Source: a virus
Direction: 5' to 3' (one strand)
Virus record (IMG/VR): IMGVR_UViG_3300032315_001390
Coordinates: 2,417-66,416 of that record
DNA: 64,000 bases
Shown: piece by piece, positions 1 through 64,000 of the stretch
How the letters are laid out: each line of letters opens with the position of its first letter
Position numbering within the stretch: position 1 is the first letter of the stretch
Notes under the pieces: generated by a model
Seen by the model: only the letters and a program-made list of their open reading frames with translations
The model's database searches: none
Told to the model about the DNA's origin: nothing
Position numbers and translations under genes: made by a program

Positions 1-330
1 GAAAATGGTCAATTACAAATTTGGACAGCGGAGATGTGGTCAATACTTTGGAATCAGTGGTTTATGGACAAAGAAGTCAAGATATCAAATGAACTAAATT
101 TTTGTTGGGCTAGTGATAAAATTACAAACTGTGAAAATAAAAAGATATTTCATTGTGCAGGGGTTGTGGAAGATATGAGAATGAACAGTTTTTATAAAGG
201 TGATTTTATTGATAGTAATCCATTAACATTATTAAAAAACAACATAAATTTCTTCGATTTTATTGATAAAGATTCCGCAACTAATTTATATGTTGAATGG
301 ATGAAAAGTGTTGCAAAAAAACTAACTTGA
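1..330 (+). CDS. hypothetical protein, 5'-partial (C-terminal fragment; frame open to window start)
   Basis: ORF 34..330 in frame 1; no stop upstream back to position 1, so the gene probably starts outside the window. Confidence 0.3.
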   Translation, partial: ENGQLQIWTAEMWSILWNQWFMDKEVKISNELNFCWASDKITNCENKKIFHCAGVVEDMRMNSFYKGDFIDSNPLTLLKNNINFFDFIDKDSATNLYVEWMKSVAKKLT

Positions 331-344
331 ATTATTTATAGACA

Positions 345-2447
345 ATGGCTTTTTCATATTCCTTAAGTGCTTGTTGTCAAAATGGGTTAACGTTTAATGT
401 TACCACAAGTGATGTTTTACCTTCACTTAATAGATTCGCATGTATACAAACTGTACAATATTCTGGTTGTGCTCAAGTTATAACTTATAATTCATCGTTT
501 ACAAAGTACGATTATCAATCAGTATCACCTTATGTTTTTGAAAGTTGTGACGATTGTTATTCCTTTTGTAATTGTTCTCCTTCATGCAATACATGTTATG
601 AATATGAGGTAATATCTGCAGGTGAAACGACTGTAAGTTTTACAGATTGTACAGGGTATCCTAGACAAATTTATTTAGGACCATCAACCACTGAGTATAT
701 TTGTGCTAAACAGGGAAGTGTTACAAGTGTAGGGTCGACAATAAATCAACTTTCACCTTGTTCTTTTGCTCCATTCTCAACCATATGTGGAAAATTTAGT
801 GGAACATCGTCAGCTATCGGTGTTACAATTGAGTATCAAGATTGTTTCTCGGGAGCTAACGTAAGTAATAAAACGATTACAGTCCAATATGGACCATCCA
901 CAGAAATCGCATATTGTGCAAGTGTTCAGGGAACTGTCATAGAAGGTAGTTTAGATTCGGATGCAGGAAGAATCGCAAATTGTGACTGTGAAGTTATTTC
1001 GGTTACACCTACACCCACACCAACCAATACTACGACACCGACTAATACAGCGACAAATACTCCAACTCCTTCAATTACTCCCACGAATACAATAACTCCT
1101 ACTGTAACTAGAACACAAGCGCCTACACCTACACCTACACCGACATTTGATCCTGTATTTGACATATATTTGTTTCAACCTTGTTGTGGTCAACCAAATA
1201 TCAGGTTTACTAATCTTAATGGTACGCCAATAGTAGGACAAGTTTTTAATATTGTTGATAGTCCAGATTTTCAAGGATGCGCTGAGTTAATACCATACAA
1301 AGCCGAAGGATCAATTTACTCAGGAAAAGGAGTTCAGTTTAATGAGGTTGTAACTTGTGAAAGTGAATTTTGTATTTGTCCAACTCCGACACCAACACCA
1401 ACAGTAGTTTGTAAATGTAATAACTATAACATTTTTAATGGTGGTGTATCGGGTTATTTTTCGTATACTGACTGTGATAATAGTTTCAGAACGGTTTACC
1501 TTGAAAAAGGTGCTACAGTTGCTATATGTTCTTGTTCTGATAAAAGTTTAATATTGCCTCAATATTTTACCTATGTTTTAGTAGGACCATGTCAAGTACC
1601 AAGTTCAACACCGCCTCCTACTCCGACTCAGACACCTTCTAATTCAGCGGCACCATCTTTATGTCCTATCACAGGGTTTTGTTTGAACAGTTATTTTTCA
1701 TCAATAGAAATTTATGATGGAAATTATTACGCAGCACCAGGGACATACAATTCGAGAACATATTATACGGGTACTACAGGTGCTTACATATATTATAATA
1801 CAGGTACTACGACTTGGTGTTTGTCAACAATTATTGGTGGGAATTGTATTTTATTCGGATCCACACCGTGTAATGGACCGTGTCCTGATTTTGGTAGTTC
1901 ATATTTCTCAAGTGGTGGATGTTTAACTACGACAACTACAACATCTGGTTGTGAGACGTTTGATTTCGAAGGGTATTTTGATTGTGCACCGACTGCGATT
2001 ACACCAACGATATCGGCAACTATGACACCGACCCCTACTATGACGATGACACCAAGCTCGACTAACTATTGTTTTTCGTATAATAGTGATGTTAGTTTCA
2101 GTTCTTATACTTCAACAACTACAACAAGTACTACAACTACTACGACAATCAACCGAGATTTATTAGTAACAGGTGAAGAGAATTTTATGTTAATAAGTAC
2201 TTTATTTCTTAGTCCTGGTCAGTGTTTTTGGTTTAGATTATGTGATAGTTTAGTAGATTATTACATACAACCGTCAGATTTGTTTGATGATGTAAACTTA
2301 ATAATAGATCAGGTATATGATATGAACATAAATGGAGTGAGATATTGTTATACATTCTTGGGAGCGATAACAGCATCTCCAAATGCATTTACCACTCAAA
2401 TAAACAGTAATTATGTCAATTGTGCGACATGTATAAGTAATTTGTAA
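345..2447 (+). CDS. Cys-rich modular protein with Pro-Thr linkers (putative virion surface, fibre or adhesin protein)
   Basis: 700-aa ORF; several TPTPTPT linkers separate Cys-rich modules (e.g. CYEYEVISAGETTVSFTDC...TEYICAKQGSV). The same module types recur in 2674..6579 and 34399..40539. Confidence 0.6.
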   Translation: MAFSYSLSACCQNGLTFNVTTSDVLPSLNRFACIQTVQYSGCAQVITYNSSFTKYDYQSVSPYVFESCDDCYSFCNCSPSCNTCYEYEVISAGETTVSFTDCTGYPRQIYLGPSTTEYICAKQGSVTSVGSTINQLSPCSFAPFSTICGKFSGTSSAIGVTIEYQDCFSGANVSNKTITVQYGPSTEIAYCASVQGTVIEGSLDSDAGRIANCDCEVISVTPTPTPTNTTTPTNTATNTPTPSITPTNTITPTVTRTQAPTPTPTPTFDPVFDIYLFQPCCGQPNIRFTNLNGTPIVGQVFNIVDSPDFQGCAELIPYKAEGSIYSGKGVQFNEVVTCESEFCICPTPTPTPTVVCKCNNYNIFNGGVSGYFSYTDCDNSFRTVYLEKGATVAICSCSDKSLILPQYFTYVLVGPCQVPSSTPPPTPTQTPSNSAAPSLCPITGFCLNSYFSSIEIYDGNYYAAPGTYNSRTYYTGTTGAYIYYNTGTTTWCLSTIIGGNCILFGSTPCNGPCPDFGSSYFSSGGCLTTTTTTSGCETFDFEGYFDCAPTAITPTISATMTPTPTMTMTPSSTNYCFSYNSDVSFSSYTSTTTTSTTTTTTINRDLLVTGEENFMLISTLFLSPGQCFWFRLCDSLVDYYIQPSDLFDDVNLIIDQVYDMNINGVRYCYTFLGAITASPNAFTTQINSNYVNCATCISNL

Positions 2448-2454
2448 TAAGACT

Positions 2455-2670
2455 ATGCCTATCCAAATAACCATAAACGCAATGACAGGGTCAAGCCCTT
2501 ATGATGTTTATTTATGTGATTCTCAAATAATTAATTGTTTTTACATAACAACAATAACAAGTTTACCGTATGTTTTTGATGTTCCACCACCTTTGGATAG
2601 TCAAGCGTCTGCTTGTGTCAAAATAGTTGATAACCTAAATTGTGAAACATATACCTGTCAAACTTTTTAA
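2455..2670 (+). CDS. small Cys-rich hypothetical protein
   Basis: 71-aa ORF sitting between two giant Cys-rich genes. Confidence 0.3.
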   Translation: MPIQITINAMTGSSPYDVYLCDSQIINCFYITTITSLPYVFDVPPPLDSQASACVKIVDNLNCETYTCQTF

Positions 2671-2673
2671 CAA

Positions 2674-5600
2674 ATGGCAATTCAAACTAAAGTATTTAAT
2701 AACTGTTTAAATTCATCTGATACTCAGGTATTTCAGTATAACGATTTATTGTTTGTACCTGGAAGTGTGGTATCACAAAATGGTAATTGTTATAAAGATA
2801 CCTTAGTGAATTCTAACTTGGTAGCGACATTTAATATAACTTCCTCAGGGTTTACATCGTGTCAAGAGTGTTTGACAACCACTATGACTGGGCTAGTAAT
2901 TTCTAGTTGTACAAATTCAATTTTATCATATATCACTATACCTAATGATGAGGTTCCTCCGATTGGATACTCTCTTTATTATCTTTCTGAGTGTTGGACA
3001 ATTATATCGGCAACAACTGAGTTTTATAACGTACAAACAAACGTCACTTCGTTTGAAGATTGTGAAACATGTACTTTATTTGGTGGTACTACTGAAAGAA
3101 ACCAAGGCGGCCCTAAAGGTCCTGGAGAACCTACAACACCCAATTGGCGTGTAGAAGAATTTGCAAATTGTTGTAACAGTAGTGATATAAAATGTTTTCA
3201 AATCGATCTTAATAGTTGGGGTAACACCGGGAATCAAATTGCTATTGACTCAACAGTTACTCCAAATGTTCTCTACTATAGGACAGGATCTTTGAATTAT
3301 AACGGAATTGCTCAAGATACTTTTGCTGTTTTTATTTTTACATCTTGTTTAAATGCCGCTAATAATGAGTTAAATTGTCCAACACTTACTCCGACCCCAA
3401 CACCAACACCCACACTTCCAATTTATCAGTACTATGGGAATACTGTACTGATTGATGGTACTCCACCATCATTCAATGAAGCTTGTAATGGTTGGTTGTA
3501 TCAAAAATCATATTATGGATCTAAACCACTAAATTTGTTAGCGGTAAATGATTATTTATACACAAGTCCGAGTCGGGGTCAATCTGATGTTGTTCAAGGA
3601 TCCAATACTGCAGTATTACCACTCGCGTCAAACTCATCAGGTAATGATATAAGATATTTTCAGGTTCGTGGCACTGGTAGAATTGCGGCAATTGTTAATT
3701 GTGTACCTATCACTTGGTATGTATATGTTTCACCTGATCAGTATACATCACCAGGGGTTTGGAGTTTTGCTGATCGTGATGATGCTTGTGATTATCCTTA
3801 TGGTTCATCGTGGGTTTATGTTTATGGTCTAAAACCTATTGATCAACTAACCACTGGCGATATATTGTATAATACACAATCCCTTAATAATCCAAGAGTT
3901 AGGATAGGATCAGGTCCTTTACAATACCAACCTATGTTCACTTGGGATAGTAATACTCAAACAACAACAGGTCTTAAATATTTAGTACAATATGCTGGAG
4001 GAGCTAATGGGGCGATACAAACTATAGACACATGTGATAATCTTTTCCCCCCGACAACTCCCACACCAACGCCAACATCAACTGGATGTCCAGCAATCAA
4101 GGTCGAATGTAATTCGTTTCAACTGAGGGCTGTTGGAAATACATCAGTAACATTCCGTTACAATCGATGTACGACAAGTGGTATTGACTATGATTTTGAG
4201 ATAACTGTTGCTGCATATGGTGTTGAACCTGTTTGTAGTCAAAATACACCAATTTATGTTTCAGGTGGTCCGTATTCCATAAGTCCTCAGGGGTCTATTT
4301 GTTTAATATTATGTATTGACCCAACACCAACTCCAACAAATACTGTGACCCCTTCAATTACTCCAACTAATACTATAACACCTACACAAAGTCGTAGTTT
4401 TGGAGCAACTCCACTACCTACGGAATCACCCACACCTACAAACACTCAAACACCCACAACTACTACTACTCCGACACCAACGACACCATCTATAACACCA
4501 TCTATTACACCATCAATAACCCCCTCTAATAGTCGAGCGGCAACTACAACTACAACTAGACCACCAGCTATTAATGAGTGTGGATTGGTGACAGTACAAC
4601 CTATGGGGGTTACTTGTACTGTTATAAATCCAACGGTTTCGGGTGGTTTAGCCACAGCAATTTTAAATGTTACTGGTGGTACTGGTCCTTACGATTATCT
4701 TTGGGATGATGGATCCACTACTTCTTATCTTACTAATTTGGTAGCAGGTACTTATGAAGTGACCGTATCAGATTATTTCAGTGATTATGTCATCAGAACT
4801 TTTTGTGTAGTGTCATCCGCACCATCGACACCAACTCAGACACCCACACCTACAATAACACCTACAATAGGACTATCACCTACTAACACGCCTACATCTA
4901 CGTTAACACCGACACCATCATCAACTCCACCACTTATATTATGCGCAACTTTCTCACTTAAAGATTCAACAGGTGTTGTTCGGTACGAACAATATCAATT
5001 TAATTTTAATACGATCATTGCAGGATCATATTCTTGGACGGCAAACACTTCACAAAATTATTTGACAAACACAGGATTTCTTTTACTTAGTTTTGGGGGT
5101 GGACCAAGTGGGGTTTGGTCAATAAGTCAGGTTTTAAACACGAACAACATCGAATGGTTTTTTACAGTACAAACATCTGTTGCTTCGAATATTGTACCGA
5201 CAAAAGGTTGGTACATCAATGGGAATACCACTTATATTGATAGTTTTAACAGAACAAATGTCATACAAAGTGTACAAGTAGAATCGGGAACTTGTAAAGT
5301 AATTACTTTGAATGCAACATTGACTAGTGTGAATGCGACTTGTCCTCAATATTCAGACGGCAGTATTACAGTTGTTGCTAATGGTGGAACACTACCATAC
5401 ACTTATTCATTGGATAGTTTTAATTACACTCCGAATAATACCTTTTTAAATCTTTCTAGTGGCTTTTACACTGTTTATGTTAAAGATAGTGATACGACAC
5501 CACAAATATTTTCAGAATCTATAATTGTGGACACGGTATACTCACAACCACAACCAACAAATTTAACCTTCAGAAGAGTTAATTTTGTACCAGGTTCAAA

Positions 5601-6579
5601 TAATAATCAACCTACAATAATCGATGAGTTCTCACAATATGAATTAAATTTAAATGGATTATCAAATGGAGTTAGTTTATCAACATTCGATTTGAATTTA
5701 CAAATTCAAAATATCACCAAACAACCTGGTGTAACAAATGCTAACGGTACCACAGTAAGGGTCTCGGTAAATAATACTCAAATATTCTTTACGAGTATTA
5801 CTCAGTCAACATTATGGACTCAAACCAATTCACAACTCCGTGGTAACACAGCATGTCCAACCGACCTCACAATCACAAAACAAATAATAACAACTATCCC
5901 TGTTGTTCAATTACTCGGTCAAAATTTGAATAGGACGGACAATGTTGTTGTTGAAATTACAAATAAAGCTCAAATAGTAACACCTTCGCCACAACGTACT
6001 TGTCCTACTGAATTGACAAACACAATAATCCTTTCGTCAATATATGCAACCTTCGGTCCAACGCAAATATGTTTTCCTTTGGTTGGTAATCCGAGCATAA
6101 GTGAAAATGCATTTAGGACGGCTGCACAGTCAATAAGTCCAACATACACGGGTAATTGGACAGTACAAGTAGCAGGTATAGCGACATGTGTGGAAATACT
6201 GAGCGTAAAAACTTCTGGAATGGACGATTCAACATCTTTGAGATTTGATTGTAATAACCAAGTGGGTAGTGTACCTAACCCATTCACATCTTCCTCAGTT
6301 TCTACAAATCAAACTTCGATTGTTTCACCTCCTAATGCACCTTCTTGTGGTGATTCTATTATATGGGTTAATCCAGAAACGTTCACGATAAATTATTTTG
6401 TAAATAGTCCATGTACTCAATGTTCAGGTAATTATGAACTTAGCTTATCAGTCAATAATACTGGAGTTCTTGTGAGTTCTACAATCCCTATGGTACCTGG
6501 TAATGGACTTGTGACTTTCGATAACATAGTAATAAACAGCAATAGTATAGTAACAATCAAAATTGATTGTATAATTTAA
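2674..6579 (+). CDS. giant Cys-rich modular protein with PT/TPS linkers (putative structural, host-recognition protein)
   Basis: 1301-aa ORF; linker [24 protein letters not shown] is shared with the 2046-aa minus-strand protein; beta-rich T/S/N-rich segments. Confidence 0.65.
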   Translation: MAIQTKVFNNCLNSSDTQVFQYNDLLFVPGSVVSQNGNCYKDTLVNSNLVATFNITSSGFTSCQECLTTTMTGLVISSCTNSILSYITIPNDEVPPIGYSLYYLSECWTIISATTEFYNVQTNVTSFEDCETCTLFGGTTERNQGGPKGPGEPTTPNWRVEEFANCCNSSDIKCFQIDLNSWGNTGNQIAIDSTVTPNVLYYRTGSLNYNGIAQDTFAVFIFTSCLNAANNELNCPTLTPTPTPTPTLPIYQYYGNTVLIDGTPPSFNEACNGWLYQKSYYGSKPLNLLAVNDYLYTSPSRGQSDVVQGSNTAVLPLASNSSGNDIRYFQVRGTGRIAAIVNCVPITWYVYVSPDQYTSPGVWSFADRDDACDYPYGSSWVYVYGLKPIDQLTTGDILYNTQSLNNPRVRIGSGPLQYQPMFTWDSNTQTTTGLKYLVQYAGGANGAIQTIDTCDNLFPPTTPTPTPTSTGCPAIKVECNSFQLRAVGNTSVTFRYNRCTTSGIDYDFEITVAAYGVEPVCSQNTPIYVSGGPYSISPQGSICLILCIDPTPTPTNTVTPSITPTNTITPTQSRSFGATPLPTESPTPTNTQTPTTTTTPTPTTPSITPSITPSITPSNSRAATTTTTRPPAINECGLVTVQPMGVTCTVINPTVSGGLATAILNVTGGTGPYDYLWDDGSTTSYLTNLVAGTYEVTVSDYFSDYVIRTFCVVSSAPSTPTQTPTPTITPTIGLSPTNTPTSTLTPTPSSTPPLILCATFSLKDSTGVVRYEQYQFNFNTIIAGSYSWTANTSQNYLTNTGFLLLSFGGGPSGVWSISQVLNTNNIEWFFTVQTSVASNIVPTKGWYINGNTTYIDSFNRTNVIQSVQVESGTCKVITLNATLTSVNATCPQYSDGSITVVANGGTLPYTYSLDSFNYTPNNTFLNLSSGFYTVYVKDSDTTPQIFSESIIVDTVYSQPQPTNLTFRRVNFVPGSNNNQPTIIDEFSQYELNLNGLSNGVSLSTFDLNLQIQNITKQPGVTNANGTTVRVSVNNTQIFFTSITQSTLWTQTNSQLRGNTACPTDLTITKQIITTIPVVQLLGQNLNRTDNVVVEITNKAQIVTPSPQRTCPTELTNTIILSSIYATFGPTQICFPLVGNPSISENAFRTAAQSISPTYTGNWTVQVAGIATCVEILSVKTSGMDDSTSLRFDCNNQVGSVPNPFTSSSVSTNQTSIVSPPNAPSCGDSIIWVNPETFTINYFVNSPCTQCSGNYELSLSVNNTGVLVSSTIPMVPGNGLVTFDNIVINSNSIVTIKIDCII

Positions 6580-6589
6580 ATTTACAGAA

Positions 6590-8752
6590 ATGGGATACAT
6601 CATTAAAAATACTTCAGGATTAATCAACACACAAATCACAGATACGGGTAGAAAATATCTGTCACAAGGTAATTTCAACATTGCATATTTTCAGGTCGGA
6701 GACTCAGAGGTTTGTTACACAGGCGGATCCACCATACCAAATGGATTTATTTTTGAAGCGGATTATAACGCTCAAAACTCAACAGGTTATCCACAATCAA
6801 ACAGAGAATATATCAAATATCCTTATTACTTAGAAGGTACTTCAGGTAACACTTTTGGTATTCCGACTGATTTGTCAGCAGAAGTGTTGATTTTTAACTA
6901 CACCGATATGTTAGGTTTTTTTGTTAGTGGTGGTTCAAATACCTATACCGTAAATGGAAACACAGGTTATACTATATCATCAAATTACGTATTCGATTTG
7001 TCTACTTTGACAGGCGGTTATACTGTTACTTTATCTAGTAATATTTGCGTAACAAGTATTGGAATACCCACTTTAAATGATTTTGTAACATTGTATTTTG
7101 ATTTTACAGCACCCTGTGGTAGTTTAGACAATTTTATGATTTTAACATATAGAATATTGAGTGTAGATAATCTTGGTGGAGGTAGTTATGAGATTACCTT
7201 AGATCGTACTGTACCTGATTTCTCAACAGTCCCACTTTGTCCTGGTCAAGGTAGAGCCTATTTGTATCCCGAGTTCATGACCGATCTATATGATGTGACA
7301 GTTCCAACAAACTATTTCGCCTCACCATGTGCAACAACACCACAAGTTAACATTTGGAATATGAACATACCTTGGAGTGAAAGCCCAGCAGGTTTGATTG
7401 AAACTAGTTATCAAGGTTACACCTATTTTGGGTCAATCAATTACATAGGTAGTAAAGAATACTTAGGATATCAAACTGATAGTGGTCAATATTTTGTGGA
7501 TAGTTCAGGAGTAACAGCTACAACGGATTCATTCTATTTCAATTCATTAGGAGATAGAATTGATGTAAAACCGTCTGAACAAAAAGCAATAGCTATAGTT
7601 AGTTATACAAATCAAAGTATTAACAATTATTATGGAGAAAAGTTTGCAGTTGAACCTTTTGATCCGTCAATTCCTGGTCAAGAAGGGCAAGCAAGAAATC
7701 TTAAAGTTGTATTACCAACACTTATGTGGCATAAATCTACAGGTGGTACAATCGGAGAAACATTTTACATCGATCCACCAGGGTTTAATCTACTATCACC
7801 ATCTTATATGGAAAGTACTAAAAACTCTGATTTTAATACCCCTGGTATGAGATACTACCATTTATGGGACACAAACGCAAACCCAAATGGTATCCCAAAC
7901 AGAGTTGGTAAAGTTTACCCTGATTCTAAAATAGTAGTATTTGACGATGAAGAAATCGTAGCAGCAATGTCCTATAAATCAAACCGAAATTGGACTTTAC
8001 CAGCCCCACAACTTAATTTATTAGCACCGAACTTGTGTACAGGTGATATTGATTCTGTTGGTATTTTGACAGACAACACTCAAACCCTTTATTTAACTTA
8101 TAGGTTTGATTCTACTGCATATACTCAATCGTTACACTGTAACTATTATTCGAAAATTGTGGGTCCCACGGGAACAACACAACCAATGAATGTTGCTTTG
8201 AGGTTTGGAAATGAGTTTCCATTCTTAAGTGAAGGGTGTTACGGTTTTCATGCAAATAGTATGAAAATATTAGTTCAAATTGTTACTACAGGATTTAAAC
8301 CATTACCCAATGGTTGGACAGAAATCGATGTTACTTCGGATCTTGTAGGTACATTAGTTGATGGGTATATTGTACAATCAGGTATTACAAATACAACTTT
8401 CGTAATTAGTTTGAATGATTTTACAGGGGGAACAAGATATAATTTAGCAAATTATATCAATCTCCCAACTCTTGGAACAAATAACGGATTGAATTTTGGC
8501 GATGAGTATTATTTCTATGGAAACTTTATTACTGATATCGAGGCAACGATTTATGAAATGAAATATGGTATCAATTTGTCAAATCAACAATTTACAAACA
8601 CCTCAAATCCAACAAGTACTGGTACAACAAATAACTATTTAACTGAAATTGGTCTTTATAATTTACAGAAAGAACTTATGATTTTATCAAAATTACAGTA
8701 TCCAGTTTTAAGACAAGGATTGCAACAATTTTTAGTAAAATATGACTTTTAA
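6590..8752 (+). CDS. large hypothetical structural-like protein (T/S/G/Y-rich)
   Basis: 720-aa ORF placed immediately after the giant gene; composition typical of fibre or baseplate proteins; no catalytic motif seen. Confidence 0.5.
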   Translation: MGYIIKNTSGLINTQITDTGRKYLSQGNFNIAYFQVGDSEVCYTGGSTIPNGFIFEADYNAQNSTGYPQSNREYIKYPYYLEGTSGNTFGIPTDLSAEVLIFNYTDMLGFFVSGGSNTYTVNGNTGYTISSNYVFDLSTLTGGYTVTLSSNICVTSIGIPTLNDFVTLYFDFTAPCGSLDNFMILTYRILSVDNLGGGSYEITLDRTVPDFSTVPLCPGQGRAYLYPEFMTDLYDVTVPTNYFASPCATTPQVNIWNMNIPWSESPAGLIETSYQGYTYFGSINYIGSKEYLGYQTDSGQYFVDSSGVTATTDSFYFNSLGDRIDVKPSEQKAIAIVSYTNQSINNYYGEKFAVEPFDPSIPGQEGQARNLKVVLPTLMWHKSTGGTIGETFYIDPPGFNLLSPSYMESTKNSDFNTPGMRYYHLWDTNANPNGIPNRVGKVYPDSKIVVFDDEEIVAAMSYKSNRNWTLPAPQLNLLAPNLCTGDIDSVGILTDNTQTLYLTYRFDSTAYTQSLHCNYYSKIVGPTGTTQPMNVALRFGNEFPFLSEGCYGFHANSMKILVQIVTTGFKPLPNGWTEIDVTSDLVGTLVDGYIVQSGITNTTFVISLNDFTGGTRYNLANYINLPTLGTNNGLNFGDEYYFYGNFITDIEATIYEMKYGINLSNQQFTNTSNPTSTGTTNNYLTEIGLYNLQKELMILSKLQYPVLRQGLQQFLVKYDF

Positions 8753-8754
8753 AA

Positions 8755-9357
8755 ATGGTAAAATCTAAATTACAAAATTCCCCAAAAGTTCTCGGACTAG
8801 ATGTGTCCACAGCAACAATTGGTTGGGCATTATTCGACATTCAATCAAAACAATTACTAGAATTAACACATATATCACCAAGACCTAAACTTCAATCAGA
8901 AGATAAAGTCGAAGAACTTATTCTAAAATCTGATGTATTCAAACTAAAGTTGGACGAATACAAAAATATGGGAATTACCAAAGTTATTATTGAGGAACCT
9001 TTACTTCATTCGAATAATATCTATACAGTTCAGACTTTGATGAGATACAATTCTTTTATTACAAAAGTAATTTATGACACATTGAATATTATTCCAGAAT
9101 TTATATCAACCTACGATTCTAGAAAATTTGCTTTTCCTGAACTTGTAAAAGAGAACGATAAAGGTAAATTTGTTTTATTTGGGGGTCTTCCAAAAGACGT
9201 GGATAAAAAACAAATTATTTGGGAACATGTTGCTAAACTAGAACCACAGATCACTTGGCAATATACTAAAAAACAAACACTCAAAAAAGAAAATTTTGAT
9301 ATGTCTGACTCGTACACTTGTGTCAGAGGATATATGAAATCAAAAAAAATTTGGTAA
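8755..9357 (+). CDS. RuvC-like (RNase H fold) Holliday-junction resolvase candidate
   Basis: N-terminal KVLGLDVSTATIGWALFD resembles the RuvC/YqgF motif I (LGIDPG..TG.A) with its catalytic Asp; sits in the recombination module. Confidence 0.4.
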   Translation: MVKSKLQNSPKVLGLDVSTATIGWALFDIQSKQLLELTHISPRPKLQSEDKVEELILKSDVFKLKLDEYKNMGITKVIIEEPLLHSNNIYTVQTLMRYNSFITKVIYDTLNIIPEFISTYDSRKFAFPELVKENDKGKFVLFGGLPKDVDKKQIIWEHVAKLEPQITWQYTKKQTLKKENFDMSDSYTCVRGYMKSKKIW

Positions 9358-9385
9358 TTCGATTTTTTTGTCGTATATTTACAGA

Positions 9386-10273
9386 ATGGAAGAATTTAAA
9401 GTAATTGTCAAATTACTTAAGGAGTTTTTAGGTAGACCAAAAAGGACTTACGAAAGTAAAAGTCAATGCAGTTTCAATTGCGTTGAGTGTGATGACGGGT
9501 CTAATAAAGGTAATTTAGAGGTTAATATTGAAAAAGGTGTGTACCATTGTTGGTCTTGTGGTATTTCAGGACCTTTGGGAAAATTAATTGAGATTCACGG
9601 AAATTTAAAAATAAAAAGAGCTTACTTACTCTTAAAACCTGAAGAACAGACTAAAACCACCGAAACCGAAAAAATTATTCTTAAATTACCTAAGGAATAC
9701 AAAAAGTTTTCAGATTCCAATCCAAGGTTTATCCCACATAGAGAAGCGTTGAATTACCTCCATTCTCGAGGAATAACGGATGAAATGATTGAAAAGTTTC
9801 AAATTGGATTTGCTTCAGATGGAGACTATTCCACTTGTATCATTATCCCGTCGTATGATAAAGACAATCATCTTAACTACTTTGTGGCAAGATCTTGGGT
9901 TAAAGGACGTGTAAAATATAAAAACCCACCAGCCGCTAAGGATAAAATTATTTTCAGGGAAAACACAATTGACTTCAAAAAGGACGTATATTTGACCGAA
10001 GGAGTATTTGATATGTTTTTTTTGGATAATGCGGTACCTCTATTAGGTAAGTTTGTGTCAGACGTTCTTATGGAACGATTGTATAATGAATGTGAGGGTG
10101 ATATACATATTTGTTTGGACGGAGATGCTTGGGACAACGCTGTCGAGATTTTCCATCAACTCAATGGTGGAAGATTGTATGGTAAAATTAAAATTGTAAA
10201 ACTTCCTAAAGACAAGGATGTTTGTGATTTACGTGGAAATATTTCTGATTATTATTTTAAACTAGTAAAATGA
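9386..10273 (+). CDS. DNA primase (zinc-ribbon + TOPRIM, T4 gp61/T7-like)
   Basis: CSFNCVECDD...HCWSCG zinc ribbon; TOPRIM motifs LTEGVFD and LDGDAWD; ATG at 9386 right after a TATATTTA promoter-like motif (the track start at 9368 is TTG). Confidence 0.7.
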   Translation: MEEFKVIVKLLKEFLGRPKRTYESKSQCSFNCVECDDGSNKGNLEVNIEKGVYHCWSCGISGPLGKLIEIHGNLKIKRAYLLLKPEEQTKTTETEKIILKLPKEYKKFSDSNPRFIPHREALNYLHSRGITDEMIEKFQIGFASDGDYSTCIIIPSYDKDNHLNYFVARSWVKGRVKYKNPPAAKDKIIFRENTIDFKKDVYLTEGVFDMFFLDNAVPLLGKFVSDVLMERLYNECEGDIHICLDGDAWDNAVEIFHQLNGGRLYGKIKIVKLPKDKDVCDLRGNISDYYFKLVK

Positions 10274-11046
10274 CATTTGATTTTTTAGAACTTGCAAAAT
10301 TTAATGACGTAAAATACTACGATGCTGAGCACAAGTATTACGTTGGAAATACTGAATTTATTTCAGCAACTACATTTATTGGTAAATTTAAACCAAAATT
10401 TGAAACTCAGAGAATTGCTGAGGAGTATGCTAACAAGAGGGGTTTGGATGTAAACTCTGTAATCGCGGAATGGGATCTGAAAAGAGATATATCAACCTTT
10501 AAGGGAACTTTGATTCATAGTCTAGCTGAAAACTGGTGGAATAATAAATTTTTCCCTTACAATCCAAATGAAAGTGTAAAAGAATTTGGATATGACATCA
10601 TATCTGAAAAATACGAAAAATGTAAAGATATGTTTTTCAAGTTTTACGAAGATGCTAAACAAAATCTGATACCCGTGAAAATGGAACTTGTTGTAGGTGA
10701 TCAAGAATACAAAATAGCAGGACAGGTCGACGGACTATTTTTCAACAAAAAATCCAACGAACTAGAAATATGGGATTACAAAACAAACAAAGAAATTAAG
10801 TATTCAAACGATTTTGGTCAAAAATTCCAAGACCCAATTTCACATTTGGATGTTTGTGAGTTCAATACCTATTCTTTACAGTTATCGCTTTACAAACATA
10901 TCATTCAAAAAAACACCAATTTGAAGATCGGTTCTAATTATTTGGTTTGGATAAATGAAAACATTTCAAAATACAAAGTTATTAAATGTCAAGATATGGA
11001 AGCTGAAATAAAATTGATGATTCAATCACTTGGAAAAACAAAATAA
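10270..11046 (+). CDS. PD-(D/E)XK nuclease, RecB/Cas4-like exonuclease family
   Basis: GQVDGLF...LEIWDYKT (D...E.K) followed by the YSLQLSLY (QxxxY) motif typical of the RecB nuclease domain. Confidence 0.6.
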   Translation: MTFDFLELAKFNDVKYYDAEHKYYVGNTEFISATTFIGKFKPKFETQRIAEEYANKRGLDVNSVIAEWDLKRDISTFKGTLIHSLAENWWNNKFFPYNPNESVKEFGYDIISEKYEKCKDMFFKFYEDAKQNLIPVKMELVVGDQEYKIAGQVDGLFFNKKSNELEIWDYKTNKEIKYSNDFGQKFQDPISHLDVCEFNTYSLQLSLYKHIIQKNTNLKIGSNYLVWINENISKYKVIKCQDMEAEIKLMIQSLGKTK

Positions 11047-11067
11047 TTTATTATATTTAATTTAAAA

Positions 11068-11325
11068 ATGGAAAATAATAAATTTTTAGCACAAATAATT
11101 CACGAAAAATTGTCTAATGATTTGGATGGGAACAAATCATTATCAATTCAAATTCTTCCTTTAATGGAACACCCCTCTAAAAATCAATATAATATTCCTG
11201 TCATAATTCAAGGACAGAAATTAGTTGTGTCCATTAAACCAGTTTCACAAGATCCTGACGAAGAAAAAATTGTAAACCTAAACTTCATACATTCAACTGA
11301 ATCATTCGATGAATCAATATTCTGA
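11068..11325 (+). CDS. hypothetical protein
   Basis: 85-aa ORF in the replication module. Confidence 0.35.
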   Translation: MENNKFLAQIIHEKLSNDLDGNKSLSIQILPLMEHPSKNQYNIPVIIQGQKLVVSIKPVSQDPDEEKIVNLNFIHSTESFDESIF

Positions 11326-11378
11326 TCCCAAAAATAATCCGACAGACGATTCGGGTCATTATGATGATGATTTGACTA

Positions 11379-11672
11379 GTGTTGGAAACACTAAATCGAA
11401 AGAAACCGCATCTGAATCGACAGATGAGTATCTTGACGAATGTTAAAAAACATATCATGAATAAAGAAAAAAAAATCAATTTAAAAGAACAACAAACTAT
11501 CTTATGTGAAGTGTGTGGTCACCACTTCTTTAGGGAGGTGGTTATGGTAAAGAAAGTACCGAAAGAACTCACAGATACTTCAGAAGATACTATTGTACCT
11601 TTCCCAACCTATTGTTGTGACAAATGTGGTCATGTAAACGAAGAATTTATAATTTTTAACAACGAAATATGA
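11379..11672 (+). CDS. zinc-ribbon hypothetical protein
   Basis: CEVCGH...CCDKCGH four-Cys arrangement; the stop overlaps the next gene. Confidence 0.4.
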   Translation: MLETLNRKKPHLNRQMSILTNVKKHIMNKEKKINLKEQQTILCEVCGHHFFREVVMVKKVPKELTDTSEDTIVPFPTYCCDKCGHVNEEFIIFNNEI

Positions 11673-12448
11673 TTAATAAACTAGTACACTTTTCGGATTT
11701 ACACATTCGTCTATACAAGGATCATTCTTTGTATCGGGAAATAATATCTGATATGCTTGATCAGTTCAGGGAAATAAAACCCGACAGGATTGTTTTTACA
11801 GGTGATTTGGTACATTCTAAAAATCAAATGACCCCCGAACTAATCAATATGGTTGCTTGGGTTTTAACGGAATGTTCTAAAATTACAAAAACAATTGTAA
11901 TCATCGGTAATCACGATTTTTTGGAGAGTAATATGGAACGATTGGATGCTTTAACACCAATTATTGATTCATTGTCCAATGAAAATATTGTATACTACAA
12001 AAATAAAGGAGTATTCACTGATAACAATGTGGATTGGGTGGTATTTTCTTTGATGGATCACAATGTACCACCAGAAATTCCTAAGTCAGGTAATCTTAAA
12101 ATTGGATTATTTCACGGGCCTGTTGTAGGGTTAACCACCAATGTTGGGTATAAATTTGAAGATGGTTTTACGAGTGATAAATTTGAAGGATGTGATCTAG
12201 TTTTGTGCGGAGACATTCATAAAAGACAAGTTTTTGATATTCCAGGAGGGAAAAAAGCATATATGATTGGTTCTACGGTCCAACAAAATTTTGGGGAAAG
12301 TGTAAGGTACCATGGATTTGGGATTTATGATCTAATTAAAGACGAATATACTTTTGTTGATTTGAAGAATAAAAAACCATTTTTATCGTTCAAAGTGACA
12401 TCTTATGAAGACATTATGAATGGAAAAGAACAAATCCTTAACTATTAA
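11669..12448 (+). CDS. sbcD: SbcD/Mre11-family nuclease (T4 gp47-like)
   Basis: All five calcineurin-like Mre11 motifs are present: FSDLH, TGDLVH, IIGNHDF, GLFHGP, CGDIHKRQ. Confidence 0.75.
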   Translation: MINKLVHFSDLHIRLYKDHSLYREIISDMLDQFREIKPDRIVFTGDLVHSKNQMTPELINMVAWVLTECSKITKTIVIIGNHDFLESNMERLDALTPIIDSLSNENIVYYKNKGVFTDNNVDWVVFSLMDHNVPPEIPKSGNLKIGLFHGPVVGLTTNVGYKFEDGFTSDKFEGCDLVLCGDIHKRQVFDIPGGKKAYMIGSTVQQNFGESVRYHGFGIYDLIKDEYTFVDLKNKKPFLSFKVTSYEDIMNGKEQILNY

Positions 12449-13070
12449 TTTATCATATTCCGAAGGAATAGATTTGGAAAGTTTCATCACTCTCAATAAA
12501 ATAGAGGATGAAGACAAGTTTAATAAAAAATGTTGGAAACAAGGTTTTGACATTGAAAAGTATGGGTTACTTGTTCCTGTAGGTACAGTGCAAGAAAAAA
12601 TTATTGAAATTCCTATTGAAAAAATAGTTGAAAAAGAAATAATCAGAGAAATTTTTGTTGATAAAATAGTAGAACTACCTGTCGAAGTTGTGATTGAAAA
12701 ACAAGTTTTTCTAACAGATGACCAAAAAGTGAACGAACTGATAGCTGAGTTAGAAAAAGCACAAAATCAAATTGTTAATTTGTCACAAGAAATTCTAAGA
12801 TTGTCATCCAAACCTCCTGTCGAGAAAATAATAGAAGTTCCAGTAGAAGTTGTGGTTGAAAAAATTGTAGAAGTAGGAAGTTTAGAAGAAACAAATAAAA
12901 AACAACAAATGTTACAGGAAACTATACAAAAGTTGAGACAAGAGTTACAAAAAAAGACTCAAGAAATCTCAGATTTAAATGAAAAAATTAACAATCGTCA
13001 TTTTACTTCTGATGTAAAAGGCATATATTTAGATGGGTCAAACCTCAATAAAACAATAAAAACAAATTAA
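12420..13070 (+). CDS. coiled-coil protein with tandem (E)KI[IV]E[ILV]P[IV]EVV[IV]EK peptide repeats
   Basis: 216-aa ORF; repeated EKIVEKEIIREIFVDKIVELPVEVVIEK and KIIEVPVEVVVEKIVEV blocks plus a Q/K/E-rich coiled coil. Confidence 0.45.
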   Translation: MEKNKSLTINLSYSEGIDLESFITLNKIEDEDKFNKKCWKQGFDIEKYGLLVPVGTVQEKIIEIPIEKIVEKEIIREIFVDKIVELPVEVVIEKQVFLTDDQKVNELIAELEKAQNQIVNLSQEILRLSSKPPVEKIIEVPVEVVVEKIVEVGSLEETNKKQQMLQETIQKLRQELQKKTQEISDLNEKINNRHFTSDVKGIYLDGSNLNKTIKTN

Positions 13071-13073
13071 ATT

Positions 13074-13445
13074 ATGAATGAAATATTATTATTTGGATTT
13101 GTCGCATATGGAATGACAAATATTCTAGTGTGGGGGTCTATTTTTTCTAGTTTTAGAAACTGGTTGTATGAGAACTCGAAAAGTTCAAGTCCACTAAAAG
13201 ATGTTTACAACTTTTTCTCAGAACTATTGGGATGTATGTTGTGTACTGGAACCTGGGTTGGTTTTATACTATCTATGCTTTGGTTTTCAGTATCATCCGT
13301 AGCGGCGCCAATTCAAGACATGTCTCCAATTGGTAGAGAAATCATACCTGCAATATATGTTTTCGTAGACGGTATGTTTGCCGCAGGATTCATATGGTTC
13401 ATAAACACACTTGTAGAATTTTTAGAATATCGTAAACCTATTTAA
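13074..13445 (+). CDS. small integral membrane protein (about 4 TM)
   Basis: Hydrophobic segments LLFGFVAYGMTNILVWGSIF, LGCMLCTGTWVGFILSMLWF and IIPAIYVFVDGMFAAGFIWFI. Confidence 0.45.
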   Translation: MNEILLFGFVAYGMTNILVWGSIFSSFRNWLYENSKSSSPLKDVYNFFSELLGCMLCTGTWVGFILSMLWFSVSSVAAPIQDMSPIGREIIPAIYVFVDGMFAAGFIWFINTLVEFLEYRKPI

Positions 13446-13447
13446 TT

Positions 13448-13642
13448 ATGCCAAAATCAAGAAACCGTGGAGGTGCTAAGGAGCATCGAGCAAGAGTTAA
13501 AAAAAGAAACGCTAGATTATTATCAGAAAAAAATGCGTTCCGTAAAGAATACACAAGAATGATGGAACAAAAAATTGAGGAAATGAAGGCCAAAGGACAA
13601 GTTGAACAAAGTTCAAGTGAAAATAATTCTCAACCCGAATAA
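13448..13642 (+). CDS. small basic protein
   Basis: 64-aa K/R-rich ORF with a tight ATG after the previous stop. Confidence 0.3.
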   Translation: MPKSRNRGGAKEHRARVKKRNARLLSEKNAFRKEYTRMMEQKIEEMKAKGQVEQSSSENNSQPE

Positions 13643-16010
13643 TTACGATCTATTCAATCCGATCATTACAAAAGAAATATCTATGACACACAAATTAGGT
13701 GAGTTGGAAAATCCTTACATACAGGTAGTATGGGAAGATGATTCTTCAAACTTCTCCCAGGAAAGGATTAAAAGTATCAAGGAATACTTCCAAAAGAAAT
13801 ATTCTTCTCAGAATGTCAATATTATCACTAAGTTGAAAACTCAAAACCAAGAGGATCAACAAGTGACTGAAGTTGCTTTGAATATCTTGGATAAAGACCA
13901 ACAGAAAAATATGATTCGATCATATTTGGAAAGTAAAAGTCAACAAAATTATTTAGACCAAATTTTGGAAATAGATAAAAATGTTGAAAGTAGGATTTTA
14001 CTCAACTCTGAAGATAATTTTGCGTTCCGTAAATGGTATATCAAAAAAATTGAATTTAGTAATTTTTTATCTTATGGTGAAAATCAAGTAGTTGATTTTA
14101 CATGTTTGGATGGTATAACTACCGTAGAATCCAATCCACCAAATTTTGGTGGTAAAACTGTACTTTCAGTCGACTTACTTCTTTTTCTTTTCTTCAATAC
14201 CACAACAAAGACAAGTAAAGCTGAGGAAATATTCAACAGGTTTACTGATAAAAATAAAGTAAGTGTTTCAGGTGAAATTTCTATCGATGGTGAAGATTAT
14301 TTGATTGTACGTAATTTGGAAAGAAAACTTTCTAAATCAGGAGAATGGAATGTAAAAACTGAACTAGATTTCTTCAAAAAACTACCTAATGGTGAACTTC
14401 AGAATTTTACTGGAGAACAACGTAGAGAAACTGAAAAATTCATAAAAACGTCTATTGGTGAACAAGAAGATTTTTTGATGACCATCTTAACTACCGCATC
14501 CAATTTGGAAGATTTACTCGAAGCTAAACCTACCGCTAGAGGACAAGTCTTGAGTAAGTTTTTGGGTCTTGATTTCCTAAAGAGAAAAGAAGAAACCGCC
14601 AAAGAAATATTTTCAGAGTTTTCAAAACAAATGGTATCTAATGTGTACTCCCACACAACCCTGACTCAAGAAAATGAGAATATGGAAAATAGGATTAGTA
14701 CCATCAAGTCGGATAATCAGAATATACAAACAGAGATAGAATTAGTCTCAGATAGTATTTCTAAGGGTGAGGCATACAAAGTAACTCTTCTAACTCGTAA
14801 GCATACGGACATTGATCATAAACTATCGATACTTAACCCTACAACAATTTCTGATAACATCAGAAATTTAGAAACAGAGTATCAAGAACAAAAACGTCAA
14901 TTTGAGACAATAGTTGTAAAAGAACCTTCAGAATTTTATGATGAAGAAACTCATGATCAGGTGAAAAAACAAATCAAAATTGAGTATGGAAATTCTGTTC
15001 AACTTCAAACTGAAATCAAAGAGATAGAAAAATTGAGGTCTAGTGTAAGCGGTGGAATCAAGTGCGAACATTGTGGAATAGATCTTCTCACCGCATCTTT
15101 AACCGCTAATAAATTAGGTCTTCTTGACGGACTTATCTTACGAAAACAAGCGATAGATACTTTACTGAATGATTTATCATTCAAGGATCAAACATTTGTG
15201 AGCTTAAAAAAAGAGTTTGATGAATATGAAAAAAACAAACTGATTCGAGAAAAGTTTGAGGCGAAGATGGAGTCGATTCAAATGAAAATTTCAAATGAAC
15301 AAGAAACTCATCGAAGATATTTGGAACAACAAACTAAAATTGAAGAGAACAGAAAAACAGACCAATTGATTATGAAATCAGATACTCGTCTGAATGAATT
15401 GAATAGGGAAAAATCTCAATATGAACGAACGTTAGGGTCTAACCAACAAGCCGTTATTGATTTAGAGTCAAGACTCAAAAAAAATATGGACTTAATTATT
15501 AAAATTGGTCAAGAGTTTGAAAGAGAAAAAGTATACAAAATGTACCTTGAAATTTTCGGTAAAAATGGTATATCTAAAATTATCATGAAAACCATGATGC
15601 CAATTATTAATTCAGAATTGACACGACTTCTCCAAGATAGTGCATACTTCAAATTGGAAATACGAATTAGTGACAAAAATGAAGTAGAATTTGTCATGAC
15701 TGACAATTCGACTGGTGTAGAAAAACTTATGATCTCAGGGTCTGGGTATGAAAAAACAATAGCTTCGTTAGCTTTACGAGCAGTCCTTTCTAAAGTGTGT
15801 TCATTACCAAAACCAAATATAATTGTGTTTGATGAGGTATTTGGTAAAATTTCTAATGAGAATTTAGAAATGGTGGGTGAATTTTTTACTAAAATTAAAG
15901 AATATTTCGAAAAGATATTTGTGATTACTCACAACCCGTTAGTTACTAATTGGGCTGATAATATTTTGAAAATTGAAAAACAGGGGAATGTTTCTAGGGT
16001 CTGTAACTAA
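13602..16010 (+). CDS. sbcC: SbcC/Rad50-family ATPase (T4 gp46-like); true start uncertain
   Basis: FSNFLSYGENQVVDFT...NFGGKT (Rad50 N-terminal P-loop), long coiled coil, C-terminal SGSGYEKT signature and IIVFDEVFG Walker B. About 130 aa lie upstream of the Rad50 motif, so the start may be an internal Met or there may be a separate small ORF. Confidence 0.7.
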   Translation: MNKVQVKIILNPNNYDLFNPIITKEISMTHKLGELENPYIQVVWEDDSSNFSQERIKSIKEYFQKKYSSQNVNIITKLKTQNQEDQQVTEVALNILDKDQQKNMIRSYLESKSQQNYLDQILEIDKNVESRILLNSEDNFAFRKWYIKKIEFSNFLSYGENQVVDFTCLDGITTVESNPPNFGGKTVLSVDLLLFLFFNTTTKTSKAEEIFNRFTDKNKVSVSGEISIDGEDYLIVRNLERKLSKSGEWNVKTELDFFKKLPNGELQNFTGEQRRETEKFIKTSIGEQEDFLMTILTTASNLEDLLEAKPTARGQVLSKFLGLDFLKRKEETAKEIFSEFSKQMVSNVYSHTTLTQENENMENRISTIKSDNQNIQTEIELVSDSISKGEAYKVTLLTRKHTDIDHKLSILNPTTISDNIRNLETEYQEQKRQFETIVVKEPSEFYDEETHDQVKKQIKIEYGNSVQLQTEIKEIEKLRSSVSGGIKCEHCGIDLLTASLTANKLGLLDGLILRKQAIDTLLNDLSFKDQTFVSLKKEFDEYEKNKLIREKFEAKMESIQMKISNEQETHRRYLEQQTKIEENRKTDQLIMKSDTRLNELNREKSQYERTLGSNQQAVIDLESRLKKNMDLIIKIGQEFEREKVYKMYLEIFGKNGISKIIMKTMMPIINSELTRLLQDSAYFKLEIRISDKNEVEFVMTDNSTGVEKLMISGSGYEKTIASLALRAVLSKVCSLPKPNIIVFDEVFGKISNENLEMVGEFFTKIKEYFEKIFVITHNPLVTNWADNILKIEKQGNVSRVCN

Positions 16011-16372
16011 TTTTCGTAAGTTTGAATCGGTGTCACATCCGTGAATATCATATTACCTTTTCCTTTTTTGAATTTGAATTTGTATATTTTAGAATCTAGG
16101 TTTAAACTATTAAAATCTTGTTCTGAACCTTGATATTCCATTTCATCTCTTTGTGTTGGATCAGGATGCATATATTTGTACGACTTGCCGAGTTCTAATT
16201 CCATAGGATCTAAATCTTCTTTCATCTCCTTATGGGAACTCTTCTTATCTCCAATTTTTTTTCCTTTTACTTCAGTGTTTCGATTAAATTTATCATCTTT
16301 TTTAGATTCTTGTATCACTCGTTCTATAATATTTTTCAACTGACTTTCATTCAAATACACTATTTTTTTCAT
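16007..16372 (-). CDS. hypothetical protein
   Basis: 121-aa ORF convergent with sbcC; K/E-rich. Confidence 0.4.
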   Translation of the reverse strand: MKKIVYLNESQLKNIIERVIQESKKDDKFNRNTEVKGKKIGDKKSSHKEMKEDLDPMELELGKSYKYMHPDPTQRDEMEYQGSEQDFNSLNLDSKIYKFKFKKGKGNMIFTDVTPIQTYEN

Positions 16373-16400
16373 AAAAATTGGATTTTATACATAAATACTC

Positions 16401-16408
16401 TATATTTG
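16401..16408 (+). promoter_or_regulatory. Bacteroidota-type -7 promoter element TATATTTG (TAnnTTTG) with TTG about 20 nt upstream
   Basis: The motif sits 15 nt before ATG 16424; the same TAnnTTT[GA] core recurs before many genes in this window. Confidence 0.4.
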
Positions 16409-16423
16409 TAAAAAAAAAACTAT

Positions 16424-16930
16424 ATGACCACAAATAAATTCTTGATTCAAATATTGTCAACTGAAAAATTGTCACCAGAAAGAAAAATTCTATTTTTATC
16501 TGAATTATCATTGGTTTGTTTAAATTTTTCTTATTTGGAAGTTAAAAATCAAAATTTTTATTATGTCGAAGTAGATTTTGATATAGAAGTTTTACAGGGG
16601 TTGATGTCATCATCAATTAATTCTGAAGAAATTTACTTTATTACCGAAATTAAAGGTAGTGTTGGTACGAATATTGATGAACAAGTATTTATGCACTTTA
16701 TGTCTAATCAAGAGTTTCCGGTGAGTGGTATGACTGAAAATAACAACATAGATGTCAATATTAATTTACCGTTTGATTATCCTGATATGGGATCGATGGA
16801 AGAAGATGACGATAATATAGAATGTCTCAAAAAAACACCATCAATAGATAATATTTTGGATAAAATACTTGAAAAGGGCATAGATTCACTAAATTTACAA
16901 GACAAAAAAATACTTCAAAACTTTAAATAA
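16424..16930 (+). CDS. acidic hypothetical protein immediately upstream of the sigma factor
   Basis: 168-aa D/E-rich ORF 4 nt upstream of the sigma-70 gene (possible operon partner). Confidence 0.45.
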   Translation: MTTNKFLIQILSTEKLSPERKILFLSELSLVCLNFSYLEVKNQNFYYVEVDFDIEVLQGLMSSSINSEEIYFITEIKGSVGTNIDEQVFMHFMSNQEFPVSGMTENNNIDVNINLPFDYPDMGSMEEDDDNIECLKKTPSIDNILDKILEKGIDSLNLQDKKILQNFK

Positions 16931-16934
16931 CTTT

Positions 16935-17735
16935 ATGAAAGACAAACAATTTTCAATCGGACTAGATCAAAAACAAATCGCATATTACCTTAAAGATGTA
17001 AAAAAACTCAAGGTAATGACACCTGAACGAGAGAGAGAACTTTCGGAGATAATGTGTAGTGGTAATGTTTCAGAGGAACAAAAAAATAGTATTTACCAAG
17101 AACTAATTGATGGTAATTTAAGATTTGTAATTACTGTCGCCAAACAATATCAGAATCAAGGTATGGATCTTGATGACTTAATTGCTGAAGGAAACGTAGG
17201 ACTACTTAAAGCAATACAAAATTTCGATTGGACTAAGAAACTTAGATTTATTTCTTATGCTGTATGGTGGATCAAACAATCTATTTTTCAATCATTAAAT
17301 GAACACTCAAGAACTATTCGTTTACCAGTCAATATTGTTCAAGAGATGCAAAAAGAAAAGAAAAACTTCAAACCAATCAACGAATTCGAGTTTAACGACA
17401 AGTTTGCTAACTTACCAACCACATCGTCATACAACAAAATCAATGAGGAAGGAGATGAATATATTAGTTCACTTGCAGATACTAATGGGGAAATGCCCGA
17501 CGATCCCTTTGACACCAAAGTACAACTCATTGCAAAACTAATGACTATGTTAGATATTTTAGATTCAAGGGAAAGAGGTATTATATCTGAGTATTTTGGG
17601 TTATCAGGTAAACCAAAAACATTAGAAGAAATAGGTTCAGGTTTGAATCTTACCAAGGAGAGGGTAAGGCAAATTAAAGAAAAAGCGCTTCGTAAATTAC
17701 GAAATGATAGTATGGAATTGTTTGAATACATGTAA
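16935..17735 (+). CDS. sigma-70 family RNA polymerase sigma factor (regions 2-4 present)
   Basis: Region 2: LRFVITVAKQYQNQGMDLDDLIAEGNVGLLKAIQNFD...FISYAVWWIKQSI; region 3: RTIRLPVNIV; region 4.2 HTH: LEEIGSGLNLTKERVRQIKEKALRKLR. Confidence 0.8.
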   Translation: MKDKQFSIGLDQKQIAYYLKDVKKLKVMTPERERELSEIMCSGNVSEEQKNSIYQELIDGNLRFVITVAKQYQNQGMDLDDLIAEGNVGLLKAIQNFDWTKKLRFISYAVWWIKQSIFQSLNEHSRTIRLPVNIVQEMQKEKKNFKPINEFEFNDKFANLPTTSSYNKINEEGDEYISSLADTNGEMPDDPFDTKVQLIAKLMTMLDILDSRERGIISEYFGLSGKPKTLEEIGSGLNLTKERVRQIKEKALRKLRNDSMELFEYM

Positions 17736-17739
17736 GAGT

Positions 17740-17747
17740 ATATTTAT
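17740..17747 (+). promoter_or_regulatory. TATATTTA promoter-like motif upstream of 17760
   Basis: Same GTATATTTA core as the other upstream motifs. Confidence 0.35.
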
Positions 17748-17759
17748 TAAAAAAAAAAT

Positions 17760-18068
17760 ATGAAAGAATTTATAATCAAAAATCACGCAATGATTACCTT
17801 TTTTTTACTTCTTAGCGTTACAATAAGAACATGCGCTACACATAACAATACAATCAAACTTAAAAACAAAGTTGAAACTATTGAAAATAAAATGTATTCA
17901 CCTGAAGAACTTAATATAATTGTTCAGTTAGAAGGTCTAAAAGTAGAAAAAAGAATGATACAATCTACCGATAGAAAGATTTTGGATGTTCAGAGACAAT
18001 CTGAAATCGACAAGGAAATAAATTTGTTAGAAAAAAAATTGAAAGATGAAAGAATGGTTAAAGAATAA
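17760..18068 (+). CDS. small membrane-anchored coiled-coil protein (holin or lysis-regulator candidate)
   Basis: N-terminal TM (AMITFFLLLSVTIRT) then a charged coiled coil; heads the putative lysis cluster. Confidence 0.35.
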   Translation: MKEFIIKNHAMITFFLLLSVTIRTCATHNNTIKLKNKVETIENKMYSPEELNIIVQLEGLKVEKRMIQSTDRKILDVQRQSEIDKEINLLEKKLKDERMVKE

Positions 18069-18783
18069 CATCAACAATGTTATTATGGGGTCTTTTTTGA
18101 TACCCATTTTACTTGTGGCATTTGTATCAATATCTCACGTTACGACTTTTTATGGTATTTCTAATCCATTTAGTTGGGCGATATATTTGTCTGTCGCTGT
18201 AGAGATAGCCGCTTTAGCGTCACTCGCTGGAATATCAGCTAAATTTGGACGATTTATTTATATTCCATTCGGAATAGTTACTTTGATTCAATTTGTAGGA
18301 AACTTTTTCTATTCATATTCCTTTGTAGATATGGATAGTCAATCATTCAAAAATTGGGTAGATATGATTTCGGGTATTTTCGAAGTATTTGGAGTTGAAC
18401 CAACTAATTTTGTAGCACACAGACGAATTTTAGCTTTCCTGACAGGTGGAATGATTCCATTTATTTCACTTACATTTGCTCATATGTTGATTGTATATTC
18501 ATCTAAATTACAAGAAAATAAACTAGATAATCCAAGTTTAGATTTTGATAGTCGAATAGTTGATGAATTGTCCAAAAAAGCGGGCATTTCAGAAGCTAAT
18601 AGTATTGAGAAACCCTGGATCCCAACAGAAACAGAGTTGGAGGAGTTCGAAAAAAATTTATCTATCAATAATCAAGTTACGGAAGAAAATAATCAAGAAA
18701 TACAACAAGTAGACGAAGAAGTCCCAACTGAAGAGCTTCCTCAACCTACTAAAAACGTGTTGGTTTACTCGAAAAATGTTTAG
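18046..18783 (+). CDS. multi-pass membrane protein (about 5 TM)
   Basis: Repeated hydrophobic helices (VIMGSFLIPILLVAFVSI, AIYLSVAVEIAALASLAGI, GMIPFISLTFAHMLIVY). Confidence 0.5.
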   Translation: MKEWLKNNINNVIMGSFLIPILLVAFVSISHVTTFYGISNPFSWAIYLSVAVEIAALASLAGISAKFGRFIYIPFGIVTLIQFVGNFFYSYSFVDMDSQSFKNWVDMISGIFEVFGVEPTNFVAHRRILAFLTGGMIPFISLTFAHMLIVYSSKLQENKLDNPSLDFDSRIVDELSKKAGISEANSIEKPWIPTETELEEFEKNLSINNQVTEENNQEIQQVDEEVPTEELPQPTKNVLVYSKNV

Positions 18784-19378
18784 TTTGATTGACAATTTTA
18801 CTAATAGGATTGTAGGCAAAACAGACGTAAAAAGTCAGATTATCCTTTGTCATACCTCAAGGAACTCAAATGAGTATTTAATTTCTTTGAAATATAGGAA
18901 AAATAAAAAGTACGATAAAATACCAAACTTTTTAGTTACAAAAGATGGTAAAATTATTGACCTATTACCATCCGAAACATACTCGAATTTTTTCGATAAT
19001 CATGACGTGAACAAAAACTCTATAATTATTTCATTAGAAAATTTAGGATGGTTAGAAAAAAAACAACTATCCTCTCATTATATTAATTGGATTGGAGATA
19101 TTTATAAAGGTGTGCCGTACGAAAGAAAATGGAGAGATTATTTTCTTTGGGATCCATATACAACTGAACAAATAAATTCTTTAGTAAAATTGTGTTTAGA
19201 TATGTGTCAAAAACATAACATACCTATAGAATGTATTGGTCATAATACAAAAATAACAAATATTGAAAAATTGAATGGTATTGTGTCGAGAAGTAATTTT
19301 GACCAAATATTTACGGATGTAAGTCCGGCTTTTGATTTCGATAAATTTACAAATATGTTGAAAAATGAACAATTATGA
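18776..19378 (+). CDS. N-acetylmuramoyl-L-alanine amidase (Amidase_2/T7-lysozyme-like) endolysin candidate
   Basis: IILCHTS ~ T7 lysozyme FVHCSAT; FLVTKDGKI ~ FIIKRDGTV; NSIIISLEN ~ NSIGVCLVG; a C-terminal GHN residue. Confidence 0.5.
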   Translation: MFSLIDNFTNRIVGKTDVKSQIILCHTSRNSNEYLISLKYRKNKKYDKIPNFLVTKDGKIIDLLPSETYSNFFDNHDVNKNSIIISLENLGWLEKKQLSSHYINWIGDIYKGVPYERKWRDYFLWDPYTTEQINSLVKLCLDMCQKHNIPIECIGHNTKITNIEKLNGIVSRSNFDQIFTDVSPAFDFDKFTNMLKNEQL

Positions 19379-19979
19379 TGAAATAAAAAAACTATTGAAA
19401 TCTTCAAGAAACCTTCTTGAAAAGAAAAATAGTATGTCAAACATTCGAGAAACTTATCTGAGTAAGGGTCTTATGGTGGAACAAGACACGAATACAAGTT
19501 CCACAACTAATTTAGGTCAACCTAGACCCAATGTTGCAAAAGATACTGAAAAAGAAATTTATCAAGAAACAAAACCTAAAGAAGATAAACAACAAGCCTA
19601 TAGAATTTCTGGAGGTATTTTGGTTATGCATGGTAAATCTAAAACTGATTTAGAGATTACGACAGAAGATAAAAGAGCGTTCCAAGAAACTATGGATGAA
19701 TTTGTCGATGAAGTTTCAGAAATGGTCGATTTTTATCCATTAAATGTATATTCTACAAGTGTAGAATGGAGTGGTAAAGTCATTGACCAAGATTTAGAAT
19801 TTTTATACTCTATAGGTGAAAATAATGGTGTTTATATCAATGGAACCCTTTCTAGGGTTGACGATGAATTTTTAGAGTTTGTATCAAAATTAAGAGCATA
19901 TTTTCAAAAATTTAAAACAAAGTGGGCTAAAGTTTTAGCATCAAGAAAGAAAACTCAAATAGTTCAAGATGAAGAATAG
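19365..19979 (+). CDS. hypothetical protein
   Basis: 204-aa ORF. Confidence 0.4.
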   Translation: MNNYDEIKKLLKSSRNLLEKKNSMSNIRETYLSKGLMVEQDTNTSSTTNLGQPRPNVAKDTEKEIYQETKPKEDKQQAYRISGGILVMHGKSKTDLEITTEDKRAFQETMDEFVDEVSEMVDFYPLNVYSTSVEWSGKVIDQDLEFLYSIGENNGVYINGTLSRVDDEFLEFVSKLRAYFQKFKTKWAKVLASRKKTQIVQDEE

Positions 19980-20310
19980 TTTAATAGTATCAGTAATTAT
20001 AAATTTAGTTTTGATTGGTTTCATATACAGCAATCAAATAAATTTAAAAAAAATCAAAACTGAATTTCAATTATTACAGAATGAGATAGATTCTCTTTCA
20101 AGTGTGATATCTGAAAAAGACACGCAAATTTGTAATTTCCGTACCATGGAAACTTTTTATCAAGACCAAATATTTAAATCACAAAATGATCTCAAGAATT
20201 TGAATAATAAAACAAAAAAAATACAAAAGGAACATGAAGCTAAAATTAATTCTCTTAACAATCTTAACAATTCTGACGTTTCAAAGTTATTCACAGAAGA
20301 GTTCGAATGA
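19969..20310 (+). CDS. hypothetical protein with N-terminal TM and coiled coil
   Basis: LIVSVIINLVLIGFIYS TM followed by a heptad-like region. Confidence 0.4.
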   Translation: MKNSLIVSVIINLVLIGFIYSNQINLKKIKTEFQLLQNEIDSLSSVISEKDTQICNFRTMETFYQDQIFKSQNDLKNLNNKTKKIQKEHEAKINSLNNLNNSDVSKLFTEEFE

Positions 20311-20632
20311 TTCAATAAGTTGTGTTCCAACCTCATCACTAAGAAAAGCATTGGTGATAAAAACAAATTATAAAAAATTATTAGAAGAAATTTCTATAGT
20401 TAGGGATTCAAATCTAATTTTGCTGAACATAATTTCAAACAAAGACACAATTATCGATTTGAAAGAAAAACAAATTGTTTTGTACCAAGAAAAAGAAGAA
20501 TTATTCAAAAAACAACTAACCGTTAAAGACAAACAAATAGAATTATACAAAAATAAATTTACAGGAAATAAAAGAAAATTTATTTTTATATCAGGAGTAG
20601 GTGTGGTGATTAGTTTGTTAATTTTATTATAA
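20234..20632 (+). CDS. secreted coiled-coil protein with C-terminal TM anchor (spanin-like architecture)
   Basis: Signal peptide MKLKLILLTILTILTFQSYSQ, a coiled coil, and a C-terminal FIFISGVGVVISLLILL. Confidence 0.4.
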   Translation: MKLKLILLTILTILTFQSYSQKSSNDSISCVPTSSLRKALVIKTNYKKLLEEISIVRDSNLILLNIISNKDTIIDLKEKQIVLYQEKEELFKKQLTVKDKQIELYKNKFTGNKRKFIFISGVGVVISLLILL

Positions 20633-20722
20633 GTAAGATATTTATATTAAATCCATCGAAAAACCCATCAGTCTTTAGTTGATAGAATTGAAGGTGTAAA
20701 TTGATAAAAAAAAACAAATAAA

Positions 20723-20884
20723 ATGAAAAACATCCAAATTAAAGGATATAAACAAACATCGTCAGGAACTGACGATTACAGACGTGGAGATAAAATAAGA
20801 CCAACTATTGTTGGCCCAATCAATGAAACGTTTAAAATTCTGAACATAGTTTCAGAATCCCAACCAACTTCGGTGGTTGGGTAG
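20723..20884 (+). CDS. small conserved ORF (53 aa; RGD-containing). A paralogue lies inverted at the window end; it may instead be a structured RNA
   Basis: ATG 20723 to TAG 20882 (not in the ORF track, below the 60-aa cutoff); about 84% identical to the reverse complement of 63882..64000 with frame and stop conserved; contains an 8-bp palindrome at 20757-20777 and a 3' hairpin at 20857-20879. Confidence 0.35.
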   Translation: MKNIQIKGYKQTSSGTDDYRRGDKIRPTIVGPINETFKILNIVSESQPTSVVG

Positions 20885-20895
20885 TTCAACTGAGT

Positions 20896-21138
20896 ATGCT
20901 TACAAACTCAGATAAAAACGAGATCGAATCGATCGTTAAAAAACAAATCAAGTCCATCATTGATGCCTCGACTGCTAAACAGTTTGAGGATAAAGTGTTA
21001 GATTTGGTAATCAAGGATATTCAAAGAGGAAAATCTGAAAAAGAGTTGAAAGAACTCATAATAAAAATGTTCACAGAATTTTATGGTATGATGTACCAAC
21101 AAAGAAGTATGTGGCAAAGTAGATTAAAAAATGCCTGA
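20896..21138 (+). CDS. hypothetical protein
   Basis: 80-aa ORF. Confidence 0.4.
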   Translation: MLTNSDKNEIESIVKKQIKSIIDASTAKQFEDKVLDLVIKDIQRGKSEKELKELIIKMFTEFYGMMYQQRSMWQSRLKNA

Positions 21139-22001
21139 TGAATAATTTGATAAAAAATTTTGATAATTTGGTGAGTAAAGGAAAATCTAGTGCCAAGGAC
21201 GTACAAGGTATGGTAGATTTCGACAAACTTGGTAATTCATTTAAATCAAATGTTCAAGAAGACACTATGGACTATTTCACCAACTCAAAATTTGCTGACG
21301 ATGAGGGTAATAATTTTTATGTTGAAGAAATATATGATTTTGTTTATGCTAATTCGGACAAGTATTACCATAAAAAATTTCCTTTAAGTAAGTTAAAACA
21401 CAATTTAGAATGGTGGAATAAAAACTATGACATCGAAAACTCTAAAGACAAAAAAAGAATGATGAAAGCGAACACATCATTCCCTTTGTTAGTAGTTAAG
21501 GAAAATAATAATTTATCCGTTGCAGATGGTTTAAATAGATTATACAAAGCAATAAAAATTGAAAACAGGAATTACCTTCCTGTTTATTTAGTTCCAAAAA
21601 AAGATATTATGAAATTTGCAGTAAAAGCTAAAAAAAAGGAACCCAAAGAAGCCACGGGAGCTTCAGGCGCTGGTCAATACTCAGCACCTTTATTCGGAAA
21701 TAAGGTTGAAACTAAGGAAGCGACAACTACAGCATCATCCGGGCAATATTCCACCCCCGCGTGGGTGGCACCCAATTCAAAACAATGGAGAGGTCGTGCA
21801 AAACCTCAAATACCTGGTGGTAAATTCGTGACAGTCAAGGGTAAATGTCAAAAATTTCCTTATTGTAATCAGGGGGACATAAAAGCTCTAAAAATTACAG
21901 AGAATGAAGTTATGGAACTATCGAAGAAATTATCAAAAGAATTCGGTATAAGTGAATCTATCATTAGAAAAATGATAATAAACAATTACAACAATTTGTA
22001 A
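21138..22001 (+). CDS. hypothetical protein
   Basis: 287-aa ORF; ATGA start/stop overlap with the upstream gene. Confidence 0.45.
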   Translation: MNNLIKNFDNLVSKGKSSAKDVQGMVDFDKLGNSFKSNVQEDTMDYFTNSKFADDEGNNFYVEEIYDFVYANSDKYYHKKFPLSKLKHNLEWWNKNYDIENSKDKKRMMKANTSFPLLVVKENNNLSVADGLNRLYKAIKIENRNYLPVYLVPKKDIMKFAVKAKKKEPKEATGASGAGQYSAPLFGNKVETKEATTTASSGQYSTPAWVAPNSKQWRGRAKPQIPGGKFVTVKGKCQKFPYCNQGDIKALKITENEVMELSKKLSKEFGISESIIRKMIINNYNNL

Positions 22002-22028
22002 TCGAAGATATTTATAAATAAAAAAAGT

Positions 22029-23123
22029 ATGAAAGATATTAATAATTTGGTAGACAAAGTGATTCAAGAAATCGCATCACAAAACTCAGATAAGATTTTA
22101 ACTGAAGCAAAAAATAAGTTGAGTGGTGGACAAAAATATATCGCTAAACAGGCAGATCCAAAAAACAAAATAACTGGAGCCGACTTTGCTGAATTGAGAA
22201 AGAAGAAAAAAGAAACAAAAGAGGATGATATGGAGGAAGGTAATGCTTTCACCGCTAAGTTAGCTCAAACAAAAAAGGGTGAGAAATTTAAATTAGGAAA
22301 CAAAACATACACTGATACGTCAGATATAGACGAGATGAATGAAGAAGAACCTCTTTACAGAGGTACAAAATTTGCTTGTGAAGATACTGATGGAGATGAT
22401 ATCGAAGATGTAAAACCATATCGAGATATGAAAACTAGTGTATCACCAAAGTTAAAAAATGAAAGTTTGAAAAAAAGTTTGGTCTTAAGTGAAAATGAAC
22501 TAATCGATCTGATCGAGAAAGTTGTTCAAGAACAAACCCAAGTAGGTGACACCAATAAAGCGTTGAAAGCAGATAAAACTGAAAATACAGATTACTACAA
22601 AGCGGTGAAGAAAAAAATGTCAGACTATGTAAAAAAGGGATCTAAAGGTAATTTCGAAACAAATCCAACAACCTTCCCGAAAGGTAATGGTGAACTAGCA
22701 AAAATGGACAAAAAGGCTTACACTCCGTCCAAAGCGGTCGAAGAATATATTGAGAACTTTGCATATTCACCAGGTATGGAGAACCTTTCTTACGATGAAA
22801 TCAAACCAAATGATGATTGGATGGAGATGAATATTGAAGGGTCTCCAAAAACAGGTAATGGTGCTGGCGCAAATGCAATAGACACTGGATTGGGTAAAAA
22901 AATTAATGCTAAAAGAAAAGCAAATCTGTATGGTAAAGAGAAACAAAGATCATACAACAGGGTTACCCAACCTGTAGATAATGCAGGTGAGTCGAAAGGA
23001 TCAGATAAGCTTGATGATATGTTCTCAAAGTTAGGGGAGAACGAAGAAAAAAAATCAAAGCTCATTAAAGAGGATATGGACAAAATATTTCATATGATGT
23101 CATATAACAAAAAAACTCAATAA
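22029..23123 (+). CDS. highly charged (K/E/D-rich) hypothetical protein (scaffold-like composition)
   Basis: 364-aa ORF of low hydrophobicity. Confidence 0.45.
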   Translation: MKDINNLVDKVIQEIASQNSDKILTEAKNKLSGGQKYIAKQADPKNKITGADFAELRKKKKETKEDDMEEGNAFTAKLAQTKKGEKFKLGNKTYTDTSDIDEMNEEEPLYRGTKFACEDTDGDDIEDVKPYRDMKTSVSPKLKNESLKKSLVLSENELIDLIEKVVQEQTQVGDTNKALKADKTENTDYYKAVKKKMSDYVKKGSKGNFETNPTTFPKGNGELAKMDKKAYTPSKAVEEYIENFAYSPGMENLSYDEIKPNDDWMEMNIEGSPKTGNGAGANAIDTGLGKKINAKRKANLYGKEKQRSYNRVTQPVDNAGESKGSDKLDDMFSKLGENEEKKSKLIKEDMDKIFHMMSYNKKTQ

Positions 23124-23173
23124 TATACAAAAAAATATAATATTTTGTTATAATTGTCCATAGATGTAAGTTT

Positions 23174-23653
23174 ATGGATAATTTTTATGCTTGGGTTATG
23201 AATCCACTACCTAAAGATGATGTTGAAACGTGGTTTAACATGAACAATATTATCTTGGAGAGAAAAGATTTGTTTTGTGATTTTGTACACAGTTTAATTG
23301 ATTTAATAAAGTCCACCTATTTGGGTGATACAACCAACACACAAGTCACAGAAACAACGATACAACTTGAACAAGATGATAAACAAAAACATTTTGATTG
23401 GTGTTGGTCCAAGACCATAGACGCATTTTCAAAAGAAAATATCAATTTTCATATTGATGGTGATCATAAAGTTTATTTTTCCAAGTTGTTGATGGACTTG
23501 TTTTACAACACACAAAATAAAATAATTTCCGATAATTTAGAACCTTTTTTTACAAATTTATTTGATGACAAAGTTGGTTATTCACAATCAGACCTCGAAA
23601 TGTTAACAGAAATATACAAATTACTCAACAAAAATTTACAATTCAATAATTGA
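23174..23653 (+). CDS. hypothetical protein
   Basis: 159-aa ORF. Confidence 0.45.
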   Translation: MDNFYAWVMNPLPKDDVETWFNMNNIILERKDLFCDFVHSLIDLIKSTYLGDTTNTQVTETTIQLEQDDKQKHFDWCWSKTIDAFSKENINFHIDGDHKVYFSKLLMDLFYNTQNKIISDNLEPFFTNLFDDKVGYSQSDLEMLTEIYKLLNKNLQFNN

Positions 23654-23692
23654 TTTGTCACAAATTTTAACTATTTTTGTGACAAAAAGAAT

Positions 23693-23878
23693 ATGGAAAC
23701 ATTAGAACACATCAAAATTCTGATGGAGAGGTTATCAATCGATACGAATAAATTCTTCAAAGGAAATGCGAGTGCTGGTAGGAGATCTAGAAAAACAGCA
23801 CAAGAAATCAAATCTTTATTACAAGCATTAAGGATTGAAATTAACAACCATAGAAAAGAAAATAACACAGAAAAATAA
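23693..23878 (+). CDS. small basic hypothetical protein
   Basis: 61-aa ORF; a minus-strand alternative, 23671..23868, overlaps it. Confidence 0.3.
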   Translation: METLEHIKILMERLSIDTNKFFKGNASAGRRSRKTAQEIKSLLQALRIEINNHRKENNTEK

Positions 23879-24046
23879 GATGGAATTGTTTATTTTTATT
23901 TTCTGCGTCATATCAATATTAAGGATTATTATTCTTACATATTTCACTTTAGTTAATGATCCCAACCCAAATAAGATAATTATAAAACGAAATGAATTGA
24001 TTTTCTACGGACTAGCATTATCATATATTATAACTTACCTACTATC

Positions 24047-24469
24047 ATGAATTTCATTGAACTATTAAAATATCTCCAACCATATTTCAGGTCTATAAGA
24101 AAGATCAAAACATTTTTTTCTTTGGATTTACTATTTCCATCGACTTGGAAGTTCCCAAACGAAATCTTGGAGAAGATAAATGCGGTCCAAGACGAAAAAT
24201 ACACCGGTTCAGGAATAGCTATGTCATTTTTACTAGACTTGTCAACAGAACAAGAGAATTCTGAATTGGATAAAATATTTGAATTGATTACTTATAATTT
24301 GGAGTTGGAAGAAAAAACAAGACTATTTAGAGAAAAAACAGAACACTTAAAACAAATTTTCGAAAGTAATTCACTAGATGATCTTCAGAATTTGGTAATT
24401 AATATTGAAGATAAATTGGTACCTGTAATCAAAAACAAAAAACCAATAAAAAATGAACAAGAACAATAA
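24047..24469 (+). CDS. hypothetical protein
   Basis: 140-aa ORF. Confidence 0.4.
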   Translation: MNFIELLKYLQPYFRSIRKIKTFFSLDLLFPSTWKFPNEILEKINAVQDEKYTGSGIAMSFLLDLSTEQENSELDKIFELITYNLELEEKTRLFREKTEHLKQIFESNSLDDLQNLVINIEDKLVPVIKNKKPIKNEQEQ

Positions 24470-24610
24470 TTTTACACCTGAGGAAAAAGAGTGGTATAAA
24501 AAAGAACAACTTAAGGATGAGATATTTGTTTTGAAATATAAAGAAGACATTATTTCTGAAATCAAAAAAACTAAAAAAGAAGAAATAATTGTTATTAAAA
24601 AATTATCATT

Positions 24611-24844
24611 ATGGCAAAAACTGAAAAAAATGTTGGGATTCTAACCGAATTAGCAAAAATTGCAGATGTTATCGAAAGTTCCCATCCATTTGCCAAATCA
24701 ACAATTATTTTTGAAATGGATCTAGAAGACTTTGAATTTACTAAAAAAAGTATACCACAGATAGAATCTGTTGAAGATAAATTTAGAGTTCAAATTTCCA
24801 ATGTTGAGTTCATATACTTACTTAGGTCTCAACCAGTCGGGTAA
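24611..24844 (+). CDS. hypothetical protein
   Basis: 77-aa ORF. Confidence 0.3.
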   Translation: MAKTEKNVGILTELAKIADVIESSHPFAKSTIIFEMDLEDFEFTKKSIPQIESVEDKFRVQISNVEFIYLLRSQPVG

Positions 24845-25470
24845 GCAGTTTCTTTACGATACAGGTAATCTATATTGATACCTTTTTTTGTCAAAAAATC
24901 GTATAGGTACTTCCTTTGTGCGACATCAAGATCTCTCACAAACATACAATCATATTTTTTAATATTTTTGAAGTATTCGAAAAGTTCGTCAAATAGTCGA
25001 TGAACTTCTTCATCTGTTTTGAGAACAAAAATCGATAATAATTCTTCATTCTGAACAATCATTTTATTGTTTAGTTTTGAAATCATTTTCAAACCATCCT
25101 GGGAAAGATAATTTTTAATAAATTTCTCAACAGTAATTTTTTTCTTGTGTTGATAATCAAATATCAACTCTGGTTCTCTGTAAGTTTCGATTTTTACTAT
25201 CTGATAATTACTATCATCTAAATCAACTTTTTGGTTTCTTCCGAATTCATCACGAATAAAAAATGGTGTTATTTTATTTGATTTTTTTTGTAACAAACCC
25301 AATTCTAAAGAAACTATTTTCCCACCAACAACTTTTTTTTCGAACAATACTTTTTCACTTTTTTCAAGCATTTTTTGGTAAAATTCTTCTGCTTTTTGTT
25401 TGTTGGCATATTTCTTGATTATTCTTCTTTTGACTTTATTTTTGAATAAAACAATTTGAAAATTCAACAT
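24829..25470 (-). CDS. hypothetical protein (divergent from dnaJ)
   Basis: Long minus-strand ORF in an AT-rich genome; first in-frame ATG at 25470 (the track start 25488 is TTG). Confidence 0.4.
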
Positions 25471-26418
25471 ATGAAAGACTATTATCAAATATTAGGAGTG
25501 GATAAAAAATCATCTAACGATGAAATTAAAAAAGCTTATCGTAAATTAAGTAAACAATATCATCCAGATGTAAACCCTCAAGGTGAAGAAAAATTTAAAG
25601 AAATCGCTGAAGCTTACGATATTTTGGGTGACGACAATAAAAGAAAAAGTTATGATATGGGTGGAATGGATATGTCAGGATTTGGATCAGCGTTTGAGGA
25701 AATGTTTAAGAACATGGGAGGGAACAATCCATTTGCCTCTCATTTTGGAAATAGAAACAGGAGACCTCAAGTTCCAGACAAAGTTATTCAAGTAGATATT
25801 ACTCCATTAGAATCTTTTCAATCAGTCGAAAAAGAGGTTAATTATCGTAGAAATATTGCATGTGATGGATGTAATGGTTCAGGTGGAGAAAAGCAAACCT
25901 GCGTAACTTGTAACGGTTCTGGACATATACAACAAGTTTTTGGTAATGCTTTTTTTAGACAGGTTCAAACTACTGTTTGTACAACCTGTCATGGAACAGG
26001 ACAAAAAGTCATAAAAGCTTGTTATGGTTGTGGTGGTTCAGGAGTAAAACCCGAAATTAAAAATCTAAAATTCAAAATACCACACGGAAGTGATTCGGGA
26101 GATTTTTATAGATTGGATGGATTGGGTGATTATCATAATCCAGTTGGTTTTGGTAATTTATTGGTAAAAATAAATATGACCAACACTAACACTTGGGAAA
26201 AAATGGGAAATGATTTGATTTACATTAATGTATTGAACTATGAGGAACTTAAAAATGATGATTTTACAGTACCTCACCCTGACGGAGAACTAAAATTAAA
26301 GTTTCCCGAGATGTTTGACACATCGGTACCTTTAAGAGTTAAAAATAAAGGGTTTAAAAAAGATGAACGTGGTGATCTTTATGTAAGAAACGTAGTTAAA
26401 TTCAAAAGAAACTTTTGA
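25471..26418 (+). CDS. dnaJ: DnaJ (Hsp40) co-chaperone with J-domain, G/F region and CxxCxGxG zinc-finger repeats
   Basis: [10 protein letters not shown]...[13 protein letters not shown]-domain with the HPD motif; [25 protein letters not shown] and CYGCGGSG repeats; ATG at 25471 (track start is TTG). Confidence 0.8.
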
Positions 26419-26668
26419 AAAGATAAATATGGCCCAATATTGATGTAATTAAAATTTCAAATGATAAAATCAACATCCAAGTTAGTTTAATTTGTGATCG
26501 TTCTTTACATTCGTTACAACTCATTTTGTTTTTTATTCAAAAATAATCATCTTCACTGAAAAAAAAACATTAAAATCTAAAAAATGATTTCTTCAACAAA
26601 ATACTATCTGAAGAATTAATAACTATGAATTATTTCTAAAAAAAAGGTATTTATAATTAAAAAAAAAG

Positions 26669-28531
26669 ATGAGTTTGAAGGAACAAATAAGGAAAGTTAT
26701 AATCAGTGAGATCGCTGAAAAAATTGTAGAAAAGTTAGTTCAAAATTGGACAAAAGGTACCTCCTTGAATCCCGATGTAGTAAAAGATTATATCTTGAAG
26801 TTTGCAGATATATCATCTTCACTACCCGTTGAATTCCGAGATATCACACGTTTGAATTACACAACAGTAAAAAAACTAGTCGATGCCAAATTAGCCAAAA
26901 ATAGGTTGAAAGATTTAACTACTCATTTTAAAACAATGAAGCATGAAGAAGGTCAGGCACCTAGTAATACAATATTAAAGAAGACAATTAGAAAGTATAA
27001 TGAAATTTATCCATTTTTGAAACCTGAAGAAATAAAAAAAATGGAAAAATATACTTGGTTGAAATTTATGAGTAAAGTAAATGAAATTTTTCAAACAAAT
27101 TTTTTGGGACTACTACTAGAAAAAATTAGGAAAGAAGAACCTACTTGGAGTCAAGACCAAATTATTTTTTATTTAGACAACGCTTTAGAATATTATAATG
27201 AAATACCTGATAATACACCTCCTTTGCATTTATTGAGTATGAATGAAATAGAATCAGTAGTTGATACTATTTTAGCAACTAAAAAAACCGAAATTGCTAA
27301 AGTTGACACGAGTGATATTCCGCAAGTCAGTCATCCAAAGAAAAATTTGACAATATATGCACCCACTAATAAACCTGAATGTATCATGTTGGGAAATGGT
27401 AGATCATGGTGTACATCTAGAGAAGGTGAAGGTAATCTTTATTATAATTACAGATTTAGAGACAATTTGACTCTATATTATGTAATTGATGAAGATTTAC
27501 CTTTTGACGACCTTAATTTCGCTTCCGTTATTCTAGTACAACCTGATGGTGATATGAAACTTGCGGATGGATCAAATTCAGGAAGATATTCAGGACACCA
27601 TGTTTTACCTTGGACTGAAATATTGTCTAAAATCCCAAAATTAGATGGACTCAAAGACATATTTGTACCTAAACCACTTACAGAACAAGAAAACAAAATT
27701 GTTTCAATATTGAGGGGTATGAATATACCAAGTATCAATTTATTTGAATGGTTCACTGATCTCAAACAAAGGGAAGATTTATCGGAACTTGATTATTCAG
27801 TAGAAGAGTTAATTGAACTTTGGATGGAAATTAACAGTCGAACTTTAGATGATAAACAATATAAATCTTTGACTCCTGAATTGAAAAAGAAGTATATTAG
27901 TTTAGGTTTTGATCTTAATACTGATAAAATTAAAAATTCAGAATCAAGTGTTCTGCAATATTATATGAAAAAGAAACTTGAAAAATTACTTAATAAATCC
28001 ATTAAACAATTGGATGATTCTGAGATAACTTTATTAAATCTACCAATCTTTCAAAACTACAAAAATGAATTGAGAGATAAGTTTACAAAAGAATTATCTA
28101 ATGAAACTTTTAATAACGGATCGACTTTTGAGTTGGATTTAACCAATTCTAGAGACAACCGAATAGGAAATTATGTAAAATTATACAGTTTTGATACCTT
28201 GATAAATAATATTCCAAAAAATATTACAGACTTGGTTATAATAGGTGAGTCAAATACAACAACGGACTTGACATTTGATGATAATTTTAAAAATTTCAAA
28301 AATTTGGAGAGACTCAATCTAAAATATTGTACTTCTGAATTTCCAATTTTTATTAAAAGTTTAATGCAACTTGAAACAATATGTGTAGTAGACCCACGAA
28401 TAGCACAAGTTCCTAATTGGGTTGGTGATTTTAGTGAATTAAGATTTTTGACAGTTTCTCAAAAAACAAAAATTAGTCCAGATTTAACTAAAAAAATAGA
28501 ATCTAGAGATACTTACATATCATTTGAATAA
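26669..28531 (+). CDS. large hypothetical protein with C-terminal leucine-rich-repeat-like region
   Basis: 620-aa ORF; C-terminal L..L.L..C/N repeats (LERLNLKYC...LETICVV...LRFLTVS). Confidence 0.5.
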   Translation: MSLKEQIRKVIISEIAEKIVEKLVQNWTKGTSLNPDVVKDYILKFADISSSLPVEFRDITRLNYTTVKKLVDAKLAKNRLKDLTTHFKTMKHEEGQAPSNTILKKTIRKYNEIYPFLKPEEIKKMEKYTWLKFMSKVNEIFQTNFLGLLLEKIRKEEPTWSQDQIIFYLDNALEYYNEIPDNTPPLHLLSMNEIESVVDTILATKKTEIAKVDTSDIPQVSHPKKNLTIYAPTNKPECIMLGNGRSWCTSREGEGNLYYNYRFRDNLTLYYVIDEDLPFDDLNFASVILVQPDGDMKLADGSNSGRYSGHHVLPWTEILSKIPKLDGLKDIFVPKPLTEQENKIVSILRGMNIPSINLFEWFTDLKQREDLSELDYSVEELIELWMEINSRTLDDKQYKSLTPELKKKYISLGFDLNTDKIKNSESSVLQYYMKKKLEKLLNKSIKQLDDSEITLLNLPIFQNYKNELRDKFTKELSNETFNNGSTFELDLTNSRDNRIGNYVKLYSFDTLINNIPKNITDLVIIGESNTTTDLTFDDNFKNFKNLERLNLKYCTSEFPIFIKSLMQLETICVVDPRIAQVPNWVGDFSELRFLTVSQKTKISPDLTKKIESRDTYISFE

Positions 28532-28533
28532 AT

Positions 28534-28824
28534 ATGAATGTTGACGTACAGATTTACTACAAAAAAATTATAGATTTTTTTGAAAATAACCCGAATCAAT
28601 TACATGTTCTTATCGGGGATATGAATAAAGAAATATTTTACACAAAAATCAAAAGTAAAGTTCAGGAAAACTTTTTAAAAGGTTCTGACTATGAGTTAAG
28701 TAAAAAAGAATTAGTAGATATAGTTTTTGAACTATTTCAAGAAACAAATCATAAACTTGAAACTAAAATTGAAATAGAAGCTAAATTTGTACAAACCAAA
28801 TATGGTATTTTTTCATTGAATTGA
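28534..28824 (+). CDS. hypothetical protein
   Basis: 96-aa ORF tightly spaced after the previous gene. Confidence 0.4.
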   Translation: MNVDVQIYYKKIIDFFENNPNQLHVLIGDMNKEIFYTKIKSKVQENFLKGSDYELSKKELVDIVFELFQETNHKLETKIEIEAKFVQTKYGIFSLN

Positions 28825-28854
28825 CAATCGATTTTTTTTAGGTATAATTCATTT

Positions 28855-29256
28855 ATGTCATTACTAATTATTTTAATTTCAGGTTTCCTCTTCATGTTTT
28901 TTAACGAATTAGAGGATGAGTGTATTCGAGGTAATTGGACTGGTAAATTATCAAAATGGAATTCCAAAACATCTTGGAAAAACAAATGGAAATTAGATAA
29001 CAATCAAAATCTAGTACCTTACAAAAAAAAATGGTATCATTTCGGTATTGATATGCCTTTTGAAGAAAGATATCCCTATGGATCCACTCTTTTTGTTGGA
29101 TTCTCAGACGCAGAACATTTTTTTCAAATGATGAAAATATTTTCGATATGTTTTGGGTTTTCTGTATTCGGACTTGCCGAACCTATTATTTTTTTTGTCG
29201 GACATCTGATTTTGGGGGTAGCTAAAGAAACAATTTTTAAAAAATTTTTAAATTAA
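28855..29256 (+). CDS. hypothetical membrane protein
   Basis: N-terminal TM LLIILISGFLFMFF and C-terminal hydrophobic segments. Confidence 0.35.
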   Translation: MSLLIILISGFLFMFFNELEDECIRGNWTGKLSKWNSKTSWKNKWKLDNNQNLVPYKKKWYHFGIDMPFEERYPYGSTLFVGFSDAEHFFQMMKIFSICFGFSVFGLAEPIIFFVGHLILGVAKETIFKKFLN

Positions 29257-29263
29257 CAAAAAT

Positions 29264-29398
29264 ATGAAACAAACAACGAGTAGTACACGAAGATTTACCT
29301 TTAAGAAAAAAAGAAAAGGTGTACATGCCAAGACAAAACATTCATCACATAAAACTTCGAAACACTATGTAAAAAAATATAGAGGTCAAGGTGTATGA
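29264..29398 (+). CDS. very basic 44-aa peptide
   Basis: ATG 29264; the stop forms an ATGA overlap with the next gene's start codon at 29395 (translational coupling); K/R/H-rich; not in the ORF track. Confidence 0.25.
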   Translation: MKQTTSSTRRFTFKKKRKGVHAKTKHSSHKTSKHYVKKYRGQGV

Positions 29399-29697
29399 AA
29401 AACAAGATAGATTATTGTATTGAGGATATTGAAAAAAAAACCAATAAATATTTTTCAACATACAAATACGACTCATGTAGTAAAGACTTTATAGATACTC
29501 TGAAAAAAAACTGTCATGTCCTTTTTTCAATCAATGATAGTTCAGGGTTTTCGGAAATTTTTATGAAAACTAAACATCCTTTTTATTTTCACTTCAAAAA
29601 AGACATGTATGAGTTATTCAATACCAATATTTATTTCTATGAAGAATCAAACTCTGAATTAAATTTGTACTTAAAACTTTTAAAAAATATAAAATGA
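29395..29697 (+). CDS. hypothetical protein
   Basis: 100-aa ORF; overlaps the thioredoxin start by 4 nt. Confidence 0.4.
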   Translation: MKNKIDYCIEDIEKKTNKYFSTYKYDSCSKDFIDTLKKNCHVLFSINDSSGFSEIFMKTKHPFYFHFKKDMYELFNTNIYFYEESNSELNLYLKLLKNIK

Positions 29698-29993
29698 AAG
29701 AGATTACACCACAAGAATTAGAAAATAAAATAAACTCTGGTGAAAAATTTGTAGTAGATTTTTTTGCCACTTGGTGCGGACCTTGTAAAATGTTATCTAA
29801 AATATTAGAAGAACATCATACTAAATTCGGAGTTCCAGTTTACAAATTCGACATAGATCAAGACCATCAAATTTGTATTGACCATGGTATTCGAAGTGTT
29901 CCAACTATTTTGTTATTTAGTGATTCTTCAGTAAAAAATAGACATGTTGGGATATTACAAGATAATCAATTTAGTTCTTTTGTTAATCAATGA
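29694..29993 (+). CDS. trxA: thioredoxin
   Basis: WCGPCK active site in a 99-aa thioredoxin-sized protein. Confidence 0.75.
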   Translation: MKEITPQELENKINSGEKFVVDFFATWCGPCKMLSKILEEHHTKFGVPVYKFDIDQDHQICIDHGIRSVPTILLFSDSSVKNRHVGILQDNQFSSFVNQ

Positions 29994-30274
29994 CCATGAA
30001 GAAAATTATAGTCCTATCGATGGAAGGTTGTCCTTACTGTCAAGAATTCAAAGACTTATTGAATGATGGGAATATTGAACACACTGTAGTTGACATAGAA
30101 AATTTTTCAACAGAGTATGATATGTTCAAAAAAATAACATCATCTGATTACCTTCCTGGTTTTATGATATTAGACGAAGAAAATCACACATTGGAGTGTT
30201 ATGCCGCTGATCAAGATTTTTTCACAATTGATCAAGCGTTTCAACTATGTAAAACTACCCAAGAAGAAGAGTAA
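29990..30274 (+). CDS. glutaredoxin-like protein (CPYC)
   Basis: N-terminal EGCPYC motif in a 94-aa protein; 4-nt overlap with trx. Confidence 0.6.
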   Translation: MTMKKIIVLSMEGCPYCQEFKDLLNDGNIEHTVVDIENFSTEYDMFKKITSSDYLPGFMILDEENHTLECYAADQDFFTIDQAFQLCKTTQEEE

Positions 30275-30480
30275 TTACTTCTTGTTATAGTATTTTTGAA
30301 TAGTTTTCTTAATAGCCTCTTGTACTGGTCTAGACTGACCTTGATTCACAGGGCTTTGAGAAATATTAGAGTTTTTTTTACAACCACACATAGTTTTTTT
30401 TACTATAAATATTAACAAATTGGGTTTTGTATAGCCCCATTTGATATTTATAAAAAAAAATAAAGTGATATTTTTGGTCT

Positions 30481-31230
30481 ATGGATGGTTACAAAGATCT
30501 TGAAACCGATTGGTTTTTGAAAAAACCTATTGATTTGGAACACAAACAATATGTTCTGAATTATTTCTTGAAAAGAGTTGAAGAAAGTTTATCACTTGGT
30601 GAGGTATATCCATTTTTCTCATTAGTTTCGTTACATTTATGTTCTTTAGGTCATTTTTCTAAAACAGGTAAAATTTTAAAAATCAAAAATAAAATATTGG
30701 AGTTTGACACCGAGATTTCAATTCACGATCTCAAAGAATATAAACCAAGAAGAAAAATGAGTGAAAGTGAATTGATTGAATTACAAAAAATAGTAAAATA
30801 TTCTCAAGAAAAATTGACCCAATATTTCACGATTTGTAAGACAATATGGCAATTTTCTTTTGAGTCAACTAGTGTAAAATTACGGAAAATCGGAAAAGAA
30901 TTTGACGATAAATTTTTATTTCTTTACAAAGACATTTATTCGAAAGAGTACACACTTTGGGAATTTGAATATCAAAAAAATAAAAAAGGAAAAAATTTGG
31001 TTATCAATAAATTATTGACCGAAAAATTAAATCACTTTGATTTGATGGATACTTTATCAGAAAGTGACCCATACAAAAATTTGTCAATAATAGAAGGTTT
31101 CTGTACTCAAAATTTACCAATTGAAAACACTCTGTTACCTTTGTTTAAAAGAAAAATTCAGATAATTTTTCAAAAAAGTTTACTTGAAAAATATGAAGAA
31201 CTAAAAAAAAATTTTGACAAATCAATCTAA
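30481..31230 (+). CDS. hypothetical protein
   Basis: 249-aa ORF. Confidence 0.45.
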   Translation: MDGYKDLETDWFLKKPIDLEHKQYVLNYFLKRVEESLSLGEVYPFFSLVSLHLCSLGHFSKTGKILKIKNKILEFDTEISIHDLKEYKPRRKMSESELIELQKIVKYSQEKLTQYFTICKTIWQFSFESTSVKLRKIGKEFDDKFLFLYKDIYSKEYTLWEFEYQKNKKGKNLVINKLLTEKLNHFDLMDTLSESDPYKNLSIIEGFCTQNLPIENTLLPLFKRKIQIIFQKSLLEKYEELKKNFDKSI

Positions 31231-31256
31231 ATTGTTTATATTTTTAAAAAAAAATA

Positions 31257-31472
31257 ATGAAAACAATTCACAACACCCTAACGGATGAAATTAAAAGATT
31301 GGATGACTCAAAGGCTGAGAACTTAGTCGGTGTATCTAATTCTAATTGGAGGTATGTACCGAAAAAAGAATGGAAAGAAAAGGTACGTGATGTAAAAAAA
31401 ACTGAACCTAAAAACCAAAAAAATGATACAGATAAAAATAACGGAAGAAGAAATAGTAAAAAATCCAAATGA
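31257..31472 (+). CDS. small basic hypothetical protein
   Basis: 71-aa K-rich ORF. Confidence 0.3.
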   Translation: MKTIHNTLTDEIKRLDDSKAENLVGVSNSNWRYVPKKEWKEKVRDVKKTEPKNQKNDTDKNNGRRNSKKSK

Positions 31473-31737
31473 TAGTGATTTGGGAGCTTTGGTGAGAGAA
31501 AGATTTTATAAAGAAAAATACAGAATGACTGAATTAAATCAGGAACTTATCAATGACAAAACCATAAAAAAAGTTTTGAATAAATTAAGACAACCTTGTC
31601 ATATAGATTTTATTTCAAACTTACTAAAAATCAACACCCTTCAAACTCGACTTTTTGTGGACTATCTTATTGACCACGATATGATTGTGGAAACACCATT
31701 AGCGTCGGGGTACTACACAACCAACAAAAAAATCTAG
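31423..31737 (+). CDS. hypothetical protein (start uncertain)
   Basis: 104-aa ORF whose 5' end overlaps the previous ORF. Confidence 0.35.
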   Translation: MIQIKITEEEIVKNPNDSDLGALVRERFYKEKYRMTELNQELINDKTIKKVLNKLRQPCHIDFISNLLKINTLQTRLFVDYLIDHDMIVETPLASGYYTTNKKI

Positions 31738-31741
31738 AAAA

Positions 31742-33019
31742 ATGAATGTAATTGGAACAGAAATTACCGCAGAATATATTTGGTTAGATGGTTACAAACC
31801 AGAACCAAACCTTAGAAGTAAGGTTAAAATATTAAAAGAATGGAAAGGTCACAGATTTACAGCTGATTTTTACCCTGAATGGTCTTTTGATGGATCATCA
31901 ACTCGACAAGCAGAAGGGCATTACTCAGACAGAGTTCTGAAACCTGTTAAGGTTTATAAAAATCCATTCCAACATGGAGACTATCATTTTTTTGTGTTGT
32001 GTGAAGTTTGGAATCCTGACGGTACACCACATGAAAGTAATGTTAGACACTTGTTACGAGACCATGATCAAATTTGGTATGGTTTCGAACAAGAATATAC
32101 CATACTCCAAGATGGTAGACCGTTAGGTTTTCCCGTCAATGGTTATCCCAAACCACAAGGTACATACTACTGTGGGGTAGGGAGTAATCAAGTTCATGGT
32201 CGTCAGTTTGTTGAAGAACACTTGAATTTGTGTTTGAAAGCAGGATTAAATATCACTGGTATTAATGCAGAAGTATTATTGGGTCAGTGGGAGTTCCAAA
32301 TTTTGGGTGAATCTTCTTTAGAAGCGGCCGATGACTTGTGGATGGCAAGGTACATACTTCAGAGACTATCCGAAAAATATCGATATAACATAGAATTTCA
32401 TCCAAAACCTGTAGAAGGAGATTGGAATGGTAGTGGATTACATTGTAATTTCTCAAACCAAAAAATGAGAACGAGTGGTGGTGAACAATATTTTAAATCA
32501 ATACTTAAGGCTTTTGAAATAAGACACGATCTACATATCGAAAATTATGGTTCTTCTAATGAACTTAGATTGACTGGTAAACATGAAACTCAGTCTATTG
32601 ATAAGTTTAGTTGGGGAGTGTCAGACAGAGGGGCATCAATAAGAGTTCCGCTCAAAACCGCATCGGAATGGAAAGGTTATTTGGAAGACAGAAGACCCGC
32701 ATCAAATGCAGATCCATATAAAATTGTAAAAGTCATTTCAGAAACATTGAGTGCGTCTGAAACAATGATTGCAACTCATAAACTAATGTATGACGATGTA
32801 AATATAAATAATTTAAAGAATAAGTATTCAACACTATCAAATGATGATCTATTGTCTGAATATAAAAAGGATAATGAAACCGAAAGTCTTGAATATGATA
32901 CCTGTGGGATTTGTGGTATCAAAACTAGACAACTTAAATCGGCACACATTGATACTCGTATAGGTTATGTTGAGGGAGCAGGACAAGGTTGTGATGGATC
33001 ATGTGGGACTTTTAAATAA
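31742..33019 (+). CDS. glnA: glutamine synthetase type II (eukaryote-like GSII) with an unusual Cys-rich C-terminal extension
   Basis: AEYIWLDG N-terminus; TYYCGVGSNQVHGRQFVEEH...GINAEVLLGQWEFQILG (GSII catalytic signatures); an extra about 80-aa tail carries CGICG...GQGCDGSCG. Confidence 0.85.
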   Translation: MNVIGTEITAEYIWLDGYKPEPNLRSKVKILKEWKGHRFTADFYPEWSFDGSSTRQAEGHYSDRVLKPVKVYKNPFQHGDYHFFVLCEVWNPDGTPHESNVRHLLRDHDQIWYGFEQEYTILQDGRPLGFPVNGYPKPQGTYYCGVGSNQVHGRQFVEEHLNLCLKAGLNITGINAEVLLGQWEFQILGESSLEAADDLWMARYILQRLSEKYRYNIEFHPKPVEGDWNGSGLHCNFSNQKMRTSGGEQYFKSILKAFEIRHDLHIENYGSSNELRLTGKHETQSIDKFSWGVSDRGASIRVPLKTASEWKGYLEDRRPASNADPYKIVKVISETLSASETMIATHKLMYDDVNINNLKNKYSTLSNDDLLSEYKKDNETESLEYDTCGICGIKTRQLKSAHIDTRIGYVEGAGQGCDGSCGTFK

Positions 33020-33026
33020 AATCACT

Positions 33027-33260
33027 ATGGAAAAAAATGAAATGGTAAACCATCCCTCTCACTACGGAGGGATTGACAATCCTTATGAGGCAATTAAAGT
33101 AATCGAAGCTTGGGATTTGGACTTCCATCTTGGAAATACGGTCAAGTATATCTCAAGAGCTGGAAAGAAAAATGTAGACAAAGAACTTGAGGATCTCTTG
33201 AAAGCTAAATGGTATTTGGATAGGAAAATAGAAAAAATTAGAAATCAATTTGATAATTAA
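33027..33260 (+). CDS. DUF3310-like phage protein (HPSHY motif)
   Basis: NHPSHYGG...IEAWDL..GNTVKYISRAG.K; ATG at 33027 just after the GS stop. Confidence 0.45.
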   Translation: MEKNEMVNHPSHYGGIDNPYEAIKVIEAWDLDFHLGNTVKYISRAGKKNVDKELEDLLKAKWYLDRKIEKIRNQFDN

Positions 33261-34375
33261 TTACAGTTACCATCAACTTGTAAAAGATAGGCGGCATCAT
33301 TTTGGTAAAAATCTGAAAACCCTCTATACGAAGTAATATAAACCACAGTTGGAGACTGAAGTGGTTTGTCAAATCGCAATTTTATTGGGCTAGAGCTAGA
33401 AGGTGATGATCCACTTGGGTAGTCGGATACTACACCTATTTGACCAGGACTACCGTATGTAGGTACAACAGATCCCCATGGAAAGTTGTCAGCAGATCCC
33501 CATATGTCATTTCTATCACGACTTCTCAATGCTAAAAACCCTTCGTTGTCGATTTCATTTTGTGTAAAACCACTCGTAAGACATGGTATGCCATAAGGAT
33601 ATAAACTATTTTTTTCACTAGTAGGAACCCATGTCCAAATATTATTCCCATTACAGTCATAGTAACAATTTGAATACACTGGATTTCCTATCGGGTTATT
33701 AAATGATTGGTTTCTCCAATATTGTTTTACTCTATCGCCATATTCTGTGCCAGGTCTTAAACCATTTCCGATAAAAAGTGAGTCACAAACTTTAGTTATA
33801 CCTGCTTGACCACCCATGGTACCATCGTATTGCCACCAAATTTGAAATCTGTTTGGCCGCCAACCAACTGAAAAAGTGAAGTCTATATCACCTGTATTTG
33901 TTCCAATATCCAATGCGATACTTGATACCATAATAGAACTATCTTGTCGTAAAACTTCGATAGGATTGTTCCAATTCCAACATGAAGATGGTTGACAAAC
34001 ATTTGTTAAAATGTTTTGATTGTAAGGTGACGGTGTAATCCCTAAACAAGGTTTACAAGTTGTGTCAGTTCCACATGGAAATACATTTGCACAAGTGCTA
34101 CATTGATTTCCTCCTGAAAACATAAAGTTATTATCTACAGACCACGCATTTGAATCAAATGTTACTAAAGTCGGAGTTGTAGAAATTCTGTAACAATTTT
34201 TAATACCCCTCCTATTTATTGGTGTGTTTGTATTTCCTGTCCAAACAAGGACCATTGAACTGTATGGTGGAGAGGTAAGATCTATGTCACAAGAAAAATT
34301 CAGTGGAATTTTCTCATAAGTTTCTTGTGATGGACAACATGCTTGTAAATCACACAAATAGGTAATACAGCTCAT
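33257..34375 (-). CDS. Cys-rich secreted or structural protein (downstream partner of the 2046-aa giant gene)
   Basis: 372-aa ORF with an N-terminal half rich in Cys, G/N/W-rich; co-directional with and 24 nt after 34399..40539. Confidence 0.55.
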   Translation of the reverse strand: MSCITYLCDLQACCPSQETYEKIPLNFSCDIDLTSPPYSSMVLVWTGNTNTPINRRGIKNCYRISTTPTLVTFDSNAWSVDNNFMFSGGNQCSTCANVFPCGTDTTCKPCLGITPSPYNQNILTNVCQPSSCWNWNNPIEVLRQDSSIMVSSIALDIGTNTGDIDFTFSVGWRPNRFQIWWQYDGTMGGQAGITKVCDSLFIGNGLRPGTEYGDRVKQYWRNQSFNNPIGNPVYSNCYYDCNGNNIWTWVPTSEKNSLYPYGIPCLTSGFTQNEIDNEGFLALRSRDRNDIWGSADNFPWGSVVPTYGSPGQIGVVSDYPSGSSPSSSSPIKLRFDKPLQSPTVVYITSYRGFSDFYQNDAAYLLQVDGNCN

Positions 34376-34398
34376 ATGTAATAATTATCGTGTTTATG

Positions 34399-37300
34399 CT
34401 ATCTTTTAAAAAATTTAACGTTGTAAGTGTTTCCAACAACTAAGTCGAAATTGTTCGAAGTGAGACAATTAGAATTTGTTGGGGTTATTTGTAAAATATA
34501 ACTCCCCGATATTCCATTTACTGTAACGGCAATAATTGAAAATTCTCTCATTTTAGATGTTGATGGATCAGAAACACTGAGTAAATCTCCGTTCGACAAA
34601 GAACTTAGAAGTGTTACTGGCCCTGTAATTGAATTTGGGTTAAGTATTAACCTTGCAATTGAACACGAGGAATAAATTGTAACGTTACTTGAATTTCTAG
34701 CATTAAATTCCCCGTTGGTTAAAAATGCAGCGGATTTTGTTGTAAAACTCCAAGAATAAATTGGGAAAGGTGTTGGTGTTGGTGTGGGAGTTGTTGTTGG
34801 TGAAGGTGTTGGATTTAAACAAACATTACATCCTGTGGTTGTGTATCCGGTTATGAAACCATTGTTGTCGGGATATGTGTAATTCTTCAAAATTTGACTT
34901 GTGTCAATTCCTTGAATTATAGTGGGAGGTATAAATACATCTAAATACAAACAACAATCTGTCAGACCTAAATTATCAACGGTGTAATTGTTTTCTACCC
35001 AACTATAGTTGTCATTCATTATTGTGCCTGTGTATACGATGTTTCCAGTACAACAATCTCTTAATACTACACAACTCTCACTAGCGAACCCGATATTGCT
35101 ACAACCACAAGATTGACCTATATCAATTGGAATATTCAAGTAATTTGATACTAGTCCGAATATTGGGTCATTAGGATTATTGACAGTTCCCCACTCATTT
35201 ACTAGAAAACCTATTGGATCTGTTCCTAATGAATATGGTATATTGAGAGGATAAGTAGTTGTAAAATTTGCACAATTGTTAAATGTAAATTGTTCTGTAT
35301 AAAAGGCCCACCATTCAAAAGGGTTTACGGTACAAGCTGTATATGCTGGTAAAAAGTTTATAGTAGTATTTGCGGAGTTTTGTGTAATAGAAATTGTAGT
35401 AAGTGTCGGGAAATTATTACCACCACATGTTGGAATTTCCCATAACTCTGTTAGACCTTGTTGTATTAAATCTGTTGATGTGGCAATGGTAACACACTCA
35501 AAGCCAGAAGCACATCCATAATAACACCCACAATTGTTATTGTTGTTCAAAATTAATAATCTCTGATAGACGTTATTATTTGGTGAACCTGAAATAAACA
35601 ACGGACCTCGATAACTACAAATTGAAAAAGAACTTGGATCCCAACTTGAATCTACATTCATTACAAAATTATTTCTATCACAATCAGTGTAAGTAAATGT
35701 GACCGATTCTCCTAGGTTCAAATTATTAGTAAATTCCCAAGTCGAACAAATCCCGACAGTCATTGGAATTTGTGGAATTGGGTTTGTACAAATTGTTTTT
35801 AATGTTGGTTCTGTTTCGACATAAGGACCACCAGAAGAATCAATGATTAGAGGAATTGTTAAACTACAAATAAAATAAGTATCTGAATATAATGGAAGTA
35901 TAGGATAATTTGTTACACCACTTTGGTCACAAGGATTGTAGACCATATTTTCAATAATTGCTAAATTTGGAACCACAACTTCCCAAGTGAAACATAAACG
36001 TTCAATACAATTATTTGATATTAAAACTGCACATGCAATGTCTTCACAATTAGAATCGAATGGGAAAATAGGTGGAGTACATGAACAAACAGTGAATTTA
36101 GTTTTTGGAAAATAGTGTGTTGTATACCCAAAATCTGTTGGAGATTTCCGTCTTTCAATATCATAGCAATCAGTATATTCTATCCAATCGATACAACCTT
36201 GAATTGTAGAACTTGAACTATTTGGTTGTACTGTGACTAAATATTCGGAACAGGGACAGAGAGGACAAGAACCTGTATTGACAATCGGAACGCAACTTTG
36301 AGAACATATCGGGTTTGATTGACATGCATCACAATATGCAACAGGTTGAGTTTTAGAACAAATAACAATAATTTGATCTGTTGTAAAATACTTATTCTCT
36401 ACAAATGTTGCTACTCCGTTAAAACCAGGCAATGGTCCAGAATTGTTTATATCTATATTTTGATAATTTCCATCACAATCAACATATTGAATCTGATATA
36501 CTGAATTATTAACAATATTTAATGTATATTGAATACAAGGGGCTTCCGTTGTACTTGGACTAGGAGTAAGAGTTGTGGTTGGTGTTTGTGTTACAGTTTG
36601 GGTTGGAGTTATAGTAGGTGTGGTTGTTTGTGTAGGGGTTATTGTAGAAGTTGGGGTTGAAGTTAGTGTTGGTGACGCAGTATTTGTTGGTGTATTGGTC
36701 GGTGTTTTAGTTAAGGTACTTGTTGGTGTTTGAGTGTTTGTTGGTGTTTGAGTGTTTGTAGGAGTATTGGTTGGGGTTTGGCTGGTTGTAGGAGTATTGG
36801 TTGGGGTCGGAGACACCGTAGGAGGTGGAGTTGAACCTGGACTACGGGTTGGTGTTGGTGTTACAGTATTTGTTGGAGTGTTTGTTGGTGTTCGAGAAGT
36901 TGTTGGAGTGTTTGTTGGTGTTCGAGAAGTTGTTGACGTAGGAGTTTGAGTTGGGGTGGAAGTTCGTGTTGGAGTATTTGTTGGTGTAGTTGTTGGAGTA
37001 GATGTAGTTGTCGATGTAGGTGTTGTTGTTTGTGTCGGTGTTGGCGTCTTTGTGGGAGTAGAAGTTACTAGGGGTGTTGGATTACAAAGATTACCACATT
37101 GTAGTTGTTCAGCAATAGTTGCGGCAACACCTGATGAAGTAGAAACAGTTCCTTGTCGAGCACAAATGTATTTCGTTTCACCTACGACCATACTGAAGAC
37201 AGTTACCAATCCAGCACATTGATTATATTGAATTTCACAACCTCCATTTGCGACAACACTATATTGGAAACAAGGAGGACAAGTTGGTGTAACTGTGGTG

Positions 37301-40300
37301 GTCGGTGTTATAGTATTTGTCGGGGTTGTTGTAGGTGTTTGAGTATTTGTTGGTGTTTGACTATTAGTAGGAGTCTGTGTGCGTGTTGGGGTCTGAGTAT
37401 TTGTAGGAGTTTGTGTAGTTGTCGGAGTATTTGTAGGTGTTTGTGTATTTGTTGGAGTGTTTGTTGGAGTTGGTGACTCGGTTGGAGGTGGTGTTGCACC
37501 TGGACTACGAGTTGGTGTAGGTGTTACAGTATTTGACGGAGTGGTTGTTGGTGTTACAGTATTGGTTGGAGTAGTTGTTGGGGTCTGAGAAGTTGTTGGA
37601 GTAGTTGTTGATGTTGATGTTACAGTATTTGTTGGTGTATTGGTCGGAGTTAGAGTTGAGGTACTTGTTGGTGTTTGAGAAGTTGTTGACGTGGGACTTT
37701 GAGTTGGTGTAGATGTTGGTGTGGAAGTAGTAGTCTTAGTTGGTGTTTGGGTTGCCGTAGGTGTTGGATTTGGTACACAATTTTCATAATCCAATCTTAT
37801 ACCTTTACAATTGCTACTAACACCAACAAAATTGAAAATTGAAGAACATGCACAAACACTAATACTGTATCCTAAAGGAAAATACTGAAAACCAGGTGGT
37901 GGTAAAATTTGATTTAAAACATTATTACAATCAGTATATTGAATTTCAGTACACCAATTACAACCAGTACGATCTAATATTTCCACATTCCATGTTTTAC
38001 ATGCACATCTTGTAACAGATGGTGTTGGAGTAAATGTTGGAGTACAAGTCGGAGTTTTGGTATTTGATGAGGTGTTAGTTGGTGTGATGGTATTAGTTGG
38101 TGTTTGACTCTGAGTTGCGGTTCTCGTTGGTGTAATTGTTGAGGTACTTGTCGGTGTGACACTAGGAGTTTGAGTTGGAGTTACTGTTGGGGTTGAGGTG
38201 TTTGTTGGTGTTTGGGTGTTTGTTGGAGTCGTTGTTGGAGTTTGAGTTAAACTACTCGTTGGTGTTTGGGTACTAGTTGGGGTTATGGTGCTTGTTGGAG
38301 TTGTAGTTGGTGTTTGAGTATTTGTAGGTGTTTGAGTATTTGTAGGTGTTTGTGTGTTTGTAGGGGTTTGAGTATTTGTAGGTGTTTGAGTGTTTGTTGG
38401 AGTGTTTGTTGGAGTTGGTGACTCGGTTGGAGGGGGTGTTGCTCCCAAACTACGACTTTGTGTAGGAGTTACAGTATTTGTTGGAGTAACCGAAGGAGTT
38501 ACAGTATTAGTAGGGGTATTAGTTGAAGTTACAGTATTTGTTGGAGTAATTGTTGGTGTTGGTGAACTAGTATTTGTAGGTGTATTGGTGGGTGTTTGTG
38601 TTGAGGTAGGAGTTATTGTATTTGTTGGTGAAAATGAAGGTGTTGGGGTATTAGTAACAGATTGTGTTGGTGTTACAGTTTGAGTGTTTGTTGGGGTTAT
38701 GGATGGTGTAACCGTTTGAGATGGAGTTACAGTAGATGTAACTGTAGGTGTTGGAGTATTAGTTGGGGTTTTAGTCGGTGTTGCCGAGGGACAAGGATCA
38801 CAAGAATCACATATGTTTGGGGTCACACTAGAAATCTGAGTATTGAAATCTAAATCAATAACTCTGTCTCCAATTACATAACATTGAGAATTATACTCCA
38901 AACCGTCTCCAAAAACTATATTAATACTAGATGGAATAGAAACTATGATAGAATCTCCATAAATTTCACAACAATTTTGAGCGACATACAAATTATAAAC
39001 AGTCGTTGGAGTTACCGTTGGTGTAGGTGTCAGAGTTGGAGTAGGTGTTTGAGTTTGAGTCGGTGTTAGAGACGGAAAAGGAACACAACCAGAAGAATAA
39101 AGTGTAACATTACCAGCAGGAGCGGAACAACTTTGTCTAACAAATGCTGGAACGTTACATGAACACACATAGTATACCCAACCTAGTGGGAAAAATTGTG
39201 TAAAACCAAAATCAGATGGTAAATAATCTGAAGTTATACCATTACAATTCCTATATCGTACAGATACAACACAATTTGCTTTGGTTACTTCTAAATAATA
39301 CGTGTTACAAGTACATGGTGATGTTGTCGGTGTTTGTGAAGGAGTTAATGTTGGTGATACAGTATTTGTCGGTGTTTCAGTAGAAGTTGGTGTATTTGTA
39401 GGTGTTTGTGTATTTGTAGGTGTTGGTGTTTCAGTAGAAGTTGGTGTAATTGTGGGTGTTTGTGTATTTGTAGGTGTTGGTGTTTCAGTTGGTGTAGGTG
39501 TTTGGGTAGTTGTAGGTGTTTGAGTGTTTGTTGGAGTGTTGGTTGGGGTTGGTGAATTTGTTTCTGGTGGTGTTGATCCTGGACTACGAGTTGGCGAAGG
39601 AGTTACAGTATTAGTTGGGGTAATCGAAGGAGTTACACTATTCGTTGGAGTAACTGTAGAAGTTACAGTGTTTGTTGGAGTTTTTGTTGTTGTTGATGAT
39701 ACAGTATTTGTTGGTGTATTGGTTGGTGTTTGGGTTAAGGTCGGAGTTACTGTATTTGTTGGTGAAAGTGAAGGTGTTTGGGAATTAGTTAAAGATTGTG
39801 TGGGAGTTACAGTTTTAGTGTTTGTTGGTGTTTGGGTTGGTGTTGGTGTTTGAGTTGGTGTATTGGTTGGAGTTTGAGTTTGTGTTTTAGTTTGTGTTGG
39901 TGTTCTTGTTGGAGTTCTAGTTGCTGATGGTGTCGGGTCTGGACATGGTGAACCAATACTCAACGAACATATATTAGAGATTACTGAATTAACCTGAAAA
40001 TTTACTGTTGTAAGGTCAGTAGGTTCAATAATGTAATATCTTTGACTTGAAAATAAAACACCATCAGTACCAAACTGAATTGTAATTGAACTAGGAACAC
40101 TCAAAACAATTGTACTTGTTACATTAGAACAACAATTTTCAGCTAAGTAATTAGTATATTGGATACTTGGTGTTTGCGTTGGAGTTTGAGTATTTGTTGG
40201 AGTAATGGTTGGAGTTATAGTCGGTGTGGCAGTATTTGTTTGAGTAACCGATGCGGTTAAACTAACAGTTGGTGTTACACTTGGTGTTGGTGGTGGTAGT

Positions 40301-40539
40301 TCATTAGTAAAACAATTTGTTTCTAAAAAAGTTATATTTTCAAACGGTGTATTAAAATATCCGTTTTCGTACCAAATAGTTAAAACTTCACCAGGACTTA
40401 TTTGATTTCCTGTAGATATGAAATCCTCATTACAGTATCTGTAATTAAAAGTGGCAATTACTGGACCATCATTCCGAATAATAGATTTTAAACAACTACA
40501 ACTCACACTTTTTTTATTATAATTATCTGTCAAGTTCAA
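34399..40539 (-). CDS. giant (2046 aa) Cys-rich modular protein with multiple long P/T/S/N/Q linkers (putative virion fibre, adhesin or host-recognition protein)
   Basis: Single uninterrupted ORF; at least 5 Cys-rich modules ([10 protein letters not shown]...[14 protein letters not shown]...CACS, CFQYSVV...[19 protein letters not shown]...CSCT) separated by linkers such as [27 protein letters not shown] repeated four times; no ATG at the 5' end (TTG start at 40539). Confidence 0.7.
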
Positions 40540-40577
40540 TATTTTTAAATAACAAAATATTTATAAAACAAAAAAAT

Positions 40578-41660
40578 ATGAATATATTAATCAACGAAAA
40601 TCAATATAAACTTCTTCAAACAAGTTTAATTGAAAACAATAAGATTATAAACGAAGCTGAATGGTATAACACCTTAGGTGATATACTCGGTATATTCGAT
40701 CCAACAGGAGTTGTTGATTTCGTTAATGGAATTTCTTATATGAAACAGGGGGACACTGTTTTTGGAATACTTTCGATGATTTCAGTAATTCCATATATTG
40801 GTGACTTAGCTGCGAAACCATTATTACTTTTTGGTAAATCAGGTAGAATAATAAAAAATGCTGAAGTTGCACTTAAAATGAGTAAAGCCGGCAATGTGGC
40901 TGGTGCTACCAAAATTATTCAGGATTTGGCTAAATCCAATAAAACTTGGGGTAAGTTGACGAACACAGTTAGAAGTTGGGGACCAACATTAATCCAAAAA
41001 ATAGATAATTTACCTACAGGGTTTTTGACTAAAGGTATTAGAAATACTATCACAGATTGGATTAAATTATTATCAAATGCGAATCAAGGATCAAGAGCTG
41101 CCTCTAGATTAGCTCGTAGAGTATCAGGTAAATTGGCTAAAGGTGGAAAATTAACTCCACAACAAGCTACTGATATTTTGAATCAAATGAAAAAATTAGC
41201 ACAAAAAGATCATAGATTATTCAGTGATTTGGGAGGAAAGCCAAAATTTGGAATGTTTAGTGATCCCAAACAATATGGAAAATGGTCGTGGGAATCTTTC
41301 AAAAATTATCCGTTTAGTGGTGGCATTGGTAGATTTTGGGGAAATAGACAAGTTAGAGGTTTGATGCGTAATACTAAATGGTGGTTAGGATTCCTTGATT
41401 GGGCGGGTTTAGCGAATTTCGTAGGACCTGATGAATTAGAATCACAGATGGGTGATTATACAAATGATTTGAATCAATATTCACAGACACCCGAAGCTCA
41501 AAGTTATTGGAATGATGATTTTGGTCAAACTCAACCTCAAACTAGTGCAACATCAACACCTAATACTCCATCTACACCGCAAAATCAATCACAAGACCTT
41601 CTCACTCAAATTTTATTTGGTGGAATTCCTGGTGTAAAACCTGGTGTTCCAGGTATTTAA
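40578..41660 (+). CDS. hypothetical protein (G/K-rich; divergent from the giant gene)
   Basis: 360-aa ORF. Confidence 0.5.
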   Translation: MNILINENQYKLLQTSLIENNKIINEAEWYNTLGDILGIFDPTGVVDFVNGISYMKQGDTVFGILSMISVIPYIGDLAAKPLLLFGKSGRIIKNAEVALKMSKAGNVAGATKIIQDLAKSNKTWGKLTNTVRSWGPTLIQKIDNLPTGFLTKGIRNTITDWIKLLSNANQGSRAASRLARRVSGKLAKGGKLTPQQATDILNQMKKLAQKDHRLFSDLGGKPKFGMFSDPKQYGKWSWESFKNYPFSGGIGRFWGNRQVRGLMRNTKWWLGFLDWAGLANFVGPDELESQMGDYTNDLNQYSQTPEAQSYWNDDFGQTQPQTSATSTPNTPSTPQNQSQDLLTQILFGGIPGVKPGVPGI

Positions 41661-41678
41661 TAATTAAAATGTAATAAA

Positions 41679-42047
41679 ATGAAAAACGAAGTAATACAAA
41701 ACTTGTTAATGGCGCAAAATCAAATGAAGATTTTTCATTGGCAAACAGATTCTTATGCTCAACATCAAGCATTTGGTTCAATTTATGACGCATTAACAGA
41801 TTTGATCGATACATTTGTGGAGGTGTGTATGGGTAAACATGGTCGACCACAATTTGATCAAGGATTAAATTTACCTTTACTAGATCTCACAAGTGTGGAT
41901 GTGATGGAATATGTTGATTCAGTTGTTCAATTTTTAATTTCCCTTACAAATGTATATGATCCTAGTTCTGATAGTGATCTATTGAATATTAGAGATGAAA
42001 TATTAGCAGAATTCAATAAGTTAAAATATTTACTGACTCTGAATTGA
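41679..42047 (+). CDS. hypothetical protein, weak Dps/ferritin-like 4-helix resemblance
   Basis: KIFHWQTDSYAQHQAFGSIYDALTDLIDTFVE resembles the Dps N-terminal H..HW...F...FEE.Y.E...LID region; but at 122 aa it is shorter than Dps. Confidence 0.25.
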   Translation: MKNEVIQNLLMAQNQMKIFHWQTDSYAQHQAFGSIYDALTDLIDTFVEVCMGKHGRPQFDQGLNLPLLDLTSVDVMEYVDSVVQFLISLTNVYDPSSDSDLLNIRDEILAEFNKLKYLLTLN

Positions 42048-43456
42048 TGAAAAAAATTATTTCAGAAGGTGGACTGAGAGATATCAAAAAACTTGCCAAA
42101 AGATATAAAAAGGCAAAAATTTATTACCACCAAGATTTGGATGGTGTAACAACCGCTCTCGGTATGAAAAAATATCTACAAGACAATGGTATTAAAGTTG
42201 TCGATTGTGAAATAATTCAATATGGTGACAGAGAATTTTCCATTAAAAAAACGGACGCTAGTGGGGAAGTAATGCCTGTTTTGGTAGATTTTGCACATGG
42301 TAAACCTATGTTTGTCATACATACCGATCATCATGATCGACAAGCGGGAGCTGAGGAAACAAAATCAAAATATTTTGGACAATCTAGATCCAATGTAGCC
42401 ACAATATCACAAAAAGTTTCACCTGTAGATATATTTCCTGATGAAGACATAAAATTAATATCTATGGTAGATTCCGCAGATTTCGTAAGAAATGGAATTA
42501 CCACTCAGGATGTTATCAATTATATTTTTAGGTTAGACAAACAAAAAGAACTTAGGAGAAATAAAGTTTTATTAGGATTAGTTTGTAATAAACTATTATT
42601 AGCATTCAAAAATAAACCAGGATTTTTGGACGATTTGGTCATGAATTGTCAACCATCTTTACTCTCGATTTATAACAGAATCAAAAAGTTGATGGTGGAA
42701 CGAAATTATGTCAAACCAGAAATATTACAAAAGAACATGGAGGATTATACTCAACAAATGAGTAATAGTCCAAACGTTAAACTAGATGATTCAATCATCA
42801 TACAATATGGTGGAGGTTCTATGATGAAACCTGGTTCATATGATAGATATACACCATTTAAAAATTACCCTAGTGCTGACTTTTTGGTAATTGCTTGGCC
42901 AATGGGATTGGTACAAGCAAGTTGTAATCCATTCAAAGAAGAAAGAGGATTAAAGGGTGTAAATTTAGGTGAAATCGCTCAAGAAGTTATTAACAGATGG
43001 AAAAAACAATTAGAGGAAAGAGTTGTACCATTATCAACGATAAAATATGTTTCTGAAAAATCAGTTGTAGATGAATCTGTAGGGTTTACACTTAAGGATT
43101 TCGTCGCACTTTTCGGATCAAAGTATTCTGGTATGATAACACCGACAGAACGTGAAGAAATTTCACAAATAATGAAAAAACCTTACTACGAATTATCAGA
43201 AGATGAATTTTTAAAATTGGATGAAGTTAAAATAAGTTGTTGGGATTTAATACAGGCGATGAGTGGTGGACACAAATGTATAACGAATATTTCAGGTTTG
43301 AATTATTTAGGTAGAGCTAAAAGACCACCACTAGGATCATATAGATATGATCCAGAATCAGATGATACTCCATACATTAAATTTACAAAAATGATACAAA
43401 ATGAATTTGTGGAAAAACTTAAAGAAAAAATCACACAAAGTAAAAATGGAAATTGA
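42044..43456 (+). CDS. DHH-DHHA1 family phosphoesterase (NrnA/RecJ-like)
   Basis: Motif I HQDLDGV, motif III IHTDHHD, C-terminal DHHA1 GGH motif (MSGGHKC). Confidence 0.6.
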   Translation: MMKKIISEGGLRDIKKLAKRYKKAKIYYHQDLDGVTTALGMKKYLQDNGIKVVDCEIIQYGDREFSIKKTDASGEVMPVLVDFAHGKPMFVIHTDHHDRQAGAEETKSKYFGQSRSNVATISQKVSPVDIFPDEDIKLISMVDSADFVRNGITTQDVINYIFRLDKQKELRRNKVLLGLVCNKLLLAFKNKPGFLDDLVMNCQPSLLSIYNRIKKLMVERNYVKPEILQKNMEDYTQQMSNSPNVKLDDSIIIQYGGGSMMKPGSYDRYTPFKNYPSADFLVIAWPMGLVQASCNPFKEERGLKGVNLGEIAQEVINRWKKQLEERVVPLSTIKYVSEKSVVDESVGFTLKDFVALFGSKYSGMITPTEREEISQIMKKPYYELSEDEFLKLDEVKISCWDLIQAMSGGHKCITNISGLNYLGRAKRPPLGSYRYDPESDDTPYIKFTKMIQNEFVEKLKEKITQSKNGN

Positions 43457-43607
43457 AAAACTTATTACTGACTTGAACAATCTCCAAAAGAACAAAGTTC
43501 AATTTTTCAAATTAGTTTTTGGTAAAGAAAATATTGACGTGGGAAAATTAATGGATGAGATAGATTTTTTGCGAAAGGTATCGGAATCCACTACTTTACG
43601 CAAAAAA

Positions 43608-44015
43608 TTACTTTAGTAATCGTGAAATTAATCGACGTAATCCTAGAGATACGTTATCAGGTAATTCATTTTTTTTGAAATATCCACATTCAGTATGTTC
43701 ATCACCATCAATAGCATTTTCTAAATCAGGAAATATTTTTTCTTTTTGTTTCGAAAGAAAAACGTAGAACAAGCCTTTTGATTTGATACCTGTTCTATTT
43801 TTCCTCAATATGATCGCAACCTTTTTCAAGGGTCCTGACAATTCGTGATCAGTTTCTTCCAAAAATTCTCTTCTCACACCATATTCCAAGTTCTCGTTCG
43901 GTTCAATTTTTCCAGCAGGAATACTCCATTCACCTGGTCGGTCACCTGATGAATTTCTTTTACAAAGTAGACACTCATTATTGACAACAACCAAAGTACC
44001 TCCGTATCTTTTCAT
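43608..44015 (-). CDS. NUDIX hydrolase
   Basis: Nudix box GKIEPNENLEYGVRREFLEETDHE (Gx5Ex7REUxEExGU-like). Confidence 0.7.
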   Translation of the reverse strand: MKRYGGTLVVVNNECLLCKRNSSGDRPGEWSIPAGKIEPNENLEYGVRREFLEETDHELSGPLKKVAIILRKNRTGIKSKGLFYVFLSKQKEKIFPDLENAIDGDEHTECGYFKKNELPDNVSLGLRRLISRLLK

Positions 44016-44038
44016 TTTTTGAATATTTAGTTATAAAT

Positions 44039-44383
44039 ATGATTATAAAAATAAATAATATCGATCTTAATTGTAAAGTAGTCTCTACACCCGAAAAAAT
44101 AATTCAGGGAATGATGAATAAAACTTTTGATGGGTTTGACTGTATGTTGTTTTTATTACCTAAATTTGGTCTTCAGTCTTTTTGGATGAAAAATTGTATC
44201 ATTCCTTTAGACATTTTATTCATTGATGATAATCATATTGAGTCGATTTCACACAACTGTCCACCTTGTAAGTCGGATGATTGTCCATCATATAAAGGTT
44301 ATGGAAGTATGGTTTTAGAATTACCTGGTGGGTATTGTAAAAAAAATGGTATCACCATAGGAGATAAAATTAATTTTCAGTAA
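44039..44383 (+). CDS. DUF192 (COG1430)-like protein
   Basis: MLFLLP...FWMKNC.IPLDILFID pattern typical of DUF192. Confidence 0.45.
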   Translation: MIIKINNIDLNCKVVSTPEKIIQGMMNKTFDGFDCMLFLLPKFGLQSFWMKNCIIPLDILFIDDNHIESISHNCPPCKSDDCPSYKGYGSMVLELPGGYCKKNGITIGDKINFQ

Positions 44384-44426
44384 ATTTTTTTGGATATCAT
44401 TTTTTTTCGTATCTTAGCGGTATAAA

Positions 44427-45583
44427 CTACCCAATCACATTTACAGGATGATTGGGTTTTAAACCTGACACAGAATGCATAACACAATACAGAGTCGATT
44501 TTTCAGGTTGATTTATAGCAACCCCAAGCAGAGAAATATTCTTACTAGCATTATTGTCAGCATCAAGAATTTTTTCCTTGCAATTTTTATTTGCACATTT
44601 AAAAACCTTATTAGTTCGTTTTCCAATGTGTTTGCATACATGACACATTTGACTAGTGTATGCAGGAGGAACAACAACCAACTTAACCCCAAAAAGGATG
44701 CTCTTGTATTCCAAAAAAGAACGAAGTTGATGGAAATTCCAGTTACCAAGTTTTGTTGTAAACGATTTATTTCTTTTTTTAGAAGTAAATCGAATACCAG
44801 TCAAATTTTCAATAGCAATTCCTTTACTTTGTTCTTTAGCAAGTTTTACAATAGATTTGGAAATAGTATGATTGATTATTGTTGCCGTTGTTTTTTCCCT
44901 ACCAGAAAGCCGTTTAGACAATTTCTTACAATTCCTTTTTGTGGAACGTTTAGAAGTGTCTGCCTTTGTTTGGATAGAACTACGTATATTTTGTTTTTTT
45001 TCCTATAATCATTGAGCCATTCACTCGAATGTTTAATATTGTTAGAGGTGGATATAATATCGGTAATACCAAAGTCAATACCGATAAACTCTTCTACATC
45101 CGTTATTTTTTCATCAGGTACTTCTACTGTTTGGAACAAATAAAATTTTCCTTTTTTATAAACAAGATCAGCCTCACCTTTGATATAAGGAATATAATTT
45201 CTGTTGTGACATATAAATGGAAGTTTTTTCAAACGACCACCGACTGTCCAAATGGAAACGGTATCATTTGGAGTATACGAAAGAATTCGTGGGTCGTAAG
45301 TTATGCTTCCCAACGATCTAAAGCTACGTTTGGTTTTTTTATCCAACTTATAAGCATCTGTCACTTTACTGATACAACGTATAATTACTTGAGCAGAAAG
45401 ATTGGTGGACTGTTTGATCGAATGATAAACTTCATTGTGAATTTTAAATTGATTAAAAATTCTTTTTTCCCAAATTACATCAGAAATTATATTACAAGCC
45501 AAATTTGCTTCTTGAATGGTATTAAACAAATATTTAGATTGTTCATCTGTAGGAAGAAGTTTTATTTTAAGAGTCAGTTTCAT
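44427..45583 (-). pseudogene. tnpB: IS200/IS605-family TnpB (OrfB) RNA-guided nuclease gene, split into two overlapping ORFs by a frameshift near 44876-44921 (44876..45583 and 44427..44921)
   Basis: N part: EFIGIDFGITD (RuvC-I); C part: VVPPAYTSQMCHVCKH...CANKNC (RuvC-II plus zinc finger), DADNNASKNI (RuvC-III); combined length about 385 aa, the normal TnpB size. Confidence 0.65.
44430..44460 (+). terminator. hairpin CCCAATCA-N11-TGATTGGG followed by TTTT (intrinsic-terminator-like on the + strand; it encodes the last TnpB codons on the - strand)
   Basis: 8-bp perfect stem 44430-37 / 44449-56, then a T-run at 44457-60, downstream of + gene 44039..44383. Confidence 0.5.
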
Positions 45584-45687
45584 TCATACATAAATAGTAC
45601 AAAAAAATTAAAAAATCAAATATTAGAAAAAATAATTATAGGAAATGCAAAAGCAGGTGCATTCCTCCCATCCACACTTCGTGATGA

Positions 45688-46182
45688 ATGGGTTTCCTGC
45701 ATTTATATTATATGAATATTTTTTGGTTAGATTACGATACAAAAAAATGTGCTCAGTATCATTGTGACAAACATTGTACCAAAATGATTGTGGAGTATGC
45801 TCAATTACTGTGTACATCACACCATGTTGCTAATACTAATAGTGATGATATTCCATACAAAATAGTACACAAAAATCATCCTTGTGCTATTTGGGCAAGA
45901 GAGTCATTATCCAATTATCTGATATTGTGTGAATTGGGTTTAGAACTATGTTCAGAATACACACATCGTTACAAAAAAACACACAAATCCAAAGAAGTTC
46001 TAGAGTGGTGCTTGATTAATAAATTAAAAATCGATGACAAGGGTTTTACAAAACCACCATTAGCAATGCCTGATGAGTTTAAGATCGAGGACGTTGTTGA
46101 ATCTTATCGTAGGTATTATGTGGGTGAAAAAAAACGTTTTGCGACTTGGAAAAATAGAAATATACCAATTTGGTTTAATTGA
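45688..46182 (+). CDS. hypothetical protein, possible pyrimidine-dimer DNA glycosylase (T4 DenV-like)
   Basis: Weak collinear resemblance to T4 endonuclease V (CDKHCTKMIVEYAQ ~ ADQHLMAEYRE; ILCELGLELCSEY ~ IELIAECLKRGF; C-terminal TWKNRNIPIWF ~ TWYKYYGKAIYA). Confidence 0.3.
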   Translation: MGFLHLYYMNIFWLDYDTKKCAQYHCDKHCTKMIVEYAQLLCTSHHVANTNSDDIPYKIVHKNHPCAIWARESLSNYLILCELGLELCSEYTHRYKKTHKSKEVLEWCLINKLKIDDKGFTKPPLAMPDEFKIEDVVESYRRYYVGEKKRFATWKNRNIPIWFN

Positions 46183-46188
46183 AAAAAA

Positions 46189-46542
46189 ATGGAAATTAGA
46201 ACAACAAAATTTGAAGAAGTTGAAAAAGAATTTGGTTCTTTGAAACCAGATTTACTTGATGAATCCGCAATTTATCAGGGTGCGTATTTTAAAGATAAGT
46301 TGGTTGGGGTAGTTTCATATGTACAACATCCTAACCATATTTATTTGGGACATGCTTTTGTGGTTGATGAACATCGAGGTAAAGGTATTTATAAGTTACT
46401 TTGGGAGTACAGAAATATGAAAGTCAAAGAATTAGGAAAACCACTCATTGCTCATTGCAACGTGTCTAGTTTGAAACACTTTTTGAATAATGGTTTCATT
46501 TTGGATAAAGGGTTGTTTTTAGTTACAAAGAATCACGAATGA
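46189..46542 (+). CDS. GNAT-family N-acetyltransferase
   Basis: FVVDEHRGKGIYKLLWEY (acetyl-CoA-binding R/QxxGxG/A motif A) in a 117-aa protein. Confidence 0.6.
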   Translation: MEIRTTKFEEVEKEFGSLKPDLLDESAIYQGAYFKDKLVGVVSYVQHPNHIYLGHAFVVDEHRGKGIYKLLWEYRNMKVKELGKPLIAHCNVSSLKHFLNNGFILDKGLFLVTKNHE

Positions 46543-47228
46543 AAGAAATAGATGCACTTTTAATATCCGACGTTCATTTAGGATCTAAAGGTTGTAATGC
46601 TGATAAACTTTTAGAAGTTCTCAAACAGTACAAACCTAAAGAATTAATTATCGTAGGTGATTTCATTGATGGGTGGTTACTCAAAAGAAGGTTTTATTGG
46701 CCACAATCCCATACAAACATTTTACGTAAAATTTTATCTTTTTCAAAAAACGGCACAAAAATCCATTACATTACCGGAAATCACGATGAATACTTACGTA
46801 ACTATGTTCCATTAATTTTAGGAAACATTGAAATTAAAGATGAAATGGTTTGGAACAATTACTATATTGCTCATGGTGATTTATACGATGGAGTAGTACA
46901 GTTGAAATGGTTAGGTCATCTTGGTAGTTGGGGTTATGAACTCGCAATTTTGGTAGACAGAACGTTAAAAAAACTTGGATATAAAAAATCCTTGAGTTTA
47001 TTTTTGAAATTGAAAGTAAAAGAAGCGGTTAAATTCATTACAAGATTTGAAAAACAACTTGAATATCAAGCCGAAAAAAGAAATTGTATAGGAGTGATTT
47101 GTGGTCACATTCATACACCATTAATAGATTTGAACAGAAAAATTCATTATATTAATTGTGGAGATTGGATCGAAAGTAATTCATACATAATTTACAATAA
47201 AAATAAATTTGTTTTAAAAAAAATTTAG
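46539..47228 (+). CDS. calcineurin-like metallophosphoesterase (LpxH/YaeI-like)
   Basis: SDVHLG, VGDFIDGW, GNHDEY, AHGDLYDG, GHIHTP motifs. Confidence 0.65.
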   Translation: MKEIDALLISDVHLGSKGCNADKLLEVLKQYKPKELIIVGDFIDGWLLKRRFYWPQSHTNILRKILSFSKNGTKIHYITGNHDEYLRNYVPLILGNIEIKDEMVWNNYYIAHGDLYDGVVQLKWLGHLGSWGYELAILVDRTLKKLGYKKSLSLFLKLKVKEAVKFITRFEKQLEYQAEKRNCIGVICGHIHTPLIDLNRKIHYINCGDWIESNSYIIYNKNKFVLKKI

Positions 47229-47283
47229 TTGGAAATTCAAATTTTTTACACTAAATTTGTAATTCAAATTATTATCTAAAAAA

Positions 47284-47553
47284 ATGAATACAGAAATCAA
47301 AATACTTGTAACAGCAACTTTTGTTGATGGTAGAGCTTATTTCAATATTAAATTACCAGAGGATGGCCAAAATAATGAAACCATTACTTTGAATACTATT
47401 CGTATGATATTAACTGGTGCTGTTGCTATGACTGTTAGAATGTCAGAAAATGACGTTGAGGCTATGAAACAAGTTATTGAACTTTTGAATGATCAATTTG
47501 TAAGTCCCGATGCATTTGAGGATGGTAAAATTATGGTACCAGAAAAAAATTAA
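47284..47553 (+). CDS. hypothetical protein
   Basis: 89-aa ORF with a TAAATTTG motif upstream. Confidence 0.4.
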   Translation: MNTEIKILVTATFVDGRAYFNIKLPEDGQNNETITLNTIRMILTGAVAMTVRMSENDVEAMKQVIELLNDQFVSPDAFEDGKIMVPEKN

Positions 47554-47564
47554 ATGTAAAAGTT

Positions 47565-48188
47565 ATGAAAAGTAAATTTGAATTCAAAGACAATCGTCCT
47601 TTTAGTGTAAAGGCGAAAGATTTTATGCAATCACTCCTATTTTGGAGAGGTAGAAAAAAAGGAATTATCTACACTCGTGATATTGGGTGGAGTGATATTC
47701 GTGAAATATTCTTTCCTAAAAACTTTGAGGAAAAATATGGTTATTTAGGTTCAGTTCCTTATGACCCAAGGACAAATACTTTTAAGGCACTTTTACCCTT
47801 AGTTCTTGCTATGGATTATGAAGCAAAACCTAAATGGTGTCCTCGTTGGGTATTGAGATTCCTTTATGTATTTGGGAATGATAAATCCATTGTAAGGGTT
47901 CGTAATAGGTTTTTGTCTAATTTATCTAAAAAACTAACCAAAGGAATTACACTATACGATTACAAGACTAAATGGTCGTACTACGATTTAAGGATTAGTA
48001 TTGAAGCTCCCCAATATCTACAAGATTTGGCTGATGATATTGAACGTGGTTACTACCAAAGAGGTAAGAGAGAAGAACTACTTCTTAGCATTAAAAGGAT
48101 TCAACCTGATTTTGATAAGTGGATGTCCATCAAAGATCTTGAAAACTATTTAGAAACTTTAACAGAAACAAAAAATGGCAACTCTTGA
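47565..48188 (+). CDS. hypothetical protein
   Basis: 207-aa ORF. Confidence 0.45.
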   Translation: MKSKFEFKDNRPFSVKAKDFMQSLLFWRGRKKGIIYTRDIGWSDIREIFFPKNFEEKYGYLGSVPYDPRTNTFKALLPLVLAMDYEAKPKWCPRWVLRFLYVFGNDKSIVRVRNRFLSNLSKKLTKGITLYDYKTKWSYYDLRISIEAPQYLQDLADDIERGYYQRGKREELLLSIKRIQPDFDKWMSIKDLENYLETLTETKNGNS

Positions 48189-48741
48189 AGTAACAAACGA
48201 ACAATTAAGGTTAATCCAACAAGCTTTGGATATGTATTCTCGAATTGGAATAGGACAGATGTGGGTAATTAAAGACCACCCTACATTCTATAATGTTTTG
48301 CGGGATAAACTCCGACCTAAAAAACAATTAGAAGTTGGTGACCGAACTGAAAGAGGTGAAGTCGTAGAAATTGGAAAAGGTTATATCAAAACTTCTGGCC
48401 GTTGGGGCAATGGTGAAGAAATTCGCACTTGGACTGATGCTGAGAATGTAAAACTATCCATTGATTATGGCTTGTATCATCAAATTAGAGATGAAGCGGA
48501 TAAAATACTGAGTGAAGGTAGAAACAAACTCCTACAAGAAGATTTGGGTAAAAATGGAAGTTATAGTATTTATAACCCCAATGAAGTGGATGAAAGTTGT
48601 CGGGTTGCTTTTGACTTGATACAGGTTATTAGGCACGAATTTTGGAAAAACGATCCAGATAGAAGTAGCATAACTGTTGATTCATCAGTACATTTGAGCA
48701 CAAAGGAATCAGGTAAAATTAAATGTAAAATAGATGTCTAA
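48175..48741 (+). CDS. hypothetical protein
   Basis: 188-aa ORF. Confidence 0.45.
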   Translation: MATLEVTNEQLRLIQQALDMYSRIGIGQMWVIKDHPTFYNVLRDKLRPKKQLEVGDRTERGEVVEIGKGYIKTSGRWGNGEEIRTWTDAENVKLSIDYGLYHQIRDEADKILSEGRNKLLQEDLGKNGSYSIYNPNEVDESCRVAFDLIQVIRHEFWKNDPDRSSITVDSSVHLSTKESGKIKCKIDV

Positions 48742-49012
48742 ATACAAACCCATAGGGATTACACCCAAAGAAAAAGCAGACCAGTTGTTAGAATCTGTTA
48801 TGTTTAGTCTAAATAAACAATTTGACCCAAACACAGGTAAAGACCAACCAATTCCGCGCAATCCATACTATAAAGAATGTGCATTAGCAATTGTAAACGA
48901 AATCTTTGAGTTTATGAAAAAAGATGATTTAGACTCCGAAACGGCTTATTGGGCTAATCATCCTATTTCTAATTTTTGGGTTGATGTTGAACGTGAAATT
49001 AAATTGAGATGA
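48734..49012 (+). CDS. hypothetical protein
   Basis: 92-aa ORF. Confidence 0.4.
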   Translation: MSKYKPIGITPKEKADQLLESVMFSLNKQFDPNTGKDQPIPRNPYYKECALAIVNEIFEFMKKDDLDSETAYWANHPISNFWVDVEREIKLR

Positions 49013-50031
49013 ACTTACTTATAACTTTAGAAAAATATTTTCAAGAAGGTTGGTTGATTAAACAAACTCATCCAACTTTACCTCTGACAATTTGGAATTA
49101 TTCCCAATCAACCCAATACGAGGGTAAGTGGGATGAGATAACCCTTATGTGTAGAGGTTTGGTAACAGATGACAATGGAAATATCGTTGCTAGACCTTTC
49201 AAGAAGTTTTTCAATTTAGAAGAGAATAAACACACACCAACCTCAGAATTCGAAGTTTATGAAAAGATGGATGGTTCTTTGGGTAATATGTTCAAATACA
49301 ATGGAGAGCTTGTTTGTGCTACCCGTGGTTCATTTACCTCAGAGCAATCTGAATGGATGTCAAATTTTGCCAAAAAATACAACTATAAAGACATCTTAGT
49401 TGATGGATTAACCTACTTGTTTGAAATAATTTATCCCGAAAATAGAATTGTAGTGGATTATGGTAACCAAGAAAGATTAGTATTGTTAGTTATTATAAAA
49501 ACCCAAACTGGTGAAGAAGTATCCTACGATGAAATTTCTCAATTTGATGGTTGGGATATTGTCAAAAAATACGATGGAATTAGGGACTACACCCAACTGA
49601 AGAGTATAATTTCTAACAACCAAGAAGGTTTCGTTGTAAGGTTTTCAAACGGAAATAGGGTAAAAATCAAAGGAGAAGAATACTTGCGTCTTCATAAGAT
49701 TATGACTGAAGTTTCAACTAAATCTGTTTGGGAGATTTTATCCAATGGAGGTAATATGGAAGAGATACTCAGAGATGTTCCTGATGAGTTTTTTGATAAA
49801 ATAAAGGAATATGAAATGGAACTTGTTTCTAAATTTGATGATATAAAAGATGAATATAATTGGATTTATAAAATCTTAGAAAGAAATGAGGAAATTTCAG
49901 AAAATAGAGCTATCTTTGCCCAATACGCTAAAAGATACAAACACCCCTCCATTTTATTTGGTCTATTGGATGGTAAAAATATAGACCCTATGATTTGGAA
50001 AATTATACAACCCGAATACAAAAAACTATGA
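49009..50031 (+). CDS. ATP-dependent RNA ligase, T4 Rnl1 (RnlA)-like
   Basis: CRGLVTDDNGNIVARPFKKFFNLEENKHT matches T4 Rnl1 [33 protein letters not shown]; nucleotidyltransferase motif I EKMDGSL (KxDGSL, as in T4 KEDGSL); later FVVRFSNGNRVKIKGEEY (motif IV/V-like). Confidence 0.7.
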   Translation: MNLLITLEKYFQEGWLIKQTHPTLPLTIWNYSQSTQYEGKWDEITLMCRGLVTDDNGNIVARPFKKFFNLEENKHTPTSEFEVYEKMDGSLGNMFKYNGELVCATRGSFTSEQSEWMSNFAKKYNYKDILVDGLTYLFEIIYPENRIVVDYGNQERLVLLVIIKTQTGEEVSYDEISQFDGWDIVKKYDGIRDYTQLKSIISNNQEGFVVRFSNGNRVKIKGEEYLRLHKIMTEVSTKSVWEILSNGGNMEEILRDVPDEFFDKIKEYEMELVSKFDDIKDEYNWIYKILERNEEISENRAIFAQYAKRYKHPSILFGLLDGKNIDPMIWKIIQPEYKKL

Positions 50032-50441
50032 AATACTCAATTTATTTAGATGATGTAAGGACACCCATTCCAGGTAATATAGACTGGATTGTTGTTAGAA
50101 GCTACGACGAGTTCGTGAGTAAAGTCACCCAAATCGGTCTTGACAACATAGACCTTATTTCCCTCGACCATGACCTGGGCGACTCAGCTATGCAGGAGTG
50201 GCACACAAATGTCTATCACAACTACACGCTGGATTACAACAACATTACAGAAAAAACAGGTATGGACTGTACAAAATGGTTGGTTGATCAGTGGCTGGAC
50301 GGAGCTCCGGTGGTGAGGGTTATGGTTCATTCTGCAAACGCTATCGGATCGGCTAATATGATGGGTTATATCAACAATTACAAACATGTGCATAGAATGC
50401 CGCAAGATTGTCAAAGGTGGGTAGTTCCACACACGGTTTGA
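50028..50441 (+). CDS. receiver (CheY-like) fold protein, translationally coupled to the Rnl1-like ligase
   Basis: ATG 50028 overlaps the ligase stop (ctATGAaa); IYLDDVRTP....ISLDHDLGD has the acidic-pocket pattern of receiver-like domains; the CPR-domain assignment is tentative. Confidence 0.4.
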   Translation: MKYSIYLDDVRTPIPGNIDWIVVRSYDEFVSKVTQIGLDNIDLISLDHDLGDSAMQEWHTNVYHNYTLDYNNITEKTGMDCTKWLVDQWLDGAPVVRVMVHSANAIGSANMMGYINNYKHVHRMPQDCQRWVVPHTV

Positions 50442-50494
50442 TTTTATGGAATTTTTGTTGTATCTTTGTCTAAAACTATTCAAAAATTAAAATT

Positions 50495-50701
50495 ATGAAA
50501 AAATTGGTGCTCTTGATATGTTTTTTCACAATCTCCTGTAATAATGATCGTCCGTGGCGAGTCATTGAGGTAAGACAGAAAAGTGAAATGTGTGAGTACG
50601 TTTTGAGTCGTAGTAACGGACTCGGTCCACAATTAAAAGAAGTAATAGACACTTGTGGAAAATATCAATGGAATCAAATAATTCAAAACAAAGACCTATG
50701 A
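50495..50701 (+). CDS. small lipoprotein
   Basis: MKKLVLLICFFTISC signal peptide with lipobox (TISC). Confidence 0.45.
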   Translation: MKKLVLLICFFTISCNNDRPWRVIEVRQKSEMCEYVLSRSNGLGPQLKEVIDTCGKYQWNQIIQNKDL

Positions 50702-51177
50702 AACAATACTTAGAGTGGCTTGAAAAACAAATTGACTTTTGTTTAGAGGATAAAACGATGCAAAGAGAACATTGGGCTTTTTGTAGGGCATACGAGAAGT
50801 TCAAAAGCCTTGAAACAACAATTGAATCAGAAGAACTCACGCCCCACATTGCCGAATCAGAAGAACTCACGCCCCACATTGAATACTACGACAACGGAAA
50901 TGTGCGTATTAAAGGACAAAATAATTCCAAAGGACAACGAGAAGGTATTTGGGAATTCTTCTACGAAAACGGAAACATCCAAAAGAGAAGCCCATACAAA
51001 GAGGGTAGGAGGGATGGAATTGAGGAGATATTCTATGAAAACGGAAACATCGAATGTAGAACCTCTTACGAAAAGGGTATTTGGAATGGAGATGAGGAGA
51101 GGTTCTATTCAAATCCCGGAAATATCCGTATTAGAACTCCATACAAATGGACCCAATTGCTTCGAGAAATTTCATGA
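50698..51177 (+). CDS. MORN/YwqK-repeat protein (paralogue 1 of 3), contains a 30-nt tandem duplication
   Basis: Repeats YYDNGNVRIKGQ..G.REG.WEFFYENGNI..R.PYK.G..DG (MORN-variant, YwqK antitoxin-like); start at 50698 overlaps the lipoprotein stop (ATGA). Confidence 0.6.
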   Translation: MKQYLEWLEKQIDFCLEDKTMQREHWAFCRAYEKFKSLETTIESEELTPHIAESEELTPHIEYYDNGNVRIKGQNNSKGQREGIWEFFYENGNIQKRSPYKEGRRDGIEEIFYENGNIECRTSYEKGIWNGDEERFYSNPGNIRIRTPYKWTQLLREIS

Positions 51178-51248
51178 ACAAGGAAACATCGTCGAAACCC
51201 GTCATTGGAAAGACGGAAAACCAATTGAAGTAACTAAACACTAAAACT

Positions 51249-51572
51249 ATGACCAACGAACTCACACTCCACATTCAATACTACGACAAAGGAAATGTAT
51301 GTATTAAAGGACAAAGAAACTCCGAAGGACAACGAGAGGGGTTTTGGGAGTATTTTTATCCAAACGGAAACATCCATTGGAGAATCCCATTCAAAGAGGG
51401 CAAGATAGATGGAATTTGGGAGTGGTTCTATCCAAACGGAAACATCCGTTGTAGAACCCCATACAAGGAGGGTGAGATGGATGGAATTGAGGAGAGGTTC
51501 TATGAAAACGGAAACATCATTAAAACCTTTCTATGGAAAGACGGAAAACTAATTGAAGAAACTAAACACTAA
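51249..51572 (+). CDS. MORN/YwqK-repeat protein (paralogue 2)
   Basis: Same repeat units; ends ...KDGKLIEETKH, like its paralogues. Confidence 0.6.
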   Translation: MTNELTLHIQYYDKGNVCIKGQRNSEGQREGFWEYFYPNGNIHWRIPFKEGKIDGIWEWFYPNGNIRCRTPYKEGEMDGIEERFYENGNIIKTFLWKDGKLIEETKH

Positions 51573-51576
51573 ACCT

Positions 51577-51900
51577 ATGAAAAACAAACTCACACCCTAC
51601 ATTGAATACTACGACGACGGAAATGTACTTGTCAAAGGACAACTGAACTCAAAAGAGCAAGAAGAAGGTCTTTGGGAGTGGTTCCGGGAGAATGGAATCA
51701 TACATTTTAGAAGCCCATACAAACGAGGTAAGATAGATGGTATTGAAGAGTGGTTCTGCCCAAAAGGAAACATCCGTATAAGAACCACGTATAAAGATGG
51801 TGTGTGGTGTGGAATCCAAACCTTTTACGATGAACAAGGAAACATCACCGAAACCCGTAATTGGAAAGATGGAGAAATAATTGAAGAAACTAAACACTAA
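51577..51900 (+). CDS. MORN/YwqK-repeat protein (paralogue 3)
   Basis: Same repeat units; ATG at 51577, 3 nt after the previous stop. Confidence 0.6.
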   Translation: MKNKLTPYIEYYDDGNVLVKGQLNSKEQEEGLWEWFRENGIIHFRSPYKRGKIDGIEEWFCPKGNIRIRTTYKDGVWCGIQTFYDEQGNITETRNWKDGEIIEETKH

Positions 51901-51917
51901 ATGTTGTAAAACAAGAT

Positions 51918-52376
51918 ATGAAAATTAAAGAACAGATACAAAAACATTTTGTCGTGGCCATGAAAGCCAAAGACGAAGTCGCAAAATCAGCGTTAAGCGG
52001 TGCAAAAGCCGCAATTACATTGGCGGAGAAACAACACGGATCGTTTGATTTATCGGACGAAGATGTCATCAAAGTTTTATCCAAAGCGATCAAACAACGT
52101 GAAGAGTCTCAAAAGATTTATGAAGATGCTGGACGGGATGAACTTGCCCGCAAAGAAGCGGATGAAGCGTGTGTATTACGAAGGTACATGCCAGCTCAGA
52201 TGAACCCACAAGAAATTCGTGATGCTCTTGTTGAAATTATGAAAGAATTCGCTGGTGTTGTGTCAAACCCAACAGCTCTCCAGGGTAAGACTATCGGAGA
52301 GTTCAACAAGCGATTCAACGGTCGCGCTGACATCGGTACAGTCAAAGAAATTTTAGCAAAATTGTCTCAAACATGA
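51918..52376 (+). CDS. yqeY: GatB/YqeY domain protein
   Basis: Collinear with YqeY: IKEQIQKHFVVAMKAKD..., LSDEDVIKVLSKAIKQREES...YEDAGRDELARKEADEACVLRRYMP...GRADIGTVKEILAKL. Confidence 0.75.
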   Translation: MKIKEQIQKHFVVAMKAKDEVAKSALSGAKAAITLAEKQHGSFDLSDEDVIKVLSKAIKQREESQKIYEDAGRDELARKEADEACVLRRYMPAQMNPQEIRDALVEIMKEFAGVVSNPTALQGKTIGEFNKRFNGRADIGTVKEILAKLSQT

Positions 52377-52484
52377 ACCACCAAGACAACAAAGATCCTA
52401 TCTGATTTTTTTTGAAAAAAAAAGTTTTCAAAATTTTGGATATTTGAATATTAGTCTTATCTTTGCTTAGTTAAAAAAACAAAT

Positions 52485-52700
52485 ATGACCTCTACAAACA
52501 TGCCCAACGGAAATTACATGAAAATTAATGACGTAACTGAGTGGGTCGAAAGACACACCATGCGTAAAGACACCAAACTATCATTACCCATTTACGAAAA
52601 TGAGTACTTTGATACTACCGATTTGAAAAGTGTGTTCCCTAAAGGAATGTTCATGGAGATGGAATGTGATGTATGTACTTTGATGGTTGGAGTTAAATAA
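52485..52700 (+). CDS. hypothetical protein
   Basis: 71-aa ORF with a GATATTTG motif upstream. Confidence 0.35.
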   Translation: MTSTNMPNGNYMKINDVTEWVERHTMRKDTKLSLPIYENEYFDTTDLKSVFPKGMFMEMECDVCTLMVGVK

Positions 52701-52714
52701 CAACACAAAAAAAC

Positions 52715-52847
52715 AGTCAGGCGACGGAAGTACAATAGCGGTATAATAAACTATGGGTAGGGCGAAAATCTGAGATAGTGTAAAGACCTGCAAAAGATGG
52801 GAAACCAAGTGAAGCTATTGTAACAGGTTCGAATCCTGTCCTGACAA
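52715..52847 (+). tRNA. oversized tRNA-like element (canonical T-arm ACAGG-TTCGAAT-CCTGT plus acceptor 3' half; about 133 nt)
   Basis: 5' AGTCAGG pairs with 3' CCTGAC (6 of 7 positions); the T-loop TTCGAAT is canonical; but the body is about 45-55 nt too long for a tRNA and no anticodon arm could be assigned by eye. Confidence 0.3.
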
Positions 52848-52863
52848 CTAAAAATTAAAGAAT

Positions 52864-53046
52864 ATGGAATGGGTTGAAATTAAAAATGGAAAACCAAAAG
52901 ATGGTAGTTGGGTACTAATTCAAAGTTCTTTGAAGAACGTACCGAAATATGAGGTTTGCTATTATGAAAATGATGAATGGTACATACCTTCGTATGATGA
53001 TGTATGTGAAGAGAAACATATTATTAAATGGTCGTACATTGAATAA
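52864..53046 (+). CDS. small hypothetical protein flanked by the two tRNA-like elements
   Basis: 60-aa ORF (MEWVEIKNGKPKDGSWVLIQ...). Confidence 0.3.
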   Translation: MEWVEIKNGKPKDGSWVLIQSSLKNVPKYEVCYYENDEWYIPSYDDVCEEKHIIKWSYIE

Positions 53047-53052
53047 TCAAAC

Positions 53053-53167
53053 AGTCAGGTGGCGGAATTGGTTAGACGCTAACAAAGTGAGAAGTCAGCT
53101 TGAATGTAGAAATACATTTATGTACCCAAAGATGATTTCATACAGGTTCGAATCCTGTCCTGACTAC
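53053..53167 (+). tRNA. oversized tRNA-like element with tRNA-Leu-like 5' half (about 115 nt; internal GAAA-tetraloop hairpin insertion)
   Basis: AGTCAGG-T-GGCGGAATTGGTTAGACGC matches the acceptor/U8/D-arm of class-II tRNA-Leu (E. coli ...TGGCGGAATTGGTAGACGC); the 3' ACAGGTTCGAATCCTGT-CCTGACT-A gives a full 7-bp acceptor; a 28-30-nt excess includes hairpin TGAATGTA-GAAA-TACATTTA (53101-53120). Confidence 0.4.
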
Positions 53168-53348
53168 TAAAAACAAAAATAATTAGATATGATTGGACTT
53201 ACTATTTTCGGATTGTTGATGTTTTGGATTATCATAACGGAAGGAAATGTTTTTCTTCGTGATAATGACGATGATTGGGACGGAACAAATCAAAGTATAG
53301 ATTTGTGATTATTTTCAAAAATAATTTTTTTTTTGAACTTGTAGTTAG

Positions 53349-53356
53349 TATATTTA
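53349..53356 (+). promoter_or_regulatory. TATATTTA promoter motif within conserved GTATATTTACACC
   Basis: An identical 13-mer GTATATTTACACC also occurs at 60223-60235; 22 nt upstream of ATG 53379. Confidence 0.4.
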
Positions 53357-53378
53357 CACCATCAAATCAAAATTAAAA

Positions 53379-53633
53379 ATGAACGAAGCAAAATACGTAA
53401 TCGTCAATGGAAGCGGAATCATCTTTTCCGCAGCAATCCAACATAAAGACATGGTTGGTTATAATGAAAAATGTGAAGGTGCTGGGTTCGTAAGTTTTAC
53501 CGTCGAAAAAGACAGCTACGGCGATGACATCATCGTTGCTAAATGCTACGGTAAGTCCATTTCATTGGACATCGAATCTCGTCCAGAAAAAGATTCAAAA
53601 ATTCTAACACGTCAAATTACCAATCCTTTCTGA
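53379..53633 (+). CDS. hypothetical protein
   Basis: 84-aa ORF. Confidence 0.4.
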   Translation: MNEAKYVIVNGSGIIFSAAIQHKDMVGYNEKCEGAGFVSFTVEKDSYGDDIIVAKCYGKSISLDIESRPEKDSKILTRQITNPF

Positions 53634-53768
53634 ATATAAAACTAAAAAACGAATGAAAAATTATTACATTGATAACAAAGAGTATTATTTATGGTGTATT
53701 GCAAATGATGTAATACCTTACCACTAAACAAAAAACAACTAAAAAAACTAAACAACTAAACAAAAGAC

Positions 53769-53987
53769 ATGAAAAAGTTAATTGCAATTTTCAGCATCGG
53801 TGTATTATTGGTAAGCTGTAATGTCTCCAGTCCTTCTCAAGATAAAGAGATGCTTCAAAAGAAATACCCAAAAGGTATTGTGTACAGTGTTACCGCAGTT
53901 CGCTACATTGTGGTGGATTCTACAAATGTGTTGGATATTACGGTAGAATTAGACGGAACCATTTTTTCTACCGTGAAAATAAAATAA
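53769..53987 (+). CDS. small lipoprotein
   Basis: MKKLIAIFSIGVLLVSC signal peptide with lipobox (LVSC). Confidence 0.5.
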   Translation: MKKLIAIFSIGVLLVSCNVSSPSQDKEMLQKKYPKGIVYSVTAVRYIVVDSTNVLDITVELDGTIFSTVKIK

Positions 53988-53996
53988 TAAAAACAA

Positions 53997-54485
53997 ATGA
54001 AACTAAATCAAAACTCACTCTCGGCAAAACTCTATCGTTGGTTCTATAAAACCGACACAATGCCCACCAACCTGTGTCCTTACTTTTGGAGACTGGTAAC
54101 TGCGGTGATTCTTTCACCTTTGCTTGCAATTTATACCCTACCCTATGAAATCATCAACTACAAACGTCAGTGTTGGGACACATACGGTGAAGTGCTCGGA
54201 GAATCGCTTGCTTATTGGTTCTTTATCGCTGCTATTATTTGCATGATTTCAACATTGAGTCTTTTCTTTTACATCCCTGATGAGGATTCATTACTTATGG
54301 TAATGATAGTTTTTGGTTTTTGTGTTTGGACTTCCCTTATCATAGTTGGTATTATTTGGAGTATTTTTAACGCAGAAGAATACTTAAAATCAAAGAAGAG
54401 CGATGATGAAAAGACAGACAACATCATCGTTGAGATGGTGAAAGCAAAGTATCACAAATACTGTCCTAAAATTGATTGGAAGTAA
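53997..54485 (+). CDS. integral membrane protein (about 3 TM)
   Basis: Hydrophobic helices LVTAVILSPLLAIYTL, YWFFIAAIICMISTLSLFFYI and VMIVFGFCVWTSLIIVGIIWSIF. Confidence 0.45.
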   Translation: MKLNQNSLSAKLYRWFYKTDTMPTNLCPYFWRLVTAVILSPLLAIYTLPYEIINYKRQCWDTYGEVLGESLAYWFFIAAIICMISTLSLFFYIPDEDSLLMVMIVFGFCVWTSLIIVGIIWSIFNAEEYLKSKKSDDEKTDNIIVEMVKAKYHKYCPKIDWK

Positions 54486-54530
54486 AAAACAATTTAATTT
54501 AACTATTATTTAACTATTAACTATAAAAAA

Positions 54531-55268
54531 ATGACAAAACAAACAGTTTTAGAAAGAATCAAAGAAGGTGCAGAGTTTATTGACAGAGAATCTCAGTTCA
54601 AAAAAGCAGTTGAAAACAAAGAAACCAAGACAACTGAATACTTTAGTGGAGTAAAAGCTTTATCTGAAGACCAATTTTGTAAGGAACTTGTCAATTGGTG
54701 GAAAAAATACTATCTTGAAGATTTTGATGATACAAATAAAATTGGTACTCAATATAGGTATCCAGAAGATGGATCGATAAAATGCGATATAGTTTTTTCT
54801 TCTAAGGGATATAAAGGAAAATATAAAAACGAGTGGGCCATTGAATTTAAAAAAACATTGATCATTGGGCATAATGGTAAAGATTATGAACAAACCCCTA
54901 AAAGAATGTTTGATTGCAAGGTAAAACATTCTAGTTTGATTAATGATTCAAAAAGATTGCATAATTCTCTAATTGCTGAAAATAAATTAATTATCGCGTA
55001 CGGATTTAAATATGATAAAGATAAATTAGCTCATATGAGAACTCTCCATCCAGATCCAAAACATAAAACTAGATTAGATGAAATTCAAGAAATATTAAAC
55101 ATCCCAGCTAATAAAGGATGTTATAATTTAGAAGAAAGTATGAATAACTTGCAATTTATTCTAAAGGGTCGTGGTTTAATAAACGAAGATTTTGAGGTTA
55201 TTGATTTTTGGGCACCTAGACATCCATGCGGAGGATATGGTGAGATGTATGTTTTCCAAATTAATTAA
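54531..55268 (+). CDS. hypothetical protein (possible PD-(D/E)xK-like core CDIVF...EFKK)
   Basis: 245-aa ORF; weak D...E.K arrangement only. Confidence 0.35.
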   Translation: MTKQTVLERIKEGAEFIDRESQFKKAVENKETKTTEYFSGVKALSEDQFCKELVNWWKKYYLEDFDDTNKIGTQYRYPEDGSIKCDIVFSSKGYKGKYKNEWAIEFKKTLIIGHNGKDYEQTPKRMFDCKVKHSSLINDSKRLHNSLIAENKLIIAYGFKYDKDKLAHMRTLHPDPKHKTRLDEIQEILNIPANKGCYNLEESMNNLQFILKGRGLINEDFEVIDFWAPRHPCGGYGEMYVFQIN

Positions 55269-55386
55269 AACCATCGATGACTACTCTCTTACAATTTTTT
55301 TCGATCATCCTGTTGTATATCTTGATTTATTTTGTATCTTTAGCCTATACAAAATACCGATTTGAAAATACAGGAAAACAAAAACC

Positions 55387-56043
55387 ATGAAACTAATTTT
55401 AGAAAAAGACCAAAGATTATTTTTTACTAGTGATACCCACTACAAACACTCAAATATTTGTCGGGCAACCACAAATTGGAAAGACTCTGATGGTGTTACT
55501 CGTGATTTCAAATCCTTGGATCACATGAACAATACACTGGTTGATAATATCAATACTAAAGTAGGTGAGGATGATGTTTTAATCCACTTAGGAGATTGGT
55601 CTTTTGGTGGATTTGAAAGTATAGAAGAGTTTCGGCAAAGAATCCTTTGTAAAAACATTCATCTTGTTTTTGGAAACCACGATCATCACATTCGTAGAAA
55701 CAAGGGAGGGGTCCAGGATCTATTTACCTCAACTCACGACTACCTTCACTTAGATGTAAGACAACCTTCCTCAACCAACAAAGGATTGACAAATAAGTTT
55801 GAGTTCATTTGTATGCACTATCCTATTGCTAGTTGGGATGGTATGAACAATGGTGTGATTCACCTTCACGGTCACACACACTTACCAGCACACCTGAGGG
55901 TTGCACAAGGTAGAGCTATGGATGTTGGTGTTGATGGTAATGAATACGAACCTCTACTTATGCAAGAGATACAAGTTATTATGTCAGGAAGGGGTATCAA
56001 AAAACTTTGTCTACCACAAGATCATCACGAAAAAAGAATTTGA
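55387..56043 (+). CDS. calcineurin-like metallophosphatase (candidate RNA 3'-phosphatase of the repair cassette)
   Basis: FTSDTHY, LGDWSFGG, FGNHDHH, MHYPIASW, HLHGHTH motifs. Confidence 0.65.
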   Translation: MKLILEKDQRLFFTSDTHYKHSNICRATTNWKDSDGVTRDFKSLDHMNNTLVDNINTKVGEDDVLIHLGDWSFGGFESIEEFRQRILCKNIHLVFGNHDHHIRRNKGGVQDLFTSTHDYLHLDVRQPSSTNKGLTNKFEFICMHYPIASWDGMNNGVIHLHGHTHLPAHLRVAQGRAMDVGVDGNEYEPLLMQEIQVIMSGRGIKKLCLPQDHHEKRI

Positions 56044-56048
56044 AAATT

Positions 56049-56435
56049 ATGAAAAATCTAATATTATTAAGGGGCTGTCCTGGTTCGGGAAAATCGACAG
56101 TTGCGGAAATGTTTCCAAAAGCGGTTCATTACGAGGCAGATATGTACTTCATGGTCAACGGTGAATACAAGTTCGATGTTACCAAACTAAAGAACGCTCA
56201 TGCTTGGTGTCAGGACATGGTTTACATGGATATGTTAAAGGATGTTCCAACAATCGTGGTTTCCAATACATTCACACAAGAATGGGAGATGGAAGCTTAT
56301 TATAAGTTGGCCAAAGATTACGGTTACACAATCTTCTCATTGATTGTTGAAAACCGACACGGCGGAAGGAATATTCATGGTGTTCCTGATGATAAGTTAG
56401 AAATTATGAAAAACAGATTTGAAATAAAATTATGA
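56049..56435 (+). CDS. P-loop kinase, polynucleotide kinase-like (AAA_33/Zeta-toxin-type fold)
   Basis: ILLRGCPGSGKST Walker A at the N-terminus of a 128-aa protein; ATG 56049 directly after the phosphatase stop (the track start 56007 is a non-ATG). Confidence 0.55.
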   Translation: MKNLILLRGCPGSGKSTVAEMFPKAVHYEADMYFMVNGEYKFDVTKLKNAHAWCQDMVYMDMLKDVPTIVVSNTFTQEWEMEAYYKLAKDYGYTIFSLIVENRHGGRNIHGVPDDKLEIMKNRFEIKL

Positions 56436-56447
56436 AAGAAAAAGAGT

Positions 56448-56455
56448 TATATTTG
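56448..56455 (+). promoter_or_regulatory. TATATTTG promoter motif upstream of the Rnl5-like ligase
   Basis: GTTATATTTGCA 24 nt before ATG 56479. Confidence 0.35.
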
Positions 56456-56478
56456 CATAATTTAAAAAACGTATTGTA

Positions 56479-57510
56479 ATGGAAAGAAAACTTGCAACAG
56501 TCAGAAGAATAAAAGAAATTTTACCCATCGAAGGAGCTGATAGGATTGAACTTGCGGTGGTTGATGGTTGGAAAGTTGTGGTGGCAAAAGATGTCCAACA
56601 CAAGGTTGGTGATTTGGTAATCTATTGTGAGATTGATTCTTTTCTTCCCATCAGAGAAGAATTTGAGTTCTTGCGTAAGTCATCCTATAAAAAGATGGGA
56701 GACCAGGAAGGGTTTCGTTTGAGAACCGCTAAAATGAAAGGACAAATTTCACAGGGATTGATTTTGCCAATTTTCGTTTTGAACCCACCCGATACAAATA
56801 TTTATGTCCAACCATTTGAGGGCTTGGATGTAACAGAGATGTTAGATATTGTGAAATACGAACCCCCCATTCCAGCAAATTTAGCTGGTAAGGTTAAGGG
56901 GTTGTTTCCTTCGTTTCTCGTCAAAACTGACGAAGAAAGGGTGCAAAACATTGCGGTCGAATATTCCGCCTTATGTTTCCAAAGTAAACATCAATTTTAT
57001 GTAACCGAAAAGTTGGATGGTTCATCGGCCACTTTTTATATTAACAATGGAGAATTCGGAGTTTGTTCACGAAATTTAGAACTATTAGAAACCGAAGATA
57101 ATAGTTTTTGGAAAGTAGCACGTGAATTAAAACTAGAGGAAAATCTAAGAGCACTCGGAAAGAATATTTGTCTACAAGGTGAGTTGATTGGTGAAGGTAT
57201 TCAAGGCAATCCCTATGGTATAAAAGGACAAACTGTTAGATTTTTTAGTGTTTATCAAATTGATAGTAGAACCAGGTTGGGAATCAAAGATTTAGAGGAT
57301 ATTTGTTTCATGATTGGTCTTCAAACTGTACCTATTCTGGAATCTAATTTTATTCTTCCAAACACAATTGAAGAGATGTTACAGTATGCGGAAGGAAAGT
57401 CCGCTCTTAACCCAAAAACAGAAAGAGAAGGTGTTGTTGTTAGGTCATTAGACGGGACAATTTCTTTTAAGGCAATCAGTAATAAATTTTTACTTAAAAA
57501 CGAACAATGA
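56479..57510 (+). CDS. ATP-dependent RNA ligase, DraRnl/Rnl5-like (N-terminal OB-like domain + nucleotidyltransferase)
   Basis: N-terminal KLATVRRIKEILPIEGADRIELAVVDGWKVVVAKD...GDLVIYCEIDSFLP is typical of the DRB0094-type ligase family; motif I EKLDGSS (KxDGxx), EGVVVR (motif IV). Confidence 0.6.
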   Translation: MERKLATVRRIKEILPIEGADRIELAVVDGWKVVVAKDVQHKVGDLVIYCEIDSFLPIREEFEFLRKSSYKKMGDQEGFRLRTAKMKGQISQGLILPIFVLNPPDTNIYVQPFEGLDVTEMLDIVKYEPPIPANLAGKVKGLFPSFLVKTDEERVQNIAVEYSALCFQSKHQFYVTEKLDGSSATFYINNGEFGVCSRNLELLETEDNSFWKVARELKLEENLRALGKNICLQGELIGEGIQGNPYGIKGQTVRFFSVYQIDSRTRLGIKDLEDICFMIGLQTVPILESNFILPNTIEEMLQYAEGKSALNPKTEREGVVVRSLDGTISFKAISNKFLLKNEQ

Positions 57511-57872
57511 AATTAGAAGTATTTAAAAAAATAATAGAATTACTTAAAAAACATCAAAGTAAGACTATTGCCGCTTACAAAGCAGAAATAGACCTTGTCA
57601 ATTTTTGTGATACTTTAGAACAAGTAATTTCTCTTTTGATTGGTTCTTACTATGGGAAAGAAGGAAAAGAAACATTTGATTGGTGGTGTTATGATAAAAA
57701 TTGGGGCGAGAGAACCGATTTAACAATGACAGATAAGAATGGAAATGAATTGTGCAGAACCATAGAAGAACTACATCAATGGTTGGAAGAAAATAAAACC
57801 GATGATTATAATCTTCCATATCAAATGACTGACGAAGAAAGAACAAGATACCTAAACGGAATATTCATATAA
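57507..57872 (+). CDS. hypothetical protein
   Basis: 121-aa ORF; overlaps the ligase stop by 4 nt. Confidence 0.4.
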   Translation: MKLEVFKKIIELLKKHQSKTIAAYKAEIDLVNFCDTLEQVISLLIGSYYGKEGKETFDWWCYDKNWGERTDLTMTDKNGNELCRTIEELHQWLEENKTDDYNLPYQMTDEERTRYLNGIFI

Positions 57873-58408
57873 TGAAAATATATTACACCCTAATCAAAGA
57901 TAAAATTTTATCTTTCATTAACTTCATAAAAAATGTCTGGTTATTTAGAAAGGCTCTTACTGATTTTCATTGGTGGGCTTATCAGCCTTTATTTCAATTT
58001 ATGAACACAGGCATTAATGAAATGGCTGATGGGATTGAGAGTAAAGGGAGTGAGATTAAGTCCACTAAAATGAAAAAAGTAGCCAAAATGAGGCGTGCTT
58101 GTGAGATTTTACAAAACCATATAGATGATAACTATACTACAATGGCTGAAAACATTTTAGGTAAACGTTATGATTATGAACTTAAATTTATTCGTTTAGA
58201 AGATAGCCCTGGATTATTTAGATATGAAGATGATTTAACTGAAGAACAGAGAGATCATAACCACGAAGTTTTTTTAAAATCTCGTGAACTTGAAGTTGAG
58301 GAATGGAAAGAGTTTTGTGAAATAATTAAAGGACAGGGAGATTTTTTTGAGCAAGATGAATGGGAAGAAAAATTTGATGGTTCAGGACTTAAAAATTGGT
58401 GGAATTAA
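57872..58408 (+). CDS. hypothetical protein
   Basis: 178-aa ORF. Confidence 0.4.
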   Translation: MKIYYTLIKDKILSFINFIKNVWLFRKALTDFHWWAYQPLFQFMNTGINEMADGIESKGSEIKSTKMKKVAKMRRACEILQNHIDDNYTTMAENILGKRYDYELKFIRLEDSPGLFRYEDDLTEEQRDHNHEVFLKSRELEVEEWKEFCEIIKGQGDFFEQDEWEEKFDGSGLKNWWN

Positions 58409-58572
58409 AAACTAAAATATGAAAAAACTAGAATTAACAAAAGACGAATTGGAAAAACTTTATTTGTGAAGTTTACACCCACTTATACTCTACCAGTATG
58501 TTGTATTTGTGTAGGATTAAGTTAACCTGATAAAAAATTTGGAAAATCAAAATTTACTTCGTATATTTGCTT

Positions 58573-58580
58573 TACAATAA
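58573..58580 (+). promoter_or_regulatory. TATATTTG promoter motif (CGTATATTTGC)
   Basis: 15 nt before ATG 58595. Confidence 0.35.
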
Positions 58581-58594
58581 AAAAAGAAAAAACT

Positions 58595-58969
58595 ATGGGC
58601 ATAGAAATTAAATTACCACCTTTCGAGGATTTAGACGAAAATGGAAATTATATCGGAAATGATATTAATTTTCTAATTAAAAATGAAAACAAAAAAGAAA
58701 ATATCATTTTAATTCATTACATAAATGTAGGTAATATGGATGGTGAGGATGTTTCAAAATATATGGAAGAAATTGTAAAAAGATGCTCACCAAAGGAAGA
58801 AGATAATATTATTTCATATTGGTTTCCTGTTAGAGAAGGGGAAACGAGAGTGGAATGTATAAATCCTAAACTGGTATCACAAGAAGATTTCACAGAAGCG
58901 AAACGAGTATTGGATAGAAATCAGGAAATTGTAAATGATATTATCAAATCTAAAAACAATAAATTTTAA
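58595..58969 (+). CDS. hypothetical protein
   Basis: 124-aa ORF. Confidence 0.4.
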   Translation: MGIEIKLPPFEDLDENGNYIGNDINFLIKNENKKENIILIHYINVGNMDGEDVSKYMEEIVKRCSPKEEDNIISYWFPVREGETRVECINPKLVSQEDFTEAKRVLDRNQEIVNDIIKSKNNKF

Positions 58970-58989
58970 AACATTACTTATACTCATCT

Positions 58990-59256
58990 ATGAAACTCTA
59001 TAAGATAATCCTCAAACTTTTCGTGGCCGTTGTTCTCTGCGCGTTTGTCGTGGAACTCAACGGGTTCTGTTTCTCTCTTATGAACCGCGCAGACACGTTG
59101 TCTGTTTGGACGGGAATCTGCTTGCTAGTCTTCGTGTGGGGTGGCTCACTGCTCTTCCTATTGAAAATCTTAGCCGAGATAGACTTGCTAAATTTTCCTA
59201 AAACAACAGCCGAAAAGAATAATCCCCCATCCGAATCAACAAACAAAACAACATAA
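58990..59256 (+). CDS. small membrane protein (2 TM)
   Basis: Hydrophobic helices LFVAVVLCAFVVELNGFCF and VWTGICLLVFVWGGSLLFLLKIL; unusually GC-rich for this window. Confidence 0.35.
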   Translation: MKLYKIILKLFVAVVLCAFVVELNGFCFSLMNRADTLSVWTGICLLVFVWGGSLLFLLKILAEIDLLNFPKTTAEKNNPPSESTNKTT

Positions 59257-59292
59257 AAAACCTCAAACAAAACAATTAAAAAAACAAAAAAA

Positions 59293-60147
59293 ATGAATCA
59301 GAAAAACTTAATTATTCTCGGAGTTGCCGCCTTTATCTTAGGCCTCTTCTCTATGACCAGCTGTGAAAGAATCGACGCTGGTCACGTTGGTGTTAAAGTC
59401 AATCTTTACGGTGACGGAAAAGGTATTGACGATGTAACCGAAGTCACCGGTTGGGTACTCTACAACCCTTTCACCACAAAAATTGTTGAATTTCCAACTT
59501 TTGTCCAACACAAAGAATACAAACACAACGGAGAAGACAATCCCGATGAATCTTTTGTGGTCAACTCAAAAGACGGGTCAGAGTTTCATGTATCCCCACT
59601 ATTGAACTATTCAGTCAAGAGGGAAAAAGTTCCTTACATTTTCGGTAAGTACCGAGTTACTCTAGATGAAATCGAATCAGGTTTCTTGAAAACAGCGGTT
59701 TATGATGCCTTTCGTGTTGTCGCAAACTCATACACCGCAGATGAATTGATTTCAAATCGTGAACAGTTCGAAGTAAAGGTTCGTAAGGTTTTGGAAACCC
59801 ATCTCTTACCCGAAGGATTCATACTAGCACAGTTTACATCTAATCTTGTCTATCCCGAAACATTTAAGAAAGCTATTGAAGCTAAGAACAACGCGGTTCA
59901 ATCAGCCCTCACCGCAGAGAATAGAGTAAAACAAGCGGAGGCTGAGGCAAAAATCAAAATTGCACAAGCTGAAGGTAATGCTCAAGCAATGTTGACTTCG
60001 GCCAAGGCAGAAGCGGAGGCAAACAGGATGAAACAACAAACCATTACACCTATGCTTCTACAACTTGAGTACATCAACAAATGGAACGGAGTTTTACCCA
60101 CAACACAATTGGGATCAGGAACAAATATGATCTATAATGTAAAGTAA
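59293..60147 (+). CDS. SPFH/band-7 (stomatin/prohibitin/HflK-C-like) lipoprotein
   Basis: Signal peptide plus lipobox LFSMTSC; SPFH core ...AVYDAFRVVANSYTADELISNREQFEVKVRKVLE... then an A/E-rich coiled coil (AEAEAKIKIAQAEGNAQAML). Confidence 0.7.
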   Translation: MNQKNLIILGVAAFILGLFSMTSCERIDAGHVGVKVNLYGDGKGIDDVTEVTGWVLYNPFTTKIVEFPTFVQHKEYKHNGEDNPDESFVVNSKDGSEFHVSPLLNYSVKREKVPYIFGKYRVTLDEIESGFLKTAVYDAFRVVANSYTADELISNREQFEVKVRKVLETHLLPEGFILAQFTSNLVYPETFKKAIEAKNNAVQSALTAENRVKQAEAEAKIKIAQAEGNAQAMLTSAKAEAEANRMKQQTITPMLLQLEYINKWNGVLPTTQLGSGTNMIYNVK

Positions 60148-60172
60148 AAATTAAAAGAGAGTTATTTAAAAA

Positions 60173-60198
60173 GGGAAGAATAGTCTTCCCTTTTTTTT
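60173..60198 (+). terminator. rho-independent terminator (GGGAAGA-atag-TCTTCCC + T8)
   Basis: Perfect 7-bp GC-rich stem followed by TTTTTTTT, 26 nt after the SPFH gene stop. Confidence 0.7.
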
Positions 60199-60222
60199 GT
60201 TTGGTATTTTAAAATTTGTTTC

Positions 60223-60235
60223 GTATATTTACACC
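60223..60235 (+). promoter_or_regulatory. GTATATTTACACC promoter motif (identical 13-mer to 53348-53360)
   Basis: 13 nt before ATG 60249, just after the terminator. Confidence 0.4.
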
Positions 60236-60248
60236 ATAATTAAACATT

Positions 60249-60983
60249 ATGAAAACTGTATTCGTCGGTGATATTCACGGACGTTCCATTTGGAAAGAAA
60301 TTGTAGAACAGGAAAAACCTGATAGGGTTATTTTTGTGGGAGATTATTTCGATTCATTTGATATTCCTGGTATTGACCAAATTCATAATTTTAAGGAAAT
60401 TATCCATTTCAAAAAAACAAGTGGTATTGAAGTTGTACTTTTGGTAGGTAATCACGATTATCATTATATGAACATGGGTGAAACGTACAGTGGATTTCAA
60501 CCTGCTCTAAAATTTGATATTGGACAGTTACTCAAAGAAAATATGGAACATTTACAAATGGCGTATTCATTTGATAATTTCCTTTGTACTCATGCTGGTG
60601 TTAGTCACGTTTGGATGGATCTAACCTTTGGCCAATACGGGTGGGATTGTGACAATCTTGTAGAAAAGTTAAATGAAACTTTCAAATATAGACCTATGCG
60701 TTTCATTTTTAATGGTTGGGAGCCTTACGGTGACAATAAAACTCAGTCTCCTATTTGGATCCGGATTCGATCATTGTTAGCGTCCAATAAAAATCGTAGA
60801 AATACTTCCATCAAAAAGAATTTTGTACAAATTGTTGGTCATACTGAGATAAAATCAATTGACATGGTTGCTATGAAAAAAACTTTCGGTGGGAAATATT
60901 ATATGATTGATGCACTAGCTGAAAGACAATATCTAGTTTATGATGAGAAACTTAGTGTAGGGTCTATCAATCCCAAAAATTAA
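60249..60983 (+). CDS. Ser/Thr-phosphatase-like metallophosphoesterase (PPP/lambda-phosphatase or ApaH-type)
   Basis: GDIHGR, GDYFD, GNHD, H-motifs in PPP-family order. Confidence 0.65.
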   Translation: MKTVFVGDIHGRSIWKEIVEQEKPDRVIFVGDYFDSFDIPGIDQIHNFKEIIHFKKTSGIEVVLLVGNHDYHYMNMGETYSGFQPALKFDIGQLLKENMEHLQMAYSFDNFLCTHAGVSHVWMDLTFGQYGWDCDNLVEKLNETFKYRPMRFIFNGWEPYGDNKTQSPIWIRIRSLLASNKNRRNTSIKKNFVQIVGHTEIKSIDMVAMKKTFGGKYYMIDALAERQYLVYDEKLSVGSINPKN

Positions 60984-61073
60984 ACTTATTCGACGTGTGA
61001 GGGAGTTGAACTTGAATCAACTCCCTCTTTATATTTTTTTTGAAAAATCATTTTTATTTACTATCTTTGAGGT

Positions 61074-61427
61074 ATGAAAAACACTTACTACATAAACATC
61101 GTTCACGAGACCCATGGTAAAATTTTATCAGAATCATTTGTGGATACAGAACAATTTAGGATTTTTCTTAAATTGGTTGATGCTTGTTTTGCTCATCAGT
61201 CAGCACTTGAGTTCTACAATGGTGATACATTCTTTATTCGTATTCCATATAAAATTTTAGATGAATGTATTATTACCACTAAATGTGAGGTTCTAGACAT
61301 GACCGAAACCACATTGACTGAAAGGATCAAGTCCAAAATTGAAGCATTAAAAACCATTGAGGTTGATGGACCACCAAGTTCAGAAGAGGTCTCAACCGCT
61401 CGAAGAACAAACAGAAGAAAGTCCTAA
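61074..61427 (+). CDS. hypothetical protein
   Basis: 117-aa ORF. Confidence 0.4.
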   Translation: MKNTYYINIVHETHGKILSESFVDTEQFRIFLKLVDACFAHQSALEFYNGDTFFIRIPYKILDECIITTKCEVLDMTETTLTERIKSKIEALKTIEVDGPPSSEEVSTARRTNRRKS

Positions 61428-61518
61428 ATTCCGAAAAAAAAAGGTATATTATGTTGAAAAAATTATTTTCATACGTATAATTATATCTAAAAATAAACCT
61501 AACATAAAAATTAAAAAA

Positions 61519-61707
61519 ATGAATTTAGAAGAAGCTAGACAAATTCTCCAGAAACATGGTAGACCCACGTGTGGATGTAAATATGGAAACGGACCGTATA
61601 ACAACGCAAACGATAATATGATCCACGAAGCTACCAAAATACTAGAAGCTGAACAAGCGTTAATTTCACAAAACAATCCTCCACAAAATATTCAAACACC
61701 AAATTGA
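61519..61707 (+). CDS. small hypothetical protein (start at internal ATG of track ORF 61357..61707)
   Basis: MNLEEARQILQKHGRPTCGCKYGNGPY...; upstream part of the track ORF overlaps 61074..61427. Confidence 0.3.
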   Translation: MNLEEARQILQKHGRPTCGCKYGNGPYNNANDNMIHEATKILEAEQALISQNNPPQNIQTPN

Positions 61708-61708
61708 T

Positions 61709-61891
61709 ATGTCACAAGAAGATTATTTGATAGAAATGATTAATGAAGCCACAGAGATGGGGTGGAAAGATAGATTGTTTCATCTAACTAGATCAACGGT
61801 TAGACAAAATCCTGAAATCCCCTACTCTGAACATATCAGAAAAAACTTAGACAAAATAAAAAAAGAAAACGAAAATGACGTACGTATTTAA
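61709..61891 (+). CDS. small hypothetical protein
   Basis: 60-aa ORF. Confidence 0.3.
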   Translation: MSQEDYLIEMINEATEMGWKDRLFHLTRSTVRQNPEIPYSEHIRKNLDKIKKENENDVRI

Positions 61892-61990
61892 TTTGATTGG
61901 TGAACTATCCATAAAACTATTCATTACTGTTTTGGGCGCTACCGTACTTGGTGGTATTCTATTTACATTATTCATTATTATGAACTCATT

Positions 61991-62596
61991 ATGAAAAAAT
62001 TAACATTACTCCTGATTCTACAACTAGTTTCGATCTTAACATTCTCCCAGACTAAAAGAGATAGTGTTTATGTAAAGAATACCATTTTTGAAATGGTATA
62101 TTCTGAAACTTTGGAACAACCAAAATGGGTTAGATACAATGTCCCTTGTTCTGAAAATACATTTTCACGAAAAGGTTTGGATTTCTATACTGAAAAAAAC
62201 ATTCATACTTCCAATGGTGATGATTATGCAAAAAACGAATATGACAAAGGTCATATGGCACCTGCGGCAGCTTTTGGTTGTGATCCGATTTTACTCAAAA
62301 TGACCTTTACATATCTAAATTCTGCTCTTCAACATCAGTCCTTAAACAGAGGACCCTGGAAAGAATTGGAAGAATATGAAAGAGGTTTAGCAAAAAAAAC
62401 AAATGATTTACAGGTTCATATAGTAGTTGAATTTAATCAAAATCCAAACAAAGTACCTAGTGGTGCATCAATACCTTCAGGGTTTTATAAAACAATTAGT
62501 TCAACAAAGTTAGGACTCAAGGAGTGTTTTTACTTCAAAAATTCAGATCCAGGAAAAAACAAAACGTTTAACCAATTTTACATTAACTGTAATTAA
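61991..62596 (+). CDS. secreted DNA/RNA non-specific endonuclease (Serratia NucA / EndoG family)
   Basis: Signal peptide MKKLTLLLILQLVSILTFSQ; active-site motif DKGHMAPAAAF (D-R/K-G-H-x-x-P) and a downstream N...E. Confidence 0.7.
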   Translation: MKKLTLLLILQLVSILTFSQTKRDSVYVKNTIFEMVYSETLEQPKWVRYNVPCSENTFSRKGLDFYTEKNIHTSNGDDYAKNEYDKGHMAPAAAFGCDPILLKMTFTYLNSALQHQSLNRGPWKELEEYERGLAKKTNDLQVHIVVEFNQNPNKVPSGASIPSGFYKTISSTKLGLKECFYFKNSDPGKNKTFNQFYINCN

Positions 62597-62922
62597 TGAC
62601 TTATCTTCTAGTATTTCTTTTTCAAGTAACCTTCAACATAGCCAAAGTATTCGAAATCAAACTAACACAAGAGAATAAAACCATAGGATTAATGGTCAAT
62701 TCCGTGGCAATAAATCTTATCGGATTAGCATCCTCATTTGTTTCCATTGATAGTTTATTCAAAGGTGATTTTTGGATCATTTTATTTTACACTATAGGAA
62801 GTGTAGTTGGTAAATGGATTGGAATGAATTACTATCAAAACACCAAAACAATTATAAAAATCAATAAACCTAAAGAAAAATTAAAAAAAATTAACAATGA
62901 TTTACTTAGATTTCAACACTAA
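62596..62922 (+). CDS. small membrane protein
   Basis: 3 hydrophobic segments. Confidence 0.4.
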   Translation: MTYLLVFLFQVTFNIAKVFEIKLTQENKTIGLMVNSVAINLIGLASSFVSIDSLFKGDFWIILFYTIGSVVGKWIGMNYYQNTKTIIKINKPKEKLKKINNDLLRFQH

Positions 62923-63109
62923 AACAAGAGTTCTGAAAGTATCCAATAGTTTTACCTATGATAATTCAGAAGTCATACAAGATGTAATTACAATTCGTTC
63001 AGAAGGGTATTTTTACGAAGTCATACAGACGTTAAACGATGGGAAAAACGCACCTATTATCCGAACACCTGTAGATCAAACCTTTATTCGATACAACCAT
63101 TCAGAATAA
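62897..63109 (+). CDS. small hypothetical protein
   Basis: 70-aa ORF. Confidence 0.3.
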   Translation: MIYLDFNTKTRVLKVSNSFTYDNSEVIQDVITIRSEGYFYEVIQTLNDGKNAPIIRTPVDQTFIRYNHSE

Positions 63110-63110
63110 T

Positions 63111-63305
63111 ATGGAAAATCAATTCACAAATATATCTGAAGCATATCAAAAATATTACAATGCTTATATGATGATTACCGCCGAACCTTTAACTAAATCT
63201 GAATTTATAACGAGAGTTATCAATGATAAAGTTTTTGCTGAAATTTGGGGTGTAAACAAAAATATGGATAAAACAGATACCATCGAAGAAAAAAATGACG
63301 ATTAA
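63111..63305 (+). CDS. small hypothetical protein
   Basis: 64-aa ORF. Confidence 0.3.
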   Translation: MENQFTNISEAYQKYYNAYMMITAEPLTKSEFITRVINDKVFAEIWGVNKNMDKTDTIEEKNDD

Positions 63306-63442
63306 AAAAAAAGATCTACAATTTGAAAACTCTTTCACCAACACCAAAAATGAAGGGTGGATCATAATTTCTCCTAACGGTAAAATGGAAAGAATTTCTG
63401 AAAACAAATTTAAAAAAATAAAAAAAACAAAACTTAAACACA

Positions 63443-63877
63443 ATGAAAACAGTAGAAAAAGAAAATTCAATTAAAGTCCATTATGTTGGGACTACAATGG
63501 ATGGAAACGAGTTTGACAACTCATACAAAAGAGGTAGTACCTTAAACTTTAAGGTTGGATCTGGAGAAATGATACCTGGTTTTGACAACGGAGTTGTCGG
63601 TATGACCATTGGTGAAATGAGACAAATCAAAATAGCACCAAATGAGGCTTATGGAGAACGTAGGGCTGATGCGATGGTTCAGGTACTACGAGAAAACTTT
63701 AACAATTTGGACCAATTTAACAAAGGGGATATGGTTCAAGGGTCGACTCACGATGGTAGACCTGTTCAAGCAACCATACAAGATATAACCGACCAATATG
63801 TTATTTTGGATATGAATCACCCTTTAGCTGGTGAAACTTTAATATTCGATATTGAACTCGTTGATATTGTCGACTAG
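63443..63877 (+). CDS. FKBP-type peptidyl-prolyl cis-trans isomerase (SlyD-like, with insert-in-flap)
   Basis: VHYVGTTMDGNEFDNSYKRGSTLNFKVGSGEMIPGFDNGVVGMTIGE FKBP core; C-terminal LIFDIELVDIV. Confidence 0.75.
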   Translation: MKTVEKENSIKVHYVGTTMDGNEFDNSYKRGSTLNFKVGSGEMIPGFDNGVVGMTIGEMRQIKIAPNEAYGERRADAMVQVLRENFNNLDQFNKGDMVQGSTHDGRPVQATIQDITDQYVILDMNHPLAGETLIFDIELVDIVD

Positions 63878-63881
63878 TGAA

Positions 63882-64000
63882 CTACCCAACCACTAAAGAT
63901 GGTTGGGATTCTGAAACCAAGTTCAGAATTTTGGACGCTTCAGCGATTGTGCCAACGGGTGTTGGTCTTATTTCATCTCCACGTCTGTAATCGTCAGTTC
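63882..64000 (-). CDS. small conserved ORF, paralogue of 20723..20884 (5'-partial at window edge)
   Basis: The reverse complement is about 84% identical to 20765-20884, keeping the frame, the TAG stop and the 3' hairpin (63885-63907); translation ...GTDDYRRGDEIRPTPVGTIAEASKILNLVSESQPSLVVG*. Confidence 0.35.
   Translation of the reverse strand, partial: TDDYRRGDEIRPTPVGTIAEASKILNLVSESQPSLVVG

Follow-up and report, generated by a model that had tools for sequence, protein, structure and literature searches.

Giant mosaic proteins of a large aquatic phage as candidate virion-surface fibres built on a previously undescribed cysteine module

Three giant genes within a 64,000-nucleotide stretch of IMG/VR record IMGVR_UViG_3300032315_001390 (hereafter the window, part of the genome of a large, uncultured aquatic phage) encode mosaics in which small cysteine-containing modules alternate with proline- and threonine-rich (PT) linkers. 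One of these modules, F1, is previously undescribed, with no counterpart in Pfam, NCBIfam or the PDB. Taking all lines of evidence together, we hold it on balance probable that the three proteins, A, B and C, are paralogous 'beads-on-a-string' fibre proteins of the virion surface with F1 as a new bead. It is a new domain family within a familiar kind of protein: what a phage adheres to is determined by its modular fibres and adhesins, and no other part of environmental phage genomes is less well annotated. The three genes and the short genes beside A and B are laid out as follows.

345..2447, plus strand: ORF A (700 aa, 45 Cys), in the order F2, F1, F1, PT linker, F2, F1, linker, Tyr/Gly/Cys module X, linker, T-rich stretch, F2
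2674..6579, plus strand: ORF B (1301 aa), in the order F2 three times, linker, F3-like pair, linker, F1, long linker, SprB repeat, linker, unknown domain, SprB repeat, C-terminal domains
34399..40539, minus strand: ORF C (2046 aa, TTG start, 81 Cys, 38% Pro+Thr), in the order F1, L, twice the unit F2, long linker, F1, L (the trailing L absent from the second unit), long linker, F1, long linker, four F1, Cys-rich core, F2, linker, C-terminal domain
2455..2670, plus strand: conserved 71-aa ORF with 5 Cys between A and B; a 71-residue gene stands at the same place in the related contigs L009 and L010
34..330, plus strand: C-terminal part of a gene cut by the window edge, 89% identical to positions 8997..9986 of the syntenic IMG/VR contig L002

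Phage-type genes in the window include SbcCD, a DnaG-type primase, sigma-70, DnaJ, a GlnA-like gene and T4-type RNA ligases; replication and recombination genes adjoin A and B, whilst C lies between the GlnA-like gene on one side and unknown genes on the other. Orthologues of A are P0008/P0013 and proteins in L002 (68% identity) and L010, an orthologue of B is P0033, and the C-terminal 570 aa of C have seven close metagenomic relatives. We regard all three as fast-evolving, given fewer than 10 close relatives against more than 3182 homologous clusters for the adjacent gene E.

F1 modules are some 60–85 aa long, and the window holds 12 of them (three in A, one in B, eight in C), so that the module is common to paralogous giant genes on both strands, as the first-pass annotation of this DNA had claimed. 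That annotation distinguished two module types, CxC...YTDC...CxC and ...YICA[KR]QG[ST]V, which prove instead to be sub-variants of the single family F1. The stretches it quoted were located at A aa 354–399 (1404..1541; VVCKCNNYNIF, YTDCDNSF and CSCSD), at C aa 844–900 (37840..38010, minus strand; a 10-residue stretch, YTDCNNVL and CACSS), at A aa 116–126 (690..722; TEYICAKQGSV) and at C aa 1122–1132 (37144..37176; its 11-residue counterpart). Bit scores below are against a profile built only from external modules, and shuffles are matched in composition.

585..761, plus strand: F1, A aa 81–139, containing TEYICAKQGSV; 44.8 bits, a score reached by 0 of 500 shuffles
786..989, plus strand: F1, A aa 148–215; 19.1 bits, 0 of 500 shuffles
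1410..1592, plus strand: F1, A aa 356–416, CKC...YTDC...CSC...C, the module used for AlphaFold2; 41.5 bits, pLDDT 95, five strands
4087..4314, plus strand: F1, B aa 472–547; 35.1 bits, 0 of 500 shuffles
37777..38007, minus strand: F1, C aa 845–921, CAC...YTDC...CAC; 18.3 bits, 0 of 500 shuffles
37084..37281, minus strand: F1, C aa 1087–1152, containing the 11-residue counterpart of TEYICAKQGSV; 39.1 bits
39085..39315, minus strand: F1, C aa 409–485; 25.9 bits
40312..40500, minus strand: divergent N-terminal F1, C aa 14–76; 16.8 bits
35530..36537, minus strand: four F1 in tandem with no PT linkers between them, C aa 1335–1670; 15.8–40.7 bits

Judged from profile comparisons, F1 is one homologous family, real and rare. 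Leave-one-protein-out profiles recover most F1 modules across proteins, and the external-only profile, made from 90 modules of unrelated metagenomic proteins, scored all 12 window copies at 15.8–44.8 bits; the best composition-matched shuffles (500 per module) attained 6–13 bits and none matched an observed score, although the test is not fully independent, the external set having been gathered with a window-seeded profile. All-against-all alignment of the modules, as proposed at first pass, gave pairwise BLASTP E values down to 1e-14. A search of 1.84e9 representative proteins returned 50 F1 matches at E<=1e-3, some of them false, and tblastn of F1 queries against 50,697 GenBank phage records returned none. 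It is extremely improbable that the modules look alike only as an artefact, produced by biased composition and by-eye alignment of short segments: the modules are rich in Cys, Thr, Asn and Tyr in an AT-rich genome, their pairwise identities are only 18–31% and about half of the members of a second group, F2, fail the shuffle controls, but composition-preserving shuffles never attain F1 scores, local iteration finds the same pattern in 130 modules from 47 proteins, and enlarging the alignment with unrelated metagenomic modules raises AlphaFold2 confidence from 81 to 95. The shuffle test leads us to reject the artefact for F1; caution stays for F2. Defining F1 gives a name to about 130 hitherto anonymous stretches in about 47 metagenomic proteins, probably many more, and makes of it a unit open to expression and glycan-binding assays.

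AlphaFold2, run on the third F1 module of A with 64 modules, confidently predicts a five-strand all-beta fold. Four core cysteines are occupied in 93–100% of modules, with median gaps of 21, 19 and 22 residues, and an optional pair covaries (both present in 23 modules, neither in 83, discordant in 12; Fisher p 8e-14, or 7e-9 for external modules only); each of the seven 'C5-only' modules has another upstream cysteine. By a crude count the cysteines are even in number in 77 modules and odd in 34, so some must be unpaired or the module boundaries imprecise. Conserved cysteines that come in even numbers and covary in pairs are what is expected of a disulfide-stabilised extracellular module, and this conservation and covariation suggest that F1 is held by two conserved disulfides and a third, optional one; the cysteine register in the model (residues 4 + 41 = 2 + 43) would fit antiparallel strands 1 and 4. 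Metal binding by zinc-ribbon-like clusters, in proteins acting in the reducing cytoplasm, is very unlikely. CxC and CxxC spacings are indeed common, and the proteins are made in the cytoplasm with no signal peptide evident at the N-termini of A, B or C when these were read by eye. The optional cysteines, however, are gained or lost as a pair and not as a set of four, the core cysteines are spaced by about 20 residues and fall where strands end in the confident all-beta model, not in knuckle motifs, histidines do not accompany them, and F1 also occurs behind a lipoprotein-type N-terminus and hence outside the cytoplasm.

The first-pass view that these are not known domains is borne out for F1. 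Pfam, searched with 64 isolated F1 modules and with the whole proteins, gave scattered single matches only; NCBIfam gave none; and the sole match of the F1 profile to PDB sequences was streptavidin (E 0.08), taken as chance. A match to plain immunoglobulin or fibronectin domains was looked for in particular: F1 had no profile match to Ig-like, FN3 or PKD domains, and the structure search yielded no seven-strand Greek-key sandwich. PHROGs family phrog_15511 matched A (E 6.8e-9), C (E 1.9e-32, four stretches) and four external F1 proteins, but it is a whole-protein cluster bearing no annotation, and, with PT linker among the stretches it matched, it is no definition of the module. In a BFVD structure search the best F1 matches came from uncultured tailed phages, and one protein among them (TMq 0.83) bears the name 'major tail protein TP901-1'. 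Accessory domains of Ig-like, FN3 or BACON type reportedly occur on phage capsids, tails and fibres (Fraser et al. 2006; Barr et al. 2013). They are small beta-sandwiches, variable in number and thought to adhere weakly to glycans, and F1 resembles them in being fused to structural proteins and in matching one structure named as a major tail protein. F1 differs in having five strands, apparently stapled by disulfides, and in matching no Ig, FN3 or PKD model; furthermore, the modules here account for most of the length of giant stand-alone proteins, spaced by long PT tracts.

A further comparison concerns HYR_4C (PF23237), a HYR-like repeat with four cysteines. Like F1, it is a small beta unit that contains cysteines and is strung together in very long surface proteins, in its case adhesins of the type IX secretion system (T9SS) in Bacteroidota, the same phylum as the host we infer for this phage. 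F1 might accordingly be a diverged HYR/Ig-like repeat taken from such host adhesins, and thus a distant member of a known superfamily, a derivation that we consider unlikely. A hairpin motif, [FY]-T-[FY]-T-D-C-x-G-N, is common to both: HYR_4C repeats of T9SS proteins are hit by the F1 profile at their 'TFTYTDCxGN' stretch, hhalign joins the profiles over 15 columns around YTDCxGN (probability 72%), one external F1 module (in P0039) scores 21.5 bits against the 73-position HYR_4C profile, below the gathering score of 27, and SprB repeats, another element of Bacteroidota adhesins, stand in B. Against this, the alignment is limited to that 15-residue motif, module lengths are unlike, and the core cysteine gaps of F1 do not meet the HYR_4C spacing of about 16, 18 and 13. 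Moreover, 63 of the 64 F1 modules had no HYR_4C match even at E<=10, the remaining one matching at E 0.037, and whole A, B and C had none in Pfam at E<=0.1. HYR_4C arrays also end in a CHU_C sorting domain, which A–C do not carry. This question touches the ancestry of F1 and is compatible with a fibre function.

F1 is accompanied in A–C by other beads, among them an 'AC...YSDG'-like module (F3) and nine copies of F2 (CC ... C[YW]x[IV] ... CxxC), a separate and looser cysteine module group that sequence likeness suggests, weakly, to be a family. The SprB repeat (PF13573) is recognised in two stretches of B at 44.7 bits (cut-off 28), the two copies matching one another at BLASTP E 1e-6; F1 and F2 are not covered by it.

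38791..39000, minus strand: F2, C aa 514–583, 44% identical to C aa 127–199 (39943..40161; BLASTP E 1e-14), the wider family tentative
4576..4815, plus strand: first SprB-repeat region, B aa 635–714, Pfam PF13573, boundaries from linker segmentation
5275..5508, plus strand: second SprB-repeat region, B aa 868–945, best Pfam stretch aa 882–914

The phage host probably belongs to the Bacteroidota, to which the SprB repeats provide one link and P0039 another: this protein, with two F1 modules and a lipoprotein-type N-terminus (read by eye), comes from a Bacteroidota metagenome-assembled genome, and its neighbouring ORFs were taken as cellular genes from their translations, likewise read by eye. 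The 'Moraphages' are large aquatic phages with a predicted Bacteroidota host, glutamine synthetase, DnaJ/DnaK and several glycosyltransferases (PMC12619734); judged by this description, the window may belong among them, having a GlnA-like gene, DnaJ and SprB repeats, and its relatives carry glycosyltransferases. The lineage appears to be very abundant in aquatic metagenomes.

That A, B and C act as fibres or adhesins at the virion surface is suggested, by analogy, by where F1 is found in other phages, fused to or among structural genes. In P0024, F2-F1 pairs are fused to phrog_14478 (E 3e-220), annotated as 'virion structural protein', and a gene neighbouring it on the contig encodes a crAss_MUZ_C domain; P0025 has a prohead protease and a portal gene nearby; and P0055 is flanked by a T4 gp13-like gene and a tail sheath gene. 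It is rather improbable that A–C instead function outside the virion, made late and released at lysis or acting on the surface of the infected cell; as such they might serve as decoys, as free adhesins, or as proteins that bind matrix or particles and alter the adhesion of cells or progeny phage to surfaces. Such a role would suit the 64-kb window, in which no structural genes were recognisable beside A–C; PHROGs and Pfam showed no tail-fibre or tailspike homology for A, B, C or E, nor did tblastn against the phage collection, and PHROGs assigned A, B and C to no structural family, only to phrog_15511. The cellular P0039 shows, too, that F1 is not tied to virions. Weighing the other way are the lack of an evident signal peptide, the three independent F1 proteins fused to or among virion structural genes, and the structural match to a major tail protein. 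Under the preferred virion-surface reading, A, B and C would form fibres or fibrils on the particle; disulfides would form once the particle has left the cell, keeping the small modules folded; F1, F2 and SprB modules would recognise glycans or proteins on host or particle surfaces; and the PT spacers would project the modules and set the distance between them.

The linkers range from 16 to about 260 aa, with 60–70% Pro+Thr.

993..1160, plus strand: PT linker of A, aa 217–272
4315..4575, plus strand: long PT linker of B, with a 20-residue core common to C
39316..39942, minus strand: long PT linker 1 of C, aa 200–408, with a 19-residue core
38008..38790, minus strand: long PT linker 2 of C, aa 584–844, with a 20-residue core
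37282..37776, minus strand: long PT linker 3 of C, aa 922–1086, with a 19-residue core
36538..37083, minus strand: long PT linker 4 of C, aa 1153–1334, with a 19-residue core

Both linker motifs quoted at first pass as near-duplicates were located, at B aa 572–591 (4387..4446) and C aa 694–713 (38401..38460); the motif, conserved as RS.G.TPPPT, has one copy in B and four in C, and the B orthologues L002-B' and P0033 lack this C-type core. C aa 127–513 and 514–921 form a duplicated super-unit. In its linker core the fraction of identical residues using the same codon is 0.72 against 0.43 expected, whereas in its modules it is 0.54–0.56 against 0.54–0.60 expected. The linker DNA has been homogenised, suggesting recombination within linkers, and its coexistence with diverged modules suggests how paralogues swap domains: near-identical linker DNA would serve as a recombination substrate, and the swaps would vary binding specificity. 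Comparison of orthologues shows that modules are gained and lost, in keeping with the shuffled repertoire proposed at first pass; the A-like protein of L009 has N-terminal modules that differ from those of A, its B-like protein lacks the block of B aa 253–634, and P0032 has a different module order. Secreted glycoside hydrolases also have PT-rich linkers, which join their carbohydrate-binding modules. A–C, however, have no catalytic domain and no evident signal peptide, and their linkers, unlike those of the hydrolases, reach about 260 aa with a conserved RS.G.TPPPT core.

Long Pro/Thr/Ser-rich tracts and sugar-modification genes linked to them would be expected of O-glycosylated, mucin-like linkers; such tracts stand in A–C, and such genes in L002 and L009. 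Upstream of A, L002 has DegT, a GT8 fused to a PglD-like acetyltransferase, two FkbM methyltransferases, DUF6625 and, as last gene, the 329-aa orthologue (phrog_4417) of the gene at 34..330, which is all that the window retains of this block; L009 has two GT9, DegT, GFO_IDH_MocA and a hexapeptide transferase. With such a cluster directly upstream in relatives, the linkers may be glycosylated. A fuller picture, which we offer only tentatively, is of mucin-like virion fibrils in this lineage of large aquatic phages (host probably Bacteroidota), whose 100–260-aa Pro/Thr linkers would be O-glycosylated in the host cytoplasm by the phage's upstream cluster, with the RS.G.TPPPT core as recognition or priming site and a disulfide-stapled glycan-binding module shuffled via homogenised linker DNA. 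If true, such fibrils would give bacteriophages an equivalent of the glycosylated fibrils known from giant viruses. In mycobacteriophages, phage-encoded glycosyltransferases reportedly glycosylate the virion, the glycans being carried by capsid and tail-tube subunits at their C-termini (Freeman et al. 2023, cited in PMC12619734). The present lineage likewise has its own sugar-modifying enzymes, directly upstream of PT-rich proteins, but its putative targets, by hypothesis, are long PT linkers; the linkage could represent a second case of virion glycosylation, outside mycobacteriophages.

The three giant genes that the first-pass annotation had picked out for shared cysteine modules, here A, B and C, were located exactly where it had placed them, as was every peptide quoted from them; they are listed with neighbouring features.

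Genes A, B and C and neighbouring features
34..330, + strand: last gene of a sugar-modification block, C-terminal 98 aa only, 89% identity to 8997..9986 of L002, a syntenic IMG/VR contig
345..2447, + strand: A, 700 aa
2455..2670, + strand: 71-aa ORF with 5 Cys, between A and B
2674..6579, + strand: B, 1301 aa
6590..8752, + strand: gene E, 720 aa, immediately downstream of B
33257..34375, - strand: ORF D, 372 aa, 18 Cys, 23 bases after C on the same strand
34399..40539, - strand: C, 2046 aa

Masking of Pro/Thr-rich (PT) stretches resolves the three proteins into short segments that contain Cys, with linkers of 16 to ~260 aa between them, and all-against-all BLASTP of the segments recovered related pairs both within and between proteins (C 127-197 versus C 517-581, 44% identity, E 1e-14; C 414-486 versus C 845-920, E 8e-9; A 1-216 versus C 1092-1152, E 5e-7). 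One pattern, C-x-C-x2-[YW]-x-[IV] ... [IVF]-x-[YF]-x-[DN]-C ... [IV]-C-[AS] ... C, aligns twelve segments: three in A, one in B and eight in C. The two module types originally named, CxC...YTDC...CxC and ...T[EK]YICA[KR]QG[ST]V..., are real but not separate, as both belong to this twelve-segment set and so to a single family (F1). Searched against 1.84 billion representative proteins, the 12-module profile gave just 50 matches at E<=1e-3, in three groups: orthologues of A (P0008, P0013) and of B (P0033) with a C-like protein (P0032); ~30 unrelated proteins with one to six clean copies, usually flanked by PT- or T-rich linkers; and false or partial matches, namely low-complexity proteins and Bacteroidota T9SS adhesins, whose four-Cys HYR_4C repeats have only the 'TFTYTDCxGN' stretch in common with F1. 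Local iteration yielded 130 modules in 47 proteins, with the consensus C..C..Y.vtN.......t..YtDCdG......l.pg....iCA..gpv....g....it..G.C. Against a profile of 90 external modules, from which window sequences and their orthologues were excluded, all twelve window modules score 15.8-44.8 bits, compared with a maximum of 6-13 bits across 500 shuffles of each module at constant composition, a test of limited independence in that the external set was originally gathered by a window-seeded profile.

Four core cysteines are occupied in 93-100% of F1 copies, and two further positions are optional, one two residues before the first core Cys and another two after the third, each creating a CxC. Both are present in 23 modules, neither in 83, and a single one in 5 and 7, a co-occurrence significant over all modules (Fisher p 8e-14) and among external modules only (7e-9); in 7/7 of the modules with the second optional Cys only, another Cys lies a few residues upstream. 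Such pairwise gain and loss argues for disulfides and against metal sites. AlphaFold2 modelled A aa 355-418, aligned with 64 modules, as five beta strands (pLDDT 95, pTM 0.79; F1 pLDDT 81 with the 12-sequence alignment). By residue number in this model, the optional pair is at 2 and 43, the core pair at 4 and 41; the sums are equal, as they should be for neighbouring residues on strands 1 and 4 running antiparallel, and we infer from the prediction the disulfides C1-C5, C2-C4 and C3-C6. Neither a thiol oxidase nor a thioredoxin was found among the scanned window ORFs.

F1 was sought among known domains by several routes. Pfam matched nothing in A or C, and in B only two regions of SprB repeats; it gave no consistent family for 31 full-length external proteins and, at E<=10, eleven different single matches for 64 isolated modules. 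There was no NCBIfam match. Among all PDB sequences the F1 profile matched solely streptavidin, which at E 0.08 was treated as chance. A comparison by hhalign with the HYR_4C repeats covers just 15 columns (probability 72%); F1 has a hairpin motif in common with them, yet falls outside HYR_4C when tested for membership. Foldseek searches of predicted viral structures recovered the module from uncultured tailed phages, in proteins that are uncharacterised (TMq 0.81-0.85) and in one that bears the name 'major tail protein TP901-1' (TMq 0.83), and the sole library family matched, phrog_15511, carries no functional annotation. An exact-sequence look-up of A found no record, tblastn of A, the C core, gene E, the external protein P0042 and a concatenate of four F1 modules found no match in 50,697 GenBank phage records, and no account of such modules emerged from literature searches. 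The earlier statement that the domain is not a recognised one is thereby borne out, with F1 outside Pfam, NCBIfam and PDB; it is a new domain family, in an unusual architecture inside a familiar class of phage proteins.

Elsewhere, F1 keeps company with structural genes. The 2336-aa protein P0024 matches phrog_14478 'virion structural protein' in its N-terminal part (best stretch aa 6-762, E 3e-220) and ends in six pairs of a looser Cys module, F2, with F1; a neighbouring gene on its 41.6-kb contig has a crAss_MUZ_C domain. P0025 has a prohead protease three genes away and a portal gene nearby, and P0055 is flanked on one side by a tail sheath gene and on the other by one resembling T4 gp13. 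In P0039, from a Bacteroidota MAG, an N-terminus resembling, by eye, a lipoprotein signal (MKKYLFIAATSILFVAC) precedes two F1 modules, so that the family occurs beyond phages. Together these settings point to an extracytoplasmic module, apparently in use by phage particles and Bacteroidota cells alike. P0039 has 186 aa and is split across two contig ends of MAG JAYWAZ01 (L007 1..372 and L008 3284..3834); the neighbouring ORFs look, from translations by eye, like a glycosyltransferase, histidine kinases and a LuxR-type regulator. Taken in this context, A, B and C are most likely virion-surface fibre or adhesin proteins that carry, on long and perhaps glycosylated spacers, binding modules stapled by disulfides.

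Five long linkers, four in C and one in B, have a common core opening TPTNTVTPS[IV]; similar cores occur in P0032 and P0054, and the core is absent from the B orthologues in L002 and P0033. Within C, a tandemly duplicated super-unit (37777..40161, - strand; aa 127-513 versus 514-921, 60% identical) has a linker core with 81.6% DNA identity over 441 nt, more conserved than the flanking modules, synonymous sites included. Identical residues use the same codon in 72% of cases in this core against 43% expected from codon usage, and in 54-56% against 54-60% expected in the flanking modules. It follows that the linker DNA either was homogenised or arose later than the modules, both compatible with recombination inside linkers, and its conservation points to gene conversion between them. 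Each long linker also has, mid-linker, a conserved non-PT core, R-[ST]-x-G-x-T-P-P-P-T, likewise seen in P0032 and P0054 and missing from the B orthologues; it may serve for cleavage, for priming or as a hinge.

Linker-core motifs in B and C
4387..4446, + strand: linker-core motif of B
36844..36846, - strand: Arg codon of a linker-core motif of C
37507..37509, - strand: Arg codon of a linker-core motif of C
38452..38454, - strand: Arg codon of a linker-core motif of C
39586..39588, - strand: Arg codon of a linker-core motif of C

The proposal of a shuffling domain repertoire also stands. On L009, a related contig whose gene E is 60% identical to that of the window, the A-like protein shares its central and C-terminal modules with A but not its N-terminal part, and the B-like protein (746 aa) is without the block of two third-type (F3) modules, F1 and long linker found in B; in P0032, C-type modules stand in changed order. 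A, B and C have fewer than 10 close relatives among 5.8 billion clusters. More than 3182 clusters are homologous to gene E, and the 120 best of those listed are 54-100% identical to it. E is, judged by sequence, a highly conserved core gene; the lineage bearing it seems to comprise very abundant aquatic phages. Variable A, B and C beside a conserved gene E is the pattern that would be expected for host-range or adhesion genes. The end of E (last ~60 residues; 74-residue similarity) resembles the C-terminus of the F1-bearing P0011 (E 2e-6). From its N- and C-terminal motifs E was a candidate tail-collar-type fibre, a reading dropped as Pfam, PHROGs, NCBIfam and PDB gave no significant match. 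The 71-aa ORF between A and B has 71-residue counterparts at the equivalent place in L009 (7515..7730, clearly similar in sequence) and in L010 (4170..4385); it may encode an assembly factor or one small module on its own.

Tracts rich in Pro and Thr are a classic target of O-glycosylation. The sugar-modification block, of which the window has only the end, lies directly upstream of the A-like gene and is complete in relatives: in L002 (364..9986) it includes a DegT-family aminotransferase, two FkbM methyltransferases, a GT8-PglD-like acetyltransferase fusion and DUF6625, and in L009 (1..5393) two GT9 genes, DegT, a GFO_IDH_MocA oxidoreductase and a hexapeptide acetyltransferase. Sugar genes thus stay linked to PT-rich genes across relatives, despite only 60% identity between the E proteins, and virion glycosylation is known from mycobacteriophages, as cited in PMC12619734. 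The sugar genes could instead act on DNA or host polysaccharide, and the lack of glycosyltransferase neighbours where F1 is encoded in other phages (L001, L003, L004) counts against linker glycosylation. A, B and C are moderately interesting as a new domain family in an unusual architecture within a familiar protein class, and would be more so were they glycosylated fibrils.

F2 ('CC ... G..[IV] ... C[YW]x[IV] ... CxxC'; nine copies) is not related to F1, is frequently N-terminal and alternates with it in P0024. It looks coherent when aligned, with weak statistics: leave-one-protein-out profiles were not significant, 4-5/10 modules only passed the shuffle control, its profile found one match in a set of 5.8 billion proteins, and hhalign related window to external F2-like modules over the C-terminal half only (probability 33%), so that F2 as a wider family is tentative. 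The N-terminus of ORF D resembles F2 by eye, a likeness unsupported by the profile test; its position, 23 bases after C on the same strand, makes co-transcription with C probable. In B, aa 253-454 (3430..4035, + strand) resemble, by eye, two copies of F3, '..AC......Y....l..gD.lY.......G.I..C', and F3 seems, again by eye, to be present in P0022, P0048, P0049 and P0050, external proteins that also carry F1.

The window is AT-rich (~29-39% G+C) and densely coding, mainly on the + strand, with a gene set typical for a large tailed phage: an SbcC-like nuclease subunit, a metallophosphoesterase that may be its SbcD-like partner, a DnaG-type primase, a PD-(D/E)XK nuclease, two RNA ligases, an amidase, an SPFH protein and the three genes listed here.

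DnaJ, GlnA-like protein and sigma-70 factor
16935..17735, + strand: sigma-70 factor
25456..26418, + strand: DnaJ, full-length
31742..33019, + strand: GlnA-like protein

No tRNA genes were found across its 64 kb. The closest phage-collection records have ~22-47% protein identity, and gene order is kept in L002 as well as in several contigs from metagenomes, the longest of 167 kb. The window fits, compared by description alone, the 'moraphages' of a 2025 paper (PMC12619734), large phages of aquatic habitats that are predicted to infect Bacteroidota and that encode glutamine synthetase, DnaJ/DnaK and several glycosyltransferases, and the fit includes DnaJ, GlnA-like protein and sigma-70. The ACN/CCN linker codons of C account for a GC skew of 0.42-0.56 at 36-40 kb; they also give rise to four antisense artefact ORFs on the + strand (36956..37222, 37153..37476, 38390..38683 and 39524..39853), one of which has 18% Cys.

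Follow-up and report, generated by a model that had tools for sequence, protein, structure and literature searches.

Glutamine synthetase in phages and its known regulators

Glutamine synthetase (GS) genes of huge and jumbo phages have been described as auxiliary metabolic genes (bioRxiv 10.1101/2025.02.27.640493; Anim Microbiome 2026, PMC13037316), and a survey gives 248 such genes in 247 huge phages (bioRxiv 10.1101/2025.02.27.640493). GS relatives were also found encoded in 111 IMG/VR stretches. The view that a phage-borne GS is uncommon, expressed in the original prediction for the DNA studied here, is thus not borne out for large phages. The passages on glutamine synthetase in the huge-phage surveys describe no carboxyl-terminal Cys module, no winged-helix partner and no division of two modules (N and C, defined below) between neighboring genes. 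Because GS in huge phages has already been reported, the novelty of the locus is limited to the fusion and the split arrangement. The closest GenBank phage matches of its GS (LR756501, LR756502, LR756503 and LR745206; 634-735 kb) share 47-58% identity with it and none of the four aligns beyond residue 343. No DNA near-identical to the window, which is the whole stretch of 64,000 nucleotides that was analysed, was present in 50,697 phage records.

A known coupling of GS to a DNA-binding protein is the glnRA operon of Gram-positive bacteria, which encodes the enzyme together with a repressor whose terminal tail is bound by GS (Travis et al. 2022, PMC9249791). The regulators GlnR and TnrA belong to the MerR family and their own C-tail binds inside the active-site cavity of the GSI dodecamer (Travis et al. 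2022, PMC9249791). This circuit serves here as a functional analogy for a proposed docking only, and the phage locus is not classed as a member of it. The phage enzyme is by its sequence a GSII, its putative partner carries a minimal winged helix of ~60 aa without a detectable sequence family, the proposed contact would be made by add-on N and C modules, and the listed Foldseek matches of the 104-aa ORF that codes for this partner are to MarR, IclR, IdeR and ArsR proteins rather than to the MerR type. GlnR has a winged-helix fold, the gene order in glnRA is regulator before GS, and the GSI to which the C-tail of such regulators binds is the feedback-inhibited enzyme.

Very small proteins are also known to control GS by direct binding, namely cyanobacterial IF7/IF17 (PMC6316151, PMC6212724) and archaeal sP26 (bioRxiv 10.1101/2020.05.06.080432). 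They act on GSI enzymes and are not known to carry an N- or C-like module; to our knowledge none of them is a winged helix.

A type II glutamine synthetase with an intact active site

The GS ORF has exactly the coordinates assigned to it originally. It is divided as follows, together with the gene that comes after it:

31742-33019, + strand: GS ORF, ATG start, 425 aa
31742..32764, + strand: GSII catalytic core (beta-grasp and catalytic domain), residues 1-341, delimited by PDB, Pfam and NCBIfam matches
32765..32890, + strand: linker, residues 342-383 (MIATHKLMYDDVNINNLKNKYSTLSNDDLLSEYKKDNETESL)
32891..33016, + strand: C-module, residues 384-425, putative four-Cys zinc ribbon with the motif HIDTRIGYVEGAGQGC, found by tail search and module HMM
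33027..33260, + strand: DUF3310 gene (Pfam PF11753, E=2e-15), probable true start at ATG 33027, 8 nt past the GS stop

GSII chains of the PDB cover residues 5-341 with E=8e-105 to 3e-88, the yeast enzyme (3fky) being aligned to residues 8-337 at E=8e-105, whereas GSI chains reach only about 1e-9 (5e-9 or weaker). Pfam domains Gln-synt_N (PF03951, E=1.5e-9) and Gln-synt_C (PF00120, E=6e-18) both exceed their gathering scores, and the motifs AEYIWLDG and GINAEVLLGQWEFQ begin at residues 10 and 173, respectively. The initial assignment to GSII is borne out by these matches. Among NCBIfam models, GlnII (E=4e-122, model positions 3-330 of 333) is followed by GlnA (7e-15) and GSIII (4e-7). The GlnII score of 407.6 bits lies under the equivalog cut-off of 500, which places the protein, a GSII-type enzyme, outside the strict bacterial GlnII equivalog and in a divergent phage lineage.

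The full core aligns with yeast Gln1 (3fky), maize GS1a (2d3a) and human GLUL (2qc8/8dnu), both domains of these GSII enzymes being present. The human metal ligands E134, E136, E196, E203, H253 and E338 are identical in the phage protein, as are the substrate and ATP residues that were checked. In total, 20 positions were compared (human numbering: D63, S66, W130, E134, E136, Y162, E196, E203, G249, H253, N255, S257, R262, R299, E305, R319, R324, Y336, E338 and R340), using a human reference sequence confirmed against PDB 8dnu; we take their catalytic or substrate-binding roles to be those of the human GS structure. All 20 are identical in the window GS, and in 119/119 relatives. The protein is apparently an active, catalytically competent GSII of a large phage, which presumably would convert glutamate, ammonium and ATP to glutamine during infection.

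The carboxyl-terminal extension

Beyond the core, the enzyme continues for 84 aa (residues 342-425) that are missing from solved GSII chains. The extension had been described as an extra Cys-rich tail of about 80 aa with two CxxC-like pairs that are not typical of GSII. Its length is confirmed, but the Cys module takes up only the last 42 aa and is preceded by a flexible linker of ~42 aa. This linker recurs in numerous metagenomic phage GSII proteins (372-433 aa), which makes having an extension typical of this large phage GSII clade. Among the fused homologues the linker evolves fast, with an amino acid identity of 0.33-0.43 and dN/dS of 0.57-0.96.

The C-module has four cysteines in two pairs, C388-x2-C391 and C417-x3-C421. 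The two pairs had been seen correctly, though their spacing is CxxC and CxxxC rather than CxxC-like in both. They enclose the motif HIDxRxGYVEGxGQxC. With its four invariant Cys paired on either side of short beta strands, which are predicted in the C-module of a family member (AF2 model of P0134), the arrangement resembles the CxxC...CxxC knuckles of zinc ribbons and rubredoxin-like proteins. The C-module is probably zinc-binding, judging from this pattern.

A search with the GS tail alone among 5.8 billion database sequences retrieved stand-alone proteins of 74-141 aa (best match P0121, E=3.5e-10), and a profile of such proteins recognizes the GS C-module with E=1e-15. Of the options raised at the outset for the tail, the fusion of an unrelated domain is therefore the one that stands. 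Eleven independent contigs, metagenomic or viral and from different samples, carry the fusion (the window, L001, L002, L016-L022 and L028; 73-99% identity). Since it recurs in these contigs and its C-module matches stand-alone proteins, the GS tail is real and not a chance feature. The C-module is better conserved across the 11 contigs than the GS core and is under stronger purifying selection: its amino acid identity is 0.86-0.95 and its pN 0.02-0.07, compared to a pN of 0.11-0.16 for the core, at a pS of 0.45-0.81 with synonymous sites near saturation.

These data bear on the idea that the tail is an artefact or non-functional passenger, generated through loss of a stop codon, a frameshift that leads into DUF3310 or an assembly error, or that the GS is a pseudoenzyme with a substituted active site. 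The mechanical call of the DUF3310 ORF, which shares 53 nt with the end of GS in the window, speaks for such an origin. Its homologues start after the GS stop, 8 nt past it in L001 and 23 nt in L002, and the true start in the window is most likely the ATG at 33027, as in L001. With the recurrence of the fusion, the low pN at high pS, the homology to independent proteins and the conservation of all checked active-site positions, this idea, including the frameshift and the pseudoenzyme foreseen as refutations in the original prediction, becomes extremely improbable.

A family of small proteins built of three modules

The C-module defines a family of 790 clusters (E<=1e-3) of unannotated small phage proteins, mostly of 42-227 aa, that are assembled from three shuffling modules: N (two-helix), M (a middle zinc finger) and C. 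The consensus of N is I.[IV][ST]E.EI...PND.[ED]LG..[VI]R..[YF], that of M is CxxC...[DE]YLxGxDHLxC and that of C is CxxCG ... [HN]I[DN]xRxGY[VI]EGxGQxC-x(2-5)-C with its four invariant Cys. GS residues 388-421 match every invariant position of the latter. Note that RxGYxEGxGQxC is invariant besides the four Cys; this loop is specific to the family and sets the C-module apart from generic zinc ribbons, as does the lack of a significant match in Pfam, NCBIfam, PHROG, PDB-sequence and Foldseek searches. More generally, the modules have no significant counterpart in Pfam, PHROGs or NCBIfam, their profile search of PDB sequences yielded only CxxCGK noise, Foldseek against PDB and BFVD gave nothing below E=0.07, and the stand-alone proteins had no tblastn match in the 50,697 phage records. 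For this sizeable group of tiny, modular and Cys-rich proteins of large phages, which has no annotation, the GS fusion is the first functional foothold.

N and C share a single chain in 94 of the 166 members examined, in the order N-C as well as C-N, and 59/166 have C only. N without C is apparent in three cases, at least one of which is a truncated gene call (P0211, a truncated C-N-M protein). Fusions of C with other proteins occur as well, for example in a 174-aa protein of L013 and in P0174, P0195 and P0268. N and C on adjacent genes were looked for elsewhere and none were found.

The ORF upstream of the glutamine synthetase gene

The GS gene is preceded by a 104-aa ORF that ends four bases upstream of it and codes for two regions:

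31423..31521, + strand: N-module, residues 1-33 (MIQIKITEEEIVKNPNDSDLGALVRERFYKEKY), from BLASTP and the N-module HMM
31555..31722, + strand: minimal winged-helix domain, residues 45-100, from the AF2 model and Foldseek

This link between the tail and a partner module in the neighboring ORF was missed by the original prediction, whose picture of the tail was incomplete in this respect. The amino terminus shows significant similarity to N-modules of the family (BLASTP to P0134, E=2e-11, and P0142, E=1e-9; HMM E=5e-15) and its residues 2-28 satisfy the N consensus. The ORF has no match in Pfam or NCBIfam. Its carboxyl region is modelled by AF2 with an H-b-H-H-b-b topology at pLDDT 86-91, the model resting on only 4 sequences, and Foldseek relates this model to MarR, IclR, IdeR, ArsR and Z-alpha proteins with probabilities of 0.97-1.0 but E=0.02-0.08. 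Residues 45-100 are accordingly predicted to form a minimal winged helix, putatively DNA-binding.

The 104-aa ORF and GS are separated by a 4-nt gap in the window and joined by a stop/start overlap (ATGA) in L001, which would fit their co-translation. A single N-winged helix-GS-C polypeptide made by frameshift or read-through was considered and rejected: the ORFs lie in different frames and there is no conserved shift site, because upstream of the GS start codon the frame of GS stays open for 54 nt in L002 but closes at a distance of 3 nt in L001. Two other assignments were also discarded. The 104-aa ORF is not an N-module followed by a degenerate M, given that its residues 33-104 compare to M with an hhalign probability of 19% and are predicted to form the winged helix; and a cryptic N-module in the GS linker, suggested by a MAFFT alignment, has an hhalign probability of 0.6%.

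Distribution of the modules around GS genes and their proposed association

An ORF with the N-module lies directly upstream of GS in all of the nine fused loci that have upstream sequence, and the 64-kb window has exactly one N-module and one C-module. Neither module was found beside GS at the unfused loci L011, L012, L014 and L015. The winged helix occurs beside GS without the N signature, as an ORF of 61-84 aa, in at least 25 contigs (directly upstream in 22); GS identity among them goes down to 52% and both modules are missing there. At L026 and L027, where the C-module is missing from GS, the upstream ORF is collinear (E=5e-19) but no longer has the PND.DLG..VR signature. Mini-ORFs made up of an N-module only adjoin GS genes without a fusion in L069 and L075, and the C-module of L013 belongs to its 174-aa protein encoded downstream of GS. 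These last three cases are the reason why the locus may simply collect N and C modules.

In the most likely history, for which the order of module events is read from a neighbour-joining GS tree without support values, the two halves of an N-C gene came to lie on either side of a winged-helix/GS gene pair, so that one half would have become part of the N-winged helix protein and the other part of GS-C. As N and C normally share a single chain, their presence on the upstream ORF and on GS hints at a physical association of the Rosetta-stone type and suggests that the two proteins dock. Most likely, the two halves would still associate and thereby hold the winged-helix protein at the GS oligomer, coupling enzyme and regulator. 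The co-occurrence of the N-winged helix protein with GS-C in 9/9 testable loci counts for the docking, with the joint loss at L026 and L027 and the close spacing of the two genes as suggestive signs, while the AF2 model of an N-M-C protein (P0134), with a pTM of only 0.39, the 59/166 members with C only and the modules near unfused GS in L013, L069 and L075 count against it. We judge the chances to be evenly balanced for the whole proposal, that is, a GSII with a C-module tail and an N-C gene split around the winged-helix/GS pair whose halves still associate.

The C-module could also work by itself, for instance as a zinc-dependent tether of GS to another protein or nucleic acid or as a cap for oligomerisation or stability, the N-module next door being a leftover from the rearrangement behind the fusion that makes no contact with it. 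That C can act alone is indicated by the C-only members L096, L098 and L099, which have no N-module in neighboring ORFs; the abundance of C-only proteins, the fusions of C to other proteins and the invariance of R, G, Y, E, G, G and Q alongside the Cys, suggestive of a binding surface of its own, point the same way. Against a leftover speak the N-module itself, which stays intact in every testable fused locus and has decayed in the two loci with a GS that has no C (L026 and L027), and the near absence of N without C in the family. An isolated role of the C-module is possible, if on the doubtful side.

The docking proposal can be carried further, with N and C as a split docking device that joins a putative winged-helix DNA-binding protein to the GSII oligomer in an enzyme-coupled nitrogen switch, and N/M/C as an adaptor kit. 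This extended version seems rather unlikely. If it were true, the phage would possess a transcription switch of its own that is coupled to the enzyme and reads nitrogen status, like GS-GlnR/TnrA and made from unrelated parts, and the 790 clusters of the N/M/C family would serve large phages as a modular kit of protein-protein adaptors. Should the docking fail, what is left is an ordinary, apparently active GSII of a phage, and on it a zinc-ribbon-like tail that is clearly under selection though unexplained. Phage GS is now listed only among auxiliary metabolic genes, and the locus offers a concrete, testable handle on the control of the enzyme.

Other genes of the block

The genes that precede the 104-aa ORF are:

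29694-29993, same block as GS: thioredoxin gene, present also in L001 and L002
29990-30274, same block as GS: glutaredoxin gene, present also in L001 and L002
30481..31230, + strand: conserved 249-aa protein at the head of the block, with homologues upstream of GS
31257..31472, + strand: 71-aa ORF, conserved in L001 and L002 and in another frame than the 104-aa ORF, which it overlaps at an A-run

The thioredoxin and glutaredoxin genes, 1.5 kb upstream and kept in the GS block of three contigs, raise the question of whether the four Cys of the tail are a redox switch through which GS activity or assembly would follow the thiol state of the cell, possibly via these two phage proteins. The CxxC and Cx3-5C spacing in a beta-rich model is the usual zinc-ribbon pattern, however, and most stand-alone family members are not adjacent to redox genes. 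Phage thioredoxin and glutaredoxin, moreover, usually serve ribonucleotide reduction. A redox role of the tail is distinctly unlikely, and the probable zinc-binding module remains the preferred reading of the four Cys.

The 249-aa protein has no Pfam or PHROG match; its homologues of 239-249 aa are found upstream of GS in L001, L002, L013, L069 and L075. The 71-aa ORF is joined in frame to the 104-aa ORF in P0141. The best promoter-like site of the region, in which the total number of such sites is not above that of shuffled sequence, is at 31214-31242 (11/12 positions), just upstream of the 71-aa ORF.

Glutamine synthetase core

The ORF listing of the window reproduces exactly the coordinates originally predicted for the glutamine synthetase (GS) gene.
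31742..33019 (+), GS of 425 aa

Both motifs quoted in the original prediction were found (residues 10 and 173), and the proposed eukaryote-type (GSII) identity is borne out by Pfam, PDB and NCBIfam. Pfam matches both Gln-synt_N and Gln-synt_C. Among all PDB sequences the top match is yeast GSII 3fky (E=8e-105) and plant and human matches extend down to 3e-88, while GSI enzymes reach only about 1e-9; the GSII matches span residues 5–341. The NCBIfam GlnII model is covered over its whole length (E=4e-122), yet the score of 407.6 bits lies below the cut-off of 500 and does not confer equivalog status; the enzyme is therefore a divergent GSII.

Human GLUL (reference sequence checked and identical to PDB 8dnu), the window GS and 119 database relatives were aligned to inspect the active site. 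The 20 positions checked are all identical in the window GS and in 119/119 relatives. They are the six Glu/His metal ligands E134, E136, E196, E203, H253 and E338 (human numbering), as well as D63, S66, W130, Y162, G249, N255, S257, R262, R299, E305, R319, R324, Y336 and R340, all with roles as in mammalian GS structures. None of the positions checked is thus substituted, and the reading as a pseudoenzyme was set aside as unsupported. The enzyme is an intact and real phage GSII, and is probably active.

Carboxyl terminus of GS

Beyond the GSII-matching part remain 84 residues (342–425). The predicted tail of about 80 residues is therefore correct in size; of its two CxxC-like pairs the first is a CxxC (C388, C391) and the second a CxxxC (C417, C421). 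Carboxyl terminal extensions of 38–94 aa are usual among the 119 closest GS relatives, many of which have in common with the window GS the linker pattern ...H.MY..V.......KY.TLSN[DE][DE]LL.EY..D. A Cys module at the carboxyl terminus is found in only three proteins of that set, the window GS, P0002 and P0003. Homologs of the tail were searched with the tail as sole query, which retrieved stand-alone proteins of 74–141 aa (E down to 3.5e-10) without any Pfam domain. The common part is CxxCG-x(11-12)-HIDxR[IV]GY[VI]EGxGQxC-x(2-5)-C, with four invariant Cys. Because extensions are usual in the clade and the Cys module is shared with stand-alone proteins, the tail is a clade-typical linker (342–383) followed by an acquired 42-aa module (384–425), the C-module; only this last part of the extension first described is the Cys module. 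Zinc binding by the C-module is suggested by its CxxC and CxxxC pairs together with a beta-rich model.

The fusion is present in the window, in contigs L001 and L002 and in eight IMG/VR contigs, each from a different metagenome, the fused proteins being 73–99% identical.

Table. Divergence of the parts of fused GS (window compared with L001, L002, L019 and L021; L001 compared with L002).
C-module: aa identity 0.86–0.95; pN 0.02–0.07; pS 0.45–0.81
GS core: aa identity 0.77–0.82; pN 0.11–0.16
Linker: aa identity 0.33–0.43; dN/dS 0.57–0.96

By these values constraint is tighter on the C-module than on the core of the enzyme, and the linker has the character of a spacer. The GS tail ends in an autonomous four-Cys module under selection. 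The concern that the tail could be a frameshifted piece of the downstream DUF3310 gene is ruled out, since DUF3310 starts past the GS stop, by 8 nt in L001 and 23 nt in L002. Read from the ATG at 33027, the DUF3310 gene of the window has the same layout, and the 53-nt overlap of the two genes appears to be an ORF-calling effect.

The N/M/C protein family

A profile search of the C-module family against 1.84 billion representative proteins yielded 790 clusters at E<=1e-3, of which 88 reach E<=1e-10. The 150 matches listed are 42–227 aa long, except for a 1645-aa zinc-finger repeat protein (P0197, outside the window), the sole large protein among them. P0197 has 11 tandem M-module matches in the HMM dissection, and the original search matched 20 stretches of it; these are probably generic C2H2-like repeats and not those of a true family member. 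HMM dissection of 166 members defined three modules.
N-module: two helices, motif ..I.[IV][ST]E.EI...PND.ELG..VR.KYW
M-module: zinc finger, motif CxxC...DYLxGxDHLxC
C-module: four-Cys module as on the GS tail

Table. Architectures among the 166 family members.
C only: 59
C-N: 40
N-C: 27
N-M-C: 19
M-C: 6
M-C-N: 3
M-C-N-M: 3
Others: a few

N and C occur together on one chain in 94/166 members, in either order, and N without C is nearly absent (3 apparent cases of 166, at least one of them a truncated gene call). No family covers these modules in Pfam, PHROG or NCBIfam, nor are they covered by PDB sequences or deposited phage genomes. The AF2 model of the N-M-C protein P0134 (pLDDT 83, pTM 0.39) features N as a helical hairpin and C as short beta strands; Foldseek against PDB and BFVD gave only generic RING or zinc-ribbon matches (best E=0.07). 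Family members have dCMP deaminase, DUF5856, NUDIX, PD-(D/E)XK, glycosyltransferase, TonB-receptor and CHU_C genes as neighbors, surroundings that look like those of large phages.

The predicted winged-helix protein encoded upstream of GS

31423–31737, 104-aa ORF that stops 4 nt ahead of the GS start

The amino terminus of this protein, MIQIKITEEEIVKNPNDSDLGALVRERFY, is an N-module (BLASTP to P0134, E=2e-11; N-module HMM, E=5e-15). A six-frame scan of the 64-kb window found exactly one N-module and one C-module, and an N-module ORF directly precedes GS in 9/9 fused loci with upstream sequence. Residues 45–100 are predicted to fold as H-b-H-H-b-b (pLDDT 86–91), a model resembling the MarR, IclR, IdeR, ArsR and Z-alpha winged helices (Foldseek probability 0.97–1.0, with weak E=0.02–0.08). 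The N-module-bearing winged-helix protein is probably co-translated with the adjoining GS.

Iterative search across all fetched loci identified the winged helix in no fewer than 25 contigs, as an ORF of 61–84 aa that lacks the N-module signature. It lies immediately 5' of GS in 22 contigs (including L011–L013, L026, L027, L037–L045, L048, L056, L070, L073, L079 and L080), with GS identity to the window down to 52%, and downstream of GS in L090, as does a second copy in L037. The winged-helix/GS pair is therefore older and more widespread than the N and C modules, which it gained at opposite ends in the window's lineage alone.

A 71-aa ORF (31257–31472) overlaps the 104-aa ORF out of frame at an A-run, CCAAAAAAATG, near 31413–31425. 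In another contig the counterparts of both form a single in-frame 161-aa protein, P0141; homopolymer slippage, an indel or an error in sequencing could account for the frame break.

Order of events

In the GS core tree (neighbor-joining, without support values) a single clade, with linker retained, unites the fused proteins, and its sister clade has short tails (334–349 aa). Two contigs, L026 (228 kb) and L027 (110 kb), carry a sister-clade member. Their 101-aa upstream ORF (5684–5989 in L026) is collinear with the 104-aa ORF (E=5e-19) and retains a decayed amino terminal extension in which PNDSDLGALVR is replaced by SSE-DINLLVN; their 348-aa GS is without C-module. This combination fits N and C having been gained together and later lost or decayed together, but it comes from a single lineage. 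In the simplest origin a two-gene cassette, [wHTH-stop-GS-linker], would have ended up flanked by the N and C portions of one N-C gene; the nearest relatives of the window C-module are N-(M)-C proteins of the P0121 and P0130 types (53–65% identity).

Three findings complicate this scheme. Directly downstream of the closest unfused GS (P0004, contig L013) a 174-aa protein (5524–6048 (+)) ends in about 40 aa that form a C-module, of a different subtype (GQLC..C). Furthermore, N-only mini-ORFs of 49–61 aa adjoin unfused GS in other GS lineages (L069, 7205–7390; L072, 2871–3053; L075, 4078–4227), where the N-module thus recurs even though GS has no C-module. Finally, there is turnover in the small-ORF slots of the otherwise conserved block [249-aa protein]-[small ORFs]-[GS]-[DUF3310].
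30481–31230 (+), 249-aa protein with PIDLEHKQYVL motif

This protein, without match in Pfam or PHROG, stands at the head of the block in all GS lineages that were inspected (L001, L002, L013, L069, L075) and is possibly another functional partner of GS. In L075 the DUF3310 protein downstream of GS (5499–5780 (+)) has a Cys-rich amino terminal extension, MDNECVCGGTGLCQCPPP, one more small Cys-rich add-on within a GS block.

Possible docking of the winged-helix protein to GS

Several features suggest that the N and C modules associate in trans: they share chains in either order, go strictly together at the GS locus, and N has decayed where C is missing. Such an association would tether the winged-helix protein to oligomeric GS. 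Against docking, C-only members are frequent (59/166), three are without a neighboring N-module, and the AF2 model gives no confident relative placement of N and C, as its pTM reflects. For these reasons we give the overall explanation of the fused locus an even chance, and regard the docking step itself as a tentative proposal, somewhat more apt to be wrong than right.

Relation to known systems

Phage GS as such is already known. GenBank phages with similar GSII are only four uncultured huge phages (634–735 kb, 47–58% identity), none of whose GS aligns beyond residue 343, and GenBank phages hold no DNA near-identical to the 5-kb stretch around GS. GS relatives are encoded in 111 IMG/VR stretches, on contigs up to 246 kb. 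A 2025 preprint counts 248 GS genes across 247 huge phages, chiefly of freshwater and marine origin (bioRxiv 10.1101/2025.02.27.640493), and a 2026 survey places glnA among jumbo-phage auxiliary genes (PMC13037316). What is new is a GS fused to the C-module, its conserved winged-helix neighbor, the N/C arrangement split over two genes and the unannotated N/M/C family. The original interpretation is supported in part: the phage GSII is real and probably active, and its "80-aa tail" becomes a clade-typical linker plus an acquired 42-aa zinc-ribbon-like module.

The closest working analogy to the proposed docking is glnRA of Gram-positive bacteria, in which GS and the GlnR repressor are encoded in one operon and feedback-inhibited GS binds the GlnR carboxyl terminal tail, activating DNA binding (PMC9249791). 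The window locus combines a GSII, a minimal winged helix and add-on modules, parts unrelated to those of glnRA, and so is not a member of that system. The small protein regulators of GS such as IF7/IF17 and sP26 are a looser analogy.

Genome surroundings

Most large ORFs of the window are without PHROG match, and no tRNA genes were found within its 64 kb. Recognizable genes, besides the DUF3310 gene, include two different T4-type RNA ligases and an SbcC-like nuclease.
13602–16010 (+), SbcC-like nuclease subunit (phrog_77, E=6e-41)
29694–29993 (+), thioredoxin (PF00085, E=6e-21)
29990–30274 (+), glutaredoxin (PF00462, E=3e-6)
34399–40539 (-), 2046-aa ORF
49009–50031 (+), T4-type RNA ligase (phrog_562, E=1e-72)
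56479–57510 (+), T4-type RNA ligase (phrog_968, E=4e-87)

The thioredoxin and glutaredoxin genes are located 1.5 kb upstream of the winged-helix/GS pair; both recur in this order in L001, and L002 has glutaredoxin at the contig edge. They may be relevant to the Cys-rich tail or may just be usual phage nucleotide-reduction genes. The 2046-aa ORF, in which long Thr/Pro-rich (PTxT-type) repeat tracts alternate with Cys-rich modules, coincides with a strong GC-skew spike at 36–40 kb and could code for a giant fiber- or mucin-like surface protein.

Follow-up and report, generated by a model that had tools for sequence, protein, structure and literature searches.

A tnpA-less IS200/IS605-family element with a frameshifted tnpB gene and an omega-RNA region in a large phage

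The window (i.e. the whole stretch of 64,000 nt of viral DNA that was analysed, positions 2,417 to 66,416 of IMG/VR record IMGVR_UViG_3300032315_001390) contains a tnpA-less, IS1341-like element of the IS200/IS605 family, located at 44422..45711 on the minus strand and comprising 1290 bp of tnpB and omega-RNA region. We conclude that this is probably a non-autonomous, recently pseudogenised passenger of a large phage, with a nuclease gene that is most likely dead. An earlier note on this DNA had described a phage-borne, frameshifted tnpB of IS200/IS605 type with end hairpins and no tnpA, and that description is upheld. Of the three interpretations it offered (a decaying IS, a domesticated nuclease or a programmed frameshift) the decaying IS fits best, the lesion being specific to this lineage and the relatives being either intact or broken elsewhere. 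For annotation, the two open reading frames should be treated as one tnpB pseudogene within a defined IS element, not as two genes.

Borders, ends and genomic setting of the element

The borders are defined by element copies in other contexts and by an empty site. Similarity to the copies in contigs L001 (92.9%) and L011 (91.6%) ends at 44422 and 45711, and the contig of a sister phage (L094) lacks exactly this segment, its flanks being ~96% identical to those of the window across the uninterrupted site. The extent of 44384..45690 given previously is therefore corrected at both ends. The empty site reads TTCAT/ACCGCTAAG..., i.e. TTCAT/ACCGC... in the sister phage corresponds to TTCAT/element/ACCGC... 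in the window, with a junction ambiguity of 3 nt (ATA). The element is thus inserted 3′ of the pentamer TTCAT (45716..45712, minus strand), which adjoins its left end, and comparison with L094 reveals no target duplication. Assignment of TTCAT as target and TAM also draws on the relatives. Of 81 distinct relatives, 58 have it at a distance of 110-180 nt 5′ of the tnpB ATG; the number is 5-9 for the control pentamers ATGAA and TACTT, and 22 for TTTAT.

The left end (45584..45711, minus strand) comprises 128 nt with two hairpins and the region upstream of tnpB, and is near-identical in L001 and L011; its DNA fold has a free energy of -11.3 kcal/mol (z -2.1). The subterminal hairpin CCCATTCATCAC-GAA-GTGTGGATGGG at 45692..45667 has its foot 19 nt from the end of the element, and there are compensating changes in its arms among the relatives. 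It resembles the right-end hairpin CCCAATCA/TGATTGGG (44456..44430), in which 44456..44449 pairs with 44437..44430, as had been noted before. The imperfect upstream hairpin reported in the same note is also present (~45665..45641), but it is the adjoining hairpin at 45692..45667 that is the counterpart of that at the right end. Subterminal hairpins at both ends in place of terminal inverted repeats, together with insertion 3′ of a fixed tetra- or pentanucleotide with no target-site duplication, are characteristic of the IS200/IS605 family. So too is the occurrence of copies in differing genomic contexts. The copies in L001-L010 have a thioredoxin neighbour and that in L011 a MazG neighbour; in these unrelated phage contexts nucleotide identity to the window is 92-93%, over the element only. 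Searching the window for further copies or solo ends of the element gave only AT-rich chance matches.

No Y1 (HUH) TnpA was found by regular expression and tblastn, either in the element, which is filled by the 128-nt left end and tnpB, or in the 64-kb window. An IS608 TnpA sequence served as tblastn probe and gave no match in the window below E 7; as a positive control it detected TnpA directly upstream of tnpB in the distant relatives L234, L218 and L201. This agrees with the absence of tnpA stated previously, and makes the element a tnpA-less, IS1341-like member of the family. Most tnpB loci likewise lack tnpA (10.1101/2023.03.14.532601).

The element lies between a DUF192 gene on its right-end side (44039..44383, plus strand) and the start codon of a gene for a phrog_624 'DNA binding protein' (45712..46182, plus strand); in L094 these genes are 38 nt apart. 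The phrog_624 product is Pyr_excise-like, scoring just under the Pfam cut-off, and has 94% amino acid identity to its L094 counterpart. On the plus strand TTCAT reads ATGAA, which contains the ATG of this gene. We note that in 24 of 49 related insertions the ATG within the TAM opens an ORF of 50 aa or longer, compared with 33% for ATGAA sites overall; this is a modest excess, measured against a poor control.

The surrounding genome encodes primase, SbcC/SbcD, a sigma factor and two RNA ligases, and is related to hundreds of IMG/VR contigs; the host of this large phage is probably a member of the Bacteroidota. A blastn search ('distant') of 43000..47000 against deposited phages gave no match. 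The AT-rich sequence led us to consider a giant-virus Fanzor origin, which was rejected given the phage-like context and the bacterial or phage relatives. The TnpB subfamily is common in metagenomic Bacteroidota phages, with 123 confirmed loci in metagenomic viral contigs, and is found in Bacteroidota MAGs, but is absent from the genomes of isolated, cultured phages.

The TnpB protein and the omega-RNA

The tnpB gene is divided between two overlapping minus-strand reading frames, as had been described. The 5′ part (44876..45583, an ORF of 235 aa) encodes native residues 1-194, including the RuvC-I aspartate (GIDFG, within GIDFGI), followed by a 39-aa out-of-frame tail. The 3′ part (44427..45002) is open from 45002, the ORF listed there being 44427..44921 (164 aa); its first start codon is TTG at 44921, use of which would lose 27 native residues. 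It encodes the RuvC-II glutamate (IAIEN), a CxxC...CxxC zinc finger (CHVCKH...CANKNC) and the RuvC-III aspartate (DADNNA). All the TnpB motifs proposed earlier are thus present, with the qualification that RuvC-II is the glutamate of IAIEN and that the zinc finger comes after it, ahead of RuvC-III.

Repair of one base generates a 385-aa TnpB with all the catalytic residues, to which intact relatives from other phages have 91% identity. The repaired protein scores 138.1 bits against the NCBIfam guided_TnpB profile (NF040570; cut-off 100), aligning with positions 2-386 of 389, whereas neither fragment taken singly reaches the cut-off (36.4 and 97 bits). It also matches the Pfam Cas12f1-like_TNB family (1.7e-17), with a score of 63.8 against a cut-off of 26.3 for PF07282, and falls below the cut-off for OrfB_IS605 (PF01385; 25.5 compared with 30.5). 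The profile comparison that had been proposed as a check thus identifies a TnpB. The RuvC Asp/Glu/Asp and zinc-finger motifs can be aligned with those of solved Cas12f and TnpB chains, the best matches being Cas12f 9nzq and TnpB 9nzp (E 1e-19 to 1e-13). The ISDra2 TnpB is too distant to appear among the sequence matches to solved structures at E up to 0.01. Homologues number more than 3000, the best being 91% identical over 385 aa.

The 3′ end of tnpB overlaps a structured RNA. An omega-RNA scaffold with a minimum extent of 44422..44523 (minus strand) is supported by strong covariation in an alignment of 46 sequences, and its single-sequence fold has z -3.3. It comprises stem A (44523..44519 paired with 44510..44506), stem B (44501..44494 paired with 44469..44461) and the right-end hairpin (44456..44430), plus a pseudoknot in which the loop ATAAAT (44516..44511) pairs with the terminal GTTTAT (44427..44422). 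Because the loop of stem A pairs with the right-end terminus, a nested-only RNAalifold consensus missed stem A; it was dropped, and a hand-written pseudoknot structure was tested in its place. In that model 89.3% of cells are paired, compared with 25-51% for slid partners, and compensatory change occurs in 22 of 27 pairs; none of 500 shuffles reached the observed values. The window sequence forms every pair. Scanning 43800..46300 against Rfam (E up to 10) returned only chance snoRNA and CRISPR-repeat matches, and no omega-RNA family.

The scaffold ends exactly at the right end of the element, as expected for an omega-RNA, so that the guide would come from the flank. The putative guide is ACCGCTAAGATACGAAAAAA (44402..44421, minus strand), directly 3′ of the right-end terminus ...TAGTTTAY that is conserved in the aligned relatives. 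TTCAT followed by the guide sequence was found solely in the empty site of L094. The earlier proposal of an omega-RNA at the 3′ end of tnpB is thus supported; its location differs, since the scaffold lies inside the ORF (~44523..44422) rather than downstream, and only the guide extends beyond the element. The filled site and the exactly matching empty site in two such similar phages provide a clean natural example, from which both the TAM and the 16-20-nt target native to this TnpB subfamily can be read.

From established TnpB biology, a Y1 TnpA acting in trans would be expected to mobilise an intact copy in the form of single-stranded DNA. An intact TnpB-omega-RNA complex would cut TTCAT+ACCGCTAAGATACGAA, i.e. 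the element-free site as in L094; the element would then be copied into this site through recombination with a genome that carries it, resulting in homing or retention. Mobilisation of the window copy, or use of its RNA, would be possible only with proteins supplied in trans. One basis for these steps is reportedly provided by the 2021 work of Karvelis et al. The other is the principle that the TAM is the transposon target site (Meers et al. 2023, 10.1101/2023.03.14.532601), with which TTCAT as TAM is in accord. With the covariation-backed RNA model and the intact relatives of 91% identity (P0001-P0003), TnpB-driven homing between co-infecting phages could be tested.

The lesion and its interpretation

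Alignment with the intact L001 and L011 shows the loss of a single base between 45003 and 45002 (frameshift site 44993..45003, minus strand). The sequence AGAG or AGGG has become AGG directly 5′ of a run of eight adenines (A8; 45001..44994). This breaks the single reading frame expected of a TnpB at codon 195, separating the RuvC-I part from the part with RuvC-II, zinc finger and RuvC-III. The frameshift had been placed at 44876-44921, but both frames are open over 129 nt (45002..44876), of which that stretch is no more than the end. Apart from this lesion there are no further stops; all catalytic residues are retained, as are the two ends and the complete set of scaffold base pairs, so that any decay must be very recent. 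The ratio of nonsynonymous to synonymous changes is 34:27 on the window branch compared with 24:41 on the other two branches (unrooted), and pairwise dN/dS is 0.14-0.17 compared with 0.09; this weak signal suggests that the window branch is under less constraint. Most of the replacements specific to the window are conservative.

The lesion falls within a low-complexity purine tract, as might be seen if the real tnpB were intact and the deletion arose in sequencing or assembly. We regard this as very improbable. The identical frameshift occurs in L012 (99.975% identical), L013 (100%) and a third contig from other samples; in all, no fewer than three other assemblies, which differ in sample and pipeline (an ENA scaffold, a Logan contig and an ENA+JGI contig), show the two-ORF arrangement, so it is not a one-off error. 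Moreover, the length of the A-run is the same as in L001, the lost base being an A between two Gs, and a search of 5.8 billion proteins for an intact allele of the window tnpB found nothing above 91% identity. The lesion is therefore real. It is fixed among the sampled genomes of this phage, all of which have it, and the relatives lack it, the closest reading straight through the position. Of 158 related loci, 127 have a single uninterrupted tnpB; the few that are broken are broken elsewhere, none at the site of the window lesion.

A canonical X_XXY_YYZ heptamer, A_AAA_AAC, is located exactly at the lesion (44999..44993) in the frame of the first ORF, so that low-level rescue could occur. A slip by RNA polymerase (A8 to A9) or a -1 ribosomal shift on this heptamer might then generate a low dose of full-length, active 385-aa TnpB, which would still act as a homing or retention device, perhaps at a usefully reduced dosage. 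Slippage directly after the lesion would restore the exact native frame and length, giving ...RKKNQNIRSS... after a -1 shift or ...RKKKQNIRSS... from an A9 transcript, where intact relatives have ...REKKQNIRSS.... The allele is fixed across samples, the remainder of tnpB, the RNA scaffold and the ends are intact, and A-runs are established sites of slippage in bacterial IS elements and in dnaX. Nevertheless we find such rescue doubtful. The intact relatives also have this A8 run in frame, which therefore did not arise for the sake of slippage, and no relative depends on a shift at this position. Both A8 and the ...AAC heptamer are weak sites in the bacteria tested, and the proportion of nonsynonymous change is raised on the window branch. 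A stimulatory structure is absent at the usual spacing; the 94 nt 3′ of the slippery site fold with -14.8 kcal/mol (z -1.1), the first helix lying ~20 nt away. The search for slippery heptamers advocated previously thus succeeds at the lesion itself, but elsewhere in the overlap (45002..44876) there are none in frame. Thus while there is a slippery site in the right frame, the lack of conservation and of downstream structure argues against a conserved programmed frameshift, and that option of the earlier note is left without support. A late shift within the overlap would replace ~35 native residues. It is improbable, too, that the deletion is tolerated because such slippage yields a small, perhaps beneficially low, amount of full-length TnpB, which would leave the phage with an attenuated RNA-guided homing nuclease that cuts TTCAT+ACCGCTAAGATACGAA in co-infecting sister phages such as L094. 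If so, the attenuated TnpB would promote the spread of the element, along with markers linked to it, in the phage population, like the T4 Seg and Mob endonucleases.

The fixed allele might alternatively reflect domestication, either as a two-subunit nuclease or as an N-terminal fragment with RNA that serves the phage, e.g. as an RNA-guided repressor or a weapon against competitors. TldRs offer precedents, being TnpB-derived, sometimes phage-encoded and still using an omega-RNA-like guide. They have lost RuvC residues and transposon ends, and their guides are directed against host promoters. Domesticated, nuclease-dead TnpB relatives of this kind, including phage-borne ones, have been described (10.1101/2023.11.30.569447). 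By contrast, the window copy retains the RuvC residues and both IS ends, and its guide matches solely its own empty site. The second frame would begin at TTG with loss of native residues, and a split architecture is seen in no relative. The presence of both ends, a TAM and a precise empty site indicates an ordinary mobile copy, and near-identical copies occur in unrelated contexts. We therefore consider a domesticated nuclease, one of the options raised previously, or a split one to be highly unlikely, and favour a recently inactivated passenger.

Relationship to known systems

The passenger has much in common with elements of the ISDra2 and ISGst type. In these, too, the target is a pentanucleotide that also serves as TAM, each end has a subterminal hairpin and there is no target duplication; tnpB encodes the RuvC triad and zinc finger, and an RNA scaffold with a pseudoknot covers the 3′ end of tnpB and terminates at the right end. 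In each the right-end terminus (here TTTAT) is like the TAM (here TTCAT) yet distinct from it. The window copy differs in having no tnpA and a broken tnpB. The TAM of ISDra2 is TTGAT, compared with TTCAT here. A TAM of TTTAT has been reported for the ISGst2 TnpB, and TTCAT for the ISGst5 IscB (10.1101/2023.03.14.532601).

An intact copy would be expected to behave like the seg and mob homing endonuclease genes of T-even phages, cutting the element-free allele of a co-infecting relative and being copied in by recombination; a 2026 review proposes such behaviour for TnpB as 'non-restorative homing' (PMC13565253). Seg and Mob differ in that their recognition is protein-based rather than RNA-guided; moreover the window element is also transposable given TnpA, and its nuclease gene is broken. 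Solitary tnpB genes occur in other phage genomes, as here, namely ISH12 of Halobacterium phage ChaoS9, ORF81 of cyanophage PA-SR01 and that of Thermus phage MN1 (PMC10286775). These tnpB-only (IS1341-type) examples have at most 41% amino acid identity to the window protein.

The interrupted tnpB gene

Two overlapping reading frames on the minus strand, of 235 aa (44876..45583; ORF1) and 164 aa (44427..44921), carry the TnpB motifs, as the earlier note had described. Addition of one base within the A8 run at 45001..44994 joins them into a continuous protein of 385 aa. Along its full length this matches the NCBIfam 'RNA-guided endonuclease TnpB family' profile (138.1 bits, cut-off 100; profile positions 2-386 of 389); either fragment alone falls below the cut-off. 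Pfam returns Cas12f1-like_TNB at 1.7e-17 and OrfB_IS605 below threshold. Among solved structures, Cas12f and TnpB chains come nearest (E 3e-19 to 1e-13), and GIDFG, IAIEN, DADNNA and the CxxC...CxxC finger match their catalytic motifs in the alignment. Among more than 3000 homologues in the protein collection the top three (P0001-P0003) are 385 aa long, 91% identical to the repaired protein and colinear over 100% of it. No intact allele of the window copy (>91% identity) was found in the collection.

The window junction reads TATAG-GAAAAAAAAC, and that of the intact copies elsewhere (L001-L011) reads TATAGAGAAAAAAAAC in L001 and TATAGGGGAAAAAAAC in L011. Judged by this comparison, one base has been deleted between 45003 and 45002, immediately 5' of the A8 run. 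Upstream, the second frame stays open to 45002, and both frames are open over 45002..44876. The break had previously been placed at 44876-44921, but that region only marks the end of ORF1's out-of-frame tail. The identical 235-aa product, with the adjoining 164-aa ORF and the same neighbours, is found on three other contigs (ERZ28593915, ERR2848561 and ERZ21844512) from other samples and other pipelines. Of two contigs of the same phage, L012 matches the window at 99.975% identity along 15.9 kb and L013 at 100% along 7.4 kb; the four differences in L012 all lie at 49108..49173, outside the element. On these sequences the lesion is real, and it is apparently fixed in the window phage.

We consider that the window tnpB is probably a recently inactivated copy, in keeping with the decaying IS that had been one option. 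The gene is single, uninterrupted and full length in 127 of 158 related loci, and the few interrupted relatives are broken elsewhere, near residues 40 (L078), 50 (L240) and 290 (L237), and by an insertion at residue 171 (L220). Against plain decay, the gene has a single lesion, which falls exactly on A_AAA_AAC, inside the A8 run. Either a -1 ribosomal shift at this point or an A9 transcript would bring back the native frame and length, and rescue of the frame by slippage is retained as the main rival, though an unlikely one. The proposed search for a slippery heptamer thus succeeded, but at the actual lesion and not at 44876-44921. Against rescue, and against the programmed frameshift suggested earlier, none of the 158 related loci requires a shift at residue 195, and there is no unusual RNA structure in the 94 nt past the site (z -1.1). 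The nonsynonymous share is somewhat raised on the window branch (34 N : 27 S, compared with 24 : 41 on the other two branches), and pairwise dN/dS is 0.14-0.17 in comparisons with the window copy and 0.09 when the two intact copies are compared with each other. This weakly suggests a short spell of relaxed constraint.

Further decayed copies exist in the family. The tnpB of L220 is split by an insertion of ~800 bp (about 2186..3001), and those of L078, L237, L240 and L249 have frameshifts at other positions.

Element borders and the empty site

The copies in L001 (next to thioredoxin) and L011 (next to MazG) lie in unrelated genomic surroundings, and they resemble the window only within about 44420..45716. 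Scanning viral contigs with a neighbouring gene identified a sister contig that lacks the element (L094; IMGVR_UViG_3300002408_004332). Its NUDIX, DUF192 and phrog_624 proteins are 99%, 95% and 94% identical to those of the window, the flanking DNA shows about 96% identity, and DUF192 and phrog_624 are only 38 nt apart. On the element strand, the empty site in L094 reads ...AATATTCAT|ACCGCTAAGATACG... and the filled site ...AATATTCAT|ATAATATAAATGCAGG...GGGTAGTTTAT|ACCGCTAAGATACG..., i.e. insertion occurred 3' of TTCAT without target duplication. The element had been recognized earlier, at 44384-45690; by the empty-site comparison its borders are instead 44422..45711 (1290 bp, minus strand), a 3-nt ambiguity at the junction being settled by the family consensus.

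TTCAT is ATGAA on the opposite strand and includes the start codon of phrog_624 (45712..45714), so that the element is flush against that ATG. In 24 of 49 related insertions (among L014-L093 and L174-L197), an ORF ≥50 aa long begins at the ATG of the TAM (TTCAT on the element strand); the figure for all ATGAA sites is 33%. This placement may reflect selection for gene-sparing insertions in densely coded phage genomes. We note that the entire upstream region of phrog_624 has been replaced by the AT-rich left end of the element (junction 45711/45712).

L094 (4.2 kb) is a patchwork of segments at 92-99% identity to window 33072..48928. Besides the element, it is missing 42063..43556, with a 470-aa gene, 46177..47239, with GNAT and metallophosphatase genes, and 47561..48714. 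Most of 33245..40541, where the 2046-aa protein is encoded, is absent as well. L094 is either extremely mosaic or a chimeric contig. In L095 (3321..3950) and L096, which are 77-79% identical relatives, DUF192 and phrog_624 are separated by a 209-aa gene whose sequence looks nitroreductase-like. The spot between these two genes is a variable insertion point within the phage group.

Element ends, omega-RNA and guide

About 100 related loci, taken from viral contigs and from MAGs dominated by Bacteroidota, define the ends family-wide. Nearly always, the right end terminates in ...GGTAGTTTAC or ...GGTAGTTTAT, beyond which the flanks diverge. Of 81 distinct sequences, 58 have TTCAT at 110-180 nt before the tnpB ATG; in the same interval the control pentamers ATGAA and TACTT score 5-9, and TTTAT 22. 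Hairpins that resemble each other are present at both ends on the minus strand: CCCATTCATCAC-GAA-GTGTGGATGGG at the left (45692..45667, 19 nt from the terminus), next to the imperfect hairpin noted earlier, and CCCAATCATC...GTGATTGGG at the right (44456..44430, 8 nt from the terminus), which had been reported before. Such subterminal hairpins are the end architecture of IS200/IS605. In most relatives, TAnnTTTG-like motifs (e.g. TATCTTTGC, TATATTTGC) precede the tnpB ATG by 10-25 nt and resemble the -7 promoter element of Bacteroidota. In the window copy a T-run variant (AATTTTTTTGTAC) occupies this position.

The absence of tnpA was borne out, as a TnpA probe found no match in the element or the 64-kb window, yet in the distant relatives L234, L218 and L201, which act as positive controls, it did detect Y1 transposase genes immediately preceding tnpB. 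The majority of tnpB loci lack tnpA and rely on TnpA in trans (Meers et al., 10.1101/2023.03.14.532601). Solitary tnpB elements are known from phages (PMC10286775); ISH12 in Halobacterium phage ChaoS9 is one, like that of the window. TnpB-driven homing is established (10.1101/2023.03.14.532601), and co-infecting phages have been proposed as a further setting for it (PMC13565253). The window element is of a known kind, and a new, damaged example of it.

In an alignment of the final 170 nt of 46 distinct elements (A4), RNAalifold pairs a loop, RTAAAY, with GTTTAY at the right-end terminus. The element's final base (window 44422; A4 column 209) is C in most copies and T in seven, the window among them. 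It covaries perfectly with the R of the loop ~95 nt upstream (window 44516; column 88), the pair being G-C in 37, A-U in seven (including the window) and G-U in two. The terminal nucleotide of the transposon is therefore constrained by an RNA pseudoknot. In a model of four helices plus the pseudoknot 89.3% of cells are paired, compared with 25-51% when the partners are slid by 1-3 columns, and 22 of 27 pairs have compensatory changes; none of 500 shuffles reached these values. Every pair forms in the window sequence, where the scaffold spans at least 44523..44422 (minus strand; z -3.3 for its own fold).

The predicted guide is the flank from 44421 downward. TTCAT followed by the guide sequence occurs, among 249 loci, only in the empty site of L094. 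The sole near match in the window is the right-end junction (44406..44426; TTTAT+ACCGCTAAGATACGAA), where the guide's own target follows TTTAT, one base different from the TAM. A one-base TAM mismatch at the junction is how TnpB elements avoid cutting themselves, and here the single C/T difference would protect the donor.

Phage context

The window is phage-like, encoding a DNA primase, SbcC/SbcD, a sigma factor, two T4-type RNA ligases and several PHROG families; it has no tRNAs. The SprB repeats in its 1301-aa protein and the affiliation of most close TnpB relatives with Bacteroidota point to a host in that phylum. Relatives of this TnpB are present in only 28 of 50,697 deposited phage genomes, all at ≤41% identity; 123 metagenomic viral loci encode them.

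Two very large Pro-Thr linker-repeat proteins (TPTPTPTNT...), of 1301 and 2046 aa, are encoded at 2674..6579 (with the SprB repeats) and 34399..40539. The GC skew is extreme over 36-40 kb (+0.42 to +0.56) because of Pro-Thr repeats on the minus strand. Three or four small tandem paralogous ORFs at about 50650..52380 contain repeated '...YYDNGNV.IKGQ.NS.GQREG.WE.FY.NGNI...' units that look MORN- or YwqK-like, and a glutamine-synthetase-like gene (Gln-synt_N and Gln-synt_C) lies at 31742..33019.
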